From an uncultured Actinomycetes bacterium (GTDB lineage: Bacteria > Actinomycetota > JAICYB01): a stretch of DNA of 64,000 nucleotides. The notes beneath the pieces were generated by a model. It was not told where the DNA came from. It was given only the letters and a program-made list of their open reading frames with translations, and ran no database searches. The position numbers were made by a program, and so were the translations under genes. This document shows, one piece after another, positions 1 through 64,000 of this stretch; position 1 is the stretch's first letter; every line of letters begins with the position of its first letter. The stretch spans positions 2,042,141 to 2,106,140 of the forward strand of contig CAWBKS010000001.1 of the NCBI GenBank assembly GCA_963789445.1, written 5' to 3'.

Positions 1-134
1 TGACCTGCGCACTGTTCCTGGTTGCCGAAGTCATCTACGGATCGAATCTCGCCGCCGGGGTCGCCGCCGGCCTAGGCGTCGCCTTCCTTCTCGTCTGGTA
101 CGTGATCCCTCTGGTTCGCCGAACTCGTAACTAG
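1..134 (+). CDS. 3' end of a membrane protein gene (partial, runs off the window start)
   Basis: Open frame from position 3 to TAG 132-134. It translates to the hydrophobic tail TCALFLVAEVIYGSNLAAGVAAGLGVAFLLVWYVIPLVRRTRN with high GC3. Confidence 0.3.
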   Translation, partial: TCALFLVAEVIYGSNLAAGVAAGLGVAFLLVWYVIPLVRRTRN

Positions 135-203
135 CGCGACTTCGTCGCAGCCCACCTGGGACGGCTTATGCTCACGGCGTAAGGCTCAAAAGGAGGACGC
201 GTC

Positions 204-1193
204 GTGAGCACCGCACCAGTTCGAGTCGCCGTCAGCGGCGCCGTAGGAAACGTCTCGTACGCACTTCTTTTTCGAATCGCTTCCGGTCAGCTCCTCGGCC
301 CGGACAAGCCCATCGCCCTGCAGTTGCTCGATATCGAACCGGCCCTTCCGGCCCTCGAGGGCGTCGTCATGGAGTTGGACGACTGCGCTTTCCCGTTACT
401 GCATTCCATCGAGGCGACAGCCGATCCCAAAACCGCCTTCGACGGCGTTTCCTGGGGCCTGCTGGTCGGATCGATTCCTCGCAAGGAAGGCATGGAGCGC
501 GGCGATCTCCTCAAGATCAACGGCAGCATCTTCGGTCCTTACGGTGAAGCTCTTAACGCGGCGGCCGCACCGGACGTACGCATCCTCGTTGTCGGCAATC
601 CGTGCAACACGAACTGTTTGATCGCCCGATCCAATGCACCGGACATCCCCGATGAGCGCTGGTTCGCTATGACCAGGCTCGACCAGAACCGTGCGAAAGC
701 GCAGCTCGCAAAGAAGGCCGGTGTGCTCGTGTCGCAGGTGGCGAACGTCGCCATCTGGGGCAACCACTCCGCCACACAGTTCCCCGACTTCCAGAACGCA
801 ACGATCGACGGTCGAGCGGCGACCGAGGTCATAGGGGACGAGGCCTGGCTAAAGGGCGACTTTTTGAAGACGATCCAGGAGCGCGGCGCGGCAATCATCA
901 AGGCGCGCGGGGCGTCCTCGGCTGCTTCGGCTGCCAACGCCGCGGTTGACTCGGTCCGCAGCATCTGGGAGCCGACACCGGCCGGCGACAACGTCGCCCT
1001 GGCCGTGCCGAGCCGCGGTGAATACGGGATCCCCGAGGGGCTTCAGTTCGGTTTCCCGGTCCGCAGCACCGGGAAGGATTGGGATGTGATCGAAGGCTTC
1101 CAGCACGACGAATTCGCCAAGGAGAAGATCAAGGTCACGACGGACGAACTGGTGTCCGAGCGTGAGGCCGTCAAACAGATGCTTCCGAGCTAG
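204..1193 (+). CDS. mdh: NAD-dependent malate dehydrogenase (LDH/MDH family, type 2)
   Basis: 329-aa ORF with SD aaggagga upstream of the GTG. Rossmann motif [12 protein letters not shown] plus VVGNPCNTN and IWGNHS motifs typical of malate dehydrogenases. Confidence 0.93.
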
Positions 1194-1201
1194 GGAGAGC
1201 T

Positions 1202-1663
1202 ATGGACGCCTACGACATCTTCAAGTTCTTCCACGTGCTGTTCGCCGTCATCTGGGTCGGCGCGGGGCTGGTGATTATCTTTTATGCGCTTCGGGCCGGT
1301 CGTTCCAGCGATCGGGCCGAGATCGTCAAGATCGGACGGGACGCCGCCTGGCTGGGCGAGCATTTCTTCATACCTGCGTCACTCCTTGCCTTGATCTTCG
1401 GCATCATCACCGTCCTCGTCGGCGATTGGGGTTTTACCGACACGTGGGTGATCCTCGGTCTCGCCGGCTTCGGCCTGTCATTCATCATCGGCGCGGGCTA
1501 CCTCGGCCCCCAGTTTGGAAAGATCGCCGCGCTCTCCGATGAGCACGGCGACACGCATCCACTAGTCCTAGAAAAGGTGAAGCGGGTTCTTGCCGTTGCT
1601 CGTATCGACTCGGTAATCCTCGTCGCCGTCGTCTTCGACATGATTGTCAAGCCCGGGACGTAG
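1202..1663 (+). CDS. Integral membrane protein, DUF2269-like (4 predicted TM helices)
   Basis: 153-aa ORF with four hydrophobic segments. The conserved ends FKFFHVLFAVIWVGAG and VVFDMIVKPG are shared with the next gene. Confidence 0.7.
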   Translation: MDAYDIFKFFHVLFAVIWVGAGLVIIFYALRAGRSSDRAEIVKIGRDAAWLGEHFFIPASLLALIFGIITVLVGDWGFTDTWVILGLAGFGLSFIIGAGYLGPQFGKIAALSDEHGDTHPLVLEKVKRVLAVARIDSVILVAVVFDMIVKPGT

Positions 1664-1676
1664 AGGAAGGAGCGAA

Positions 1677-2138
1677 GTGAGCCGCTACGAGATCTGGAAA
1701 TTCCTTCATGTGATCGCGGCCATGATCTGGGTCGGGGGTTCCATCGTTTTGATAGTTCTTTCGGCGAGGGCTTCGGCGACGAAAGATCCGTCCGAGAGCG
1801 GTCGGATCGGGCAGCTCGCTCTGTGGGTCGGGACGCGGATATTCGCACCGGTATCGGCCTTGGTCCTGATCCTCGGCATCGTGATGGTCCTAGACGGCCC
1901 GTGGGAGTTCAGCGATGCCTGGATAGGCCTGGGGTTGCTCGGCATCATCCTCACGGCTGGAATCGGCAATGGGATCCTCGGTCCCAACGGAAGAAAGATA
2001 GGTCCGGCCATGATGCAGCGCGGCCCGCAGGACCCTGTGACGCAAAGACTCGTCAAGAGACAGAGAGTTTTCTCGATCCTCAATGCGGTGCTTCTCATTG
2101 CCGTTGTCTTCGACATGGTCGTCAAACCGGGAAGTTAG
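1677..2138 (+). CDS. Integral membrane protein, DUF2269-like (tandem paralog)
   Basis: GTG at 1677 preceded by SD ggaaggag. It aligns along its whole length with the 1202..1663 product (WKFLHVIAAMIWVGG ... VVFDMVVKPG). Confidence 0.7.
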   Translation: MSRYEIWKFLHVIAAMIWVGGSIVLIVLSARASATKDPSESGRIGQLALWVGTRIFAPVSALVLILGIVMVLDGPWEFSDAWIGLGLLGIILTAGIGNGILGPNGRKIGPAMMQRGPQDPVTQRLVKRQRVFSILNAVLLIAVVFDMVVKPGS

Positions 2139-2153
2139 GAAAGGAGGCCTGCG

Positions 2154-2759
2154 ATGTTCATCCAGGTCGTGAAAGGCAAGACGAAGGACGCGGCGGGTAT
2201 TAAGGCCGCCGTCGCAAAGTGGCAGACCGACGTCAAGCCCGTAGCCAAGGGATACCTCGGTAGCACAAGCGGCGTTACTGCCGACGGCACGACGATCGCC
2301 GTCGTCCGTTTCGAGTCCGAGGCGGCGGCTCAGGCGAACAGTGATCTGCCCGAGCAGAGCGCGTGGTTCGAGAAGGAGCTGTCTCCGCTCCTCGACGGTC
2401 AGCCGACGTTCCATAACTGCAACGACGTAACCGAGTTCATGGGCGGCGGGTCGGACGACGCAGGCTTCGTTCAATTGATGATCTACAAGCCAGCCGACGC
2501 CAACAAGGCCAAGGAGCTGAACAAGAAGTTCGAGAACGTGGACATGAGCGGCCGACCCGACATCATCGGAGGTACCTCGGCTGTTTCATCCGACGGGACG
2601 TTTATCGACACGAACTACTTCACATCAGAAGCCGAAGCTCGCGCCGGCGAAAAGGGTGAGATGCCCGCCGAGATGCAGGAGATGATGAAGGAGTACGGCG
2701 AGGTAGTCGGTAATGTCGAGTACGTCGACATAAGCGATCCCTGGTTGTACAGCGCCTAG
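2154..2759 (+). CDS. Hypothetical protein with an internally duplicated alpha+beta (ABM/dimeric-barrel-like) domain
   Basis: 201-aa ORF with SD aaggagg. Residues ~1-95 and ~104-200 align with each other (FIQVVKGK...TADGTTIAVVRFESEAAA versus FVQLMIYK...SSDGTFIDTNYFTSEAEA). Confidence 0.6.
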   Translation: MFIQVVKGKTKDAAGIKAAVAKWQTDVKPVAKGYLGSTSGVTADGTTIAVVRFESEAAAQANSDLPEQSAWFEKELSPLLDGQPTFHNCNDVTEFMGGGSDDAGFVQLMIYKPADANKAKELNKKFENVDMSGRPDIIGGTSAVSSDGTFIDTNYFTSEAEARAGEKGEMPAEMQEMMKEYGEVVGNVEYVDISDPWLYSA

Positions 2760-3113
2760 GTGCGCTGGGCCGCCTGGGTACTAAGCGTTCTCATAGCTTG
2801 GCGCTGGCTGGGTTTCCTGCTCGGTGTGGCGCGCATATGGAGATTCAAGGGCCCGGTTCGCAGGGAGGCGCGTCGCACAGTGATCGCGCGTGGCGCCTGG
2901 AACGTCTTCATGTCGGTCGCCGTCCTATATCTGTGGCTGTCGATCTTGGATCGTCAGCCCGGCGAGACCTTCGTCGGCTTCCTCGCCGCAGCGATGATGT
3001 GCTCGCTGGCGATCGGGATCGCCGCCGGATTGATGCAGCCCGAGGAACGCAATCCGGCAACACTGGAGATCTGCCGGCTCAAGCCCCTTCGGTTAGAAGC
3101 TCCGCCGACCTGA
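2760..3113 (+). CDS. Hypothetical small membrane protein
   Basis: GTG directly after the preceding stop, with three hydrophobic segments. The 3' end overlaps the convergent folD by 35 nt, and no motif was recognised. Confidence 0.4.
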   Translation: MRWAAWVLSVLIAWRWLGFLLGVARIWRFKGPVRREARRTVIARGAWNVFMSVAVLYLWLSILDRQPGETFVGFLAAAMMCSLAIGIAAGLMQPEERNPATLEICRLKPLRLEAPPT

Positions 3114-3945
3114 CCGTGTTGGCCATGAGCATGGCGCGCGTCATGGGTCCGACGCCTCCGGGAACCGGAGTTATCGCCCGCGCCTTCTGAGAAACGGCGT
3201 CGAAGTCGACGTCGCCGATCAGCTTGCCCTCGGCGTTGGCCGTCGTCCCGACGTCGATCACAACCGCCCCCTCGGAAACGTGATCAGCCGTGATCATCCC
3301 CGGGCTCCCAGCCGCGGCGACGAGGATGTCGGCCTGCGTCGTGTAGCGCTGAAGGTCGCGGGTTCCCGTGTGACAGATCGTGACCGTGGCGTTGGCTGCG
3401 TCGGCCTTGTTGGACAGCAGCACCGACAACGGACGCCCGACCAGAACGCTTCGTCCGACGACGACCACGTGCTGGCCGGCGATCTCGACACCGGTCCGGA
3501 CGAGAAGTTGCTGCACACCGAAGGGCGTGCACGGCACGAACCGGGGACGACCCGCCATCAGAAGGCCCTGACTGACCGGGTGCAGGCCGTCGATGTCCTT
3601 CTTGGGGTCGATCCGGGCCAGGAAACCGGGCTCGTCCAAGTGCTTGGGGATCGGGGTCTGCAGGAGGATGCCGTGGATGGAGTCGTCGGCGTTGAGCGAG
3701 TCGATGATCTCTTCGAGGTCGTCGGGCTCGGTCGCCTCGGGCATCTTGTGCGTGACGCTCTCGATGCCGACCTTGAGGGCGTCCTTTCCCTTCAAGCGGA
3801 CGTAAGTCACCGACGCCGGGTCCTCGCCGACCAGGATCACCGCCAGCCCCGGGACGACCCCTTTCTCTTTCAATCCGGCCACGCGGTCACGGAGCTCGTC
3901 GAAGATCTCGCCTGCGATCTTCTTGCCGTCGATGATGTCCGCCAT
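3079..3945 (-). CDS. folD: Bifunctional methylenetetrahydrofolate dehydrogenase / methenyl-THF cyclohydrolase
   Basis: 288 aa. Contains DGKKIAGEI, VTYVRLKGK, VVVVGRSVLVGRPLSVLL and PVPGGVGPMT motifs characteristic of FolD. Confidence 0.95.
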   Translation of the reverse strand: MADIIDGKKIAGEIFDELRDRVAGLKEKGVVPGLAVILVGEDPASVTYVRLKGKDALKVGIESVTHKMPEATEPDDLEEIIDSLNADDSIHGILLQTPIPKHLDEPGFLARIDPKKDIDGLHPVSQGLLMAGRPRFVPCTPFGVQQLLVRTGVEIAGQHVVVVGRSVLVGRPLSVLLSNKADAANATVTICHTGTRDLQRYTTQADILVAAAGSPGMITADHVSEGAVVIDVGTTANAEGKLIGDVDFDAVSQKARAITPVPGGVGPMTRAMLMANTVRSAELLTEGA

Positions 3946-4017
3946 GGACCCGTAGGTTATCTCCGGAGGCCGACCATTTCGCAGGGGCGCCCTACGGGCG
4001 ATCCTGTAGCGGCCGCC

Positions 4018-4042
4018 GAACCTTGTTAGAGCCTGCGGTGTC
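4018..4042 (+). promoter_or_regulatory. Candidate ECF-type promoter (GAAC-N18-GTC) upstream of the sigma factor gene
   Basis: cGAACc at 4018-4021 and GTC at 4040-4042, just upstream of SD aagagg and ATG 4058. The match to AAC/CGT-type ECF promoters is weak. Confidence 0.2.
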
Positions 4043-4057
4043 CAAGAGGTGAGACGG

Positions 4058-4576
4058 ATGGACGAAGACCAAGAGCGGGCGATGGTAATGCTCGAGCGTT
4101 GGGTTCGGGCATTTCAGCCTGTGGTCTTCCGTGCCGCTTACCTGATCTTGCGAGACACACAAGCCGCCGAGGACGTAGCCCAGGAGACCTTCATCCGCGC
4201 ATACAACGCCGCTCGCCGCGCGGATCCGGGAGACGGCGTTCGCGCGTGGCTTTACCGAATCGCGGTCAACACGGCGCTGAACGAGGTGCGTCGACGGAAA
4301 CGTGAGCGCACTGCAGTGGAACGCATCAGGCCACAAGAGGGCTACGACCCGATGGACGCAAGCGACCGCACGTCGGTGGTGTCGCAAGCCATCGACAAGC
4401 TTCCCGAACGGCTGCGCGTCGCAGTCATATGCCGCTACTTCCTCGATCTATCCGAGCAAGAGATGGCGCAGGTACTGAAAGTCCGCCCCGGGACGATCAA
4501 GTCGCGTCTGTACGAAGCGCGCAAGTTGCTTGCCGGCGACGAAACGCTCGTTGCAGCCGCAGGAACGACGGGGTGA
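4058..4576 (+). CDS. ECF (sigma-70 family) RNA polymerase sigma factor
   Basis: Region 2 (FRAAYLILRDTQAAEDVAQETFIRAY, WLYRIAVNTALNEVRRR) and region 4 (LPERLRVAVICRYFLDLSEQEMAQVLKVRPGTIKSRLYEARKLL). ATG 4058 has SD aagagg; the ORF track starts at GTG 4049. Confidence 0.9.
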   Translation: MDEDQERAMVMLERWVRAFQPVVFRAAYLILRDTQAAEDVAQETFIRAYNAARRADPGDGVRAWLYRIAVNTALNEVRRRKRERTAVERIRPQEGYDPMDASDRTSVVSQAIDKLPERLRVAVICRYFLDLSEQEMAQVLKVRPGTIKSRLYEARKLLAGDETLVAAAGTTG

Positions 4577-4583
4577 TGAGGAC

Positions 4584-5846
4584 ATGGTGAACGAGTCGCT
4601 CGATACCGAGATCCGGCAAGCGCTGGACGCACAGGCTCATGAGGTCGACCTTCCGGTCGACCTCATGAGCCGAACGATGCAACTGGCGGCGGAGGAAGCG
4701 AAGCGGTCGCTGCGCGACCGGATTCGCTCCCTCCGCGACTCCCGCAAGATGCGACTGCCTGCCAGCGGCTACCCGCGGTGGATGTACGCGGGCGCGGCCC
4801 TCGGCGCGGCGATCCTTCTGTTCGCGATTGGAACGCTGGTAACGCGCGAGCCCAAGATCACCGGCGATCTGGCAAGTAGAGACAACTCCGGCGAAGTAGT
4901 TCGGAAGGGATCGGACGCGGGCGAGGTGCCCGTGGGTGCAGAAGGCGGGACACGGCTGGCCGACGAAGATCAACCGTCGACCTTCGAGGCGCCTGCCGAG
5001 TCCGCGGACGATGCGGCGAAGTCGGCCCCGGCCGCCGAGAGCGCAGAGGGCTCCGGGGCACAGAGAACGCTTTCCGGCCAAACACAAAGTGGGGATTCGG
5101 CCGGCGTAACTCAGCCTCAATCCGAGCCGGACATAGCGCCCGTTATTCCCCCGGTTACCCAGCCGCGAGCGGGCAACGTCCCGCCGAAGGTCGTTAGGAC
5201 GGCCGACATACAGATCGAGGTAGAAGGCTTCGACAACGCATGGAGCCGCGCCAACGCGGTTGCTGGTAAGCACGGCGGCTTCGTAACCAACTCCAACACC
5301 GAACAGATCAAGGACGAACTAGGCCGCGGCACCCTGACCATGCGCGTCCCGGCCGACAAGTACCAGGCCGCCGTAGACGAGCTCGGCAAGATCGGCACGA
5401 TCGCCAACCAACGCACGGGCGGAACGGATGTGTCGTCCTCGATCGTCGACCTGCAAGCCCGCGTGAAAACCCTGGAAGCCGAAGAGCTTCAGATCGTCGA
5501 CCTGTTGGGTCGCACGAACAACGTGTCCGAAGTCCTCGAGATCCGCAACCGGCTGGACAGCGTCCGGCAAGAGATCGAGTCGCTCAAGGCGCAGCAGCAG
5601 TACTTCGAGGACCAGGTGGACTACGCAACGATCAACGTGACGGTCTTCGAACAGGGAGCCGAACCGGACGACGGAGACGACGGCATCGTCGTCGACGCGT
5701 GGGATACGGCTCTCGATATCGGGCTCACGATCGTGGCCGGAACCGTCGTCGTACTCGGCGGCCTGATCCCGCTGGCCGCACTTGGTTTGGCGATCTGGTT
5801 CGGTGTCCGGACCGTCCGTCGCCGGAGGAGCGCACCGGAAGCCTGA
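4584..5846 (+). CDS. Membrane-anchored anti-sigma-like protein with a C-terminal DUF4349-like coiled-coil domain
   Basis: ATG lies 8 nt after the sigma stop. Short cytoplasmic N-terminus, TM segment (WMYAGAALGAAILLFAIG), Ala/Glu/Ser/Pro-rich linker, coiled-coil region (VDLQARVKTLEAEELQIVDLL...) and a terminal TM. Confidence 0.75.
   Translation: MVNESLDTEIRQALDAQAHEVDLPVDLMSRTMQLAAEEAKRSLRDRIRSLRDSRKMRLPASGYPRWMYAGAALGAAILLFAIGTLVTREPKITGDLASRDNSGEVVRKGSDAGEVPVGAEGGTRLADEDQPSTFEAPAESADDAAKSAPAAESAEGSGAQRTLSGQTQSGDSAGVTQPQSEPDIAPVIPPVTQPRAGNVPPKVVRTADIQIEVEGFDNAWSRANAVAGKHGGFVTNSNTEQIKDELGRGTLTMRVPADKYQAAVDELGKIGTIANQRTGGTDVSSSIVDLQARVKTLEAEELQIVDLLGRTNNVSEVLEIRNRLDSVRQEIESLKAQQQYFEDQVDYATINVTVFEQGAEPDDGDDGIVVDAWDTALDIGLTIVAGTVVVLGGLIPLAALGLAIWFGVRTVRRRRSAPEA
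4635..4670. repeat. Perfect 16-bp-stem inverted repeat (4-nt loop) inside the anti-sigma coding region
   Basis: gctcatgaggtcgacc-ttcc-ggtcgacctcatgagc read directly. It encodes AHEVDLPVDLMS. Confidence 0.9.
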
Positions 5847-5876
5847 GCCGGGCCGGCACAGGATTTTCGGTACTCT

Positions 5877-6875
5877 GTGCCCCTCTTGCGTCTCGTTCTG
5901 GCTAACCACTCCAGCTATCCACGTGTAGGTGAGGGGCCCGGTGCCCAGCGCCTCCGGCGTGCGTACGCCAACCGCGAGACGGGCAAGATCGACGACAACG
6001 AGTTCGAGACCATCGCCCGCGACTACGTCGCGGAGGTCATCAAGGAGCAAGAAGACGCGGGCCTCGACCTCGTCACCGACGGCCTCGTCTACTGGTACGA
6101 CCTTCTCGCCCACCCGGCAGGGCGCTTGGACAACATCACGATCAACGGGTTGGTCCGCTTCTTCGACACGAACACCTACGTCCGCCAGCCCGAGATCAAC
6201 GGCAATATCGGCGGCACCTTCGGGATCGCGGACGACTTCACCAAAGCCAAGGGACAGACGACAAAGGAGCTGAAGGCCGTCGTCCCGGGTCCCTACACGC
6301 TGGCCCGGCATTCGATCATCAAGTCCAACGGCGACCTCTCTTCGCTGGCGATGGCGTACGCCGAGGCGCTCGGACGAGAGCTCGAGGCTTTGAACGCCGC
6401 CGGCGCGACCATCGTGCAGATCGAGGAGCCGTCCCTGCTGAAGTTCCCGGACGACGCCGAGATGGTCCGCAACGTGCTGAAGCGCGCCGTGGCGTCGAAG
6501 GGGGGTATCACGATCAGCCTCTCCACCTATTTCGGTGACGCCACCACGATCTGGGGGGAGCTGCTCAACATGCCCTGTGACATGCTCGCCGTCGATCTCA
6601 TCTACGGTTCCGGACTGCTGGAAACGATCGTGCAACACGGCTCCGACCGCCCGGTAGCTCTCGGCATCGTCGACGCGCGCAACACGAAGCTGGACGACAC
6701 CAATGAGGTCGCGGCCCGAGTCGGACGCGTGGTCGACGCGCTCGACGCCAAAGGCGTCGGTGAGGTCCACATCCAACCGTCCAACGGTCTTGAGTTTCTC
6801 CCGCGTGATCGCGCCAAACGTAAGCTGGAGCGACTCGCACAGATCCGGGACGCGGTAATGAAGGCGGGAACATGA
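5877..6875 (+). CDS. Cobalamin-independent methionine synthase family protein, N-terminal-domain-like (non-catalytic half)
   Basis: 332 aa with a TIM-barrel-like pattern resembling MetE halves (LVTDGLVYWYD, VPGPYTL, IVQIEEPSL). It has no His/Cys zinc ligands and overlaps the next gene by ATGA. Confidence 0.7.
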   Translation: MPLLRLVLANHSSYPRVGEGPGAQRLRRAYANRETGKIDDNEFETIARDYVAEVIKEQEDAGLDLVTDGLVYWYDLLAHPAGRLDNITINGLVRFFDTNTYVRQPEINGNIGGTFGIADDFTKAKGQTTKELKAVVPGPYTLARHSIIKSNGDLSSLAMAYAEALGRELEALNAAGATIVQIEEPSLLKFPDDAEMVRNVLKRAVASKGGITISLSTYFGDATTIWGELLNMPCDMLAVDLIYGSGLLETIVQHGSDRPVALGIVDARNTKLDDTNEVAARVGRVVDALDAKGVGEVHIQPSNGLEFLPRDRAKRKLERLAQIRDAVMKAGT

Positions 6876-7888
6876 GCGGACGCGAAAAGCTGAAAAGCCT
6901 CGGTATCGAGCTGCCGATGCTTCCGATAACCGCTGTTGGCTCGTACGCCAAACCCGAGGAGCTCACCAAAGCGCGCGCGAAGTTCGTCCGCGGTGACATA
7001 ACCAAGGACGAGCTGCGCAAGTACCAAGAGGAAGCCACCGCTATGTGGATGGGTTTCCAGAACGAGATCGGGGTCGACGTCCCCGTCGACGGCGAGATGT
7101 ACCGAACCGACATGGTCGAGTACTTCGCCGAGGAGATGGACGGTTTCGAGAAGGGCGGCTGGGTCCGCTCCTACGGGAACCGCTACTACCGCAAGCCGAT
7201 CATCACCAACGAGATCCGCTGGCGCGGACCGATCACCGTCGACTGGTGGAAGTTCGCGCAGTCTCTGACCGACAAACCGGTCAAGGGGATGTTCACCGGC
7301 GGCTACACGACCATGGACTGGTCCTTCAACGAGCACTACCCCGATCGCAAAGCCGTGGCGCTGGCTCTCGCACGCGAGTTCCGCAAGGAGGTCGAGGCTC
7401 TGGTCGAGGCCGGCTGCAAGATCATCCAGGTGGACGAGCCGGCCGTTTCCGTCCGCGCCGACGAGATCGACATCGCGATCGAAGCGATGCAGATCACCTG
7501 CGAAGGCATCGATGCCTACTTCATCACCCACGCGCTCGAGTACGGCTACCCGCAGACCGTCTTCCCAGACGTTCTCGATCTCGCCGTCGACAACTTCGAC
7601 ATGGAGTTCGCCAACTCGGACTTCGCCTTCTTGGAGGGACTTCGAGATTTCGGCTTCGACAAGGACCTGTCACTTGGAGTCGTCGACGTGCACACGCACG
7701 TCATCGACGACACCGACGAGGTCGAGCAGCGCATCCGGAAGGCGATCGACATCCTCCCAGCTGAGACCATCTGGCCCGACCCGGACTGCGGACTCAAGAC
7801 GCGCACGGTCGAAGAGTCGATGGGCAAGATGCGGGCGATCGCGGAAGCAACGAAGCGCGTTCGCGCCGACATCTCGTCGCGCGTCTAA
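6872..7888 (+). CDS. metE: Cobalamin-independent methionine synthase family protein, catalytic-domain-like
   Basis: 338 aa. Contains VPVDGEMYRTDMVEYF, IIQVDEPA, a MEFANSD Glu and PDPDCGLKTR, which match the MetE C-terminal domain. The HxC zinc motif reads THALEY. Confidence 0.75.
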   Translation: MSGREKLKSLGIELPMLPITAVGSYAKPEELTKARAKFVRGDITKDELRKYQEEATAMWMGFQNEIGVDVPVDGEMYRTDMVEYFAEEMDGFEKGGWVRSYGNRYYRKPIITNEIRWRGPITVDWWKFAQSLTDKPVKGMFTGGYTTMDWSFNEHYPDRKAVALALAREFRKEVEALVEAGCKIIQVDEPAVSVRADEIDIAIEAMQITCEGIDAYFITHALEYGYPQTVFPDVLDLAVDNFDMEFANSDFAFLEGLRDFGFDKDLSLGVVDVHTHVIDDTDEVEQRIRKAIDILPAETIWPDPDCGLKTRTVEESMGKMRAIAEATKRVRADISSRV

Positions 7889-7899
7889 GGCCTCGCAAG

Positions 7900-8652
7900 G
7901 TGCCCGGCTCCCTCGACGGAAAAGTCGCCATCGTCACGGGCTCGTCCCGCGGCATGGGACGCGTAACCGCCGCCCATCTGGCATCGCTCGGCGCGAAGGC
8001 GGCCGTCTGCTACGTCCGTAACAAGGACATGGCAGAGGAGCTCGTTGGGGAGATCGCGAAGGCCGGTGGTGAAGCAGATGCTTTCGGCTTCGACCTCACG
8101 ACTGAAGAAGGCGCGGCCGGGCTGATCGAAGCGGTGGTGAAGCGTTTCGGACGACTCGACATCCTGGTCTGCAACGTCGGCGGTTTCCTCAAGAAGCCCT
8201 TCGAGGAGACGACCACACAGGAGTGGCGTGAACAGTTCGCGCAGAACACCGACACGATGTTCTTCTGCATCCGAGCCGCCCTTCCGCACATGAAGGCCGC
8301 CGGTGCGGGACGCATTGTGAACTTTGCAGCAGCGGGGGCCGACCAGCCGGCGCGACAGACGGGTTTCGCTGCATATGCGGCGGCCAAGGCCGCCGTCGTC
8401 GGCTTCTCTCGGGCTCTCGCCCGCGAACTGGGACCCGAGCACATCACCGTGAACGTCATCGCGCCGGGCATCGTTTCGGACAACGCGCCGACGCGTGAGG
8501 ACGCGGTCGCGATCGGCTTCGTGAAGCACACACCGGTCGGCCGCGTCGGGTCGGCACAGGACGTCGCCGAAGCCGTGGCATTCCTGGTGCGCCCCGAAGC
8601 CGACTACATCACCAGCGCCGTGCTCGAAGTCGGGGGCGGCTGGCGGGTCTAG
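7900..8652 (+). CDS. SDR-family oxidoreductase (FabG-like)
   Basis: 250 aa. Cofactor motif TGSSRGMG, NVGG, and catalytic YAAAKAAVVGFSRALAREL (YxxxK). Confidence 0.9.
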   Translation: MPGSLDGKVAIVTGSSRGMGRVTAAHLASLGAKAAVCYVRNKDMAEELVGEIAKAGGEADAFGFDLTTEEGAAGLIEAVVKRFGRLDILVCNVGGFLKKPFEETTTQEWREQFAQNTDTMFFCIRAALPHMKAAGAGRIVNFAAAGADQPARQTGFAAYAAAKAAVVGFSRALARELGPEHITVNVIAPGIVSDNAPTREDAVAIGFVKHTPVGRVGSAQDVAEAVAFLVRPEADYITSAVLEVGGGWRV

Positions 8653-8672
8653 CCCGGTAGGTTTACGGCTCG

Positions 8673-9542
8673 ATGAGGGTCGGATTCGTAGGGCTCGGAA
8701 CCATGGGCATGCCAATGGCGCGCAATCTCTTGCGGGCCGGTTTCGACGTCACGGTGCACAATCGGACGCGCTCGAAAGAAGAAGAACTGGCGGCCGAGGG
8801 CGCGGAGCGAGCAGCGACGCCGGCCGAGGCCGCCGCCGAAGCCGATGTGGTCGTGACGATCGTGTCGGACACACCTGACGTCGAGCATGTGCTTTTCGGT
8901 GAGGATGGGATCGCGCAGACGGCGCGACAGGGAACGGTAGTCGTAGACATGTCGACGATCTCCCCGGAAGCGACGCGCGCATTCGGTGAAAGACTCGCGG
9001 ACAGAAGCATCGGTTTCCTCGACGCCCCTGTGTCGGGCGGCTCCGAGGGAGCCGAGAAGGGCACGCTCACGATCATGGCCGGCGGCGAAGCCTCGGACGT
9101 CGAGCGTGTTCGTCCGGTACTGGACGCCCTGGGAGCCAAGGTCACCCACATAGGACCGCTGGGCTCGGGTCAGCTGACCAAGGCCGTCAATCAGATCATC
9201 ATCGGCGGCTACTTCCTGGCTCTCGCCGAAGGGCTCGTCTTCGGGATGAAGGCCGGCCTGGATATGGAGAAAGTGCTCGAAGCGATATCGCAGGGGATGT
9301 GCCGCTCCGCCGTGCTGGAGATGCGTAGCGGGAACATGCTCGCCGACAGCTACCCCTTGGGTTTCAAACTCGCGCTGCATCTAAAAGACCTCGAGATCGC
9401 GAACGCAACCGCCCAGGGATGGGGTGTTGATCTTCGACTTTCCGGACTTGTTCGCGAGATCGAGAAGGCGCTCCTGGACGAACACGGGGACGAAGATCTT
9501 TCGGTCATTGCCACCGATGTACGTCGAAGTGCAGGTATCTAG
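8673..9542 (+). CDS. NAD(P)-dependent 3-hydroxyisobutyrate/2-hydroxy-3-oxopropionate dehydrogenase family protein
   Basis: 289 aa. Contains VGFVGLGTMGMPMARNL, DAPVSGG, GTLTIMAGG and GSGQLTKAVNQ motifs of the HIBADH family. Confidence 0.9.
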   Translation: MRVGFVGLGTMGMPMARNLLRAGFDVTVHNRTRSKEEELAAEGAERAATPAEAAAEADVVVTIVSDTPDVEHVLFGEDGIAQTARQGTVVVDMSTISPEATRAFGERLADRSIGFLDAPVSGGSEGAEKGTLTIMAGGEASDVERVRPVLDALGAKVTHIGPLGSGQLTKAVNQIIIGGYFLALAEGLVFGMKAGLDMEKVLEAISQGMCRSAVLEMRSGNMLADSYPLGFKLALHLKDLEIANATAQGWGVDLRLSGLVREIEKALLDEHGDEDLSVIATDVRRSAGI

Positions 9543-9545
9543 ACG

Positions 9546-10883
9546 ATGCCCGAAACCAGATATACGACCAGCGGCGACCTCCACATCGCGTACCAGGTCG
9601 TCGGGGAAGGCGACATCGACCTCGTGTACATACCCGGTTGGGTCTCGCACCTCGAAGAGATATGGCTCCTACCCAAGTACAAAAGATTCCTAGATCGGCT
9701 CGCGTCCTTCAGCCGCTTGATCCTTTACGACAAGCGCGGGACGGGCGCGTCAGATCGCATCGTCGACCGTCTCTCACTGGATGAACAGATGGACGATCTC
9801 CGCGCAGTCCTCGACGCCGTCGGAAGCCGGCAGGCAGTGCTCTTCGGCGCCCAAGACGGCGCATCGATCGGCATGTTCTTTGCCGCAACACATCCCGAGC
9901 GCACGCGAGGCCTCGTGACATTCGGAACGCGCGCTAGGTTCATGGCCGCACCCGACTACCCCTGGGGCCTGGTTGAGGAAGGCGTCGATTCGATGCTGGA
10001 GAGCATGGAGCACGCCTGGGCCGACCGTGCTGCGAATGTCGCTTTCGCAACGTTCATAAATCCGGGCCTCAAGTCCGACGAAGAGACCCTCGACTTCATG
10101 ATGAGACTGACGCGTGTTTCGGCAACGCCCGATGCGAGCCGTCGTCAGATGGCGATGTACGCAAGGGTCGACCTCCGGCAAGTTCTGCCGATGATCGCGG
10201 CGCCGACGCTGGCTATCGCTCGAGTGGACGACAAGTTCTACGGCCCACCCCATGCGAAATTCATCGCCGAGCATGTGCCGAACGGCCGCTACGTCGAGCT
10301 TGCGGGCACAGATGCCTTCCTTCCCGCCGGAGACCTCCACGCCATCGCGGACGAGGTCGAGGAATTCGTTACCGGGAATCGCCCGACGACAGAGCCTGAT
10401 CGCGTGCTGGCCACGATCCTGTTCACCGACCTGGTCGAATCGACGAAGATCTCAGCCGAGATGGGAGACCACGCGTGGCGGCAGCTCATGGACAGGCACG
10501 ATGCCATCGTTCGACGCCAGCTAGACCGCTTCAACGGAACGTGGCTAAGACATACCGGCGACGGCTTCCTTGCCACGTTCGACCGTCCGGCCGGCGCAAT
10601 CCGCTGCGCGATGGAAGCGCGCACCGCGACGCACGAGCTCGGTGTCGAAACCCGCTCCGGTCTTCACTCCGGCGAAGTATTGCTGCGAGGTGACGACCTC
10701 TCCGGCCTGGCCATGAACATCGGTGCGCGCGTGATGCAACAGGCCGGCGACGGCGAGATCCTCGTGTCCCAGAGCGTCAAGGATCTGGTCGCCGGCGCGG
10801 GCATCGAACTGGCCGATCGCGGCATCCACGCGCTGAAGGGCGTTCCAGGGGATTGGCATCTATATGGGGTCACCGCGGCATGA
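9546..10883 (+). CDS. Alpha/beta-hydrolase domain fused to a class III adenylate/guanylate cyclase domain
   Basis: The N-terminal half shows a hydrolase-fold pattern (LVYIPGWVSHLE, YDKRGTGASD, GAQDGA nucleophile elbow). The C-terminal half shows ATILFTDLVESTK, HTGDGFLATF, GLHSGEV and NIGARV cyclase motifs. Confidence 0.88.
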   Translation: MPETRYTTSGDLHIAYQVVGEGDIDLVYIPGWVSHLEEIWLLPKYKRFLDRLASFSRLILYDKRGTGASDRIVDRLSLDEQMDDLRAVLDAVGSRQAVLFGAQDGASIGMFFAATHPERTRGLVTFGTRARFMAAPDYPWGLVEEGVDSMLESMEHAWADRAANVAFATFINPGLKSDEETLDFMMRLTRVSATPDASRRQMAMYARVDLRQVLPMIAAPTLAIARVDDKFYGPPHAKFIAEHVPNGRYVELAGTDAFLPAGDLHAIADEVEEFVTGNRPTTEPDRVLATILFTDLVESTKISAEMGDHAWRQLMDRHDAIVRRQLDRFNGTWLRHTGDGFLATFDRPAGAIRCAMEARTATHELGVETRSGLHSGEVLLRGDDLSGLAMNIGARVMQQAGDGEILVSQSVKDLVAGAGIELADRGIHALKGVPGDWHLYGVTAA

Positions 10884-11908
10884 CCCTTCCGACCACAGCC
10901 GAGGCCCTGGAGGCAGCAGCGCGCGAGCGCGTGTCTCCGGTGGCGTGGGCGTACTACTCGGCCGGGTCGTTCGCCGAGAAGAGCGTCAAGGACAACGTCA
11001 CCTCGTGGTCGCGCTGGTACCTGCGCAACCGTGTCGGCGTCGACGTGGCGCACGTCGACCTGAGCACCACCGTCCTCGGCACCAAGATCTCGGTGCCCGT
11101 GCTAACGGCGCCATGCGGCTTCAACAAGTTCGCCCATCCCGACGGCGAGTTCGCCGTCGCGCGCGCATGCGAAGCGGAAGGAACTATTCAGGTTCTTTCG
11201 TCGGCGACGGCGTTGCCTCCGGCCGAGGTCTCCGCCATATCGAACGGACCGAAATGGCTCCAGCTTTACGCCGACGTCGACAAAGGCGTGACCGATCAGC
11301 GCGTAGCGGCGGCCGAGGATGCCGGCTTTCTCGCCGTAGCGATAACCGTCGACACACCTCAGCTCGGCATCCGATACCAGGGGCTCGCCGACATCGAAGC
11401 CTTCCTGCTCGAGCTTCAATCGATTGGCGCTGATTCTCCGATCCTTTCGTTCACGCAAAGCCTCGACTGGAAGGAGATAGAGCGGATCGCATCGCACACG
11501 AAGCTACCTGTGATCCTCAAGGGTCTTCTTCACCCCGACGACGCACGGATTGCGCCGAACCACGGAGCCAAGGGAGTCATCGTCTCCAACCACGGCGGAC
11601 GCCAACTCGACGGCTCCTTGCCGCCCGCCCTCGCCCTGCCCGACGTCGTCGAAGCCTCCGGAGATGCACTCGAGGTCTACGTCGACGGCGGTGTGCGCAC
11701 GGGCATCGACGTCTTGCGCGCCCTTGCCCTCGGCGCCCGCGCCGTGCTCATCGGACGGCCCTACCTGTGGGCCCTGGCCGTGGACGGGGAGCAAGGCGTT
11801 CGCGAGCTACTCGCACGATTCAAGGCCGAGCTGCACAACGCGATGGCCCTGGCCGGACAGACTGAGGCGAACCGCATCGACCGCTCGATCGTTGTCTTAG
11901 ATAGATGA
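10880..11908 (+). CDS. FMN-dependent alpha-hydroxy acid oxidase/dehydrogenase (lactate/glycolate oxidase family)
   Basis: ATG 10880 overlaps the preceding stop (ATGA). Contains LQLY, AITVDTP, ILKG, VSNHGGRQLDG and DGGVRTGIDVLRALALGA motifs. Confidence 0.9.
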   Translation: MTLPTTAEALEAAARERVSPVAWAYYSAGSFAEKSVKDNVTSWSRWYLRNRVGVDVAHVDLSTTVLGTKISVPVLTAPCGFNKFAHPDGEFAVARACEAEGTIQVLSSATALPPAEVSAISNGPKWLQLYADVDKGVTDQRVAAAEDAGFLAVAITVDTPQLGIRYQGLADIEAFLLELQSIGADSPILSFTQSLDWKEIERIASHTKLPVILKGLLHPDDARIAPNHGAKGVIVSNHGGRQLDGSLPPALALPDVVEASGDALEVYVDGGVRTGIDVLRALALGARAVLIGRPYLWALAVDGEQGVRELLARFKAELHNAMALAGQTEANRIDRSIVVLDR

Positions 11909-12792
11909 GCGTCATTAACAACCCGCGGTTCAGGCTCGTATCGGTGCTCGTCACCTTATTGGCCGCCTTCGCCGTTTCCTGGACCGCTCAGCCGACGGGA
12001 GCCGATGACGGCCTACCGATCGACATCGATCCCTCTTTCGACTGCGACGGGTACGTCCCTCATCTGCCGACCACGATCAGAGGCGACGTCATCACGGCCG
12101 ACATCGTTGTGGCTCGCGACGGGATCAGCGAAGCGAAGGCTCGCGAGATCATGGCCAAGGCGGCCGAACCCTACGCTCCCTCCGGGAACCACGCACGAGT
12201 GACTCCCCGCGTGAAGCTCAACGTCGTGGCCGTCCACGATCTGACCGGTGTCCTCTCAGGACGAGAGGTAAGCGGCTTTTATTACGAAGGCCAAACTCTA
12301 GGGAACGATCTGATGGCTCAGCTGATCCGCTACTACCGAGAGCACTATCCGAACCTGAAACGCGATCACGTGCACCTGATAACCAATCGCGACATCACCG
12401 GAGGCTCACTGGGCGATGCGGTTGCCGGTATCGACAACTGCATCGGGTCGATCGGATCCAACGACTCGTACTCGATAAGCGAGTCCGGGACGCTGGATCC
12501 GTTCTCCCTTGAGGGCCTGATCGATTTCTACGACGACATCGACGCAAAGATAGCCGCGCACGAGATAGGACATGCGTTCGGCGCCCACCACCACTACGCG
12601 AACTGCGCCGAATACCTCGTCCCCGGACTTCTGGCCGGCACTGCCGACGTGTGCTCGCTGATGTTCAACGACGTCGGCTTGGAGAACCTGCGCTTCAGCC
12701 TGCTCGAGACGCTCGTTATTCGGGCGAATGCAGAGAGGCACATCGCAGGGATACCTCCACTGCTGCCCGATGTACCGCTGACGCTGCCCTGA
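11905..12792 (+). CDS. Secreted metzincin-type zinc metalloprotease
   Basis: N-terminal signal/TM (LVSVLVTLLAAFAVSWTAQP) and the extended zinc motif HEIGHAFGAHHHY (HExxHxxGxxH). ATGA overlap with the upstream gene. Confidence 0.7.
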   Translation: MSVINNPRFRLVSVLVTLLAAFAVSWTAQPTGADDGLPIDIDPSFDCDGYVPHLPTTIRGDVITADIVVARDGISEAKAREIMAKAAEPYAPSGNHARVTPRVKLNVVAVHDLTGVLSGREVSGFYYEGQTLGNDLMAQLIRYYREHYPNLKRDHVHLITNRDITGGSLGDAVAGIDNCIGSIGSNDSYSISESGTLDPFSLEGLIDFYDDIDAKIAAHEIGHAFGAHHHYANCAEYLVPGLLAGTADVCSLMFNDVGLENLRFSLLETLVIRANAERHIAGIPPLLPDVPLTLP

Positions 12793-12793
12793 G

Positions 12794-13825
12794 CTAGGCC
12801 GTAAGCTCCGCCATCATCTCGAAGATCTCTCGGCCGCCGCCGCCGAGCAGCATCACCGAGCACGGGCTCTCCTTCCACGCGGAATAGCGGTCGCGGATCC
12901 GTTCCTTCGGACCGACGAGCGAGATCGCATCGGCCAATTCGTCCGGGACGGCAGCCATCGCTTCTCCCTTCTTGCCGTCCAGATACAGATCTTGGATCTC
13001 CTTGGCGGCGGCCTCGTAGCCGTAACGGCACGCGAGGTCGTTGTAGAAGTTGCGGCCGCGCGCGCCCATGCCCCCGATGTATAGAGCGAGCATCGGCTTC
13101 ACGAACTTCAAAGCGCCGGCGACATCGTCGGTGACTATCACCGCGCAGGACGCTATGACGTCGAACTCCGAAGCCGGGCGCAGATCGGTCGAACGCTTCG
13201 AGAAACCTTCGTCCATCGACGGCTTGAACACGTCGGAGCGGTACGGGTTGAAAAAAGCCGGAAGGAAACCATCCGAGATCTCGGCGGCAAGAGCGATGTT
13301 CTTCGGACCGATCGCGGCGATCACGATCGGGATGTCGGGACGCGGATGAAGGATCGACTTGAGCGGCTTTCCAAGTCCCGTCGCGTTCGGACCGGCGTAG
13401 GGGATCTCGTAGTGAGTCCCGGAGAACTCGAGAGGCTTCTCGCGCTTCCAGATCGTTCGAAGGATCTCGATGTACTCGCGTGTCTTCGGAAGCGGCTTGC
13501 CGTAGGGAACGCCGTGCCAGCCTTCGACCACCTGGGGGCCTGACAAACCGAGTCCGCAGATGAAGCGCCCGCCGGTCAACGCGTCGATGGTGGCCGCGGT
13601 CATGGCAGTCATGGCGGGAGTGCGGGCCGGCATCTGCATGATGCCCGTGGCCAGCTTCACCTTCTTGGTGTGTGCGCCCATCCAGACCAGCGGTGAGATC
13701 GCGTCCGAGCCGTAGGCCTCGGCCGTCCAGATCGAATGGAACCCGAGGTCGTCGGCGAGCTTGGCCGACTCGACCTGATCGGCGATATCGGCTCCCGAGT
13801 ATCCGACCTGCAATCCGAGCTTCAT
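12794..13825 (-). CDS. LLM-class (luciferase-like) F420-dependent oxidoreductase
   Basis: Start taken at MKLGLQVGY (ATG 13825). Contains LGFHSIWTAEAYGSDA and GRFICGLGLSGPQVVEGWHG patterns of luciferase-like monooxygenase family proteins. The longer track ORF (to 14083) is an unsupported N-terminal extension. Confidence 0.88.
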   Translation of the reverse strand: MKLGLQVGYSGADIADQVESAKLADDLGFHSIWTAEAYGSDAISPLVWMGAHTKKVKLATGIMQMPARTPAMTAMTAATIDALTGGRFICGLGLSGPQVVEGWHGVPYGKPLPKTREYIEILRTIWKREKPLEFSGTHYEIPYAGPNATGLGKPLKSILHPRPDIPIVIAAIGPKNIALAAEISDGFLPAFFNPYRSDVFKPSMDEGFSKRSTDLRPASEFDVIASCAVIVTDDVAGALKFVKPMLALYIGGMGARGRNFYNDLACRYGYEAAAKEIQDLYLDGKKGEAMAAVPDELADAISLVGPKERIRDRYSAWKESPCSVMLLGGGGREIFEMMAELTA

Positions 13826-13949
13826 TGGGACCCCCTGGGTGGGTGGACGAGCCCCAAGCATGGGCCGTTCCCGCCGGTCATCGCAAGGCGTGCTTATAAG
13901 AGTTAAGTTCCTGTACCTAATGTTGCTCGTGTTACATGCTGGCTCCTGG

Positions 13950-14978
13950 ATGGCAGGCCGCCGACTCGTCCTCCTCGCCGTAGTCGCCTTCGCCCTTCTG
14001 ACGCCTGCCGTGGCCCGGGCCCAGCCGTCGATGGAGAGCGAGGTCTTCGCGAAGATCAACGCCGCACGGTCCAAGAAGCTCATCTTCCATTCCGGCGTTC
14101 ACTCCGTCGCATGGCAGCACTCCGCGGACATGTCCAGCGCTGGAGGGCTGAACCATGACAACGCGGACGCCCGGATATCGAACGCCGCCCCCGATCCCGC
14201 GGAAGGCAACGGCGCGCCCGATGACGGCTACGGCCACGACTGGTGCGAGAACGTCACCTACGTGAACTTCGGAACGGAGGCGGAAGCCGCCGGCCGTATC
14301 TACGAGGCGTGGCGCCGGTCGGGTGCGCACCAGCGATGTATGCAGGACACGACGCTGAACACGGGAGCTGTGGGGATCTACTACGACGGAACGACCTGGT
14401 GGGCGACGTTCATCGCCTACATCGACCACACCCCGCCCGGGACGGCGGATACGACGACACCGCCCCAAAGCTCCTCGGAGCCCGTCGCCAAGAAGAAGAC
14501 GGCCGTCGCCGCGGCTCCCGAGACCACCTCTGATACGAGCCAGGCTGCGAGTACCGATAGCCCGGCCGAATCATCGAACGCAGGTTCGGTCACGCCGAAG
14601 GAGACGGACGAATCCACGGTCCAGCCGTCATCCGAGCCGGCCCCACGCCGGATCCTGGTGATACCGGAACCCGGTGCCAAGGCGGCGCCGGTGTCGAAGG
14701 CCGGTACGGAGAGCTACGCCGACGCGCTGCTGGCCGCCGTCCGGAACCCCAAAGTAGGAGTAAACGAGGTGGCCGGAGCCTTCGCCGCCTCGATCTGTGG
14801 GTTCCTCGTGATGTTGCTCAGACTCAAGCGAAGAACACGGTTACCGAGGACAATGACGACAGCCATCCGGAAGGTCGACAAAGTTGCGGGGACTACGTCT
14901 AGGCTTCCTATTCCTCACGGCGGTAGCCGTGAGCGTGACGGCGCTGCCCAGCGCCCGCGCGAACTCGTACGAAGCTGA
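13950..14978 (+). CDS. Secreted CAP/SCP-domain protein with a Pro/Thr/Ser-rich stalk and C-terminal TM anchor
   Basis: Signal peptide MAGRRLVLLAVVAFALLTPAVARA. CAP-like core (FAKINAARS..., HSADMS, CENVTY, AWRRSGAHQRCM), a low-complexity stalk, then TM AFAASICGFLVMLL followed by RLKRRTR. The 3' end overlaps the next gene by 95 nt, so the stop is uncertain. Confidence 0.7.
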   Translation: MAGRRLVLLAVVAFALLTPAVARAQPSMESEVFAKINAARSKKLIFHSGVHSVAWQHSADMSSAGGLNHDNADARISNAAPDPAEGNGAPDDGYGHDWCENVTYVNFGTEAEAAGRIYEAWRRSGAHQRCMQDTTLNTGAVGIYYDGTTWWATFIAYIDHTPPGTADTTTPPQSSSEPVAKKKTAVAAAPETTSDTSQAASTDSPAESSNAGSVTPKETDESTVQPSSEPAPRRILVIPEPGAKAAPVSKAGTESYADALLAAVRNPKVGVNEVAGAFAASICGFLVMLLRLKRRTRLPRTMTTAIRKVDKVAGTTSRLPIPHGGSRERDGAAQRPRELVRS

Positions 14979-15678
14979 GATCTTCTCGCTTGTAAACGGA
15001 GGGCGATCCTCCAAACTCGCTTCAAGCTCCGGACTACAGTCGGCCGCGCGAGCCCATTCTCGGGACATGGCGCAGCAGGGCAACCTCACCCACGCCGGAG
15101 CCTCGTCGCGCATAGCCAACGCAGCTCCCGACGGCTACACAGGCACGTTCTGCGAGAACATCGGCTACGTCAGCGAGAACGCGCGAAACCCGGACCCGGC
15201 CCAGATCATCTACAACGGCTGGCGCAATTCGTCGAGTCATAACGCCTGCATGCACGACACGAGGATGACCGTCGCTGGCGTCGGTACCTACTCCGACGGC
15301 GAATTGCTGTGGGTGACCATGGAGTTCGCCCAGGTTCGCGGTTCTACAACCACCACCAAGACGCCGACGCCGATCACCGTGCCGGTCTCGACCCCCAAGC
15401 CGCAGGTCGCACAGTCAACCGACGCGCCGAAAGCCCCGGCGGTCGAAGCGAGGCCGGAGAACTACGGTGACGATCCGCCCGGATCGACGCCGACGGCTGC
15501 GCCTACGGCCGAACCGACCGCTACACCGCAGCCCGAGGGCCCGCGCTCATCCGTCTTGGCCGAAGACGCCGCAGCGTCCTCGTCGGACCCGGTCCTCGGC
15601 CCCCGGGAGTACGCGGCATTAGCTGCGCTGTTGCTATTCGCCTTCGGCGTCCTGTTCCTCGTCCGGCGAAGGATCTAG
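14884..15678 (+). CDS. Secreted CAP/SCP-domain protein (paralog) with a Pro/Thr-rich stalk and C-terminal TM anchor
   Basis: TTG start. Signal peptide (LGFLFLTAVAVSVTALPSARA), CAP-like core (IFSLVNGGRS, HSRDMA, CENIGY, GWRNSSSHNACM), PT-rich stalk, then TM plus RRRI. Confidence 0.75.
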   Translation: MRGLRLGFLFLTAVAVSVTALPSARANSYEAEIFSLVNGGRSSKLASSSGLQSAARAHSRDMAQQGNLTHAGASSRIANAAPDGYTGTFCENIGYVSENARNPDPAQIIYNGWRNSSSHNACMHDTRMTVAGVGTYSDGELLWVTMEFAQVRGSTTTTKTPTPITVPVSTPKPQVAQSTDAPKAPAVEARPENYGDDPPGSTPTAAPTAEPTATPQPEGPRSSVLAEDAAASSSDPVLGPREYAALAALLLFAFGVLFLVRRRI

Positions 15679-15700
15679 CTCAGACCGAGCTCGAGCTCGA

Positions 15701-16129
15701 TCAATGCAGCGAGAACGAGCCCTTCATTCCGTTCGACTCCCCGTGGAACCTGCAGTAGAAGTCGACCTTGGAGTCGGTGCCCAGCTCGACCTCGATGGTC
15801 TTGGTCGCTTCGGGCTTAAGCTCCTCGTCGACATCCAAGGAATCGATCGTGAACGTGTGGGTCTGCTCGCCTTCGTTGAATAGCTTCAGCGTGGCAGTTG
15901 AGCCACCGGGGGCTTTGACCGTAGTCGGCTTGAAGTAGAAGTCGTCGAGCTCCATCTCCAGCTCGAAGTTCTCGATTGTGAACGTCTTCGTGCCGTGATC
16001 TTCGTGCATCGCCTCCGATGTCGCGGTGGCCTGCGGCGACCCTGAAACATCATCCACCGTCGGTTCGTCCGAACTACAGGCCACAAACACCAGCGCGAAG
16101 GCAGCGAGAACGACAAAGAGCTTGCGCAC
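15701..16129 (-). CDS. Cupredoxin-fold lipoprotein (plastocyanin/azurin-like type-1 copper site)
   Basis: GTG 16129 with SD gggagga. Lipobox LVFVAC, and copper-ligand-like H...C..H....M arrangement (EQTHTF ... FYCRFHGESNGM). Confidence 0.8.
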   Translation of the reverse strand: MRKLFVVLAAFALVFVACSSDEPTVDDVSGSPQATATSEAMHEDHGTKTFTIENFELEMELDDFYFKPTTVKAPGGSTATLKLFNEGEQTHTFTIDSLDVDEELKPEATKTIEVELGTDSKVDFYCRFHGESNGMKGSFSLH

Positions 16130-16222
16130 ACAATCCTCCCGTCTTTGGGTCCGAGGCTTGGATGGTACCCATCCAGCGACTGGCAGCAACATAGTTCTTG
16201 TCACTACGCTCGCCAGGCGAAT

Positions 16223-17638
16223 ATGGCCGATCCCATCTGGAGACTCGACGCCCACGTAATCGCCGACCGTGTGCGCAGCGGCGAACGCTCCGCCAAGGAA
16301 GTGCTCGAGACCTTCGTCCAGCGCATCGAGGAGCACAACGAAGCCCTGGCCTCATTCGTCCATCTCGACATCGACGGAGCACGCGCGCGCGCGGCCGAGA
16401 TCGATTCGGCGGTGGCCTCCGGCGACGACCCCGGCCCCCTGGCCGGCGTGCCGATCGGCATCAAAGACCTCGAACACGTCGCAGGCATGCCCACCACAAG
16501 GGGATCGGTTCCATACAAGGATTACGTTGCCGGCCACGACGGCGTTCAAACCGAGCGCCTGCGCAGTGCGGGAGCGGTGATCGTAGGTAAGACCCATTCT
16601 CCGGAGTTCGGTTCGACCGCCTTTACGCGAACGTTCCTGAACGGCACGGCTCGCAATCCGTGGAACCTCGAACGCACGCCGGGTGGCTCGTCCGGCGGTT
16701 CCTCTTCGGCCGTCGCCGCTGCGCTACTGCCCATCGCGTCGGCATCGGACGGCGGCGGCTCGATCCGCATCCCCGCGGCATACACCGGACTGGTCGGTGC
16801 AAAGGCCACCTTCGGACGAATACCGATGGGCGACAGCGCCGACTCGTCCAATACCAGCGTTCTAGGTTGCGTATCCCGATCGGTTCGCGACACCGCTCGT
16901 TACTGGGACTGCGTAGTCGGATCGCACGAACGCGACGCACTCTCACTGCCGCATCCCGGTTTCAGCTACGAGGCCGTTTTGGACGAGACCCCAACCGGAC
17001 TTCGCGTCGCCTGGTCCCAGGACTTGGGCTACGGTGCGTGCGCCAAAGAAGTCGCGGACATCGCGCGAGCCGCGGCCGAGCGCTTGGTCGAAGCCACCAG
17101 CATGAAGTGGGTCGACCGCCTCATCGAGCTGAAGGACATGTCGGCGGGTTGGGCATTGCTCGGTGCCCCGGGCACTTGGCTCAACGTCAGGGACTTCTGG
17201 CCGGAGCGGCGAGAGGACTTTACGCCCGCCGTTCGCGCCGGGGTTCAGATGAGTGAGGAGCGCTTCAATGTCCAGGAGATCGCCCGCGCCATCGAGCGGC
17301 GGAATGAAAACAACCACCGTCTAGCCGAAGTCTTCGAGGACGTCGACATCATCCTGACGCCGACGACGGCGACGACGGCGTTCCGCGCGGAGGGACCGAT
17401 GCCGTCGAAGATCGACGGCCGCGATGTGAGACTCATGCACACGATCACATTCACCTATCCCTTCAATGTCTCGATGCACCCCGGAGTCAGCGTGCCGTGC
17501 GGGTTCGACTCCGAGGGACTTCCGGTCGGGCTGCAGATCGTCACGCGCAGGCACGACGACCACGTCGCATTGCAGCTGGCCGCGGCCTTCGAGAAGGTCC
17601 AGCCGTGGCCGAAGATCGCCACGGCCTTCGATCAGTGA
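16223..17638 (+). CDS. Amidase-signature family amidase
   Basis: Start taken at MADPIWRL. Contains GIKDL and the Gly/Ser-rich signature GGSSGGSSSAVAAALLPIASASDGGGSIRIPA. Confidence 0.9.
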   Translation: MADPIWRLDAHVIADRVRSGERSAKEVLETFVQRIEEHNEALASFVHLDIDGARARAAEIDSAVASGDDPGPLAGVPIGIKDLEHVAGMPTTRGSVPYKDYVAGHDGVQTERLRSAGAVIVGKTHSPEFGSTAFTRTFLNGTARNPWNLERTPGGSSGGSSSAVAAALLPIASASDGGGSIRIPAAYTGLVGAKATFGRIPMGDSADSSNTSVLGCVSRSVRDTARYWDCVVGSHERDALSLPHPGFSYEAVLDETPTGLRVAWSQDLGYGACAKEVADIARAAAERLVEATSMKWVDRLIELKDMSAGWALLGAPGTWLNVRDFWPERREDFTPAVRAGVQMSEERFNVQEIARAIERRNENNHRLAEVFEDVDIILTPTTATTAFRAEGPMPSKIDGRDVRLMHTITFTYPFNVSMHPGVSVPCGFDSEGLPVGLQIVTRRHDDHVALQLAAAFEKVQPWPKIATAFDQ

Positions 17639-18909
17639 ACGACGCTCCCACCGAGCAAATCGAGTTCCCCGACGGTTTCGTCTGGGGCACCGCGGCGGCG
17701 GCGCATCAGGCCGAGGGCGGCAACTGGAACAACGATTGGTGGCAGTGGGAGCACACCCCGGGAACTCCAACTACCGACGTTTCGGGTGACGCCATCGACC
17801 ACTACCACCGATTCGAGGAGGATTTCGCTCTCCTCGGCTCCTACGGCCACAACGCCAACCGCTTCTCGATCGAGTGGGCACGCATTGAGCCCGAGCCCGG
17901 CCAGTACTCCAACGCTGCGCTCGATCACTACTCTCGTGTTCTCGACAGCGTCCATCGCAACGGCATGACGCCATTCGTGACTCTGCATCACTTCTCATCG
18001 CCTCGGTGGGTGCACAACGACGGCGGATGGGCCAATCCTGAGATCGTCGAGCGCTTCCGTCGGTACACCGACGTGGTCGCCCGCCGGCTGGGCGACCGTA
18101 TCCCTTACGTGTGCACGATCAACGAGCCCCAGGTCGTCGCGATGGCCGGATACCAGACCAAAGGGTTCCCGCCGGGCGTCGGCGACAAGGCGCTCTTCTG
18201 GCCTGTTACGCGCAACTTCATAGCCGCGCACCAAGCCGCAGTGGAGGCGTTCAAGGAACACAATTCAGATGCGCAGATCGGCATCACGCTGGCGATCACC
18301 GATTTCCAGCCGGCCGACGACGACTCTGTCGAGATCCGCAACCGTGTCCACCACCGGATGGGACAGGTGTACTACGACGCTCTTCGCAGCGGCATCGTCA
18401 AGGGTCCGAAGCTCGAGGAGGAGATACCGGGCCTCGCGCGTTCGAGTGACTTTGTCGGCGTTCAGTTCTATTCGCGAGCCGTCATCTCGGCTTCGCTAGG
18501 CATGCTTGCACCGCCCGAGGGCGCCGAGATCACGCAGATGGGCTATGAGGTTGTGCCGGAGAGCTTTACCACCGTCCTGAAAGGCGCGATGGACGCCGAG
18601 CTTCCCGTTTTTGTCACCGAGAACGGGATCGGGACGGCCGACGACAAGCAGCGCGTCCGGTACATCGCCACACATCTGGCTGCTGCCAAGAAAGCGATGG
18701 ACGAGGGCGTGGACCTTCGTGGCTACATCTACTGGTGCTCGATGGACAACTTCGAGTGGAACGCCGGTTACCGGATGACGTTCGGCCTCATCGGCGTCGA
18801 CCGCGAGACTTTCGAGCGGACGCCGAAGCCTTCGGCCGAATACTTTTCCGAGATCTGCCGGACGAGCTCCGTCGACCCGAAGACGACGCAGCAGTTCCTG
18901 ACTGCTTAG
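17635..18909 (+). CDS. Glycoside hydrolase family 1 beta-glucosidase
   Basis: GTG overlaps the amidase stop (GTGA). Contains FPDGFVWGTAAAAHQAEG, NANRFSIEWARIEP, TINEP (acid/base Glu) and VTENG (nucleophile Glu). Confidence 0.9.
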   Translation: MNDAPTEQIEFPDGFVWGTAAAAHQAEGGNWNNDWWQWEHTPGTPTTDVSGDAIDHYHRFEEDFALLGSYGHNANRFSIEWARIEPEPGQYSNAALDHYSRVLDSVHRNGMTPFVTLHHFSSPRWVHNDGGWANPEIVERFRRYTDVVARRLGDRIPYVCTINEPQVVAMAGYQTKGFPPGVGDKALFWPVTRNFIAAHQAAVEAFKEHNSDAQIGITLAITDFQPADDDSVEIRNRVHHRMGQVYYDALRSGIVKGPKLEEEIPGLARSSDFVGVQFYSRAVISASLGMLAPPEGAEITQMGYEVVPESFTTVLKGAMDAELPVFVTENGIGTADDKQRVRYIATHLAAAKKAMDEGVDLRGYIYWCSMDNFEWNAGYRMTFGLIGVDRETFERTPKPSAEYFSEICRTSSVDPKTTQQFLTA

Positions 18910-19648
18910 CAGCTTCGGTCGCGGTGATAGCAGCCAGGCTGCGTCCGCGGACCATCGCAACCACGGCGGCAGCGACCGCCACCAGTCCGCCGATCAACAA
19001 GAACCACAGCGCTCTCGTCCAGGGCTGATTACCGCCCACTTCGCGGCCGATCAACCCTTCCAGCGAATCCGGATCGACACCCGCTGCACGCAGCTGTTGA
19101 GGATTCGCCTCTCCAACACCGGCCGGCTCGGTAGTCGGTGCCGTCGACGGGACGGTGAGCGCCGGCAGTGGGATCGGCTGGCCCGTGAGCGGTACCTGTT
19201 GCAGGAGTCCGCTGTTACTCGATGCAGAGTCGTCGCTTGTTGGGGCCTGGGATGGTTGACCGGGCTGCGGGGTCGACGGCGCCGGCGCAGCCTTCACCAC
19301 CAAGCGTGCGTGATGTCCCATGTTGCGGTGGTTGTCGCAGTACAGCGTGAAGGTGCCGGCTTTCCGCAGCGGCGGGGTAGTGAACGTCTGCCCTAGCGTG
19401 AGATTTCCAGAGTGGATGTTCAGCTCGTCCACGTCGACGGTGTGGGCTCCCAGGAAGGCCGCGACCGGAGCCTCGGCGACCGTGACGACGATCTGATCCC
19501 CAACACGAACAAAGATCTGAGAGCGACTTCCCGTCGAGTTGTCCTGGAAGTAGTAGTTGCCGCTGGTGACTTGATGCGTTTCTGCCAACGCCGGCGTAGC
19601 GGCAAGTATCATGCCGACGACGGCCGGGACGATCACCAAGCGCTTCAT
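18788..19648 (-). CDS. Secreted cupredoxin-domain protein with a Pro/Ser-rich linker and C-terminal TM anchor
   Basis: Start at MKRLVIVPAVVGMILAATPALA (ATG 19648, ATGA overlap with the upstream gene). Copper-site pattern GAHTVD ... LYCDNHRNMGHHA, and TM WFLLIGGLVAVAAAVVAMV. The last ~40 codons have low GC3 and overlap the convergent GH1 gene, so the stop is uncertain. Confidence 0.65.
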   Translation of the reverse strand: MKRLVIVPAVVGMILAATPALAETHQVTSGNYYFQDNSTGSRSQIFVRVGDQIVVTVAEAPVAAFLGAHTVDVDELNIHSGNLTLGQTFTTPPLRKAGTFTLYCDNHRNMGHHARLVVKAAPAPSTPQPGQPSQAPTSDDSASSNSGLLQQVPLTGQPIPLPALTVPSTAPTTEPAGVGEANPQQLRAAGVDPDSLEGLIGREVGGNQPWTRALWFLLIGGLVAVAAAVVAMVRGRSLAAITATEAAKQSGTAASSSGRRSSSGRSRKSIRPKASASARKSRGRRR

Positions 19649-20073
19649 CCGCCGTACACCACCTCGGCCGCCAGGAACGAGGCGGAAAGAAGCGCGACCA
19701 TCCCGAAGGTCGCGAGAGCTACATCCTGGACTGCGGTGCGTCCGGTGAGCTCGTCCGAGCCTTTGCCGCGGCGCCAGAAGTAGTGGACGCCGAAGGCGAT
19801 GGTCGCCACCAGTCCAGATGTCATGTGCCAGATGAGGGGTGCGTCGGCACGCGGATCGAACACGAAATCGAAGCCTCGAGTGTCTATGAAGGCTGCAACG
19901 ATCGTGAACGGGAGTGCGGCAACGCCGACCACCTCGAACAAGCGCACTTTTCCGTCCCATGTGACGTTGCCGGTCGCGTACCGGATGAGCACGCAGGCCC
20001 ATGCAACGCTGAGCATCGCCAATGGAAAATGGACGAACACCGGATGCAGCGGCAGCGATAAGGGATTGAGCAC
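19645..20073 (-). CDS. DUF2231-like integral membrane protein
   Basis: 142 aa, four hydrophobic segments, and the N-terminal HPVFVHFPLAML motif typical of DUF2231. Confidence 0.7.
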   Translation of the reverse strand: MLNPLSLPLHPVFVHFPLAMLSVAWACVLIRYATGNVTWDGKVRLFEVVGVAALPFTIVAAFIDTRGFDFVFDPRADAPLIWHMTSGLVATIAFGVHYFWRRGKGSDELTGRTAVQDVALATFGMVALLSASFLAAEVVYGG

Positions 20074-20075
20074 TC

Positions 20076-20441
20076 TCAGCCGCCGAGCAAGTCGTCCAAC
20101 GACTTGCCCTTCTTCGGCTCCCGCGCCATCAGGTCCCCCAGATCCTCCTTTTTCTTCGCTTCCTCGGCCTTCAAACGCTCGTCGAGTTCTCGTTGTTTCC
20201 CGCGGATGTCCCCGGCAGCAGACATGAGCTGTTCCAGCGACTTACGCGGTGCCCCTTCGATGCGAATACGAAGCGCGGCCAGGACGTCGGCGTGGCGGTC
20301 CTCCAATCCCTGGTTGCGATCGAGCTCTGCGAGAACCGCTTCGGCTTTTCGCAGTAGATCGAAGTCGGCCGCGGCGCGCCGGCGCGCTTCTTCCGCCTTC
20401 GCCTTCTCTACTTCCGGCTTTCCCTTCTTGTCTTCCGGCAC
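20076..20441 (-). CDS. Hypothetical highly charged coiled-coil protein
   Basis: 121 aa, Lys/Glu/Ala-rich with acceptable GC3. It ends 3 nt before the DUF2231 gene start. Confidence 0.5.
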   Translation of the reverse strand: MPEDKKGKPEVEKAKAEEARRRAAADFDLLRKAEAVLAELDRNQGLEDRHADVLAALRIRIEGAPRKSLEQLMSAAGDIRGKQRELDERLKAEEAKKKEDLGDLMAREPKKGKSLDDLLGG

Positions 20442-20556
20442 GAGGACGAGGATAGCTTGCAGCAGCTAGCGGGCTCCGGCGTTCGCGGCGGTTGCGTCCG
20501 CCCGCCGCCGAGCGCAGGCTTATAGGTCTTCGCGGGGAGAGCGATTAGGAGGCTGA

Positions 20557-22071
20557 ATGAGCAGGGAACGTCTATCACCGGCTGACGCACTGTTCCTCCA
20601 TCTGGAGGACGACCACACGCATATGCACGTTGCTTCGTGCACGATCTTCGAAGGTTCGGTCGACTACGAGGAGGCGGTCGAAGAGGTCCGGCGCCGGCTT
20701 CACCTCGTCCCACGGTTCCGTCAGAAGCTCGCCTTCGTTCCGCTCGGTGCGGGGCGTCCGGTGTGGGTCGACGATCAGCACTTCAACATCGAGTACCACC
20801 TTCGCCACACAGCGCTACCGGCGCCGGGATCGGAAGAGCAGCTCAAGAACCTCGCCGGACGCATCATGTCGCAGCAGCTCGATCGCACCAAGCCGCTGTG
20901 GGAGATCTGGCTCGTCGACAAGCTGGCCGGCGATCGCTTTGCGATGATCGCCAAGACACATCACTGCCTCGTCGACGGCGTTTCGGGTGCGGACATCACC
21001 GCCGTGCTCCTCGATCTGACCGAGAAGCCTCCGGACCTTAGGGCGGAGCCCTGGACGCCCGAGCCCGAGCCGACCGATGCGCAACTCGTCACCGACGCGA
21101 TACGCGAACGGATGACCGAGCCGATGGAGATCGTCCGTGGTGTCAGGCGCATGGTGCGCACACCGCGTCGCGTGGCCAAGACGGGGGCCGAGTTCCTCGA
21201 GGCCATGGGCGCTTTGGCCTGGGCCGGACTCAACCCGGCTCCCAAGACGGCGCTCAATGTTCCGATCGGCCCGCACCGCCGCGTCGAGTTCGTTCGTTCG
21301 TCGCTCGCCGACTTCAAGTCGATCAAGAGCGCGCTCGGCGGAACCGTGAACGATGTCGTGCTGGCCGTCGTCACGGGCGCGCTCCGGAGGTTCCTCGAAC
21401 ACCGCGCGATCGACGTGCGCGGTCTGGAGCTGAAAGCGATGGTTCCCGTTTCGACCCGTTCGGAAAGCGACCAGGGGGCGCTCGGTAACCGGGTGACGTC
21501 GATGGCGGCTCCGCTTCCTATCTACGAGGAAGAGCCCGTTCTGCGTCTGGCGATCGTTCGCGAATCGATGAAGGACGTCAAGAGCTCGAAGCAAGCCGTC
21601 GGTGCGGAGATGGTCATGCAGCTGTCCGGTTTCGCTCCACCGACCATCCTCGGACAGGCCGCTCGACTGCAGGCGCAGCAGCGGTTCGTGAACCTCCTGG
21701 TGACCAACGTGCCCGGCCCCCAGTTCCCGCTGTACACACAGGGCCACAAGCTCATCGATCTGTTCCCTATGGCGCCGCTCGGTGCGAATCAGGCGCTGAA
21801 CATTGCCGTCATGTCCTACAACGGCCAGCTCGGGTTCGGATTGATCGCGGACTTCGACGCCATCCCCGATCTCGGCGTTATCGCCGAAGGCCTGGAGAAG
21901 TCGATAGCGGAGCTGTTGCAGGCTGCCGAGGAGGTTGCCTCGCGCGCCGAGGCGAACGGATCCAACGAGCGCGAGGAGATGCAGGTCGCTGCCGCCTCGT
22001 CGGCCAAGCCGGTGGCTTCGAGAGGCGAGACGCCGACGACTCGCCCGCAATCTCCGCCAACGGGAGCCTAG
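20557..22071 (+). CDS. Wax ester synthase / diacylglycerol acyltransferase (WS/DGAT)
   Basis: 504 aa with active-site motif HHCLVDGVSG (HHxxxDG), and C-terminal NVPGP and PLYxxG patterns. Confidence 0.9.
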   Translation: MSRERLSPADALFLHLEDDHTHMHVASCTIFEGSVDYEEAVEEVRRRLHLVPRFRQKLAFVPLGAGRPVWVDDQHFNIEYHLRHTALPAPGSEEQLKNLAGRIMSQQLDRTKPLWEIWLVDKLAGDRFAMIAKTHHCLVDGVSGADITAVLLDLTEKPPDLRAEPWTPEPEPTDAQLVTDAIRERMTEPMEIVRGVRRMVRTPRRVAKTGAEFLEAMGALAWAGLNPAPKTALNVPIGPHRRVEFVRSSLADFKSIKSALGGTVNDVVLAVVTGALRRFLEHRAIDVRGLELKAMVPVSTRSESDQGALGNRVTSMAAPLPIYEEEPVLRLAIVRESMKDVKSSKQAVGAEMVMQLSGFAPPTILGQAARLQAQQRFVNLLVTNVPGPQFPLYTQGHKLIDLFPMAPLGANQALNIAVMSYNGQLGFGLIADFDAIPDLGVIAEGLEKSIAELLQAAEEVASRAEANGSNEREEMQVAAASSAKPVASRGETPTTRPQSPPTGA

Positions 22072-22075
22072 AGAC

Positions 22076-22453
22076 ATGGGATGGCTGGTCAAGACCATCT
22101 GCGCGCTCGCTGGTCTGTTCCTCGTTGCCCTCGGTGTTTGGGCGATGGTCGATCCGCTTTCCTTCTACGAGCAGCTCGCAACCTTTCCGCCTTACAACAA
22201 GCACCTCTTCCACGACGTCGGCGCGTTCCAGATCGGCCTGGGCGCCGTTCTCCTTTTGCCGCTCTTCATGAAGGACATGGCGCTCCTCGCGCTGACGGCC
22301 GTAGGACTCGGCGCCGCTCTGCATGCGATCTCCCACGTGATCGATCGCGACCTGGGGGGCAAGTCGAGCGGACCCCTACCTGCTCGGCGCCTTCGCGCTC
22401 ATCCTCATCGTTGGGGCGTTGGTGCGAGCTGGCGAGCTCAAGTCAAAACGTAG
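22076..22453 (+). CDS. Small membrane protein; 3' portion apparently frame-disrupted
   Basis: MGWLVKTICALAGLFLVALGVWAMV... with three TM segments. From ~22370 the annotated frame loses GC3 bias, while the adjacent frame encodes a fourth TM (DPYLLGAFALILIVGALV) and ends at TAG 22449-22451. Confidence 0.5.
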   Translation: MGWLVKTICALAGLFLVALGVWAMVDPLSFYEQLATFPPYNKHLFHDVGAFQIGLGAVLLLPLFMKDMALLALTAVGLGAALHAISHVIDRDLGGKSSGPLPARRLRAHPHRWGVGASWRAQVKT

Positions 22454-22467
22454 CCCCTGAGAAACGC

Positions 22468-22495
22468 GGAGCCCCGCGCACATGCGCGGGGCTCC
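22468..22495. terminator. 12-bp GC-rich hairpin between convergent genes
   Basis: ggagccccgcgc-acat-gcgcggggctcc read directly. It lies between the membrane protein gene and glnK and has only a weak U-tract. Confidence 0.5.
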
Positions 22496-22640
22496 GGCGA
22501 GCGACGACGGTTGCCGGTGCGGTGTACGACGGTCTCAAACCTTCTTCACCGGCCCCCGTCCGTGTGGGGGAGCTGCTATCTCAGAAACTAAGCTCACGGC
22601 TTTTCCGCTGGATGTCCCGCGGTTACAGCCGCGTAACGGT

Positions 22641-23009
<369 letters not shown>

Positions 23010-23049
23010 CTAACAGGTTCGGATTGTGATCTCATCGCCTCGCTCACCC

Positions 23050-24398
23050 TCAACCGGTCAACGAGTAGCCGGCTTCGCCATGTTGCGACAGGTCGAGACC
23101 CGTGTCCTCGTCTTCCTCGCTCACGCGCAGACCGATGACGAGATCGATGGCCTTGAGGATGATGATCGTCAGGACGAAGGACCAGACCGTCGTGATGCCC
23201 GAAGCAGCGGCCTGCTTGCCCAAGAGCTCGAACCCACCTCCATAGACCAGGCCCTTTTGGCCCATAAGAGCCGTCTGCTCGGTAGCGAACACTCCTGTGA
23301 GCAGTGCCCCGATAAGTCCGCCGACGTAGTGGACACCGACGACGTCGAGTGCGTCGTCATACCCGAACTTGTGCTTGAGGTTGACTGCGAGATAACAGAC
23401 CAGGCCGGCGGCCAGACCGATGCAGATGGCCGACCACGGCCGCACGAACCCCGACGCTGGTGTTATCGCGACCAGATCCGGCGACAGCACCCGTCGCGGC
23501 TCCGACCGTCGTCGGCTTCTTGTGCTGGAACCATTCGGGGATAATCCACCCGAAGATCGCGGCTGCCGTAGCCACGTGCGTGTTGGTGAAAGCAAGCGCG
23601 GCGAGCCCGCCTGACGCCAGCGCGCTTCCGCCGTTGAATCCGAACCAGCCGAACCACAGGATGGACGCGCCCAGCACGACGAAGGGGACGTTGTGCGGCA
23701 CGAACGGATCTTTCGGCCAGCCCTTGCGCTTGCCGAGAACGAACACGAAGGCCAGCGCCGCTATACCGGCGTTCTGGTGGACGACCGTTCCGCCGGCGAA
23801 GTCCAGGGCGCCGAGGCCGTCCAAACCGTTGAGGAATCCTCCGCCCCAGACCCAGTGCGCAACCGGTGCGTAGACGACGACAACCCAGATAGCCGTGAAG
23901 ACCATGTACGCGCTGAACTTGATGCGTTCCGCGAACGCGCCGGCGATAAGTGCCGGCGTGATGACGGCGAACATCATCTGGTAGATGCCGTACGCAGTGT
24001 GGGGAATCGTTGCCGCCAGAGCGCTGGGCGCGTCGCCGACGTCCTTGAACCCGATGAAGTCGAGCCCGCCGATCCACCCGCCTTCGCCGATAAGCTTGCC
24101 GATGTCCGGCCCGAAGGCGAGCGTGTGGCCGATGACGACCCAGAGGATCGCTGACGATCCCCAGGGCCATGAACGAGTGCATGATCGTTCCGAGCACGTT
24201 CTTGGAGCGGACGAGCCCGCCGTAGAAGAACGCAAGCCCGGGAGTCATGAACATCACCAAAGCTGCCGACACGAGGATCCACGCCGTGTCCCCGGTGTTT
24301 ACTGCCGATGCGGTCTCTGCCGCTGCCGGTAGTGCGCTCAGCCCGAGTACCGCGACCGAAACACCGCCGACGACGCCTGCCCGCCGCCAGATGCTCAT
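23050..24398 (-). pseudogene. amt: Ammonium transporter (Amt family) interrupted by two single-nucleotide frame disruptions
   Basis: Three consecutive reading frames carry contiguous Amt sequence. They are MSIW...[27 protein letters not shown], then [14 protein letters not shown]...[13 protein letters not shown]...[12 protein letters not shown]...TGAVAG, then [11 protein letters not shown]...GVHYVGGLIGALLTGVF. The frame switches are at ~24150-24155 and ~23476-23479. Confidence 0.85.
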
Positions 24399-24417
24399 CG
24401 ACTCCCCCTTCTCGTCG

Positions 24418-24433
24418 GTAACAAAGGCGAAAC
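24418..24433. promoter_or_regulatory. GlnR-type box candidate (GTAAC-n6-GAAAC) upstream of the disrupted amt
   Basis: gtaac-aaaggc-gaaac read directly, 20-35 nt upstream of ATG 24398. It shares the 12-mer ggtaacaaaggc with 27152-27163. Confidence 0.4.
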
Positions 24434-24538
24434 CGCGAGGAGCATACCTAGCAGAGGGTCGGCGGCGTCGTTTACCTATAGAAGAGAGTGTGGCGAGTGC
24501 TGAGTGAAGTCGTTACGGGCCGAGGCGACGGCCGGCTT

Positions 24539-24913
<375 letters not shown>

Positions 24914-25298
24914 TTATCCCCTCCCGGCCATGTAGACCATCGCGCCGAGCGCAGCCACCGCTAGCGCGATGCGCCAGCCGCCGGCTTTGATGGCTTGCGC
25001 GATGGGCAGGCTCTTGCGAGCCCCCGCCTGCGCGCGCTCCGTGCGGGACCGCTGACGTCCTCCAAGCATCATCAGCAGGCCGGCGCCCGATCGGTACGAA
25101 GTACGTCCACTGCGGCGCGCCCGTCGCTCCCAGAGCCAAGCAGCCCCAGGACGAAGACGACCGGTGCGGTAAGGCGAGGAGCACCCCGCGCGCGTACGCG
25201 GGATGCTCCGAGCGGAGATGCGCGAGCTGCTTGCGGGGCCCGCCCTCCAGGCGGGCCCCGCACATCTCACAACTGTCGGCTGCTTGCGTTTTCGTCAT
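24914..25298 (-). CDS. Small zinc-finger-like membrane ORF between amt and glnK (reading frame uncertain)
   Basis: The N-terminus MTKTQAADSCEMCGARLEGGPRKQLAHLRSEH carries C-x2-C-x13-H-x4-H. High GC3 moves from this frame to a second frame near 25084-25089. That second frame encodes AGLLMMLGG...SLPIAQAIKAGGWRIALAVAALGAMVYMAGRG and ends at 24914. Confidence 0.35.
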
Positions 25299-25331
25299 GA
25301 CTCGAGTTGCCATCCGTCTTGTCTCCTTGGC

Positions 25332-26984
25332 CTATGAACGGCTGCGTGAAGGCGCTTTCTGTCCAAGCGCCGCTATCGCGTTCGCGATGGCCGGCGGCTC
25401 GAGGTCCGGGTAGGCGTAGACGCCCATCTCCGGCAGGTCGAGCCCGACGTCCTCGTCCTCATCCCTGGACCGGATGCCCTGGATGAGGTCCTGCGCCTTG
25501 AAGAACAGCCAGCCGATGCCACCGGCCCAGACGACGATCGTCAGGCAGCCGATGGCCTGCGCGATGATCTGCTTCGAGTCGCCGTAGAAAAGGCCCGTGA
25601 CGGTTCCGTCCACACCGTTCCAACCGGCGCCGTAGGTGCCGTCCGCGAAAAGCCCAAGGGCCAAAACGCCCCAAAGGCCGTTGATGCCGTGCACCGAGAT
25701 GGCGCCTACCGGATCGTCGATCTTCGCCTTGCGCTCGAAGAACAGCATCGACTCCACGACGAGCGGACCGGCGATCGCTCCGATCGCGAGAGCGGCCCAC
25801 GGCGCAACGAAGCCCGACGGTGCGGTGATGGCCACCAGACCGGCGAGCATCCCATTCGCGGCCATTCCCGGATCCGGCTTGCCGTAGACGTTAGTCCTGA
25901 CCTTCCAAGCCCACAACACGGCAACGAAAGCGCCTGTGGCCGAGGCGAGCATCGTGTTCACTGCAACGACGGAGATCCTCAGGTCCGTGGCGGCCAAGGT
26001 CGAGCCCGGGTTGAACCCGAACCACCCGAAAGCCAGGATGAACGTTCCCAGGATCGCCAACGGCAAGTTGTACGCCGGGAAGGTGTTAGCCGTTCCGTCG
26101 GCGTTGTACTTGCCTCTTCTTGGACCGATCACGGCCGCACCGGCCAACCCCAGGAACCCACCGATACCGTGCACGACTCCCGAACCGGCGAAGTCCACAT
26201 AGCCGTGTCCGAGACTCGACTTCGTCCCGAGCTGCGCGAGCCAACCGCCACCCCAGGCCCAGTTCCCGAACACCGGGTAGAAGACCATCGACACGACGAA
26301 GCCGTAAACGACGAAGGCCGAGAACTTCCACCGTTCGGCCATCGCGCCGGTCACGATCGTGGCCGTGGTGTCCATGAACACCAGGTTGAAGAGGAAGTGC
26401 GTCATCACCCCGACGTCGTAGATCCCGTTGAACGCGAATCCCTTCGTGCCGAGGATGTTCCAGCCGCCGATGTCGATCGCCGTTCCATTGATCGCACCAG
26501 CCCCGCCGAGCGTCGCGACGCCGCCGTAGCTGCCGAACATCAATGCGTACCCGACCAGGAAGAACCCGATGATGCCGATGCCGTAGATCAGGAAGTTGGT
26601 CATCAGCACGTGGGCCGCGTTCTTCCTGCGACAGAAACCCGTCTCAACGAGCGCGAACCCCGCCTGCATGAACATGACAAGGAACCCCGTGAACAAGACC
26701 CAGACGAAGTTCACGGCGATCTTATTCTTGCCGGTCGCGTCGGCGATCTGCTGGACGGTCCCTGGGTCGTAGACGCTGGGCGCCTCCGTCACGGAATCTC
26801 CATTCGCGTCCGTGACGACGTCGCCCATCGTGCCGGTCAGGTCGCCGCATGGGTCGCCTGCCCCTTCGACCGCTTCGACCTTGCCTCCACATGCGTCCTG
26901 CGCACTTGCCGGAGGCGAGCCGAGCGTGAACAGGGCCGCCCCAACGAGTGACAGGAGCAGGAAGGCGCGCAAACGTCTGCTCAA
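25332..26984 (-). CDS. amt: Ammonium transporter (Amt family) with a cleavable signal peptide and N-terminal extracytoplasmic extension
   Basis: 550 aa. TTG start with SD ggaggtg, signal LLLSLVGAALFTLGSPPASA, and Amt motifs (MQAGFALVETGF, DFAGSGVVHGIGG, GWFGFNPGS, ISVHGINGLWG). Confidence 0.93.
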   Translation of the reverse strand: MSRRLRAFLLLSLVGAALFTLGSPPASAQDACGGKVEAVEGAGDPCGDLTGTMGDVVTDANGDSVTEAPSVYDPGTVQQIADATGKNKIAVNFVWVLFTGFLVMFMQAGFALVETGFCRRKNAAHVLMTNFLIYGIGIIGFFLVGYALMFGSYGGVATLGGAGAINGTAIDIGGWNILGTKGFAFNGIYDVGVMTHFLFNLVFMDTTATIVTGAMAERWKFSAFVVYGFVVSMVFYPVFGNWAWGGGWLAQLGTKSSLGHGYVDFAGSGVVHGIGGFLGLAGAAVIGPRRGKYNADGTANTFPAYNLPLAILGTFILAFGWFGFNPGSTLAATDLRISVVAVNTMLASATGAFVAVLWAWKVRTNVYGKPDPGMAANGMLAGLVAITAPSGFVAPWAALAIGAIAGPLVVESMLFFERKAKIDDPVGAISVHGINGLWGVLALGLFADGTYGAGWNGVDGTVTGLFYGDSKQIIAQAIGCLTIVVWAGGIGWLFFKAQDLIQGIRSRDEDEDVGLDLPEMGVYAYPDLEPPAIANAIAALGQKAPSRSRS

Positions 26985-27013
26985 GCCTTCACCTCCATGT
27001 CTGACCGCGTCCG

Positions 27014-27038
27014 CCCACCGCGAACCGGTTCAGGTGGG
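27014..27038. promoter_or_regulatory. Near-perfect palindrome in the amt 5' region (candidate operator)
   Basis: cccacc-gc-gaaccggttc-a-ggtggg read directly, 30-55 nt upstream of the amt TTG start. Confidence 0.3.
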
Positions 27039-27141
27039 AATCTAGACAGGAGGAGTTGCGCGCTCGTGTCCCTCAAGTTGCTGCATGTTTCCAGCGCCTA
27101 GCGGCTCGCTTACGCCTAAGGCACGGTTGTCTTAGCGGCTT

Positions 27142-27157
27142 CTTAACGGGCTGGTAA
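27142..27157. promoter_or_regulatory. GlnR-type box candidate (TTAAC-n6-GTAAC) in the amt / wHTH divergent region
   Basis: ttaac-gggctg-gtaac followed by aaaggc. It shares the 12-mer ggtaacaaaggc with 24417-24428 and lies 40-60 nt upstream of the wHTH start. Confidence 0.35.
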
Positions 27158-27166
27158 CAAAGGCCA

Positions 27167-27204
27167 ACATCACCGAAACGCTGGGCCCGTAGCTTTCGGT
27201 GATG
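27167..27204 (+). promoter_or_regulatory. 11-bp perfect inverted repeat spanning the wHTH start codons
   Basis: catcaccgaaa-(16 nt)-tttcggtgatg. The right arm contains GTG 27199 and ATG 27202. Confidence 0.4.
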
Positions 27205-27519
27205 GCCAAGGTCATGGAACAACCCCCCGTCACACCGCTCGTCGTCGGGTATCTGGAGATCGATCCGGGCGCCTATAAGGCGTTGCTTCACGGGCGCTCG
27301 CTGGACCTGACGCCCTCCCAGCTCGAGCTATTGAGCACCCTGGTGGCCAACAGGCATCGAGTAGTCACGCGGGCCGAGCTGGCCGACGCGTCGGGCCTCG
27401 AGCAGGAACGATCGGTCGATGTCGTGTTGACCTCGCTCCGACGGTTGCTACCCGACGGGTTCGTCCGAAACATCCGTAACCGCGGCTGGATCCTCGAGCC
27501 GTCGGTCTTCGAGCGCTAA
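27199..27519 (+). CDS. Stand-alone OmpR/PhoB-type winged-helix DNA-binding protein (no receiver domain)
   Basis: 106 aa. LEIDPGAYKALLHGRSLDLTPSQLELLSTLVANRHRVVTRAEL...RSVDVVLTSLRRLL...IRNRGWIL matches the OmpR C-terminal effector domain pattern. Confidence 0.75.
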   Translation: MMAKVMEQPPVTPLVVGYLEIDPGAYKALLHGRSLDLTPSQLELLSTLVANRHRVVTRAELADASGLEQERSVDVVLTSLRRLLPDGFVRNIRNRGWILEPSVFER

Positions 27520-27523
27520 GCCG

Positions 27524-30250
27524 GTGGAAGCCGCCGGGCTGCTCCTCCGACTTCTTGCCCTTTTGGTTGCCGCACGCTGCGCGGCCGAGCTGGCGGAGCG
27601 GCTTCGGCTGCCCGCCGTCCTCGTCGAGATCTCCGCCGGCGTAGCACTCGGCCCTTCGCTCCTCGGATTCATAGGGCACGACGAGTCACTCAAGTTCCTC
27701 GGCGAGCTCGGCGCGATCTTTCTGCTGCTCGAGGTTGGTTTGCACATGGATCTCGCCGACCTCCGCCGCGTCGGGCGGTCGGCGCTGTCGGTAGCCGTCG
27801 TCGGTGTTGCCGTTCCGATGGTCGGGGGTTTCTTCGCCATGCGCGCGCTGGGCGTAGACGGCCAAGTTGCCCTCTTTCTCGCCGCGGGCATCACCGCCAC
27901 CAGCGTCGGCATCACCGCACGAGTCTTCGCCGACATGCGGTCTCTCGCGAGTTCTGAGGCACAAACTGTCCTCGGAGCGGCCGTGGCCGACGACGTAATC
28001 GGCCTGCTGATACTCACCGTTGTGACGCGTCTGTCCGTCACGGGCAACGTAGAAGTCACCGGTGTCATCCGGGTTGCCGCCATAGGTCTCGGATTCGTCA
28101 TCGTCGCAACCCTGGTTGGTGCATGGCTCGCGCCGCTCATCTTCGACCGGCTCATCGGCAAAGCTCGAACAGAAGGAACGCTGCTCGGTGGCGGCGTCGC
28201 CTTCACCCTCGCCTTCGCCGGTCTGGCCGCTATCTCGGGACTCGCGGCGATCGTCGGTGCCTTCGTCGCCGGCGTATCGCTCGGCCGTATCCAGGACCGC
28301 GACGACCTGAGCCGCCGTCTCGCGCCGGTCAGCCATCTCTTCGTCCCCGTCTTCTTCCTGCTCATCGGCGCTGAGGCACGCGCGAGCGCGCTTGCCGATC
28401 CTCAGGCCTTGCTGATCGTTGGCGTTCTCGGCGTCGTCGCGGTGCTCAGCAAGGTTGTTGCGGGTCTGGCCGTGAAGCGCGGCTCGGCCGACCGGCTCCT
28501 GGTCGGCATCGGCATGATCCCTCGCGGTGAGGTTGGTGTGGTCTTCGCCACACTCGGCTTGGCAAGCGGCGTATTGAACGCGCGGGCGCACGCGTCTCTG
28601 CTGCTCGTCGTGCTGGCGACGACCATGGTCGCGCCGCCGTGGCTGCGACGGCGCATCGAGAAGAGCCGTCGCGTCGCCTTCGAGCGCGCGGTCGAATCGG
28701 CACCGCCCGAAGGGTGGCTCATAGTCGAGGACGACGAGGTCGAGCTCCGGGCGGAACCGCCGGGCGGTCTGGCTGCGTCCATCGGCCTGGACGCAGCCTT
28801 TCTGTGCCGGGAGCGGCGACCCGGCCCCCGCCTCCTCGACTGGCTGACGAGAGCGCCGGCCGAGTCACCGCGATGGGACGACGATCTTCGCCATCGCTTC
28901 CTTACGTTGCTGCGCGGCGGTAATCCGCGATCGTGGCGTCTGCTGGACGTAACCGGCGTGCTGCGCTTGCTCCTTCCCGACATCGATGCCGCGCTGCGAA
29001 AGCGCCAGCAAGATCCGTTCGATCTGGATCCTGCCGGGGCGCTTCGCTGGGACGAGCTCGAGGCCCTTAACGAACTGGTCCACAACACCGGCGATCCCGC
29101 CGCGAGATTGTGGTCGGTTGTCGATCAGGATGTCGTTCTCGTCGCGGCGTTGGCACGAAGTGCGTTCCGAGGACGCGATGCCGCCGCTTCCGCCCGAAAG
29201 CTCGCCGAGACCATCGGTCTCGAGCCGCGCCAAGCAGAAGAGGTGGAGTTCCTCGTGACTGAACGAGCGTTGCTGACGGCAGCGGCAACGCGCATGTCTA
29301 TGGGACGAGAGGAAGCTGTGCTCGAGCTGGCCGCGCATGTCGGCATCAGGCCACGCGCCGACGCGTTGTACTTATTGGCGGCCGCGACGACTACGGACCC
29401 AACGGCGAGAGATGCCCTGGACGAGTTGTACGGCCTGATCACGTCGGCCATTGCGCACCCGGAGCTGACCGGTGCGGCAACGTCGGATCTTGTTGAGGCC
29501 AAGAAGCAAGCAGCCGTCGCGGCGCTCTCACGTATACCCGAGACGGTGGCGCGGCGTCTGCTTGATGACGCGCCGCGCCGCTACCTTCTCGTGCACGACC
29601 CTCAGACGATCGCGCGCCACGCCCGGATGCTGGATCCGCTGCCCGTTCGCGATGAAGTACGGATCCACGCCGACCCCGATCTGGAAAAGGGTGAATGGAC
29701 GGCCCACGTCGTCACGCTCGACAAGCCGGGCGTACTGGCCGCGATCACCCGCGCCTTCTCGACATGCGACATCCCCATCGCCGAAGCGTGGATCTCCACG
29801 TGGGCGAACGGCGCAGTTGTTGATTCCTTCCGCGTAGCAGCTCCACGCGACGTCGATTTCGGCGCGGTGCGTGACACGGTAAAAGGTCTATTGGCCGGCG
29901 GCGAAAGCAACGGCGGTCCGGTTGCCATCGCCGGCGCGCTGGAGATCGACAACATCGCTTCGCCCTGGCACACGATCGTCGAGATACGGGCGAAGGATCG
30001 CAAAGGTCTCCTGCACCGAGTGGCCGAGGCGTTCGCAAGGGCGGGGCTTCAGATCCAACACGCTACGGTCCGCACGGACGGCGATGTCGCCGTCGATACC
30101 TTCTTGGTGACGAACGCGAACGGGCACAAGCTCGGCCCCGACGGAGAGACCGATCTGCAGCTCGCCTTCGAAGGCAAGCCCCTCCGCCGCTGGTCAACGA
30201 AGCGGCTGCGCCGGCGCCTGGCGATCGGACCGAAGGCCGGGCAGGGTTAA
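27524..30250 (+). CDS. Fusion protein: cation/proton antiporter (CPA/Kef-like) membrane domain + GlnD-like degenerate HD region + two ACT domains
   Basis: 908 aa with GTG 4 nt after the wHTH stop. Residues ~1-375 have ~11-12 hydrophobic helices with Na+/H+-exchanger-like patterns (LGELGAIFLLLEVGLHMD, AAVADDVIG, MIPRGEVG). Residues ~455-715 align with the GlnD central/HD region of the glnD in this window but lack the HD residues. Residues ~725-790 and ~815-885 are ACT-like (HVVTLDKPGVLAAITRAF; TIVEIRAKDRKGLLHRVAEAFARAGLQIQHATVRT). Confidence 0.85.
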   Translation: MEAAGLLLRLLALLVAARCAAELAERLRLPAVLVEISAGVALGPSLLGFIGHDESLKFLGELGAIFLLLEVGLHMDLADLRRVGRSALSVAVVGVAVPMVGGFFAMRALGVDGQVALFLAAGITATSVGITARVFADMRSLASSEAQTVLGAAVADDVIGLLILTVVTRLSVTGNVEVTGVIRVAAIGLGFVIVATLVGAWLAPLIFDRLIGKARTEGTLLGGGVAFTLAFAGLAAISGLAAIVGAFVAGVSLGRIQDRDDLSRRLAPVSHLFVPVFFLLIGAEARASALADPQALLIVGVLGVVAVLSKVVAGLAVKRGSADRLLVGIGMIPRGEVGVVFATLGLASGVLNARAHASLLLVVLATTMVAPPWLRRRIEKSRRVAFERAVESAPPEGWLIVEDDEVELRAEPPGGLAASIGLDAAFLCRERRPGPRLLDWLTRAPAESPRWDDDLRHRFLTLLRGGNPRSWRLLDVTGVLRLLLPDIDAALRKRQQDPFDLDPAGALRWDELEALNELVHNTGDPAARLWSVVDQDVVLVAALARSAFRGRDAAASARKLAETIGLEPRQAEEVEFLVTERALLTAAATRMSMGREEAVLELAAHVGIRPRADALYLLAAATTTDPTARDALDELYGLITSAIAHPELTGAATSDLVEAKKQAAVAALSRIPETVARRLLDDAPRRYLLVHDPQTIARHARMLDPLPVRDEVRIHADPDLEKGEWTAHVVTLDKPGVLAAITRAFSTCDIPIAEAWISTWANGAVVDSFRVAAPRDVDFGAVRDTVKGLLAGGESNGGPVAIAGALEIDNIASPWHTIVEIRAKDRKGLLHRVAEAFARAGLQIQHATVRTDGDVAVDTFLVTNANGHKLGPDGETDLQLAFEGKPLRRWSTKRLRRRLAIGPKAGQG

Positions 30251-30274
30251 CGCCGCGCCGCTTAGATTCTCGGC

Positions 30275-31219
30275 GTGATCTCACGCTGGTGGTGGGGGCC
30301 GAAGCACGGCGGCGAGGTGTGGCCGAAGGACCGGTCCGTCCGATCGTTCGACGGAACACTGATCCGCTACACCCTGCTTGGTCGGCAGGACGCTCCCGTG
30401 GTCGCCTTCTGCGCCGGATTCGTCTGTCCGGATATCTATTGGAAGTACATAGTTCCGGAGCTGATCGGCGACTACCGCGTGTTGGTCTGGAACTACAGAG
30501 GCATCGGCGTGTCCGAGCTGCCGCGGCCGCCCGGCTATCACGCGGTCAGGATCGCCGACGGCGAGCTGGGGATCGAGAGCAACGCCCGTGACCTACACGT
30601 CATCTTCGAGGCCGAAGGCATAGAGAACGCCGCGCTGATTGGGCACTCGATGGGCGTACAGGTGGCGCTCGAGGCCTACAAGCAGTTCCCGGAGCACGTG
30701 AGCGCCATCGTCTCCCTGGCCGGCCCGTATCGAACTCCGCTACGAACGTTCTACGGCACCGATCTCGGCTCCCGCCTCATGCCGGTTGCGCTTCCTCTCC
30801 TCCACATCCTGCCTCGCGTGAGCCTCCTGGGCTGGCGCGCATTGGTACACAACCCGCTCTCGTATCACGCCGGGAAGCTCGTCCGGGCTATCGGCGCAAA
30901 GGCCAAAGCCGACGACATGGCCGGTTACTTCGATCACGTGTCTATGGTCGACCCGCTGATCGCCGCAAAGATGGTCCGCGGCATGCATGCGCACTCGGCA
31001 GAGGACATCCTGGAGTCCATCGCGGTGCCCGTCCTGATCGTGCACGGGACATCGGACCCGTTTACTCCGCTGGTCGTCGCCCGGGAGATGGCCGAGCGCA
31101 TCCCGAACGCAAAGCTCGTGGTCATCGAAGATGGCTCGCATACCCTGCCGATCGAGTCACCGGACGAGATCGTCGCCGAGCTTCGTCCCTTCTTGAAGAT
31201 GGCGCTTAACCAGTCTTGA
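30275..31219 (+). CDS. Alpha/beta-fold hydrolase
   Basis: 314 aa with nucleophile elbow GHSMG and C-terminal His pattern (DGSHTLPIESPDE). Confidence 0.85.
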   Translation: MISRWWWGPKHGGEVWPKDRSVRSFDGTLIRYTLLGRQDAPVVAFCAGFVCPDIYWKYIVPELIGDYRVLVWNYRGIGVSELPRPPGYHAVRIADGELGIESNARDLHVIFEAEGIENAALIGHSMGVQVALEAYKQFPEHVSAIVSLAGPYRTPLRTFYGTDLGSRLMPVALPLLHILPRVSLLGWRALVHNPLSYHAGKLVRAIGAKAKADDMAGYFDHVSMVDPLIAAKMVRGMHAHSAEDILESIAVPVLIVHGTSDPFTPLVVAREMAERIPNAKLVVIEDGSHTLPIESPDEIVAELRPFLKMALNQS

Positions 31220-32126
31220 CCTTCGTCCCGGCCGGTATGGGGCCGAGGGGAGCGATTCCTCCTCCGTCCACTTCCAGTTCGCTCTCCTCGGCGGGATCGA
31301 CACTCACCATGCCGAGACCGATCGCTCCGCGCGTCGGCGACAGGACGGCACTGGTTACCTTCCCGACGTCCCGTCCTTCATGCCTCAAAACTTTGCCGAC
31401 AGCGGTTGCAACATCGACTCCTTCGAACGCGAGCGGACGGACGACCTTGTTGATGTGCCCGCGGAAGTGGATCCGGGCGATCGTCTCCTGACCGATGTAG
31501 CAGCCCTTCTCGACGGAGACTGCGCGCGTCAGACCGGCCTCTTGCGGGAGGTTCTCGGTCCCGTAGTCGACGCCGAAAGCCGGCACTGCTGCCTCGATCC
31601 TGAGGATCTCGTACACGAGGGGGTCGGCCGACGGTAGATCGGCCAGTGCCGCAACCGAACCGGGATCCACTTCGTAGACATCGGAGATGGGGACATCACC
31701 TAACGACCCGCCGAAGGTGAGAGAAGCCGGATCCAGCGTCGCCTCACCCGGTTTTGCGAACTCTCGAGCTCCTGGGCCGATCACGGTGGTTCGGCTTCGA
31801 CCGGCGACTTCGATCTCGACTTTGGTCCGGAATCGCATCGACTGGAGACGCTCGGCAAGCTCCTCGGCCGACGAGTCGGTCTCGAGCCACACATCGTCGG
31901 TGAGGATGGCGACGCGGAAGTGCGCGAAGACCTTTCCCTTCGGCTCCAAGAGGAACGACTCCACCCATCGGCCGTCCGCGACGCCATCGACATCGGTCGT
32001 GATCGTGTTCTGGAGGAACCAGATGCGCTGGGGACCGGTGAGCCTTACCAGACGCGGGTTCTGTGGCCAGTCGATACGAACGGCAGACGCGCGCGCTGCG
32101 TCGTAAGACTCGTCAAGAGAGGGCAC
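31206..32126 (-). CDS. ygfZ: Folate-binding YgfZ/GcvT-family protein
   Basis: 306 aa. Aminomethyltransferase-fold pattern with the C-terminal KGCYIGQE motif typical of YgfZ. Confidence 0.8.
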   Translation of the reverse strand: MPSLDESYDAARASAVRIDWPQNPRLVRLTGPQRIWFLQNTITTDVDGVADGRWVESFLLEPKGKVFAHFRVAILTDDVWLETDSSAEELAERLQSMRFRTKVEIEVAGRSRTTVIGPGAREFAKPGEATLDPASLTFGGSLGDVPISDVYEVDPGSVAALADLPSADPLVYEILRIEAAVPAFGVDYGTENLPQEAGLTRAVSVEKGCYIGQETIARIHFRGHINKVVRPLAFEGVDVATAVGKVLRHEGRDVGKVTSAVLSPTRGAIGLGMVSVDPAEESELEVDGGGIAPLGPIPAGTKVKTG

Positions 32127-32155
32127 AACGACTCCAAGCTACCCTTGGCGTGCCC

Positions 32156-33562
32156 ATGCTGCGCCTGCGGAACACCCTCACCAAGCAGATAGAAGAGATC
32201 ACGCCCATTGAACCCGGGCGCATCGGGATGTATTCGTGTGGACCGACCGTCTACCGGCCCGTCACCATCGGAAACCTGCGCTCGTTCCTACTGTCCGATC
32301 TCGTCGAACGCGTCCTCGCCTATCACGGCCTGGCAGTACACAGGATCATGAACATCACCGACGTCGGCCACATGACCGACGAGCTCACCGATGAGGGCCG
32401 GGACAAGATGCTCCTGGCCATGGAGGACGAAAACCTCACCACGGCGGAGATCGCCGAGAAGTACACCGAACGATTCCTGGCCGACACCGACGCCGTGAAC
32501 ATCCGGCGCGCGGCGGAGTACCCCCGCGCCACGGGACACATCCCTCAGATCATCGAGCTGATCGCAAAGCTTATCGAGCGCGGACACGCTTACGAGGTCG
32601 ACGGAACCGTCTACTACGACGTCACAACTTTCGAGGGTTACGGCGCGCTGTCCGGACAGTCCCTCGACGCTATGCGCGCGGGTCATCGCATCGAGAACGT
32701 CGATACGGCCAAACGCCATCACCAGGACTTCACCCTTTGGGTGGCAGCGGGACCACGGCGGGAGCTCGTCTTCGACTCGCCCTGGGGAACCGGCTACCCC
32801 GGGTGGCACATCGAATGCTCGGCCATGTCGCTCCACTACCTGGGCGACCATTTCGACCTTCACACCGGAGGCGTGGACAACCGATTTCCTCACCACGAGG
32901 ACGAGATAGCGCAATCGGAAGGAGCCGTCGGGCACCGCGTCGTCGAGACCTGGGTACACGGCGAGCACTTACTGATGGGGCAGGTGCGCATGGCGAAGTC
33001 TGCGGGCAACGTCGTGACCATCCAGGACATAGCCGCGGCCGGGATCGATCCCTTGGCCTTTCGCTACTTGTGCTTCACAGGACGTTATCGCCGTCAGGTC
33101 CACTTCACGCAGGAAGCGCTCGAGGCTGCTGCTACAGCCCTGCGCCGGTTGCGAGAGCAAGTAGCTCTGCTCGGCGCTTCCGGCGATGCCGCAGTCACCG
33201 ACGGCGAGATGCGAGCCCGTGCGTCTGATAGAGCACTCGAATACCACGAGAGGTGCGTCGCGGCGCTCGACGAGGACCTCGACCTTCCTGCGGCCATCAC
33301 CGTCCTACACGAGACGATCGCCGACGCATCTGTTGCTCCGGCGGACAGGTGGTCGCTCGCAGCTTCCTGGGATCAGGTGCTCGGTCTCGATCTCGTGCGC
33401 GCGGGCGAGCTGGACTCCGAACTCTCCGATCTGATCAAGCAGCGCGAGGACGCGCGCACCCGCGGGGACTTCTCACTGGCCGACGAGATCCGCGACCGGC
33501 TGCGCTCCCAGGGCATCGAGCTGCTCGACTCGAGCGAAGGAACGCGCTGGGTCAGGCGCTAG
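32156..33562 (+). CDS. cysS: Cysteine--tRNA ligase
   Basis: Start at MLRLRNTLT. Contains MYSCGPTVY, PGWHIECSAM, KMAKSAGN (KMSKS) and the C-terminal REDARTRGDFSLADEIRDRL motif. The HIGH region reads TIGN. Confidence 0.88.
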   Translation: MLRLRNTLTKQIEEITPIEPGRIGMYSCGPTVYRPVTIGNLRSFLLSDLVERVLAYHGLAVHRIMNITDVGHMTDELTDEGRDKMLLAMEDENLTTAEIAEKYTERFLADTDAVNIRRAAEYPRATGHIPQIIELIAKLIERGHAYEVDGTVYYDVTTFEGYGALSGQSLDAMRAGHRIENVDTAKRHHQDFTLWVAAGPRRELVFDSPWGTGYPGWHIECSAMSLHYLGDHFDLHTGGVDNRFPHHEDEIAQSEGAVGHRVVETWVHGEHLLMGQVRMAKSAGNVVTIQDIAAAGIDPLAFRYLCFTGRYRRQVHFTQEALEAAATALRRLREQVALLGASGDAAVTDGEMRARASDRALEYHERCVAALDEDLDLPAAITVLHETIADASVAPADRWSLAASWDQVLGLDLVRAGELDSELSDLIKQREDARTRGDFSLADEIRDRLRSQGIELLDSSEGTRWVRR

Positions 33563-36125
33563 AGGTATCCGGCGTGCCCAATGCCGACCGCAGCCCGGTC
33601 TCGATGCGCTTCATATGCTCGGGATCCGTGATCTTGTGGCCCTCGAGATCGCGGACGTAGAACACATCGACCACGTGCGTGCCGTACGTATTGACCCTGG
33701 CAAGCGAAAGATCGCAGCCGGCGTCGGAAAGCGCCTTTGTGATTCTGCGCAGCAGGCCGAGGCTGTCCTCGGAGTGAACCTCGACAACGAGATGGCTCTC
33801 CGATGCGGCGTCGTCCACAACCACCTGCGAGGGAGCGCCGGCTCGCGTTGAGCCCCGGCGGCGTCGTGATTGGGTCGCCTTGCGCACAAGCTCGGCATCG
33901 AGATCGAGACTGCCGTCCAGAGCGAGCGGGATGTCGGCCCGAACACGCGCCCAGCGGTCCTCGGGGATGGCGCCGTGTGAACCGATGACCCGGAAGACCT
34001 CGACCGCCACACCGTCAGAGCGCGTGTAGATCTCTGCGTCGTGAACATCTATTCCTCGCAGAGAGAGGACTCCGGCGATGGCCGAGAACATCCCCGGCCT
34101 GTCTTGGGCCACGACGATGAATTCGTCCGCTTCTTTCGCGCTGTGCAGTGCGGTCCGCACTTCGCCGGGCGCCAGCGGGCTTCTGAGCAGCTCTAGCTGA
34201 CGTTTCGCCGAGTCGGAATCGGACGCACCAAGCCACGACTCGGGCATCGGACCGATCAAAGTGACCGCTTCCTCGCGGGTTATGCCCAGTCCGGCGACCA
34301 GTTCATCGAGGGATTGCGAAGCTTCGGCCGGTCCGGGCTCGATGCCCTGGAACCGTTGCTTGGTCTTGGTGTAGAGCTCGCGAACCAGTGAGGAACGGAA
34401 GGACGACCACGCCTCGGGTCCCGTAGCGAGTGAGTCGGCGCGAGTCAAGAGGAAAAGCATCGCCAAACGCCGCTGATCGAACATCCGAGCGGCAGCATCG
34501 TCGATCGTCGCGGAGTCATTCAGGTCCCGTCTGGTTGCCAGCGTCACCAGGGTGAGGTGTTCACGCACCAGGAACTCGAGATCCTCTCGCTGCCCGGCGT
34601 CGATCCCCATCCGCTTCGCTGCCGCGACGACCAGTTCGGCACCGATCGCGGAATGGTCTCCGCCTCGCCCCTTTCCGACGTCGTGGAAGAGAGTGGCCAG
34701 GAAGAGCACGTCGGGCTCCGGAACAAGCGCCCAAGCGTCGCGGACATCGCCCTCGTCCAGTGAACGGCTTGCAGCGAGTTCTCCGACGGCAGCCAGAAGA
34801 TGGCGATCGACCGTGTACCGGTGATAGATGTCGCGCTGGGGATAGGTACGTATCGGCTCCCACTCGCGAAACAGGGCTCCGAGGAAGCCGGCCAGATCCA
34901 TGGCTTCGAGCGCATCAACGCCCGGTTGCCCGGCCTGGATCAGATCGAGGAACACTTCCCGAGCGTCGGCGGACCATTCGAGCTCCGGCGAAGATGCGAG
35001 CTCCTCGTGCAGCCGGTTGATGGCGGCTCTCCCAACCGGGGCGGAGTGACGAACCGACTGGCGAAATACGCGCAGCCATCCGGCGGGATCGTCGCGAGCC
35101 AGCGTTACTGCAAGCACCTCGACGTGCCCCTCGTGAAGGATGCACCCGTCGCCGATCGACTCGCTGGAGGAAGGGCGGCGGAATCGCTTCCGCCTGGAGT
35201 GCATCGTGCGATCCCAGAAACTGTCGACGATCACTTCGACCTGTCGCGCGTGTCGGTACAGCTGCTGCATCAGCTGGTCGGCTGGGGGCCGGTCATCGGA
35301 GGAGACGTAACCGAGACGGCGGGCAACGTCATCTTGATCGGGCAGGTAGAGCTGATCTTGGTGACGATTGGTCGCGAGGTGCAGCTCGATCCGTACCGCC
35401 AAGATGAAGGAGCGCGCTTCCTCGACGAAACGCGCATCGATCTCGCTAAGGAATCCCGACTCGGTCAGCCCGACCAAATCTTCTCCTCCGGGCAGGAGCT
35501 TCGACGCCCAGGCGAGTGTGTGGATATCTCTGAGGCCTCCGGCCGAGTCCCGGATGTTCGGTTCGAGCAGATGCCCGGCGTGTCCGTAACGCCGATGACG
35601 ATCGACGATCGATTCGACCAGGTCCTTGAAGAAGGAATGCCGGCCCCGGTCCAGCCGCCGCCGGACCTGTGCGTCGAGATCCGTGAAAAGCGAGCGATCG
35701 CCGGTCAGCAATCTCGCATCAAGCAGCGCGCAAACCTCGTCGACGCGGCCGGTCAAGCTCCGGATCACGTCGCGCGGCTCCCGGATGCGATCGCCGAGCT
35801 CACGCCCCGAGTCCCAGAGTGGGTACATCACCTCACGATTGAGGCTGGTTACGTCGCTCGACGGCCAACCGCTGTACAGGATCAGCAGATCGAGATCGGA
35901 GCTCGGCGCAAGCTCACTGCGGCCGTACCCTCCGAGAGCAACGAGGGCTATTCCGGTCGCATCTCGTCCCGAACGAGCCAGCGCGGCTTCGAAAGCTCCG
36001 ATGACGATCACATCCACATCCGCCGTATGCGCCCGAACGACCTCGTCGGCTGTCAGGTCGCCACGCGAAAGCTCTTCGACCCGGGCCCGGGCTCGCGCGA
36101 AAGCTTCACGGATCTCTTCTGACAT
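33552..36125 (-). CDS. glnD: [Protein-PII] uridylyl/adenylyl-transferase GlnD
   Basis: 857 aa. Nucleotidyltransferase motif GGYGRSELAPSSDLDLLIL, intact HD domain (YHRYTVDRH, LFHDVGKG), and two C-terminal ACT domains. Confidence 0.93.
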   Translation of the reverse strand: MSEEIREAFARARARVEELSRGDLTADEVVRAHTADVDVIVIGAFEAALARSGRDATGIALVALGGYGRSELAPSSDLDLLILYSGWPSSDVTSLNREVMYPLWDSGRELGDRIREPRDVIRSLTGRVDEVCALLDARLLTGDRSLFTDLDAQVRRRLDRGRHSFFKDLVESIVDRHRRYGHAGHLLEPNIRDSAGGLRDIHTLAWASKLLPGGEDLVGLTESGFLSEIDARFVEEARSFILAVRIELHLATNRHQDQLYLPDQDDVARRLGYVSSDDRPPADQLMQQLYRHARQVEVIVDSFWDRTMHSRRKRFRRPSSSESIGDGCILHEGHVEVLAVTLARDDPAGWLRVFRQSVRHSAPVGRAAINRLHEELASSPELEWSADAREVFLDLIQAGQPGVDALEAMDLAGFLGALFREWEPIRTYPQRDIYHRYTVDRHLLAAVGELAASRSLDEGDVRDAWALVPEPDVLFLATLFHDVGKGRGGDHSAIGAELVVAAAKRMGIDAGQREDLEFLVREHLTLVTLATRRDLNDSATIDDAAARMFDQRRLAMLFLLTRADSLATGPEAWSSFRSSLVRELYTKTKQRFQGIEPGPAEASQSLDELVAGLGITREEAVTLIGPMPESWLGASDSDSAKRQLELLRSPLAPGEVRTALHSAKEADEFIVVAQDRPGMFSAIAGVLSLRGIDVHDAEIYTRSDGVAVEVFRVIGSHGAIPEDRWARVRADIPLALDGSLDLDAELVRKATQSRRRRGSTRAGAPSQVVVDDAASESHLVVEVHSEDSLGLLRRITKALSDAGCDLSLARVNTYGTHVVDVFYVRDLEGHKITDPEHMKRIETGLRSALGTPDTSSA

Positions 36126-36190
36126 TCCGACCAGTTTCCTTTACGCAACGCGGAGCGCGCATCACGGCCGGTAAACATCAGCGAAAAAGG

Positions 36191-36220
36191 GACTCCCCCG
36201 CGGAAATCCGCGGGGGAGTC
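36191..36220 (-). terminator. Rho-independent terminator downstream of the histone-like gene
   Basis: 13-bp stem gactcccccgcgg-aaat-ccgcgggggagtc. On the minus strand it is followed by CCCTTTTTCGC. Confidence 0.75.
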
Positions 36221-36245
36221 TCAGTACCGCACTCGCACGGTGGCT

Positions 36246-36674
36246 CTACCTCTTCTTTCTCCGCGCGGGTCGCTTCATCGCGATTTCCGGAGCGGAGGCA
36301 GCCTTCCGGCGACGCCTGCGCGCGGGCTTCTTGCGCGCGGCGGCTTTCTTCTTCCGGGCTGGCTTGCGCTTCGCAGCCTTCTTGCGGCGTGCAGGCTTGC
36401 GCTTGGCGGCCTTCTTACGGGCCGGCTTGCGCTTCGCAGCCTTCTTCCTGCGCGCGGGCTTACGCTTCGCAGCCTTCTTGCGGCGTGCAGGCTTGCGCTT
36501 GGCGGCCTTCTTACGGGCCGGCTTGCGCTTCGCAGCCTTCTTCCGCGCGGGCTTGCGCTTCGCAGCCTTCCTCCGTGCCGGCTTGCGCTTCGCAGTCGTC
36601 CGCTTGGCGGCCTTGCGACGCGCAGGCTTACGACGCGTTGAACGCTTTGCTGCCTTGCGTGGCATAGGGTTCAC
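36246..36674 (-). CDS. Highly basic Lys/Ala/Arg/Pro-repeat protein (histone H1/Hc-like, HupB-tail-like nucleoid protein)
   Basis: 142 aa made of ~12 copies of AAKRKPARKK-type units. SD ggagggaggtg precedes the start and a terminator follows the stop. Confidence 0.75.
   Translation of the reverse strand: MNPMPRKAAKRSTRRKPARRKAAKRTTAKRKPARRKAAKRKPARKKAAKRKPARKKAAKRKPARRKKAAKRKPARRKKAAKRKPARKKAAKRKPARRKKAAKRKPARKKKAAARKKPARRRRRKAASAPEIAMKRPARRKKR
36367..36544. repeat. Tandem DNA repeat (96-nt period built of 30-33-nt subunits) inside the histone-like gene
   Basis: 36367-36448 is identical to 36463-36544 (82 nt), and shorter gcttgcgcttcgcagccttctt units recur across 36330-36640. Confidence 0.85.
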
Positions 36675-36891
36675 CTCCCTCCTACAGTCAGATGACCGTT
36701 TGTTTCAAACAACAAACACACAAACGACCTCGATCACGAGGTCACGAATTAACCATAGCCGTGAAAAGTGCGCGTGTGAAGGGTTTTCGCAAGCTTTGTC
36801 AAGCGCGTGTTTGTCGGACTTTTGAGGGATCCGTAACGCTTTCGCCCTGATTACCCGTTTGCGCGAACGCGTAACGCACGCGTGTTACGCA

Positions 36892-37224
36892 TCAGGACGC
36901 AACGCGCGCGCGAGGTCTGCGTCCTATGCGCACGGAAGCTACGCGTGCAAGCACGTCGCGTATGTCTTCTCCGTCTGCGATCAATCCGAATAGGCGCTGC
37001 GCTTGCCTTCGCAAACGCGTGCGTTCGCGCTCTGTGAGGCCGCCCCAAATGCCGTAACGCTCGCTGTTTGCGAGCGCGTATTCCAAGCAATCAAGACGAA
37101 CGTTGCAATTGACGCAAACGCGTTTCGCTGAGTCGCCCGGACTTCCGCGTTCGGGAAAAAAGAGATCCGGATCCTCGCCGCGACACGCGGCGCTTTCTTG
37201 CCAGTCGTAACGGATTCGCCACAC
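36892..37224 (-). CDS. whiB: WhiB-family transcriptional regulator (Fe-S, Wbl)
   Basis: Contains AACRGEDPDLFFPE, C-x2-C-x5-C (CVNCNVRLDC) and GIWGGLTERER. There is a C-terminal basic extension. Confidence 0.9.
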   Translation of the reverse strand: MWRIRYDWQESAACRGEDPDLFFPERGSPGDSAKRVCVNCNVRLDCLEYALANSERYGIWGGLTERERTRLRRQAQRLFGLIADGEDIRDVLARVASVRIGRRPRARVAS

Positions 37225-37395
37225 GCCCGCTGCCCCCCTGATGAGAAACAGGATTGTAATTACGTTCGTGTAATTGTAGGTATTGGCCTCGTTCTGTCAA
37301 GGGGTAGGCAATACGGTGTTCATAACGCTCTGCGCGCAGCATTTCGCTTGTTGGAACTGATGGAAATGCTTCGCGCTATCCGGTCTGTGTTGCGA

Positions 37396-37806
37396 TCAAA
37401 CGAGATAGCGGCGCCACACCCAATAGGAAGAGCCGATCATCGCGCCCGAACCGAAGAGTCCGAGCACGGCCAGTCCGCGGTTGGGTGACGATTCCGACGG
37501 ATCGGGTGTTGGCGTCGGCGGAAATGTCTCGGTTGACTGAGGCGTCGCGGACGGAGCCCTCGTCGGTGCCGTTGTTGGTGAAGCCGTGGGTGCGGCCGTC
37601 TTACGAGGCGTGGGAGCAGGCGTCGACGGGGGCGTAGCGATCGGTCTCCGGGTCGGACAAGCAACGAATGCCGTGCTCACGCAAGGCGTGGTCGTTGGGC
37701 GGGGGGTAGGCGAAGGCGTCGGCGAAATGATCTGCGCGGACACAGCCCCGCCGCCAAGTACGGCAAGGCCCAAGCCAAGAAGGAGTAACGCCAGTTTCTT
37801 GCGCAC
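37396..37806 (-). CDS. Secreted Pro/Thr/Ser-rich protein with a C-terminal TM anchor
   Basis: Signal peptide MRKKLALLLLGLGLAVLGGGAVSA, a low-complexity PT-rich body, then GLAVLGLFGSGAMIG followed by WRRY. Confidence 0.6.
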   Translation of the reverse strand: MRKKLALLLLGLGLAVLGGGAVSAQIISPTPSPTPRPTTTPCVSTAFVACPTRRPIATPPSTPAPTPRKTAAPTASPTTAPTRAPSATPQSTETFPPTPTPDPSESSPNRGLAVLGLFGSGAMIGSSYWVWRRYLV

Positions 37807-37808
37807 GC

Positions 37809-38045
37809 TTACATCTCTACGACGAGGTGCGTTTCTGTTGAGCGAACGCCCGGCAGATTGTGGATCTGATCCAAAACGACCTCGGCCAGGTGTTTGTCGT
37901 CCGGAAACTCACAGAAGGCGAAGATGTCCGGCTGGCCCCAGCACGTATGTGCCTGTCGTACTCCATCCAGTGAACGCAATTTCTCGAGCGTCTCTTTCGC
38001 GTGTCCGGCTTCCACCGACACCAAGATGTAGGCGGCTGCGCTCAT
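37809..38045 (-). CDS. Stand-alone Lrp/AsnC-type ligand-binding (RAM) domain protein
   Basis: 78 aa. AYILVSVEAGHAKETLEKLRSLDGVRQAHTCWGQPDIFAF...VRSTETHLVV matches the AsnC C-terminal domain pattern. There is no HTH. Confidence 0.78.
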   Translation of the reverse strand: MSAAAYILVSVEAGHAKETLEKLRSLDGVRQAHTCWGQPDIFAFCEFPDDKHLAEVVLDQIHNLPGVRSTETHLVVEM

Positions 38046-38102
38046 CCCTATCTCCTAAAGAACGCAAGTCTAGCCCGTGCATCGCAGCTACCATGACTGT
38101 AG

Positions 38103-38642
38103 GTGGCACGAATCATCATCACCGGCCCGCCTGGGAGCGGGAAGACCACACTCACGCTTCGCGTCGTCGAGATCCTTAGGGAGCGCGGCGAAGTGCTGGC
38201 CGGCTTCACCACTTCGGAGATCCGACGCGGCGGCCGCCGGACGGGGTTCACGATGGCCGGCATGGGCGGGCTCGAACGGACTCTGGCTGTCCGGGACGGG
38301 AAAGGCCCGAGGGTGGGCAGCTACGGCGTGGACGTACAGGCGTTCGAGGAAGTTGCCCTTCTTGAGCTCGAGAACGGCTTGGAGCTCGGCTCCACGCTCA
38401 TCGTGGACGAGATCGGCCGCATGGAGCTTCTATCTGATCGGTTCCGCTCACTTGTGCCCGAGATCTTCTCGGCCCCCAGACTGCTCGCCACGCTTCACAC
38501 GCACGCCGACCCCACGACGGACGAGATCAGGCGGCGCTCCGACCTCATGCTGGTCGAGGAGGATCGGAGCCGGGCCGGAGAGCTCGCGGTCGAGGTGGCC
38601 GATCTGGTCACCGACGTCCGGCTCGGCGCACCTTCTCACTAA
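38103..38642 (+). CDS. P-loop nucleoside-triphosphatase (THEP1/NTPase-1-like)
   Basis: 179 aa. Walker A ITGPPGSGKTT, FTTSEIRRGGRRTGF and Walker B LIVDEIGRMEL. Confidence 0.75.
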   Translation: MARIIITGPPGSGKTTLTLRVVEILRERGEVLAGFTTSEIRRGGRRTGFTMAGMGGLERTLAVRDGKGPRVGSYGVDVQAFEEVALLELENGLELGSTLIVDEIGRMELLSDRFRSLVPEIFSAPRLLATLHTHADPTTDEIRRRSDLMLVEEDRSRAGELAVEVADLVTDVRLGAPSH

Positions 38643-38757
38643 CATCCGCGTCTATATAAGGAAGGGGTGCCCAGCACCCTCAGTCGTCTCCGCCGGTTAA
38701 TCTTTCAAACCTGTACCGCGGGGGACCGAATTGCTCGAACATGCGAGGATAAGAGGT

Positions 38758-39435
38758 ATGTCCCAGTCGCCCACCGATTGGCCCGTCCCTCCCGAAGTCA
38801 GCGAGCCGCAGCCTGCTCGCGAGCGGCGGTCGTGGGGGAAGGTGTCCCACTCCGACAGATTCCGGCGCCAGCGGCGGGACCTGCTGCGGGCTGCTGCCCG
38901 GCTCGCGGCGCGCGAGGGCTACGAAAAGACGCGCGTCGCCGACATCGTTGCCGAGGCGGGCCTTTCGAAGAGCACCTTTTATGAGCATTTCGCCTCCAAA
39001 GAGGACTGTTTCGTCGAGCTCAACGGCCGGACATCCAGCCAGATGCTCCGCGAGGCCGTCGACACGGCCGAAGCCACGATCGATCAGGGCCCGGCGGCAT
39101 GTCTTGGAGCGGTGATCCGCTCGTTGGTCGGATACGCCGACCGCAATCCCCGTCTAGCCGAGGTACTTAGGGCTGCTAGTGATGCTTCACAGCAGAACGT
39201 TGTCGTTCAACGCGAGCAGAACATGCACCGGGTCATCCATTTCTTCGTCACGCTCGGTCATCGTCTCGGTTCCCCTTTGACGGCCGACGAGCTCGACCTC
39301 TCTGCAACCATCATCGTTCGCGGTGTGACCGACATCCTGGCCGACTTGCGGCGGGAGGACCCCAAGAGTTTCGACCAGAGGCTGGAGCAGATCACTCGAC
39401 TGGGGTGTCGCGCGTTCGGGTTACCCGAAGCCTGA
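38758..39435 (+). CDS. TetR-family transcriptional regulator
   Basis: ATG 38758 with SD aagagg. N-terminal HTH LLRAAARLAAREGYEKTRVADIVAEAGLSKSTFYEHF. Confidence 0.85.
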   Translation: MSQSPTDWPVPPEVSEPQPARERRSWGKVSHSDRFRRQRRDLLRAAARLAAREGYEKTRVADIVAEAGLSKSTFYEHFASKEDCFVELNGRTSSQMLREAVDTAEATIDQGPAACLGAVIRSLVGYADRNPRLAEVLRAASDASQQNVVVQREQNMHRVIHFFVTLGHRLGSPLTADELDLSATIIVRGVTDILADLRREDPKSFDQRLEQITRLGCRAFGLPEA

Positions 39436-41228
39436 TGCGTCGGTGGCCAACCTTCGTCCGCTTGATGCGGTATTGCCGGCCGTACCGGCGCAAGCTGGTC
39501 GTCGCGTTCCTGGCGGCGGCCGGCGTCGCAGTGGCGGTCCCCACGATCCCGTTGTTCGTCAGGGCGTCGATCGACAACGCGATCCCGCGTAGCAACTTCC
39601 GCCTGCTCGCGATCCTGGTCGGGGCGATGTTGGGCGTCGCGGTGCTTAAAGCCGTATTACACGGCGTTCGACGACAGATCGCCGGCGAGCTCTCTATAGG
39701 AGTCGAGGCCGATCTGCGGGAGAAGCTCTACAACCACGTCCAGGCCCTGGACGTCGGCTATCACGAACGGATCTCGACCGGCCAGATAATGTCGCGGGCA
39801 ACGAGCGACATCCAGGCCATCCGTCAGTACCTGATGAGCGTCGCGTGGTCGCTGACGCTGGTGATCCAGATCGTCGTCATCTACGGCGTGATGTTCTACC
39901 TGAGCGCACCTCTCGCAGGGATCTTCATGGCGATGGCGCCGATTCTCGGCTGGTTCACGTATAGGTTCGCCGACAAGTTCGACCCGATCGTGTGGGAGAT
40001 GCAGCAACGCCTCGGCGATCTCGCGTCCGTAGTTGAGGAAACCGTCGTCGGAGTCCGCGTCGTGAAGGGTTTCGGTCAGGAGCGTCAGCAGGTCGACAAG
40101 CTCGCCGCAGACGCCGATCGCGTCTACGACGCGGCCATGCAGTCCGTCGCACTCCGCGCGAAGTTCGTCCCGATCTTCAATCTGCTTCCCCAGATCGGCC
40201 TGATCGCCGTCCTCTGGTACGGAGGCCGGCTGGCCATCACCGGGGGAATGAGCGCCGGAACGATCGTTGCGCTCTTCTCCTATCTGTTCATGCTCATCTG
40301 GCCCCTCCGATCCGTCGGGATGATCGTGGCCTGGGCCCAGAGGGCTACGACATCGGCCAGTCGCGTCTTCGAGATCCTCGACACGTCGCCCGGTATCGCC
40401 GACCAGCCGGATGCGAGCAAGATCCAGCTGACCAGCGGCAGGGTCCTCTTCTCCGACGTCCACTTCTCTTATGCGGACGGAGGGCCGGTCCTCGGCGGAG
40501 TAGATCTCGAGGTGCCGGCCGGCCGATCGGTGGCTCTGGTCGGACACACCGGGTGCGGGAAGTCCACCTTGATGCGTTTGGTCCCGCGGTTCATCGAGCC
40601 GACGTCCGGTCACGTGACTATCGACGACCAGGACGTGTCCTCGGTCACCCTTCAATCACTGCGGGCGCAGATCGGGATCGTGTTCGAGGACACGCTTCTG
40701 TTCAGTGACTCCGTCGCGGCCAACATCGCGTTCGGCCGGCCGGACGCGAGTGAGGAGGAGATCGTCAGGGCCGCCGTCATCGCGCAGGCGCACGAGTTCA
40801 TCGAAGAGCTACCGCAGGGTTACGACACACAGGTCGGAGAGCACGGCTTCACGTTGTCGGGCGGCCAGCGCCAGCGCGTGGCGATCGCACGAGCGATCTT
40901 GATGAACCCTCGCATCCTCATCTTGGACGACGCCACCTCCAACGTCGACGCCCGCGTCGAGGCAGCCATCCGCAAGGGTCTTCGCAGGGCGATGGAGAAC
41001 AGGACGACAATCATCGTCGCGCGACGTCCGCAGACCGCCGCTATGGCCGACAGCGTCGCGTTCATGGTGGCCGGCCGCATCGTCGATACCGGTACTCACG
41101 CCGATCTCTGGAGATCGAACACCGAATACAGGGAAACGCTGCTGGCGACCGTGGATGTCGACGCCGTTGCCGGCGAAGCCGGCCTCGAGGTCGAGCACAT
41201 CGAAGAGGTCGAGGAGACGGTCCATTGA
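39435..41228 (+). CDS. ABC exporter, fused permease/ATP-binding subunit
   Basis: ATG overlaps the TetR stop (TGATG). Six-TM exporter domain, Walker A GHTGCGKST, signature LSGGQRQRVAIAR and Walker B ILILDDATS. Confidence 0.9.
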   Translation: MRRWPTFVRLMRYCRPYRRKLVVAFLAAAGVAVAVPTIPLFVRASIDNAIPRSNFRLLAILVGAMLGVAVLKAVLHGVRRQIAGELSIGVEADLREKLYNHVQALDVGYHERISTGQIMSRATSDIQAIRQYLMSVAWSLTLVIQIVVIYGVMFYLSAPLAGIFMAMAPILGWFTYRFADKFDPIVWEMQQRLGDLASVVEETVVGVRVVKGFGQERQQVDKLAADADRVYDAAMQSVALRAKFVPIFNLLPQIGLIAVLWYGGRLAITGGMSAGTIVALFSYLFMLIWPLRSVGMIVAWAQRATTSASRVFEILDTSPGIADQPDASKIQLTSGRVLFSDVHFSYADGGPVLGGVDLEVPAGRSVALVGHTGCGKSTLMRLVPRFIEPTSGHVTIDDQDVSSVTLQSLRAQIGIVFEDTLLFSDSVAANIAFGRPDASEEEIVRAAVIAQAHEFIEELPQGYDTQVGEHGFTLSGGQRQRVAIARAILMNPRILILDDATSNVDARVEAAIRKGLRRAMENRTTIIVARRPQTAAMADSVAFMVAGRIVDTGTHADLWRSNTEYRETLLATVDVDAVAGEAGLEVEHIEEVEETVH

Positions 41229-43027
41229 GGTGGTCGCCGCTCGGTCGAGCTCTGGACGACAGCGACCCGCGCGACGAGGGCGAGGCACGATTCGGCCGCC
41301 GCGAACTAAAGGTCCTGTGGCCGCACCTGAAGCCTCACTTGAAGCTCGCGCTGGCTTCCGGGCTTCTACTGATCGTCGCGCAAGCCGCTGCTCTCGCCAC
41401 GCCCTTCCTCATCCGGTACGGGATCGACAAGGGCATCCTCGCCAAGGACAACTCGCGCCTCACCATCGCCGCCATAGGTCTGGCGATCGGTGCGTTGGTG
41501 AACTGGATAACGCTTCGCAGCTCCATGATGCTCGGCGGCAAGTTCGGCGAGCGTGCGCTTCGTTCGATCCGGGTTCGGGTCTTCGACCATCTCACTCACC
41601 TCGATCTGGGATTCTTCGAACGCGAGAAGGTCGGGCGTTTGGTAGCGCGACTTACTTCCGACGTGGAAACCATCCAGCTCTTCGTCACGGAAGGGCTGGT
41701 CTCTTCCATCTCGACTTTGATGTATCTGGCCGGATCGCTGACCGTGCTCTTCCTTATGGACTGGAAGCTGGCCGCGGCCGGCTTCGCGGCCACGCTGCCT
41801 CTGCTGACGGTGGCCTCGATGATCTTCCGTGTGCGGTCGGAGCGCGCCTACCGTCGCGTGCGCGATCGCATCGCATCGGTTCTTTCGTTCATGCAGGAAA
41901 CGGTTCGGGGTGTACAGGTCGTCCAGGCCTTCGGTCGCGAACGCGTGAACAACCGGCGCTTCCGCCAGGTCAATGCGGACTGGGTGGAGGCAAACGTCGA
42001 GTCCTTCCGTCCGAGCGCCGTCTTCTTCCCGCTGGTCGAGTTCGTCGGCGTGCTGGGGACCGGTGTGCTCCTCGCCTACGGCGGCTGGCTTACTGCCCAC
42101 GGCGACATATCGGTCGGATTGCTGGCTGCGTTCATCCTGTACCTGAACACCACGCTGGATCCCATCACTCAGCTGTCGCAGCTGTACGACACGTTCCAGC
42201 AGGCGATGGCCGGTCTTGCAAAGCTCGCGAGTCTTCTCGATCGCAGCTCACGCTTGGTCGACAGCGACCATGCCGTCGATCTCGCATCCGTGAACGGATC
42301 TGCGGGCGTCGACGATGTAACGTTCCGCTATCGGGACGGGCTCCCGGACGCGCTGGCCGACGTCACCATCGACATCCCGGCCGGCGAGGTGCTGGCGCTG
42401 GTGGGTCCGACGGGTGCGGGCAAGTCTTCGATCGCCAAGTTGTTGCTGCGCTTCTACGACCCGACGTCCGGACGCATAACCCTCGACGGCACAGACCTTC
42501 GCGACGTCCGTTTGGCGTCACTCCGGGAACGGACGTCGATGGTGCCGCAGGAAGGGTTCCTCTTCCGCGGCACAATCCGGGACAACATCCGTTTCGGACG
42601 GCCCGATGCGACCGACGAAGAGGTCGAGCAGGTCTGCCGTCTGCTCGGGATCGACGAAGCGATCCAGCGCATGCCGCAGGGCTTCGACACCGAGGTGCGC
42701 GAGCGCGGAGCTGCGCTCTCCGGAGGAGAGAGACAGCTCATCGCCCTGGCGCGGGCCGTCCTGGTCGACCCGCGCCTGATGATCCTGGACGAAGCAACGT
42801 CCGCCCTCGATGCCGGAACGGAAGCGCACGTGGAGTCGGCGCTGCGACTCGCGTCCCACGGCCGCACGACGATCGTTATCGCACACAGGCTGTCTACGGC
42901 GGCCCGGGCGAACCGGGTGGCCGTGGTCGACCACGGCAAGATCATCGAGCTCGGCACCCACGACGAGCTGCTGGGGATCGACGGCGGCTTGTACGCGAAG
43001 CTCTACGAGCACTGGCTGGCGAATTAG
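41225..43027 (+). CDS. ABC exporter, fused permease/ATP-binding subunit (heterodimer partner)
   Basis: Overlaps the upstream gene by 4 nt. Walker A GPTGAGKSS, signature LSGGERQLIALAR and Walker B LMILDEATS. Confidence 0.9.
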   Translation: MRWSPLGRALDDSDPRDEGEARFGRRELKVLWPHLKPHLKLALASGLLLIVAQAAALATPFLIRYGIDKGILAKDNSRLTIAAIGLAIGALVNWITLRSSMMLGGKFGERALRSIRVRVFDHLTHLDLGFFEREKVGRLVARLTSDVETIQLFVTEGLVSSISTLMYLAGSLTVLFLMDWKLAAAGFAATLPLLTVASMIFRVRSERAYRRVRDRIASVLSFMQETVRGVQVVQAFGRERVNNRRFRQVNADWVEANVESFRPSAVFFPLVEFVGVLGTGVLLAYGGWLTAHGDISVGLLAAFILYLNTTLDPITQLSQLYDTFQQAMAGLAKLASLLDRSSRLVDSDHAVDLASVNGSAGVDDVTFRYRDGLPDALADVTIDIPAGEVLALVGPTGAGKSSIAKLLLRFYDPTSGRITLDGTDLRDVRLASLRERTSMVPQEGFLFRGTIRDNIRFGRPDATDEEVEQVCRLLGIDEAIQRMPQGFDTEVRERGAALSGGERQLIALARAVLVDPRLMILDEATSALDAGTEAHVESALRLASHGRTTIVIAHRLSTAARANRVAVVDHGKIIELGTHDELLGIDGGLYAKLYEHWLAN

Positions 43028-43106
43028 CCATCGCTGAGGCGCTTTCTGCCGAAGCGAGGATCGGCGGGTTTACCAAGAGCCCGTTTCGGCCGATCACTAT
43101 TAGTAG

Positions 43107-43385
43107 ATGATCGGCCTCATATTCAAGGTCTTCCTGGCTATCGCCGTCCTGATCGGCGGTGCTCTGCTTGCGCTGAATATCACCAACGTCTGGGACCCCG
43201 GGACACTGAGCCTCACAGCACCCAGCGTCGATGCTTGCCAGCGCTGGGTGACCGCGAACCACCCCGACCGTCCGACGGAACTCGTCGAGGTGCGGTGGAT
43301 CTGGACGGCCGAGAATTACGGCTGGGGATGCTACTTCGAGTTCGGTGACTTCGACGTCCTCACCGTGTCGCCGATGCCCAAATAG
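43107..43385 (+). CDS. Hypothetical small membrane-anchored protein
   Basis: 92 aa with an N-terminal TM (IGLIFKVFLAIAVLIGGALLAL) and two Cys in the soluble part. No motif was recognised. Confidence 0.45.
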   Translation: MIGLIFKVFLAIAVLIGGALLALNITNVWDPGTLSLTAPSVDACQRWVTANHPDRPTELVEVRWIWTAENYGWGCYFEFGDFDVLTVSPMPK

Positions 43386-43448
43386 GACACCGGCGGGCAG
43401 CTCCGACGAAGTAGCGCGCCTCTTGACTCTTCAGTCAAGCTGACTGCC

Positions 43449-44654
43449 GTGGATCACGAAGTCCTGAAGGACGCCTTCGAACGAACGCGCATCGTCGGTG
43501 CGGCCGTGTCCGACTATCCGGTCACGCCCGAGATGTCCGCTTTCGACCATCACATCGTCGGCATCCAGAAGGCGCTCTCCGATGCTGGGCTCAAGCTCGC
43601 GGACGTCGACGGCCTCATCCTCGCTTCCGGAGGGATGGGGGGAGGCATGACGCCCATGGGCATGGCCGAGTACCTCGGCATCCGTCCGACCTTCGTGGAC
43701 GGTTTGAGCGTGGGTGGTTCGTCCTTCGTCTACCACGCAGCTCGGGCGGCCCTGGCCGTCGGGTCCGGCCTTTGCGAGGTAGCCGTTGTCGCGATGGGAC
43801 AGACCGGGAAATCGGGAAGCCGCCCCGGCCGAGGGATGCGCGGCGGTGGCGGAGGCGGGGGCCCGCCGCAAGGTTTCGGCTCCTTCTTCTGGGACTCCCT
43901 GACCGGGCTCCCGTTGATCGGTGCGTACGCGATGGCCGCTCGCCGGCACATGCACACGTACGGAACGACCTCGGAAGATCTGGCGGAGATCGCCGTAGCG
44001 GCGCGCTACCACGCATCGATGAATCCCAAAGCGCAGTACCAGGATCCGATAACAGTGGACGACGTTCTGTCTTCGCGTTGGGTGGCGGAGCCTTTGCATC
44101 TCTTGGACTGTTGCGTCGTCTCCGACGGCGGCGGCGCGTACGTCGTAACGACGGCAGAACGTGCGAAAGATCTGCCGAAGCCCGCCGTCCGCATGCTCGG
44201 CTACGGCGAGCGCATAGGTCACGCGGGCATCGGTCAGATGCCCGACTTCACAGAGACGGCCGCCGTCGACACCGGGAAGATGGCCTTCGGCATGGCCGGA
44301 CTCAAGCCGGGCGATATCGAGTGCGCCGAGCTCTACGACTCCTTCACGATCACCGTGATGCTTCTCCTCGAGGACCTGGGGTTCTGCAGCAAGGGTGAAG
44401 GAGGTTCGTTCGTTCGCGAGCACCTGCGCGTCGGCGGCCCGCTTCCCATCAACACCGACGGCGGCGGACTGTCCGCCGTTCATCCCGGCATGCGCGGGAT
44501 GTTCCTGGTGACGGAGGCGGTCCGGCAGATACGCGGTGAGCAAGGGCCGGGACGCGCCATCGCCCGCGAGGGCGGCGTCGACACCTGTTTGGTGCACGGC
44601 GTGGGCGGCCAGCTCTCGTCGCACGCGACATTGATCGTGGGGAAAGACCTATGA
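43449..44654 (+). CDS. Thiolase-superfamily protein (SCP-x/Ltp-type) lacking the nucleophilic Cys
   Basis: 401 aa with a thiolase-like C-terminal pattern (NTDGGGLSAVHPGMRGM, LVHGVGG). The position of the usual active-site Cys reads SVGGSSF. There is a Gly-rich insert GRGMRGGGGGGGPPQGFG. Confidence 0.8.
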   Translation: MDHEVLKDAFERTRIVGAAVSDYPVTPEMSAFDHHIVGIQKALSDAGLKLADVDGLILASGGMGGGMTPMGMAEYLGIRPTFVDGLSVGGSSFVYHAARAALAVGSGLCEVAVVAMGQTGKSGSRPGRGMRGGGGGGGPPQGFGSFFWDSLTGLPLIGAYAMAARRHMHTYGTTSEDLAEIAVAARYHASMNPKAQYQDPITVDDVLSSRWVAEPLHLLDCCVVSDGGGAYVVTTAERAKDLPKPAVRMLGYGERIGHAGIGQMPDFTETAAVDTGKMAFGMAGLKPGDIECAELYDSFTITVMLLLEDLGFCSKGEGGSFVREHLRVGGPLPINTDGGGLSAVHPGMRGMFLVTEAVRQIRGEQGPGRAIAREGGVDTCLVHGVGGQLSSHATLIVGKDL

Positions 44655-45061
44655 GCGAGATGCCGCGCAAGTTCTTCATGAGCCCGCCCGAGGGGGCCGA
44701 GCCGTTCTTCGAAGCCACCAAAGAAGGCAAGCTCCTCATCCAGAACTGCCCGTCGTGCGGACGTCGCCAGTTCTATCCACGCAAGCTGTGCATCCACTGC
44801 GGTTCCCCGGACGTCGAGTGGCTGCAGGCTACGGGCCGGGGGACGGTGCACACCTTCACCGTCATCCATCAGCAAGGAATGCCGGGCTGGCGCGAGGAGG
44901 TGCCCTACGTCTCGGCGATCATCGACCTCGAAGAAGGCGTGCGCATGACGGCAGGAGTCGTCGAGTGTTCGCCGGCCGACGTTCGGGTTGACATGCCCGT
45001 CGAGGTCACCTTCGTCGACGAGGGGATGTACGTCCTTCCGAAGTTCCGTCCGGCGAGCTGA
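44651..45061 (+). CDS. DUF35-type zinc-ribbon/OB-fold protein (thiolase partner)
   Basis: 136 aa with ATGA overlap. Zinc ribbon C-x2-C...C-x2-C (QNCPSCGRRQFYPRKLCIHCGS) followed by an OB-fold-like region. Confidence 0.85.
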   Translation: MSEMPRKFFMSPPEGAEPFFEATKEGKLLIQNCPSCGRRQFYPRKLCIHCGSPDVEWLQATGRGTVHTFTVIHQQGMPGWREEVPYVSAIIDLEEGVRMTAGVVECSPADVRVDMPVEVTFVDEGMYVLPKFRPAS

Positions 45062-45065
45062 GTCC

Positions 45066-45806
45066 GTGTCCCACGAGTGGGACGCGGCAACCTACGATCG
45101 CGTCTCCGACCCCCACGTTCGCTGGGCCGTCCCCGTCATCGAGCGGATCGATCCTGACGGGCTGACCCACCTTCTAGACGCGGGGTGCGGAAGTGGACGC
45201 GTCACCCAGATGGTGCTCGAACGCTTTCCCGACGTACGGGTGACGGCCGTCGATGTCTCCGAGGCCATGCTCAGTGAGGCCCGTGAGCGGCTCGAGGGAT
45301 TCGGAGACCGCGTCGGATTCACGAACGCCGATCTCGCTCAGGAACTGCCGGATATTCCACCGGTCGACGTCGTCTTCTCCACCGCCGCGTTCCATTGGAT
45401 CACCGACCACGAATGCCTCTTTCGCAATCTGGCGAGTGTTCTGCGCTCCGGTGGTCAGCTCGTTGCGCAATGGGGCGGAGGAGAAAACATCGCCCGCCTC
45501 GTCGACGTGTTGAGTGAAGTCGGAGACGGATGGGCCGGCCCGTGGTACTTCGCCGACGTCGACCAAACCGTGCGAGACCTTCGGTCGGCCGGATTCATCG
45601 ATTTCAAGGTGTGGACGCACGGCGACCCGGCCGACTTCGAGACGCGCGAATCTTTCGAAGAGTATCTGCGCACTGTGTGCTTGGGTCCCCACCTGGAACG
45701 CATCAATTCTGAAGAACGAAATGCGTTCGTGAGCGCCGTCGCCGAGAGGCTTCCCGATCGGAGGATCGACTACGTCCGGCTCAACGTTGTAGCGCGGCTC
45801 CGCTGA
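45066..45806 (+). CDS. Class I SAM-dependent methyltransferase
   Basis: GTG 45066. SAM-binding motif LLDAGCGSGRVT, and an overall trans-aconitate-methyltransferase-like layout. Confidence 0.85.
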   Translation: MSHEWDAATYDRVSDPHVRWAVPVIERIDPDGLTHLLDAGCGSGRVTQMVLERFPDVRVTAVDVSEAMLSEARERLEGFGDRVGFTNADLAQELPDIPPVDVVFSTAAFHWITDHECLFRNLASVLRSGGQLVAQWGGGENIARLVDVLSEVGDGWAGPWYFADVDQTVRDLRSAGFIDFKVWTHGDPADFETRESFEEYLRTVCLGPHLERINSEERNAFVSAVAERLPDRRIDYVRLNVVARLR

Positions 45807-45809
45807 CGT

Positions 45810-46716
45810 CTACTTCAAGTCGTCGACGGCCCGGCGCAGCTCGTCGGGACCGAACGCACCGAGCCAGCGATCCTTGATGACTCCATCGGAGCCGACGAAG
45901 ATGGCCCAGGGCTCAGTTTGGAGCTTCCACTCGGCGAACGCGGGAGCCCATCCGTCCGGCGGCTTGTTCACGGCTTCCTCGTCGTTGCGCCACACCTCGA
46001 CGTGCACGAAGCCGATGTCGTCTCCGACCCTTTCCTTCTGCTCCTCGACGATGTCGACGACCGGCCCGCATGTGCGGGATGTGCAGAACTGAGGCGTAGC
46101 GAACACGAGAACGGCCGGCTTGCCCGACGTGACGGCATCGGCCACCGTCATCTCGTGCATCGAGCATGCAGGATCGCGCGTACAGATGGGCGAAACACCT
46201 CGTGGGTTGTCTTTGGTCGGGCTCTCGGTGGCCAATGCCTTCTGACCGACGCGCGGTGACGGGAACTCGTCGTCCTTCAAAACCTGGAACTGCGCCTTTC
46301 CACGGCCGCCGTCGAAGGAGACCTCGACTCCCCAAATGCCCGGATCGCTGAACTCGTGCCGAAATACGAAGATGTCCGTAACGTCTGTCGGCTCAGATTC
46401 GACCACCGATTCCTCGGCTTATTCGCTGACGGTCGACGTCAATGTCGATCTTTCTCTCGTCCGGAGTGACAACCCTTGCTTCGACGCCTTCCGGAACTAT
46501 TGGGCGTTCTCCGCGGAACACCGCGAAGGCCTGGCGGGAGTCACTGCGCGCTATGAGGACTGGCGTAGTGATTCGGATGTTAATGGCCTGGTTCGGGTCC
46601 GGAGCCTCGGGACCGAGGTCGTCGGCGGTGTCGCCGTCGCTCCCACCTCGAGAGCACGCCCAGGCCAATGCTCCGAGCCCGAGCGCGAGGAATCCACGTC
46701 GATCGATCTTGGACAC
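45810..46716 (-). pseudogene. Tat-signal thioredoxin-fold (redoxin) protein, apparently split by a frame disruption
   Basis: 46393..46716 encodes a twin-arginine signal (DRRGFLALGLGALAWA) plus the start of a beta-rich domain. 45810..46406, one frame over, continues it and carries FATPQFCTSRTCGP (CxxxC redoxin-like). The junction is confined to 46396-46418. The alternative is two ORFs overlapping by 14 nt. Confidence 0.55.
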
Positions 46717-46740
46717 GACAGGCAGGCTACCCCAGGATTT

Positions 46741-47721
46741 CTAATGAACCTCGATAGACGGTCCGCCCACGCGACCCGCAACCCAGGCTGATACGCCCAG
46801 GCCGCTCAGGACCTCGGCCCCCCGGGCGCCCTCGGGCGTGATGACCAGCATCCCGGCCCCCAGGTTGAAGGTTGCGCGCATCTCGTCCTCGGAGATCCCG
46901 CGTTCGGACAGCCAGTCGTAGATGCCCGGGCGCTCCCAGGTCGAGAGGTCGACGTGGGCGCCCAAGCCGTCCGGCAGGGCGCGAGGGAGGTTCCCGCCGA
47001 TCCCGCCTCCGGTCACGTGGACCGCGGCACGCACCTCCACCTCTTCGGCGAGCGCCAGCAGCTTGCGCGCGTAGATCGCGGTCGGCGCTAGCAATCCCTG
47101 CGGTGGATCGTCGTCGCCGAGCACGCGACGCACGAGCGAGAACCCGTTCGAGTGCAGGCCGGTCGCGGCGAGCGCGACGATGTCGTCGTCCTCGCGAACC
47201 TTGTTCGGTCCCCACGTCCGATCAAGGTCGACCACGCCGACGCACGTCCCCATGACTTCGTATGCGCTCGGCGCCAGCAATCCGGGGAGCTGCGCAGTCT
47301 CGCCGCCGACGAGCTCACACCCGGCTTCGACGCAAGCGTCGGCGACGCCGCCGACGATCTCGGCCGCCTCGTCGGGATCTAGTCGCTCGGTCGCGATGCA
47401 ATCGACGAACAACAACGGCTCGGCGCCGCAGCAAACGACGTCGTCCACATTCATCGCGACGCAATCCCATCCGGCCGTGCGATGCAACCCGGCCTTGCGG
47501 AGCAGCTCGATCTTCGTGCCGGTGGTGTCCGTCGACAACGCCAGCGCGGGGCGCCGGTAACCGCGGGAGCCCAGATCCTCGAGTGAGAAGAGTCCCGCGA
47601 AGCCACCGATGTCCTGAGGCGCTTGAGATCGCCGGGTACGGGCGGCCTCAGCCGCGTACCTCGGGATCAGTGCGTCGGCGGCGTCCTGATCGACGCCGGC
47701 TTCGCGGTAGCTCGAGCTCAC
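46741..47721 (-). CDS. purM: Phosphoribosylformylglycinamidine cyclo-ligase (AIR synthetase)
   Basis: 326 aa. Contains YREAGVD, IGGFAGLF, STDTTGTK, LVGGETA and HVTGGG motifs. GTGA overlap with purF. Confidence 0.93.
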   Translation of the reverse strand: MSSSYREAGVDQDAADALIPRYAAEAARTRRSQAPQDIGGFAGLFSLEDLGSRGYRRPALALSTDTTGTKIELLRKAGLHRTAGWDCVAMNVDDVVCCGAEPLLFVDCIATERLDPDEAAEIVGGVADACVEAGCELVGGETAQLPGLLAPSAYEVMGTCVGVVDLDRTWGPNKVREDDDIVALAATGLHSNGFSLVRRVLGDDDPPQGLLAPTAIYARKLLALAEEVEVRAAVHVTGGGIGGNLPRALPDGLGAHVDLSTWERPGIYDWLSERGISEDEMRATFNLGAGMLVITPEGARGAEVLSGLGVSAWVAGRVGGPSIEVH

Positions 47722-49239
47722 TCCCGCTCTAGACCCGGAAGCGTCTCTTCGTTACCGGAAAGAACCGGCAACGGACGGCGCGTGGAGCCGTCGCCGTTAG
47801 ACGAGCCGTTCGGGGAGAGGGGAGCCTCCAGCACACTCTTTGTGCGTGCGGTCTCATCGGGAATCTCGATCGGGTAACCGCCGGAGAAGCATGCGTGGCA
47901 GAAACGCTCGGTGGCGATCCCCGTCGACGTGAGCATCCCGTCGATCGACAGATAGCCGAGAGAGTCGGCGCCTATGAGCTCCCTGATCTGCTCGACATCG
48001 CGATTCGCCCCCACGAGCTCGTCGCGACTTGGGATGTCGATCCCGTAGAAGCACGGCCACTGAACGGGAGGAGAGCTCACGCGCAGGTGGACCTCACGCG
48101 CGCCGGCACGCCTGAGCATGTCCACGACCTCGCGTGTTGTCGTCCCGCGGAAGATCGAGTCGTCCACGACGACCAAGCGCTTGCCTTCGATCACCTCGGA
48201 CATCGGATTCAGCTTCATGCGCACGCCCTGCTCTCGAACCGACTGCGTGGGTTCGATGAACGTGCGCCCGACATACCGATTCACGACTATCCCGTCGGCG
48301 TACGGGAGCCCGGCCCGGTCGGCGTAGCCCTGCGCCGCCGCCGTAGCGCATTGCGGGACCGGGATCACCAGGTCTGCCTCGGCCGGTGCCTCATCGGCCA
48401 GCTGCTTGCCCATAGCTCGGCGCACGGAGTACACGCTACGGCCGAAGAGAGTCGAGTCGGGACGAGCGAAGTACACGAACTCGAAGACGCACAGCCGCGG
48501 AGTCGGCTCGGCCAGCTGGTGGCTGTGGAGCTGACCGTCTTCGTCGACAACCACGAGCTCGCCGGGTTCGACGTCCCGGATGAAGTCGGCGCCGATGATG
48601 TCCAGCGCGCATGTCTCGGAGGCGAAGACCCAGCCACCGTTAGCCGTCCGTCCGATCACCAGCGGGCGGACACCGTGCGGATCGCGAATGGCCATCACGC
48701 GCTTGGAGTCCATGGCCGTGATCGAGTACGCGCCCTTCAGCTTGGGGGCAACGCGCTTCCACGCCTCGACTAGGTCGGGAGTGTCCTGCAGAGCGAGCAA
48801 GGCACAGACCAGATGCGAATCGGTAGTCGACTCGAGCCGTATGTCGGCCTCGGCCAGCTCTGTGGCGAGCTCGAGCGGATTGACGAGGTTCCCGTTGTGA
48901 CCCAGCGCGATCCCGGTGCCGTCCGCGGCGTGTCATGAAGGCGGGTTGGGCGTTCTCTAACATTCCGGACGAGCCGGTTGTCGAGTAGCGCACGTGACCG
49001 ATGGCGATGTGTCCGGCCAGGCCGTCCAGCACCTTCTCGTCGAAAACCTGATTGACCAGACCGAGATTGGAGTAGACGAGTACGTCTTCGCCGTCACCGA
49101 CCGCGATACCGGCCGATTCCTGGCCCCGGTGCTGCAACGCATAGAGGCCGAAGTACGTGAGCTGGCCGACGTCTTCACCTGGAGCGTAGACGCCGAAGAC
49201 CCCGCACTCATCGTGGGGCTTGTCGAACGGCGTGGTCAT
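47718..49239 (-). pseudogene. purF: Amidophosphoribosyltransferase with a single frame disruption in the glutaminase domain
   Basis: The N-terminal frame reads MTTPFDKPHDECGVFGVY...RYSTTGSS...NAQPAFMT and then becomes nonsense. The adjacent frame continues AADGTGIALGHNGNLVN...TDSHLV...VVDDSIFRGTT to the stop at 47718. The switch is at ~48928-48933. Confidence 0.85.
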
Positions 49240-49322
49240 CGGTGGCCTCTAGACAAGGTCTCGTCGTTCGCTTAGCGACAGGGTCAGTCTATCCGCCGTT
49301 GCCCAAGTATTCGGGCCTGTCT

Positions 49323-50069
49323 TCATCGGCGAACATCACCCGGCTGTACGACCTGGCCCGGGAGCCTCAGCTCGCTGGGCTCGACGACCCGGGACAGGGA
49401 CACGATCTCGACCAGGCCCTCGGTCGTCGATCCGCCCCTATCGGTATCGGCCAGGTTGGTCCGGCGGCCCCGTAGAAGGATCCCGTCCTCCGCGTAGCAA
49501 AGCTCGAAGCGGAACCTCTCGGTGGCGGCCGTCGCTTGGGGCGCCGCCGTTCCTTCGTCCTCGCCGGCCGGCACGGCCTCAAAGCACTGCCCCTGCTCTC
49601 CTTCGATCCGTATGGGACGGCCGCTCTTGCGTACAGATGTGAAAGCGGTGGCGTCGAGAGGCGCGTCGAAAAAGGCGTCGAGCTGTGCGTTGCCGAATGT
49701 GCCGCTGGCCACGGGGTCGGCCAGGCACTTGACGCCGACGTCGGGATACGTCGTGCACGCGAAGTCCCCATCGGCGTTCCGGACGAACCAGCTGGTGAGC
49801 GTGATCGGCTCCCCGGTCTCCGGTTGGGTGGTCGTGTCCAGCTTGCGAAGTGAGACGGGCGGGTCCTGAACGATCTCCATGCGTGTGGTCACCGCGCCGG
49901 CCAGCTGACCGGTGACGGTGAAGCGGTAGATAGCGGCGTAGGTCGCATCCGCAGCTTTCGACGAGAGCTGGGAGAGCTCCTCGGCTCCGCCTTGGGGTGA
50001 GTTGTCGAAGATGCAGGACGAAAAGACGAAGACGAACAACAACACCATCACCTTCTGTGGTCGCCTCAT
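49323..50069 (-). CDS. Hypothetical lipoprotein embedded between purL and purF
   Basis: 248 aa with a lipobox-like VFVFSSC after MRRPQKVMVLLF. The start is 4 nt after the purL stop. No family was recognised. Confidence 0.65.
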   Translation of the reverse strand: MRRPQKVMVLLFVFVFSSCIFDNSPQGGAEELSQLSSKAADATYAAIYRFTVTGQLAGAVTTRMEIVQDPPVSLRKLDTTTQPETGEPITLTSWFVRNADGDFACTTYPDVGVKCLADPVASGTFGNAQLDAFFDAPLDATAFTSVRKSGRPIRIEGEQGQCFEAVPAGEDEGTAAPQATAATERFRFELCYAEDGILLRGRRTNLADTDRGGSTTEGLVEIVSLSRVVEPSELRLPGQVVQPGDVRR

Positions 50070-50073
50070 GAGT

Positions 50074-52272
50074 TCAGCGTTCCATCAGAGCTGGGATCGC
50101 CTTCTCGAAGACCTCGATGACTTCATCCAAAGCGATGGCAAGCGCCGGTCCGAACTCCAAGCTCGTGCCGTCGAGGCGTCCGATCGGCTGCGCCGGCACA
50201 CCGAGCTCGGCCGCGCGGGATAGCAGCCGGTCGACTCCATCGGTGGAACACGTGATGAGTGCGCGAGCCGTTGATTCCCCAAAAAGTTGCCAGAGCTCGG
50301 GTTCCGAGTCGAGCTCGATCTGTGCTCCCACGCCCGAACGGATGCAAACCTCCGCTACGGCCACGGCCAGGCCGCCTTCGGAAAGATCGTGTGCGTGCCC
50401 ACCGAGTCCGGTGGTGCCGAGCAGCTTCGATAGCGCAACCTCGGCCCCCAGATCGAGGGCGGGTGCGAGCCCCGCGATCGTGTCGTGGATCACGGCCAAC
50501 GCCTCGCTGCCGCCGAGCTCGGGTTTGGTAGTGCCGAGCAGGACGATGGCATCGCCCGCGCGCCCCGTTGCCGGGCGATGCAAGTAGGCATCGTCGAGGG
50601 CGCCCAGCATCCCCACGATCGTCGTCGGGTGGACGGCACCCTGCGGAGACTCGTTGTAGAAGGACACGTTGCCTCCGGTCACCGGGATCCCGAACGCACG
50701 GCACGCGTCGGCCATCCCACGCACGCTCGCTGCGAAGTCGCCCATGACCTCGGGGCGTTCCGGCGAACCGAAGTTGAGGCAGTTCGTTATCGCTAGAGGA
50801 CGAGCGCCGAGACAAGCGACGTTGCGCGCGGACTCGCACACGGCCAGCGCCCCGCCGATGTACGGATCGAGGGCGCCGATGCGTCCGGGCCCGTCGGTCG
50901 CGAGCGCGATACCCGGCTGACGTTCTTCACCGCGCCTGGTCTCCGGGAGCCGAAGCACGGCGGCGTCCGCCCCGGGTCCCACCAGCGCGTTCAGACGCAC
51001 CATGTGGTCGTACTGCCGCCAGATCCACGCCTTCGACGCGATCGACGGCGACGCGAGCACGCGCACGAGGATCTCTTTCAGAGGAGGCCACGACAGCTCG
51101 AGGGGATCAAGTGAATTCAGCTGCGATCGATTGGCCGTGACGACTGGTCGTTCGTACAAAGGACCTTCGGCCAGAGAAGCAGCGGGGACGTCTGAAAGTT
51201 GCTGGCCCTTGCCGCGCAATACGAGTCGACCGCCTTCGGAGTATCGGGCGACGACGGTGGCGTCCAGTCCCCACTTGTCGCACACCGCGATCGCGCGGTC
51301 GATGCGGTCGGGAGAGATGCAGGCGAGCATGCGCTCCTGGGACTCCGACATGCAGATCTCCCAGGCCTCCATGTCGCCCTCGCGGAGCGGAACGTCGTCG
51401 AGGTTCCCTTCGACACCGAGTCCCGCCGCAGCGGCCGTTTCCGATAGCGCACATGTGATGCCGGCGGCGCCGAGGTCCTGCATGCCGGTGAGCAAACCTT
51501 CTCGCTTCAGCTCGAGGCAGGCTTCGATGAGGAGCTTCTCGGTGAACGGGTCTCCGACCTGAACCGAAGGACGCTTGGCCTCGGCCCCCTCCTCGAACTC
51601 TTGCGAAGCAAGGATGGACGCACCGCCGATGCCGTCGCGTCCGGTCTTGGATCCGATCAGCAAAGCGAGGTCGCCGGCACCGGAAGGAGAAGCACGCAAC
51701 GGCTCGTCGTCTTCGAGGATCCCGACACACATCGCGTTGACGAGCGGGTTACCGGAGTAGGCCGGGTCGAAGATCGCCTCGCCGCCGACCGTGGGAAGTC
51801 CGAGCGAGTTGCCGTACGCAGCGATGCCTCGTACGACTCCGTCGAAAAGGAATCGATTTCGTTCGTCGGACAGAGGTCCGAAACGCAGAGGATCGAGTAC
51901 GGCGATGGGACGGGCACCTAGCGAGAGGATGTCGCGCACGATACCGCCGACCCCGGTGGCCGCTCCCTGGAAAGGCTCGACGGCCGACGGATGGTTGTGC
52001 GACTCCATCTTGAAAGCCACTCGCACGCCGGGCGCGACTTGCACAACGCCGGCTCCCTCACCCGGGCCGAGGACGACCCACGGCGCATCGGTCGGGAGCT
52101 CGCGCAGATGGATGCGCGATGACTTGTACGAGCAGTGCTCCGACCACATGACGGAGTACATCGCGAGCTCGGTGTGCGTAGGCTCGCGCCCGATCACCTT
52201 CTGGATGCGCTCGTATTCCTCGGTGGTCAGACCGAGGGCGGCGTAGAGCGGAGTGGTTTCCGTCGTCACGCG
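50074..52272 (-). CDS. purL: Phosphoribosylformylglycinamidine synthase subunit PurL
   Basis: Start taken at GTG 52272 (VTTETTPLYAALGLT). Contains MWSEHCSYKSS, ESHNHPS and GGNVSFYNE motifs. The longer track ORF is an N-terminal extension. Confidence 0.93.
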   Translation of the reverse strand, partial: RVTTETTPLYAALGLTTEEYERIQKVIGREPTHTELAMYSVMWSEHCSYKSSRIHLRELPTDAPWVVLGPGEGAGVVQVAPGVRVAFKMESHNHPSAVEPFQGAATGVGGIVRDILSLGARPIAVLDPLRFGPLSDERNRFLFDGVVRGIAAYGNSLGLPTVGGEAIFDPAYSGNPLVNAMCVGILEDDEPLRASPSGAGDLALLIGSKTGRDGIGGASILASQEFEEGAEAKRPSVQVGDPFTEKLLIEACLELKREGLLTGMQDLGAAGITCALSETAAAAGLGVEGNLDDVPLREGDMEAWEICMSESQERMLACISPDRIDRAIAVCDKWGLDATVVARYSEGGRLVLRGKGQQLSDVPAASLAEGPLYERPVVTANRSQLNSLDPLELSWPPLKEILVRVLASPSIASKAWIWRQYDHMVRLNALVGPGADAAVLRLPETRRGEERQPGIALATDGPGRIGALDPYIGGALAVCESARNVACLGARPLAITNCLNFGSPERPEVMGDFAASVRGMADACRAFGIPVTGGNVSFYNESPQGAVHPTTIVGMLGALDDAYLHRPATGRAGDAIVLLGTTKPELGGSEALAVIHDTIAGLAPALDLGAEVALSKLLGTTGLGGHAHDLSEGGLAVAVAEVCIRSGVGAQIELDSEPELWQLFGESTARALITCSTDGVDRLLSRAAELGVPAQPIGRLDGTSLEFGPALAIALDEVIEVFEKAIPALMER

Positions 52273-52928
52273 AGGGCCGCGAGTCGGCAGGACTCGACGA
52301 GGGAGCCGAGCACGAGCCGTCCGTCCTCCGAGCCGAGCCACGACTCGGATGCGCGTTCCGGATGCGGCATCATCCCGACGACGTTGCCCGCTTCGTTGGC
52401 CACACCGGCAGCATCACGCCAGGCGCCGTTGGGGTTGTTCATGTAGCGGAGCACGACTCTCGGCTCTGCTCCTTCAGGTGGGGTGAAATTTCCCTCGTAG
52501 TGGTTGATCGGGATCCGCAGCCTCTGGCCCGGACTGCAGGCCCGGGTCGCGACGGTGTCGGTGTCGACGACTTCGAGGTCCGTCCATATACAAAGGAATC
52601 GAAGGCCCTCGTTGCGCCGGAGAGCGCCGGGAACCAGCCCGGCCTCGGCCAGCACCTGGAACCCGTTGCAGATCCCCAGGACGGGAGCCCCCTTGTCGGC
52701 CAGCTCGGCGACCGAAGCCATGACCGGCGAGAACCGGGCTATCGCGCCGGTTCTTAGATAATCGCCGTGCGCGAAACCACCGGGCAGGACGACGGCGTCG
52801 GCGCCGCCCAGGCTGTCGTCGCCGTGCCATGCATAGTCGGCGTCCGCGCCCTCGCGACGCAAGGCGTAGACGACGTCCTGCTCGCAGTTGGAGCCGGGGA
52901 AGACAACGACCGCGACGTTGGGCTTCAA
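52266..52928 (-). CDS. purQ: Phosphoribosylformylglycinamidine synthase glutaminase subunit PurQ
   Basis: TTG 52928 overlaps the purS stop (TTGA). Contains VVVFPGSNCE, GFAHGDYLR, ICNGFQVL (Cys nucleophile) and MMPHPER. Confidence 0.92.
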   Translation of the reverse strand: MKPNVAVVVFPGSNCEQDVVYALRREGADADYAWHGDDSLGGADAVVLPGGFAHGDYLRTGAIARFSPVMASVAELADKGAPVLGICNGFQVLAEAGLVPGALRRNEGLRFLCIWTDLEVVDTDTVATRACSPGQRLRIPINHYEGNFTPPEGAEPRVVLRYMNNPNGAWRDAAGVANEAGNVVGMMPHPERASESWLGSEDGRLVLGSLVESCRLAALA

Positions 52929-53209
52929 GAAGCGTCGACGGGTTCGACGGAAACCGTGTAGCTCTCGATCACAGTGTTGGCGAGGAAGCGCTCGCACATC
53001 TGCTCTACCTGCTCCTTGAGCGCTTCGACCGACGCCCCTTCGACGAGCAGCTCCAGGTGCTTGCCCACACGCACGCCGGACACGTTCTCCCAGCCCATCG
53101 CCGGCAACGAGCGCTCGACGACCTGACCCTGCACGTCCGAGATGCCCGGCTTGAGCATCACGTCGATGCGGGCGATGGCCTTCACGCGAGATCCGTTGGA
53201 CGAAGTCAC
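52925..53209 (-). CDS. purS: Phosphoribosylformylglycinamidine synthase subunit PurS
   Basis: 94 aa. GTG 53209 overlaps the purC stop (GTGA). VMLKPGISDVQGQVVERSL pattern. Confidence 0.85.
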   Translation of the reverse strand: MTSSNGSRVKAIARIDVMLKPGISDVQGQVVERSLPAMGWENVSGVRVGKHLELLVEGASVEALKEQVEQMCERFLANTVIESYTVSVEPVDAS

Positions 53210-54111
53210 GACGCTTTCCTCATGTACTCGTCGAACGACTCGCCGGTGATCCTCTCGTAGGCCTCGCGATAGCGCGCTCGGGTGCCTTCCACGACGTCGA
53301 CGGGGAGCTCCGGGCCCGGATAGGCCTTGTTCCACGACACCGTCTCGGCATAGTCGCGCACGTACTGCTTGTCGAAAGAGGGCGGGTTCGTTCCCGGCTC
53401 CCATTCGTCGGCCGGCCAATATCGCGAGGAATCGGGTGTGAATGCTTCGTCGCACAGCGTGAGCTCGCCGTCGACGAGGCCGAACTCGAACTTCGTGTCC
53501 GCGAGGATGATTCCCTTCGTGGCGGCGAAATCCCTGGCGTCCTCGTACAGACGGATCGAGACGTCGGCGATGCGGTCGACGAGCGCGCCGTCGCCGACGA
53601 TCTCCTTGGCCTGAGCAACCGAGATGTTCTCGTCGTGCCCGGTCAGCGCCTTCGTCGACGGAGTGAACAGCGGCTCGGGCAGCTGCTGGGCCTCGAGGAG
53701 CCCGGCCGGGAGCCGGTAACCGCAGACCTCGCCCGCCTTCTGGTAGTCCTTCCATCCCGAACCGGTGATGTACCCCCGGACGACGCACTCGAGGTTCACC
53801 ATGTCTGCTTTGCGCGTGAGCATGGCGCGCCCGGCTACTTCTGGGGATCGAGCGCCATCGGGGAATGCGCCGGAGCGCCATTCGACCAGATGGTTCGGGA
53901 CGATCTGCCGGGTGCGATCGAACCAGAACACAGAAAGACCGGACAGCACGGCGCCCTTGTCGGGGATCGGAGTGGGCAGGACGACGTCGAAGACAGATAT
54001 TCGGTCCGTGGCGACCATGAGCAGGTGCTCCCCGGCGTCGAATATCTCGCGGACCTTGCCTGAGGCGACGCGGGGAAGGTCGAGCGCGATATCGGAGAGC
54101 GCGACCGTCAC
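53206..54111 (-). CDS. purC: Phosphoribosylaminoimidazole-succinocarboxamide synthase
   Basis: 301 aa. Contains SGKVREIF, ATDRISVFD, ADTKFEFG and DEAFTPDSSRYW motifs. Confidence 0.93.
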   Translation of the reverse strand: MTVALSDIALDLPRVASGKVREIFDAGEHLLMVATDRISVFDVVLPTPIPDKGAVLSGLSVFWFDRTRQIVPNHLVEWRSGAFPDGARSPEVAGRAMLTRKADMVNLECVVRGYITGSGWKDYQKAGEVCGYRLPAGLLEAQQLPEPLFTPSTKALTGHDENISVAQAKEIVGDGALVDRIADVSIRLYEDARDFAATKGIILADTKFEFGLVDGELTLCDEAFTPDSSRYWPADEWEPGTNPPSFDKQYVRDYAETVSWNKAYPGPELPVDVVEGTRARYREAYERITGESFDEYMRKAS

Positions 54112-54188
54112 GCCCCGAGACTATCCGACATAAGGGACTACCCCAGGCCGAGAGGCACGACGGACGAGGCAGGCGCGAACATGGTCCG

Positions 54189-54671
54189 ATGACGAAGCTG
54201 CGGCAGGTCGGTCTGGACTTCCTGGATTCGGCTCCGCGCGTGTACGAATTCGAAGCGATCCTCGATGCGCCGCCGGAACGGGTCTTCGCCGCGCTGAGCG
54301 CACAGCCGACCACTTGGACTTGGTTCCCCGGCGTAAAGGGATTCCCCTATGAGGGGGCCGAGCCGTTCGGCGTCGGAACGAAACGCTCGGTCCGCGCGAC
54401 CGGCGTCACGTATCGCGAGACGATCGTGGCCTGGGACGAGCCGGAGCGCTGGGCTTACCGGATCGACGAGACGACGGCGCCAGTGGCCAAATCCCTCGTC
54501 GAGGAATGGACGATGCAACCGCAAGGGAACGGAGCGCTGGTCCGCTGGCGCTTCGCGATCGACCCCCGGATCATCTTCCGCTTGGGCGGTCCACTCGTCC
54601 GGATCGGCATGCGGGCAATGTTCCGCCGAGCGATGAGCAACCTCGAGCGCACATTGACGACATCGGGCTGA
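54189..54671 (+). CDS. SRPBCC (START/polyketide-cyclase-like) family protein
   Basis: 160 aa. The size and pattern (ILDAPPERVFAAL, WTWFPGV, RWAYRIDE) fit SRPBCC ligand-binding proteins. Confidence 0.7.
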   Translation: MTKLRQVGLDFLDSAPRVYEFEAILDAPPERVFAALSAQPTTWTWFPGVKGFPYEGAEPFGVGTKRSVRATGVTYRETIVAWDEPERWAYRIDETTAPVAKSLVEEWTMQPQGNGALVRWRFAIDPRIIFRLGGPLVRIGMRAMFRRAMSNLERTLTTSG

Positions 54672-54754
54672 CGGGTACGCCGCCGATGCTTTGATTTGGT
54701 GCAGGACACAGGCGAGTCGCATCCTTTTAAGAGATCGCTAACAGGAGGACCAGA

Positions 54755-55312
54755 ATGGACGCAGTCGAACGCATCGAGAAGGCGACACAGGAGGCCTCTA
54801 ACGCCGTCCACGGCGTGAAACCGGACCAGCTCGAACAGCCGACTCCGTGTACGGAGTTCGACGTGCGCGGGCTGCTGAACCACCTACTCGGTGGAATGAA
54901 CATGCTCTCCACGGCGGCGTCCGGCGGCAAGGCGGCGATGCCCGATGGCGATCTTGTCGGCGACGGATCCGAAGTCGGTGCCCGCTACGATGCGGCGCGT
55001 AACAAGCTGCTCGAGGCCATCCGGGAGCCGGGCGTGTTCGACAAGAACTGGGAGATGCCCTTCGGGACTCTGCCCGGACAGATGATGGCCGGCATCGCCT
55101 TCGTCGAGCACACCACGCATGCTTGGGATGTTCGGAAAGCGACGGGACAGGAAACCGCGCTCCCCGACGACCTGGCGCAGGAGGCGCTCGATCTCGTCAC
55201 ACCGATGGACGCGATGTGGCGGATGCCGGGTGTGTGCGGACCGGCCGTTCCCGTGCCGGACGACGCACCGGTCACCGATCGTTTGGTGGGATTCCTCGGC
55301 CGTCAGCCGTAA
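54755..55312 (+). CDS. DinB/mycothiol-dependent maleylpyruvate-isomerase-N-like (TIGR03086-type) protein
   Basis: 185 aa. QLEQPTPCTEFDVRGLLNHLLGG and HTTHAWDVRKATG patterns are typical of the actinobacterial TIGR03086 family. Confidence 0.75.
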   Translation: MDAVERIEKATQEASNAVHGVKPDQLEQPTPCTEFDVRGLLNHLLGGMNMLSTAASGGKAAMPDGDLVGDGSEVGARYDAARNKLLEAIREPGVFDKNWEMPFGTLPGQMMAGIAFVEHTTHAWDVRKATGQETALPDDLAQEALDLVTPMDAMWRMPGVCGPAVPVPDDAPVTDRLVGFLGRQP

Positions 55313-55315
55313 GCG

Positions 55316-55927
55316 TCAGCCGTCGAGGACGGCGGCGCGGATGTCGAGCCACGAGTTGTCCGGATAGGACAGGAACGGGATCCCCAGCTCGCGCGCGGCG
55401 AGCTCATCGTTGTCGTGGTCGCCTACATAAAGGGGCGAGTCGCCGGCTAGCTGCTCGAGCGCACCGCGAACGAGATCGGTCTTGGTGCGGGGATCCATGT
55501 CGTCGTCGCGCGCGTGGAGAGCGTGTATGTGGCCGTTCAGACCGATCGTGCGCAGGACGACCTTCGCGATGAACTTCGGCTTTATCGTCGCCACACCGAC
55601 AGCCACACCGGTGGCTACAAGCTCTGGGATCACCGTCCCTGCGCCCGGCATCGGAACGACGAGGCTCATTCGTTCAGTGTGTGCGGTCTCGAACACCGCG
55701 ATGGCGTCACTCATGCGCGCTTCGGCGATTCCGAGCTCGTTGAGGACCCAGTGCAGCGGGGGGCCGAGCGCGAAGGAAAGGTCGGCATCGGGCTTCAGTT
55801 CGATATCGAAAGCTGCGCACACGATGTGCAGCGACTCGAAGATCGCCGGCGCGGTGTCGGCGATGGTTCCGTCGAGGTCGGAGATCAGGGGTCCCCTGCG
55901 AGGGGCAGCCCGCGCGCTGCGAGGCAC
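55316..55927 (-). CDS. HAD-superfamily hydrolase (phosphoglycolate-phosphatase-like)
   Basis: GTG directly follows the purB stop. Motif I DLDGTIADT and motif IV-like VGDHDNDELAA. Confidence 0.82.
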   Translation of the reverse strand: MPRSARAAPRRGPLISDLDGTIADTAPAIFESLHIVCAAFDIELKPDADLSFALGPPLHWVLNELGIAEARMSDAIAVFETAHTERMSLVVPMPGAGTVIPELVATGVAVGVATIKPKFIAKVVLRTIGLNGHIHALHARDDDMDPRTKTDLVRGALEQLAGDSPLYVGDHDNDELAARELGIPFLSYPDNSWLDIRAAVLDG

Positions 55928-57226
55928 CTAAAGCGCTTCGAGCCGCTCGAAGACCACGCCGATGTTGGCGAGGAACCTGCGCTCGTCGAAGATCTCGTCG
56001 AGCTTCGGCCCGGGTAGGGCCTCCGAAGCAACGCGGTCCTCCTTGAGGATCTCGAGATACGAGCGGTCCTCTTCCCAAGCCTGCATCGCCGCGCCCTGGA
56101 CGATCCGGTAGGCGTCGTCGCGCGACAGGCCAGCGTCGATCAGAGCGAGCAGGACGTGCTGTGAGAAGACCAGGCCGTGAGATGCGTCCATGTTGGATCG
56201 CATCCGCTCCGGGTACACGACGAGTCCGTCGATGATCTCGGTGATCTCGGCGATAGCGAAGTCGCAGACGCACGATGCGTCGACGAGGGCGACCCGCTCC
56301 ACCGAGGACTGCGCAATGTCGCGTTCGTGCCACGTCATCACGCTCTCCAGCCCGGCCTGCGCATAGCCGCGCAGCAATCGGGCGAGCCCGGCCAGCCGCT
56401 CGCTCCGCCAGGGGTTGCGCTTGTGCGGCATCGAGGACGACCCCTTCTGCGCGCCTTGCTCGAATGGCTCTTCGGCTTCGCGCACCTCCGTTCTCGCGAG
56501 GTGCCGGATCTCGGTCGACAGGCGCTCGATCGATGCCCCGATGAGGGCGAGCAGATTGAGGTACTCCGCGTGACGGTCACGGTTGGTGATCTGGGTTGGG
56601 GCGGGCTCCGGCGCCAAACCTACGGCGGCAAGCACATGGGCTTCGACCGATGGCGGGACGCTCGCATAGCTCCCCACCGGGCCCGAAAGCGTTCCTACGG
56701 CTACCTGCCGCCGCACGAAGTGCAGCCGTTCGGTGTGGCGCGAGAACTCGAAGGCGTAGCCTGCGAGTTTCGCGCCGAACGTCGTCGGCTCGGCATGGAT
56801 GCCGTGGCTGCGTCCCATGCAGATTGTGTCGCGGTGATCGAGCGCTTTGCGCTTGATCACGGCGACCAAGGGGTGGAGTCCGCCGTCGAGCACGTCGCAG
56901 GCATCGCGCATCGCGATGCCCTGCGCTGTGTCGACCACGTCGTAGGACGTGAGCCCGTAGTGGATGAAGCGGCCTTCATCTCCGCACGTCTCCTGGACCT
57001 GCGAGACGAAGGCCGCCGTCTCGTGCGAGACCTGCGCGTCCAGCTCGGCGATGCGTGCGGCGTCGACCCGTGCCGTCGCGCGACACGCGTCGGCCGTTCC
57101 CGCAGGTATCCGTCCTTCTCTCTCCCAGGCGTCCAGAGCGGCCAGCTCGACGTCGAGCCATCGCTGGTAGCGTGCGTCGTCCGACCACAGCCGGCCCATC
57201 TCCGGGCGCGTGTACCGGGGGATCAT
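55928..57226 (-). CDS. purB: Adenylosuccinate lyase
   Basis: 432 aa. Contains IPRYTRPEM, TSYDVVDT, GRSHGIHAEPTTFG and the signature SSSMPHKRNP. Confidence 0.95.
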   Translation of the reverse strand: MIPRYTRPEMGRLWSDDARYQRWLDVELAALDAWEREGRIPAGTADACRATARVDAARIAELDAQVSHETAAFVSQVQETCGDEGRFIHYGLTSYDVVDTAQGIAMRDACDVLDGGLHPLVAVIKRKALDHRDTICMGRSHGIHAEPTTFGAKLAGYAFEFSRHTERLHFVRRQVAVGTLSGPVGSYASVPPSVEAHVLAAVGLAPEPAPTQITNRDRHAEYLNLLALIGASIERLSTEIRHLARTEVREAEEPFEQGAQKGSSSMPHKRNPWRSERLAGLARLLRGYAQAGLESVMTWHERDIAQSSVERVALVDASCVCDFAIAEITEIIDGLVVYPERMRSNMDASHGLVFSQHVLLALIDAGLSRDDAYRIVQGAAMQAWEEDRSYLEILKEDRVASEALPGPKLDEIFDERRFLANIGVVFERLEAL

Positions 57227-57579
57227 CCGGCCATCCTAGAAGGGCCGGATCGGGCCATCCTTCTGCCCCAGCCCTTGGCCCACGTGCTCACCGGCTTGAA
57301 CAACGTCATGAGCTCGCGTCCCTCTTTAGTCAAGTCGAATCCTTCGTCGCCGAGCTCGACGATGCGCGCGTCTCGCAGCTCGCGCAAACGCTGATTCAGC
57401 ACGCTCGGGGACATGTCATCGCATCGATCACGCAGCTCCCGAAAGCTCGCCGGGCTGGAGTCGAAGAGCTCCCAGAGGATCCGCAGGGTCCAGCGGCGTC
57501 CGAAGAGATCGAGCAACGCCATGATCGGTCGCCCGGTCTGTGAACCCCGAACGGGCCGGCCGGGCACACCTGCGGCCAT
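57223..57579 (-). CDS. HxlR-type winged-helix transcriptional regulator
   Basis: ALLDLFGRRWTLRILWEL ... MSPSVLNQRLRELRDARIV pattern. The stop overlaps the purB ATG (ATGA). An alternative start is ATG 57522. Confidence 0.78.
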   Translation of the reverse strand: MAAGVPGRPVRGSQTGRPIMALLDLFGRRWTLRILWELFDSSPASFRELRDRCDDMSPSVLNQRLRELRDARIVELGDEGFDLTKEGRELMTLFKPVSTWAKGWGRRMARSGPSRMAG

Positions 57580-57627
57580 CTGCGTCCTCCTCGTAGGAGC
57601 GCTACGCCTTTCGAAGCGCTACGGATA

Positions 57628-58383
57628 TCATAGCGCAGGCGCGAGGATCTGCGGCCGGTCCATCTCGCACAGCGGGATGTCGGGCGACTCGCCGAGGGGC
57701 ACCGACCGCCATGCTTCGATCTCGACCGGCCGGGTGTTGTGGATACCGACGGCCAGCCCCAGCCGGTATTCGCCGGCGAAGTCGAGAGATCCGAATGTCC
57801 ACCGGTCGGGATCATCACTCCAGCCTTCGGCGAAGCGTGCTCTGATCGGGCGCTCTCCGGGCGGGAACCAGACACGATCTGCTCCATGGATGAATCCGAC
57901 ACCGCGAGCTTTCAGATACGCCTCCTTGAGCGTCCAGCACTCGAGGAAGGACGATTCGAGCTGCTCGTGAGGGAGATCGCGCAAGGCGCGGGCCTCGTCC
58001 CGGGCGAGAAGGCCGAAAATCTCTGTCGCGTCGAAACCGATCGGGTATCGCTCCATGTCCACACCGATGGGAACTTCCCTCGACACAGCGCACACGACGG
58101 CGCCCCGCGAGTGCGAAAGGCTGAAAGACAATCCGGGCGCATCTTCGACGCGAAGCCGTCCCACTTCATTGGTGGTGAAGCGCCAAGACTCTGGGGACCG
58201 AGGAACAAGTCTGGACAGCACGGTGCGAACAAGGGCGCGCGTCGTTAGGAACTCAGAGCGGCTCTCGTCGCTGCGTAGTCTCGCGTATCTCCGGCTCTCC
58301 TGGGCGTCGAGCAAACAGGCGTAGGAGTCCAGCCGATCCCCGGTGTGGTCCACGTACGCGAGCCAGATGTGCACCTTGCTCAA
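57628..58383 (-). CDS. Sfp-type 4'-phosphopantetheinyl transferase
   Basis: TTG 58383 overlaps the NRPS stop (TTGA), with GTG 58374 as an alternative. Contains FSLSHS, PIGVDMER and WTLKEAYLKARG motifs. Confidence 0.85.
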   Translation of the reverse strand: MSKVHIWLAYVDHTGDRLDSYACLLDAQESRRYARLRSDESRSEFLTTRALVRTVLSRLVPRSPESWRFTTNEVGRLRVEDAPGLSFSLSHSRGAVVCAVSREVPIGVDMERYPIGFDATEIFGLLARDEARALRDLPHEQLESSFLECWTLKEAYLKARGVGFIHGADRVWFPPGERPIRARFAEGWSDDPDRWTFGSLDFAGEYRLGLAVGIHNTRPVEIEAWRSVPLGESPDIPLCEMDRPQILAPAL

Positions 58384-61300
58384 GACGAGCCTCCGCTTGA
58401 GCGAGTGAGTTCGGAGATCCGGCGCCCGGGGTCGTGAACGATCCGCTCCAGCAGCTCGACGTATGTACTCCCGAAACGCTCCGCCCCTTCCGGATCGAAA
58501 CGGTCCGTGTCGATCGACACCGCGACCACGAGCCGGCCTTCGCGGCGGCGGATGACGAATTCGAGGCCCCAACCTTGAGTCGACGGTTCGGCCGCCTGCC
58601 GCGTGACTTCAGCGTCGCCCAAGTGCAGCTCGACCGATTCTCGGTCGACGAGCTGGAACGTGACCTGATGGGCCGGCGCCTGTAGGTGCGCCTTCCGAAA
58701 GGCCCGGGTGATCTCCGAGAAGGGAAGCTCCAGGTTCGCCGCCAGGCCCAGGGCCTTGGTACGAACGCGATCGAGCAGCACCTCGAAGGTGGGGTCGCCC
58801 GAGAGATCGGCACGCAGCGGAAGGAGGTTGATGAAGAACCCGACGGCGCGCTCGAGGTCGGGGTGCGTCCGCGTTGATGCGTATGTGCCGATGGTTATGT
58901 CCTCGGCTCGGCACGTAGCTCCGAGAAGCGCTAAGAAGGCTGCCGACAGCCCCATGTACGGGGTTGCATTGCGCTCGGCGCACATGCCCACGAACGATCT
59001 CGTGACATCACCATCGATCGTGAAGTGCTGGATGCGGCCCGTTAGGTCCTGTACGGCCGGTGCCGAGCGCGAGAACGGAAACTTCAGCGCTGGAGAAGCG
59101 GGAAAGAGCTCACTCTTCCAATAGTCGATCCGCGCCTTGTAGGCCGGGCTCCCGCGCGCGAGCCATCGTCTGACCCAGGCCGCGTAGTCCATGGCTTGCA
59201 CTCCGGGCTCGGCGAGTCGAGGCGCCTCTCCTCGGCGGAATGCGTCGTACAGGATGCCGAGGTCTTCCAGCAGCACGCCCGTGCTGTCGGCGTCGAAAGC
59301 GAGGTGGTGCATGGAGAGAACCAGCCGGTGGTGGTCGGCTCCCAGCCGGATCAACGTCGCGCGGATCAAGAGGCCGCCGGAAAGCTCGAAGGGCATCAGC
59401 GACTCGTCGAGGACTAACTGCGCAACGGATCCTTCGTCGCTCCCGCTCACGTCGAGAACGCGCAGCTCGAGGCCGCGCTTTGTGACTTTCTGCACCGGGC
59501 CCCGAAGACGCGCTCTGTACTGAGTGCGAAGGGGCTCGTGGCGGGCGACCAGTGCGGCCAGCGCCGATTCCAACGCCGCTACGTCGAGCGGGCCCCGCAG
59601 ATCGAATATCGACGTCACGTTGTTGCCCAGGCGCCGCTTGGTCCACATCACCCGCCAGTTGGCCTCCTGGAAGTACGACAAGGGATGAGCGCGAGCACGG
59701 GACACCGGCTCGATCGGGGGCCGGTCTTCGGTCGGGGATTCGTGGTGGTCGATCAGCTCCGACAATTCGGCCACCGTCGGGTGATCGAAGAGCGCGCGCA
59801 GAGGCAGCGCGGTACCGAACACCTGTTGGACGCGAACCAGCAGACGCGCGCCGAGCAGAGAGTGACCACCCAGATCGAGGAAGTGGTCGTCCGCGCCTAC
59901 ATCGGCGACGCCCAGGATCTCGCTCCATAGCCGAGCCATCGTCTCTTGCGTTTTCCCCTGCGGTGCGACGCGCGCCGTTCCCGTCCGGACGACTTCGACG
60001 TCCGGTGGAACCAGCGCGCCTCTATCGATCTTGCCGCTCGATGTCAGCGGCAACACATCGAGCTCGACTAACAGGGATGGGACGAGTTGCTCAGGCAACG
60101 ACTCGGCCAACGACGCACGCAGCACGGCCGGCGTCAGCATCGACCCCTGTTCGGCGGTGAAGAACGCGACGAGTTGAGCGTCCCCGGACGCGTCCTCGCG
60201 CGCAGAGACCGCGGCTCCGCTTACACCGGCAACGGCTACGAGTGCCGCTTCGATGTCGGCCACCTCGACGGTGTGCCCGCGGACCTTCAGCCGGCCGGGC
60301 TTGCGTCCGCAGTACTCGTAAGTGCCGTCGGACCGGAGCCTCCCGAGGTCGCCTGTTCTGTACCGGCGCAGGTTTCCACCGCGCGGGTCGTCGGAGAAGA
60401 CCGACTCCGATCTTTCGGCGTCCCCGAGATATCCCGGGCTGCCCGTTATGCCCACAGCAACGATTTCGCCCACTTCACCCTCGGGAACGACCCGGCCGTC
60501 CTCATCGAGCAGCAGGATCTCGATACCGCGCGTCGGCCGCCCGATAGGGAACGGAGCGTCCGCTGCTTCGCTGCCGTCCGACTCGTGTAATGCGATCGAA
60601 CCCATCTCGGTCGCGCCGTACTTGTTGATGAGACGGCACTCTTCTCCGAAGATCCTGTGCACCGTGACCAAGTCGTGGCCGAATACCGGCTCACCTCCTA
60701 GGAATACCGCGCGGACACCTTCTAGTCGCCTGGACGGTTCCAGGCTTTCGGCGAATCTTCTGAACACGGTGGGCGCCCAGTCCAATGTCGTGATCCCGTT
60801 CTCAGTGATCCAATCCGCCATTCCGACCAAACCCTCGATGCGCATGTCGCGGATATGGATGGATGCGCCGGTTAGGAGTCCTGCATACGTCTCTGTGAAT
60901 GTGCCTACGAAGTTGTAGGGACGCAGGATCGTCAATCGATCGTGGCGATCGATACCCATGGCCTCGACGTGCACCCGGGCCGAATAAGCCAGAGCTCGAT
61001 CGGTTCGCGTTACTCCTTTCTGACGGCCCGTCGAGCCCGAGGTGAACAGGATGTGGGAAACCCTGTCGAGCTCATCACCGTCATGCGGGCGGCCGTGCGG
61101 ACTCTGACGGAACATCTCGCTTATCTCGTCTGCAGAGATCCGAGTGGGTTCGACCGCCACGAAAGTCTTGCCGGCCATCTGGGAGCCGAGCATCGTCACC
61201 ACCTGCTCGATGCCGGGCCCGGGATCGGCGACGACCGCAGCCGGCCCCTCGCCGAATTCGGTGATCATCCGCGCCGCCGCCTCCCCGGCGGCGGCCTCGA

Positions 61301-61442
61301 GGTCTCGGTAGGTCAAGGACTCCGTCCCATGGCGAACGGCCAGCCGATCCTTGTACCGATCAGAGATGAGCCGGAAGCGGTGAACAACGGACTTCATTTC
61401 AGCGTCCGACGGAAACTCTTCGAAACCGTGCCCGGCGCTCAA
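58380..61442 (-). CDS. Single-module nonribosomal peptide synthetase, domain order A-T-C
   Basis: Adenylation motifs LFTSGSTGRQKGV, NKYGATE, YRTGDL and PLTSSGKIDR. Carrier domain LGGHSLLGARL (~59856-59870). Condensation domain with HHLAFDAD (59287-59309). TTG 61442 overlaps the upstream stop, with ATG 61397 as an alternative. Confidence 0.9.
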   Translation of the reverse strand: MSAGHGFEEFPSDAEMKSVVHRFRLISDRYKDRLAVRHGTESLTYRDLEAAAGEAAARMITEFGEGPAAVVADPGPGIEQVVTMLGSQMAGKTFVAVEPTRISADEISEMFRQSPHGRPHDGDELDRVSHILFTSGSTGRQKGVTRTDRALAYSARVHVEAMGIDRHDRLTILRPYNFVGTFTETYAGLLTGASIHIRDMRIEGLVGMADWITENGITTLDWAPTVFRRFAESLEPSRRLEGVRAVFLGGEPVFGHDLVTVHRIFGEECRLINKYGATEMGSIALHESDGSEAADAPFPIGRPTRGIEILLLDEDGRVVPEGEVGEIVAVGITGSPGYLGDAERSESVFSDDPRGGNLRRYRTGDLGRLRSDGTYEYCGRKPGRLKVRGHTVEVADIEAALVAVAGVSGAAVSAREDASGDAQLVAFFTAEQGSMLTPAVLRASLAESLPEQLVPSLLVELDVLPLTSSGKIDRGALVPPDVEVVRTGTARVAPQGKTQETMARLWSEILGVADVGADDHFLDLGGHSLLGARLLVRVQQVFGTALPLRALFDHPTVAELSELIDHHESPTEDRPPIEPVSRARAHPLSYFQEANWRVMWTKRRLGNNVTSIFDLRGPLDVAALESALAALVARHEPLRTQYRARLRGPVQKVTKRGLELRVLDVSGSDEGSVAQLVLDESLMPFELSGGLLIRATLIRLGADHHRLVLSMHHLAFDADSTGVLLEDLGILYDAFRRGEAPRLAEPGVQAMDYAAWVRRWLARGSPAYKARIDYWKSELFPASPALKFPFSRSAPAVQDLTGRIQHFTIDGDVTRSFVGMCAERNATPYMGLSAAFLALLGATCRAEDITIGTYASTRTHPDLERAVGFFINLLPLRADLSGDPTFEVLLDRVRTKALGLAANLELPFSEITRAFRKAHLQAPAHQVTFQLVDRESVELHLGDAEVTRQAAEPSTQGWGLEFVIRRREGRLVVAVSIDTDRFDPEGAERFGSTYVELLERIVHDPGRRISELTRSSGGSS

Positions 61443-62275
61443 ACGTGACGTGTGAGCCACTCCTCGACTGCAGCGAAGAACACCTCGGGCTCCTCCACCC
61501 ACGGGAAATGCGCACTGTCCTCGAGCCAAACGAGCTCGGCGTCGGGGATCGCGGTCGACAGCCGCTTCGCACACTCGGGAGTTGTTTGCAGGTCGTAACG
61601 CCCGCACGTCACCAAGGTGGGGCAAGCGATGCGGTCGAGCTTGTCGACAACCGACCATCCGGAGAGGGCCATGAACCCCAGGATCGCTGTAGACATGTCA
61701 CGAATCACTTCCGAAAAGTCGGAGACCAGAACTGCCGGGTCCGTTTTGTGGACATAAGCCCGCGCGTGCCCGAGCGACAAGCCACCGGTCGCCTCATCGG
61801 GGGAAGGTGGGGACGAGAACAACTTTTGCGCAGCCTCGACCGCTTCTTGAGAAACCGTCGAGGGGTCGGGGCGCTCAGCGAGCTCTTCGGGTGTCGGCTC
61901 GAACCTTCCGGGAGATGTGTCGAAGAGCATGAGGTGAGTAAGAGATTCGGGATACGTCGTTGCGTACTCGAGGGCGATGAACCCTCCGAATGAGTGACCG
62001 AGCAAAGCGATCTTCTCGTATCCGAGGTGGTGTCGCAGCGCGTCAACGTCGGCGGCAAGCTGGGGAATAGTGATCGTCTCGGACGGTGGGCGATCCGAGC
62101 GCCCGTTGCCTCTCTGGTCCAGGTAAATGAACTGCAGGTGGTCGTTCAGGGGACCGAAAGAGGCCTTGAAGTAGGTGTGGTCCATGCCGAGCCCGCCGTG
62201 CAACGCGATACATGGGATCCCTTCGCCGAGTACCTCGTAATAGAGGTTGGTCCCGTTGATCAGAGCCGTCGACAC
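61439..62275 (-). CDS. Alpha/beta-fold hydrolase (proline-iminopeptidase-like; possible thioesterase role)
   Basis: 278 aa. HGGLGMDH, LDQRGNGRSD and the nucleophile elbow GHSFGG. GTG lies 3 nt after the purE stop. Confidence 0.85.
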   Translation of the reverse strand: MSTALINGTNLYYEVLGEGIPCIALHGGLGMDHTYFKASFGPLNDHLQFIYLDQRGNGRSDRPPSETITIPQLAADVDALRHHLGYEKIALLGHSFGGFIALEYATTYPESLTHLMLFDTSPGRFEPTPEELAERPDPSTVSQEAVEAAQKLFSSPPSPDEATGGLSLGHARAYVHKTDPAVLVSDFSEVIRDMSTAILGFMALSGWSVVDKLDRIACPTLVTCGRYDLQTTPECAKRLSTAIPDAELVWLEDSAHFPWVEEPEVFFAAVEEWLTRHV

Positions 62276-62278
62276 GAT

Positions 62279-62731
62279 CTAGCTCTCGGCTTGGCGGCGC
62301 TTGAACTCCTCGAATCGCTTCGCGAGGTCTTCGTCGGCCGTCGCCAGGATCTGAACGGCCAGCAATCCTGCGTTCTGGGCGCCGTTCACGGCAACGGTCG
62401 CAACGGGCACGCCTTTGGGCATCTGCACGATCGCCAGGAGCGAGTCCATACCGCCAAGACCGCCCGATTCGATGGGCACTCCGATGACCGGCCGAGCTGT
62501 ATGGGCGGCGACCACGCCGGGCAGATGGGCGGCCAGACCGGCACCGCAGATGAAAGCCTTCACCCCCCGGCCCTCGGCCTCCTTTATGTAAGCGACCAGC
62601 GCCTCGGGCTTCCTGTGAGCGCTGATCACGTTGGTTTCCGACTCGACGCCGAAGTCGGCGAGCGCCTCCTCGGCCCGCTTCATCACGTCGCGGTCCGACT
62701 CCGAGCCCATGAGAATGGCGACGAAACTCAC
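62279..62731 (-). CDS. purE: N5-carboxyaminoimidazole ribonucleotide mutase
   Basis: 150 aa. Contains ILMGSESD, SAHRKP, GAGLAAHLPGVVAA and PVIGVP motifs. GTGA overlap with purD. Confidence 0.93.
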   Translation of the reverse strand: MSFVAILMGSESDRDVMKRAEEALADFGVESETNVISAHRKPEALVAYIKEAEGRGVKAFICGAGLAAHLPGVVAAHTARPVIGVPIESGGLGGMDSLLAIVQMPKGVPVATVAVNGAQNAGLLAVQILATADEDLAKRFEEFKRRQAES

Positions 62732-63993
62732 GAGATCCCTTCTGCTATGTCGCGCCGGAAATGCCGGCCGTCCATCTCTATCTTCTCAACTGCGTCGTAG
62801 GCGCGCTTGCGTGCCTCAGGGATGGACGAGCCTAGTGCGCTGACGTTCAGAACGCGCCCGCCTGCACTTGCGAGCTTGCCGTCCTTGGTCGTCGTGCCGG
62901 CGTGGAACACGGCAACGTCGCCCAAGGCCTCTGCGCTCTCGATCCCGGAGATGGGTTTCCCTGTTTCGTAGTCCTCGGGATACCCGCCCGACGCAACGAC
63001 GACGCTTACGCAAGAGTCATCGGTCCATTCGAGCTTGGTGCCGCTCAAACTTGATGTCGCACACGCAAGAAGCACCTCTCCGAGGTCGCTGCGCAGACGC
63101 GGCATCAACACTTGGGTCTCGGGATCGCCGAACCGGCAGTTGACCTCGATCAAACGCGGACCCTTCGCGGTGAACATCGCCCCTAGATAGAAGCAACCTT
63201 TATACGGACGGCCTTCGGATGCCAGTCCGTCGATCAGTGGAAAGATGATCTCGCTCACGGCTTTCTCGCGAGATTCGGGCGCGAGCCAGGGGACGGGCGA
63301 GTAAGAGCCCATCCCGCCGGTGTTGAGGCCCTCATCGTTATCGCGAGCGCGTTTGTAGTCCTGCGCCGGTTCGAGGATGAGCTTGGTCTCGCCATCGGTG
63401 AGACAGAAGATCGAGGTCTCACGTCCTTCGAGGAACTCTTCGACCACAACGCGATTGCCGGAATCGCCGAAGACGCGCGCGCGCATAATCTGTTCGATGG
63501 CGTCGGTTGCTTCTTTGTGGTCGCGGCAGATGAGGACTCCTTTGCCGGCCGCGAGTCCTTCGGCCTTGACCACGACCGGTCCGGCGATGGTCTTCGCGTA
63601 GTCGATCGCCGCGTCGGCATCGTCGAATGTCTCGCCTTCGGCCATTGGAGCCCCGTGCCGGCGCGCCAGCTCGCGGCAGAACACCTTGCTTCCCTCTATC
63701 TCCGCCGCTGCTTTGGACGGACCGAAAACGGTCAGCCCTTCATCTGCGAAGACGTCGGCGATCCCCGCTACGAGCGGGATCTCGGGCCCGACGACGGTGA
63801 GATCTATCGCTTCGTCTCTGGCAAGGTTTGCGAGCCCTTCGAGGTCGTCCACCTTGACGTCGACCGTGCGGCCTAGGGTCGCCATGCCCGGGCTCCCGGG
63901 AGCCGAGATCAGCTCATCGACGCTGGGGCTCCGCGCGAGCTTCCAGGCCAGCGCGTGCTCACGTCCGCCGGAGCCGATGACGAGGACGCGCAT
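62728..63993 (-). CDS. purD: Phosphoribosylamine--glycine ligase
   Basis: 421 aa. Contains MRVLVIGSGGREHALAWKL, ATP-grasp patterns (VVKAEGLAAGKGV, LEEFLEG) and NCRFGDPETQ. Confidence 0.95.
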   Translation of the reverse strand: MRVLVIGSGGREHALAWKLARSPSVDELISAPGSPGMATLGRTVDVKVDDLEGLANLARDEAIDLTVVGPEIPLVAGIADVFADEGLTVFGPSKAAAEIEGSKVFCRELARRHGAPMAEGETFDDADAAIDYAKTIAGPVVVKAEGLAAGKGVLICRDHKEATDAIEQIMRARVFGDSGNRVVVEEFLEGRETSIFCLTDGETKLILEPAQDYKRARDNDEGLNTGGMGSYSPVPWLAPESREKAVSEIIFPLIDGLASEGRPYKGCFYLGAMFTAKGPRLIEVNCRFGDPETQVLMPRLRSDLGEVLLACATSSLSGTKLEWTDDSCVSVVVASGGYPEDYETGKPISGIESAEALGDVAVFHAGTTTKDGKLASAGGRVLNVSALGSSIPEARKRAYDAVEKIEMDGRHFRRDIAEGIS

Positions 63994-64000
63994 GCCAACA

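Follow-up and report, generated by a model that had tools for sequence, protein, structure and literature searches.

How does a nonribosomal peptide synthetase (NRPS) gene come to lie inside a purine biosynthesis operon, and does its product have anything to do with purines? Both questions are raised by the 64-kb stretch of actinomycetal DNA analysed here (called the window), in which a single-module NRPS and its own Sfp-type 4'-phosphopantetheinyl transferase (PPTase) stand between purE and purB. Based on our analysis, we favour, with some confidence, the view that these two genes form a cassette acquired into a hypervariable slot of a conserved purine operon, a permissive site whose use would owe nothing to purine chemistry.

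Layout of the locus

The open reading frames, read from the sequence, run on the minus strand in the order purD, purE, alpha/beta hydrolase, A-T-C (adenylation-thiolation-condensation) NRPS, Sfp-type PPTase, hxlR, purB and HAD phosphatase. L001, named below, is a locus from a related genome.

62728-63993, minus: purD (GAR synthetase), ORF, 81% identical to purD of L001; first gene of the array inside the window
62279-62731, minus: purE (N5-CAIR mutase type); PF00731 (AIRC) 1.5e-61; TIGR01162 197.7 bits against a cut-off of 149.6
61439-62275, minus: alpha/beta hydrolase, proline-iminopeptidase/esterase type; Pfam Abhydrolase_1 1.6e-24; GHSFGG nucleophile elbow
58380-61442, minus: single-module A-T-C NRPS, 1020 aa from TTG 61442; Pfam, NCBIfam
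60030-61385, minus: its adenylation domain; AMP-binding PF00501 5.6e-45 and AMP-binding_C PF13193
59751-59939, minus: its thiolation (carrier) domain; PF00550 1.1e-16; LGGHSL
58404-59681, minus: its C-terminal condensation domain, elongation type; PF00668 5.6e-66
57628-58383, minus: Sfp-type PPTase; Pfam ACPS PF01648 1.4e-10; TTG start
57618-57634, minus: palindrome GCTATGATATCCGTAGC, from the alignment with hxlR-bearing relatives; likely HxlR operator (predicted)
57223-57579, minus: hxlR, HxlR-family winged-helix regulator; PF01638 2.4e-11, 43.8 bits against a cut-off of 20.8
55928-57226, minus: purB (adenylosuccinate lyase); Pfam Lyase_1 and ADSL_C; 88% identical to L001
55316-55927, minus: HAD-family phosphatase; PF13419 (HAD_2) 5.7e-20; kept 3' of purB in L001, L002, L003 and L083

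The purD stop and purE start overlap as GTGA, and the purE TAG is followed after 3 nt by the hydrolase GTG at 62275. TTGA overlaps join the hydrolase TGA to the NRPS TTG at 61442 and the NRPS TGA to the PPTase TTG at 58383, the latter with GGAGG 6 nt upstream. After 48 nt between the PPTase stop and the hxlR ATG at 57579, the hxlR TGA overlaps the purB ATG at 57226 as ATGA, and the purB TAG directly adjoins the HAD GTG at 55927. An earlier reading made from the sequence only had claimed this gene order with its overlaps and gaps, all of which are present, and its domain identities are correct, since Pfam finds AMP-binding, PP-binding, Condensation, ACPS, Abhydrolase_1 and HxlR. Its central observation, that an NRPS and a dedicated Sfp-type PPTase lie within a purine operon in close linkage with the flanking genes, is borne out by the ORFs, the junctions and Pfam. 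Because four-base overlaps are commonplace in high-GC operons, the coupling is not unusual by itself.

The NRPS and its PPTase

The public gene call for the NRPS begins at ATG 61397 and gives 1005 aa, leaving a 45-nt gap after the hydrolase. The frame 5' of this ATG encodes GHGFEEFPSDAE, which aligns with N-termini conserved in the three closest homologues; we therefore favour TTG 61442 as the start. In the adenylation domain we found LTYRDL, FTSGSTGRQKG (A3), NKYGATE, YRTGD (A7), GRKPGRLKVRG and SGKIDR (A10, its Lys kept), and A5 and A8 are also present. A2 itself is degenerate. Between A2 and A3 the protein is about 19-50 aa shorter than its relatives, and AF2 models this segment at low confidence (pLDDT 60-75 only over residues 100-140); activity of the NRPS is therefore not assured. 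The carrier serine, S528 in the 1020-aa numbering, is invariant in the alignment (LGGHSL lies at 510-514 of the 1005-aa form). The condensation domain shows (M)HHLAFDA, with HHxxxD kept and the final G replaced by A, together with C2 RHEPLRT, C4 MDYAAW and C5 VGFFINLLPLR; no epimerization domains are among its PDB matches, and no carrier domain lies downstream of it in the protein or in the 64-kb window.

The AF2 model of the NRPS has a mean pLDDT of 83.7, and its best fold match is the A-PCP-C fragment of DhbF (5u89). Taken singly, the adenylation domain gives a TM of 0.81-0.82 to PheA 1AMU, and the condensation domain 0.86 to HtmB2-CT and 0.77 to the PCP-C didomains 2jgp and 7kvw. The closest NRPS homologue, P0001, is 44% identical, is also A-T-C with the same end point, and has as neighbours no pur genes but ABC permeases and a gene of the creatininase family; the closest homologues of greater length, P0002 and P0003, have the architecture A-T-C-A-T.

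The PPTase, for which the database call is the 251-aa form from TTG 58383, carries the FSLSHS, GVD and WTLKEAYLK motifs of the Sfp type (group II). Among solved structures it is closest to Sfp (1qr0, 2.6e-11), and its closest homologue is 43% identical. NCBIfam matches include NF047350 (AusA; 342 against a cut-off of 2500) and NF047349 (AusB; 50 against 225); the PPTase was rejected as an AusB equivalog on the latter score, and as a HetI equivalog at 86 against 370 bits. No homologue of the NRPS or PPTase above 44% identity occurs in about 5.8 billion clustered proteins.

Extent of the insertion

Using a purB-anchored genome scan and tblastn, we compared 89 loci. None of the 89 has a PPTase match, and the one NRPS match among them falls in an unrelated locus, L081; the pair is absent from the closest loci, L001 and L082 (the latter seen up to its contig end). 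The pur cluster purD-purE...(hxlR)-purB-...purC-purS-purQ-purL is kept in eight related Actinomycetota loci, all without NRPS or PPTase; L001 (PurB 88%) reads purD-purE-[83 nt]-hxlR-purB-HAD-MDMPI-SRPBCC-purC-purQ-purL. In more distant Actinomycetota (L006, L011, L016, L019, L021, L026, L042, L048), purD-purE-purB are contiguous.

The sequence-only reading had taken hydrolase, NRPS and PPTase as an inserted trio. The absence of NRPS and PPTase from related genomes supports an insertion, but the hydrolase has to be left out of it: its orthologues (57-71% identity) lie directly 3' of purE in relatives without NRPS or PPTase, so the insert comprises two genes and not three. Their identity parallels that of the pur genes (PurE 88% and hydrolase 71% in L082, PurE 66% and hydrolase 57% in L083). 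The predicted inserted unit is thus the NRPS and PPTase genes, about 3.8 kb at 57628-61442, and the hydrolase, judged by these neighbourhoods, is a resident purE partner in the lineage, outside that unit. The solved (PDB) relatives of the hydrolase are esterases and proline iminopeptidases, and TIGR01250 matches it at 132.7 bits, below the cut-off. As a type II thioesterase it was rejected on its PF00975 score (25.0 bits, under the 26.4 cut-off), its esterase and proline iminopeptidase kinship and its linkage to purE where no NRPS is present. In GC3 and codon usage the cassette resembles its host, which gives no compositional proof of horizontal origin; that the pair was gained, and not lost several times, would follow from parsimony.

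The slot between purE and hxlR

Several relatives hold other genes at this position: Peptidase_S8 (subtilase) and CMD in L002, Ad_Cy_reg/Guanylate_cyc (cyclase) and Lysyl_oxidase in L004, an SLT transglycosylase in L005, and TPR and collagen-repeat proteins in L083. Since these cargoes are functionally unrelated, they point to a site that tolerates insertions and not to a metabolic connection. The suggestion of a purine-derived or purine-responsive product is accordingly not supported, and nothing in this analysis ties the NRPS product to purines; with unrelated genes at this spot in related genomes, the two genes look as if they simply ride along with a housekeeping operon. No flanking repeats were found around the cassette. 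For the cassette, terminator-like and promoter-like sites do not exceed shuffle expectation, the promoter consensus being of E. coli type and hence of little weight in Actinomycetota.

As placed by alignment, the variable slot has its right boundary at the conserved palindrome upstream of hxlR. Orthologues of hxlR stand upstream of purB in L001, L002, L005 and L083, each with exactly one copy of the palindrome immediately upstream; the window also has one copy, against 0.01 expected by chance. It is likely an HxlR operator. Since it is conserved and holds a -10-like TATGAT, alongside the PPTase TGA stop, hxlR-purB-HAD probably has a separate regulated promoter. The proposal that the trio is expressed with purE and purB as one unit fares poorly here, as palindrome and -10-like hexamer lie upstream of hxlR in the window and in every hxlR-bearing relative.

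Substrate and release

In the adenylation domain, Val replaces Asp235: FVGTFTE aligns to FDGSALD of LgrA, and V164 falls at position 235 (GrsA numbering) by the 1AMU offset. The hand-derived specificity code is V-G-T-D-F-G-K-S-I-K, with an unusual Asp278/Lys322 pair in the pocket, and Asp235 is also missing in the nearest homologues, which have A, S or T there. Assignment as an alpha-amino-acid-activating domain was therefore rejected, and on the strength of this one residue and the hand-made code, the substrate is probably a carboxylic acid without an alpha-amino group. Keto-acid modules usually include a KR domain; Pfam and NCBIfam output for the NRPS contains none, with Val235 present. Keto-acid-activating domains have an aliphatic residue in place of Asp235 (PMC10949194).

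The NRPS ends with its condensation domain, which would have to pass on the acyl group. Elongation condensation domains normally use a carrier-bound acceptor. For single-module A-T-C enzymes that have been characterised, acylation of soluble acceptors is on record (PMC10720950), and by analogy it is plausible that the terminal domain here passes the acyl group to a free or trans acceptor, a release of the VibH or AneB type.

Proposed model and alternatives

We propose that an uncultured Actinomycetota lineage acquired the cassette between the resident purE-hydrolase pair on one side and hxlR-purB-HAD, with its own operator and promoter, on the other. The cassette, presumably lacking both a promoter and a terminator, would be transcribed by read-through from purD-purE-hydrolase, with ribosomes re-initiating at two weak TTG starts overlapping the upstream stops. 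The PPTase would turn the apo carrier domain into the holo form, the adenylation domain would adenylate and load an acid lacking an alpha-amino group (2-oxo, 2-hydroxy or other), and the terminal elongation-type condensation domain would release the acyl group as an amide or ester to a nucleophile not bound to the NRPS. The location would reflect a permissive, constitutively expressed insertion site.

Among the alternatives, the A-T-C protein may be the first subunit of a split line, with a partner carrier or A-T(-TE) subunit elsewhere in the 2.67-Mb genome. Its condensation domain does rank with carrier-acceptor elongation domains (Txo1/2, DhbF, FscG, TycC), and P0002 and P0003 continue into a further A-T; P0001, however, also stands alone with the same end point, and the 64-kb window of that genome contains no further A, T, C or MbtH-like motif, so we regard a split line as possible but unlikely. 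We think it improbable that the cassette is what survives of a larger cluster, inactive and in decay. The shortened, diverged and poorly modelled A2-A3 segment, the degenerate A2, HHxxxDA instead of HHxxxDG in C3, two TTG starts and the lack of adjacent partner or transporter genes would fit decay, but 1020 codons are uninterrupted with coding-type GC1/GC2/GC3 of 0.69/0.48/0.77, all catalytic residues are kept (A3, A7, A8, the A10 Lys, the carrier Ser, HH..D), the PPTase that goes with the NRPS is intact, AF2 is confident of the A-core, T and C folds, and P0001 keeps the A-T-C architecture at 44% identity.

A self-sufficient three-gene system, in which the hydrolase serves as editing or release thioesterase and the product derives from, or responds to, the purine intermediates on which PurE and PurB act, we consider very improbable: the genes are adjacent and coupled, the hydrolase has its sub-threshold Thioesterase match of 25.0 bits, and an alpha/beta hydrolase could be co-opted after insertion, yet this one follows purE where there is no NRPS or PPTase and has esterases and proline iminopeptidases as best relatives, unrelated cargo occupies the same position elsewhere, and P0001 is not beside pur genes. 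It is highly improbable that the pair already stood here in the ancestor and disappeared from the relatives in separate losses; host-like composition and a clearly rearrangement-prone slot would allow this, but the pair is missing from every related locus, including L001, L082 (to its contig end) and the outgroups with contiguous purE and purB, and homologues above 44% identity are lacking in the protein set searched. We also give only a slight chance to a cassette hard-wired to purine flux, co-translated with purD-purE and making a product that reports or buffers purine synthesis. Under such a scheme, the Asp235-less domain with its Asp278/Lys322 pocket would load a small polar or dicarboxylic pathway-linked acid, for example a fumarate- or aspartate-derived one from the PurB and PurC steps, and the condensation domain would couple it to a soluble amine or hydroxyl. 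More likely than purine flux is that the purE-hxlR junction is a dedicated cargo slot, in which the housekeeping operon drives exchangeable accessory genes.

Comparison with known systems

The NRPS-PPTase pair recalls ausA-ausB of Staphylococcus aureus, where an NRPS gene is likewise followed by its own PPTase gene. AusA, the aureusimine NRPS, is A-T-C-A-T-R and yields a dipeptide aldehyde, and ausAB is a two-gene operon of NRPS and dedicated Sfp-type PPTase that is not known to lie within a housekeeping operon. Over all three domains, the best sequence and fold matches are the cross-module A-PCP-C fragments of DhbF (5u89) and LgrA; those belong to multimodular lines with a downstream A-T, whereas the NRPS in the window ends directly after C. 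The hydrolase shares with type II thioesterases of NRPS/PKS clusters the alpha/beta fold, the GxSxG nucleophile and an NRPS gene alongside, but differs from them in falling below the PF00975 threshold and in neighbouring purE in NRPS-free genomes. Cereulide-, valinomycin- and hectochlorin-type adenylation domains have an aliphatic residue at 235, like the Val here (PMC10949194); in their modules, unlike this one with its Asp278/Lys322 pair and no KR, a ketoreductase lies in line and the remaining code mimics that of the cognate amino acid. The fungal A-T-C enzymes AneB, ThmA and that of fumiquinazoline (PMC10720950) are amino-acid-activating, whereas the NRPS in the window is bacterial, without Asp235 and distant in sequence; they nevertheless share its A-T-C order with no downstream carrier, an arrangement in which the condensation domain must release the T-bound acyl group.

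Gene order and junctions of the purine operon

The following array was established in the window from open reading frames and Pfam matches.

Genes of the array (coordinates, strand, gene)
62728-63993, minus, purD
62279-62731, minus, purE
61439-62275, minus, alpha/beta hydrolase, 278 aa
58380-61442, minus, NRPS, about 1020 aa
57628-58383, minus, PPTase, 251 aa
57223-57579, minus, HxlR regulator
55928-57226, minus, purB
55316-55927, minus, HAD phosphatase

Downstream follow purC, purS, purQ, purL, an unknown gene, purF and purM, and the purine genes of the window form a near-complete de novo purine supercluster. As re-read in the window, purD and purE overlap in GTGA, the hydrolase begins 3 nt after purE, and the hydrolase/NRPS and NRPS/PPTase junctions are both TTGA overlaps, the second with GGAGG 6 nt upstream. 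PPTase and hxlR are separated by 48 nt, hxlR and purB overlap in ATGA, and the purB TAG is immediately followed by the GTG of the HAD gene. The public gene call starts the NRPS at ATG 61397 (1005 aa); since the residues from TTG 61442 to this ATG match N-termini that are conserved among the nearest homologues (alignment A2), the coupled TTG start is better supported. Gene order, junctions and all domain assignments agree with the sequence-only reading, and Pfam confirms the NRPS as A-T-C (AMP-binding, AMP-binding_C, PP-binding, Condensation, in this order).

The window has other features of its own. Between the HAD gene and purC, a plus-strand pair (54189-55312; SRPBCC/polyketide-cyclase-like and MDMPI_N, DinB/mycothiol-type) interrupts the minus-strand cluster, and the pair is kept at the same place in the related loci L001, L003 and L083. 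Two minus-strand ORFs, 49323-50069 (inside the purine cluster, between purL and purF) and 45810-46406, have coding-type GC3 and no Pfam match. At 5877-7888 (+), adjacent overlapping genes of 332 and 338 aa each have a match to the catalytic domain of cobalamin-independent methionine synthase and look like split or duplicated MetE-like genes. A WS/DGAT (wax-ester synthase/diacylglycerol acyltransferase) gene at 20557-22071 (+) fits an actinobacterial host. The stretches 39405-43027 (+) and 43449-45061 (+) hold a fused TMD-NBD ABC exporter pair, about 15 kb from the NRPS, and beside it a thiolase-like gene with a ChsH2-type OB-fold/zinc-ribbon gene, with no established connection to the NRPS.

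A variable slot between purE and purB

An exact search for the window's PurB in public assemblies gave no match. A purB-anchored genome scan with one genome per species yielded many distant relatives and five close ones, the latter all Actinomycetota MAGs whose PurB is 73-88% identical; all window proteins were compared with the fetched loci by tblastn. Distant Actinomycetota have purD-purE-purB-purC-purQ-purL in an unbroken run, and the closest relative, L001, reads purD-purE-[83 nt]-hxlR-purB-HAD-MDMPI-SRPBCC-purC…purL. Among the 89 fetched loci there is no PPTase match, and the only NRPS match is in L081, an unrelated locus. The NRPS and PPTase thus belong to the window's lineage alone, and relative to the related loci they are an insert, as had been suspected. 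Other relatives carry other cargo between purE(-hydrolase) and hxlR/purB, functionally unrelated from one locus to the next.

Content of the slot in related loci
L001: slot empty
L002, 5458-9895: S8 subtilase and a CMD-like gene on the other strand; also a methyltransferase between purD and purE
L003: purB directly adjoining purE
L004, 7891-9963: adenylate-cyclase-type protein and lysyl-oxidase-like protein
L005, 972-1832: SLT transglycosylase
L083, 8873-10525: TPR protein and collagen-repeat protein

This comparison is evidence for a recurrent cargo site inside the core purine operon, with a conserved palindrome at its downstream edge. What is unusual is the placement of an NRPS-PPTase pair inside this operon and the recurrence of cargo at that place; our literature search found no paper describing an NRPS within a purE/purB operon. 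Around the cassette (the NRPS-PPTase pair, 57628-61442) we found neither flanking direct or inverted repeats nor an anomaly in its GC, GC3 or codon usage, and the window ORF list holds no tRNA- or IS-like features. Terminator-like and promoter-like sites did not exceed shuffled expectation; the promoter scan used an E. coli-type consensus, which is of little weight for Actinomycetota.

Downstream, the slot ends at the palindrome GCTA(Y)(S)AT(W)TCCGTAGC, which occurs exactly once per hxlR-bearing locus, immediately upstream of hxlR. The window has one copy (57618-57634; 0.01 expected by chance), GCTATGATATCCGTAGC, a putative HxlR target. The PPTase frame enters its left arm and stops at a TGA within it. 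The palindrome holds a TANNNT-type hexamer, TATGAT in the window.

Position of hxlR with its palindrome
window, 57223-57634
L001, 9606-9992
L002, 9609-10004
L005, 1918-2295
L083, 10603-10988

We infer that the palindrome is probably the HxlR operator and the promoter of an hxlR-purB-HAD unit. In transcription the cassette would then go with purD-purE-hydrolase, and read-through is possible; terminator-like structures are absent. The conserved palindrome, GCTAYSATWTCCGTAGC, precedes hxlR in every relative possessing hxlR, and hxlR and purB are coupled by the ATGA overlap in the window, in L002 and in L083. It is itself unusual for a regulator of redox or electrophile type to be tied to adenylosuccinate lyase.

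The hydrolase is a resident of the operon

The sequence-only reading had joined hydrolase, NRPS and PPTase into one system, as their adjacency and coupling would suggest. Homologues of the hydrolase are numerous and, on contigs long enough to judge, directly follow purE, often with stop and start overlapping, in genomes without any NRPS or PPTase.

Hydrolase neighbourhoods in such genomes
P0125 contig: purA…purD-purE-hydrolase-CMD-HxlR-Redoxin-purB-HAD…
L082: purD-purE-hydrolase
L083 and L084: purD-purE-hydrolase-TPR-x-HxlR-purB-HAD…

Homology between the window and L082 ends at the hydrolase stop codon. Hydrolase and pur-gene identities move together (hydrolase 71% with PurE 88%, hydrolase 57% with PurE 66%), the pattern expected under vertical inheritance. 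By its PDB relatives, which are esterases and proline iminopeptidases, the protein is predicted to be a proline-iminopeptidase/esterase-type enzyme; it scores under the threshold of TIGR01250 and does not reach the Pfam Thioesterase cut-off. Taking these together, the supposed trio falls apart into one resident gene and a two-gene insert. Recruitment of the hydrolase by the cassette is possible, but nothing calls for it. The case shows how adjacency and translational coupling can falsely suggest a functional unit.

The NRPS and its PPTase

The A-domain motifs (A3 FTSGSTGRQKG, A5 NKYGATE, A7 YRTGD, A8 GRKPGRLKVRG, A10 SGKIDR), the carrier motif LGGHSL and the C-domain motifs (C3 MHHLAFDA, with C2, C4 and C5) are intact. 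The hand-derived specificity code, read at what we take to be the GrsA code positions and with position 278 assigned by IT-x5-P(S/T) spacing in alignment A3, is V-G-T-D-F-G-K-S-I-K, with an unusual Asp278/Lys322 pair. The A4 region reads FVGTFTE versus FDGSALD of LgrA; because Val164 falls exactly on position 235 by the 1AMU offset, the aspartate responsible for alpha-amino binding is missing. The three nearest homologues also lack Asp235, having Ala, Ser and Thr. Keto-acid-activating domains typically have an aliphatic residue here (PMC10949194). The substrate is probably not an amino acid. A KR domain is absent from the NRPS.

Between A2 and A3 the chain is about 19 aa shorter than in the nearest homologue, P0001, and compared with typical domains the shortening is about 30-50 aa. 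In the AF2 model (mean pLDDT 83.7), the A domain is weak only here, over residues 100-140 (pLDDT 60-75); full-length matches are the DhbF A-PCP-C fragment and LgrA, with TM scores of 0.81-0.82 to PheA and 0.77-0.86 to C domains. HtmB2 is identifiable only as a hangtaimycin-pathway protein, and no literature was found on PDB entry 8Z0Q. In sequence the C domain falls among those of elongation type and well away from a starter C domain. An A-T-E (GrsA/TycA-type) reading, with the last domain as E, is out, since C4-C6 are present, E-specific motifs are absent and the PDB matches include no E domains. The 64-kb window lacks both a further A, T or C domain and an MbtH-like gene.

The PPTase has the motifs FSLSHS, GVD and WTLKEAYLK, with Sfp as its best solved relative. 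A search of 5.8 billion proteins gave no NRPS homologue above 44% identity, that of P0001, a stand-alone A-T-C protein with the same end point; a genome-contig scan queried with the NRPS gave no relative. P0001 neighbours a creatininase-family gene and ABC permeases, with no pur genes, and the gene downstream (locus L081) is not a PPTase. The best PPTase homologues have 43% identity or less and none adjoins A-T-C genes; since the three best on longer contigs (P0243, P0244, P0248) lack an A-T-C partner, no conserved NRPS-PPTase cassette can be defined. The NRPS record P0361 (58380-61397, 1005 aa) sits in a "90%" cluster under an unrelated 41-aa representative, a database artefact, so the NRPS did not retrieve itself.

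Proposed mechanism and comparison with known systems

We propose that the cassette would be transcribed from the pur promoter and translated by low-level re-initiation at its two TTG starts. The PPTase would phosphopantetheinylate Ser528, and the A domain would adenylate and load a carboxylic acid without an alpha-amino group. By analogy, the C domain could hand the acyl group to a nucleophile outside this protein: an amine or alcohol in solution, or a carrier protein acting in trans. Precedent for terminal-C-domain transfer comes from characterised A-T-C enzymes (PMC10720950). A purine-derived or purine-responsive product had been suggested from the neighbouring genes. Since slot cargo in every other genome is unrelated to purines and the closest homologue is not pur-linked, this idea finds no support, and a purine-coupled cassette is unlikely. 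The earlier reading holds for domains, junctions and insertion, not for the trio or the purine product.

The cassette finding opens no new biological principle. What it documents is a slot for accessory genes within a core biosynthetic operon, delimited by a conserved palindrome that is a putative regulator-binding site. If active, the cassette would be a compact, probably constitutively expressed NRPS without close relatives in an uncultured actinobacterial lineage whose genome is small (contig about 2.67 Mb), and at about 3.8 kb including its own PPTase it is tractable for heterologous expression. The pair is an orphan of a known kind, in which a dedicated Sfp-type PPTase accompanies a single-module A-T-C NRPS. 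Although both proteins score far under the NCBIfam cut-offs of the ausAB families, their operon logic is comparable to that of ausAB.
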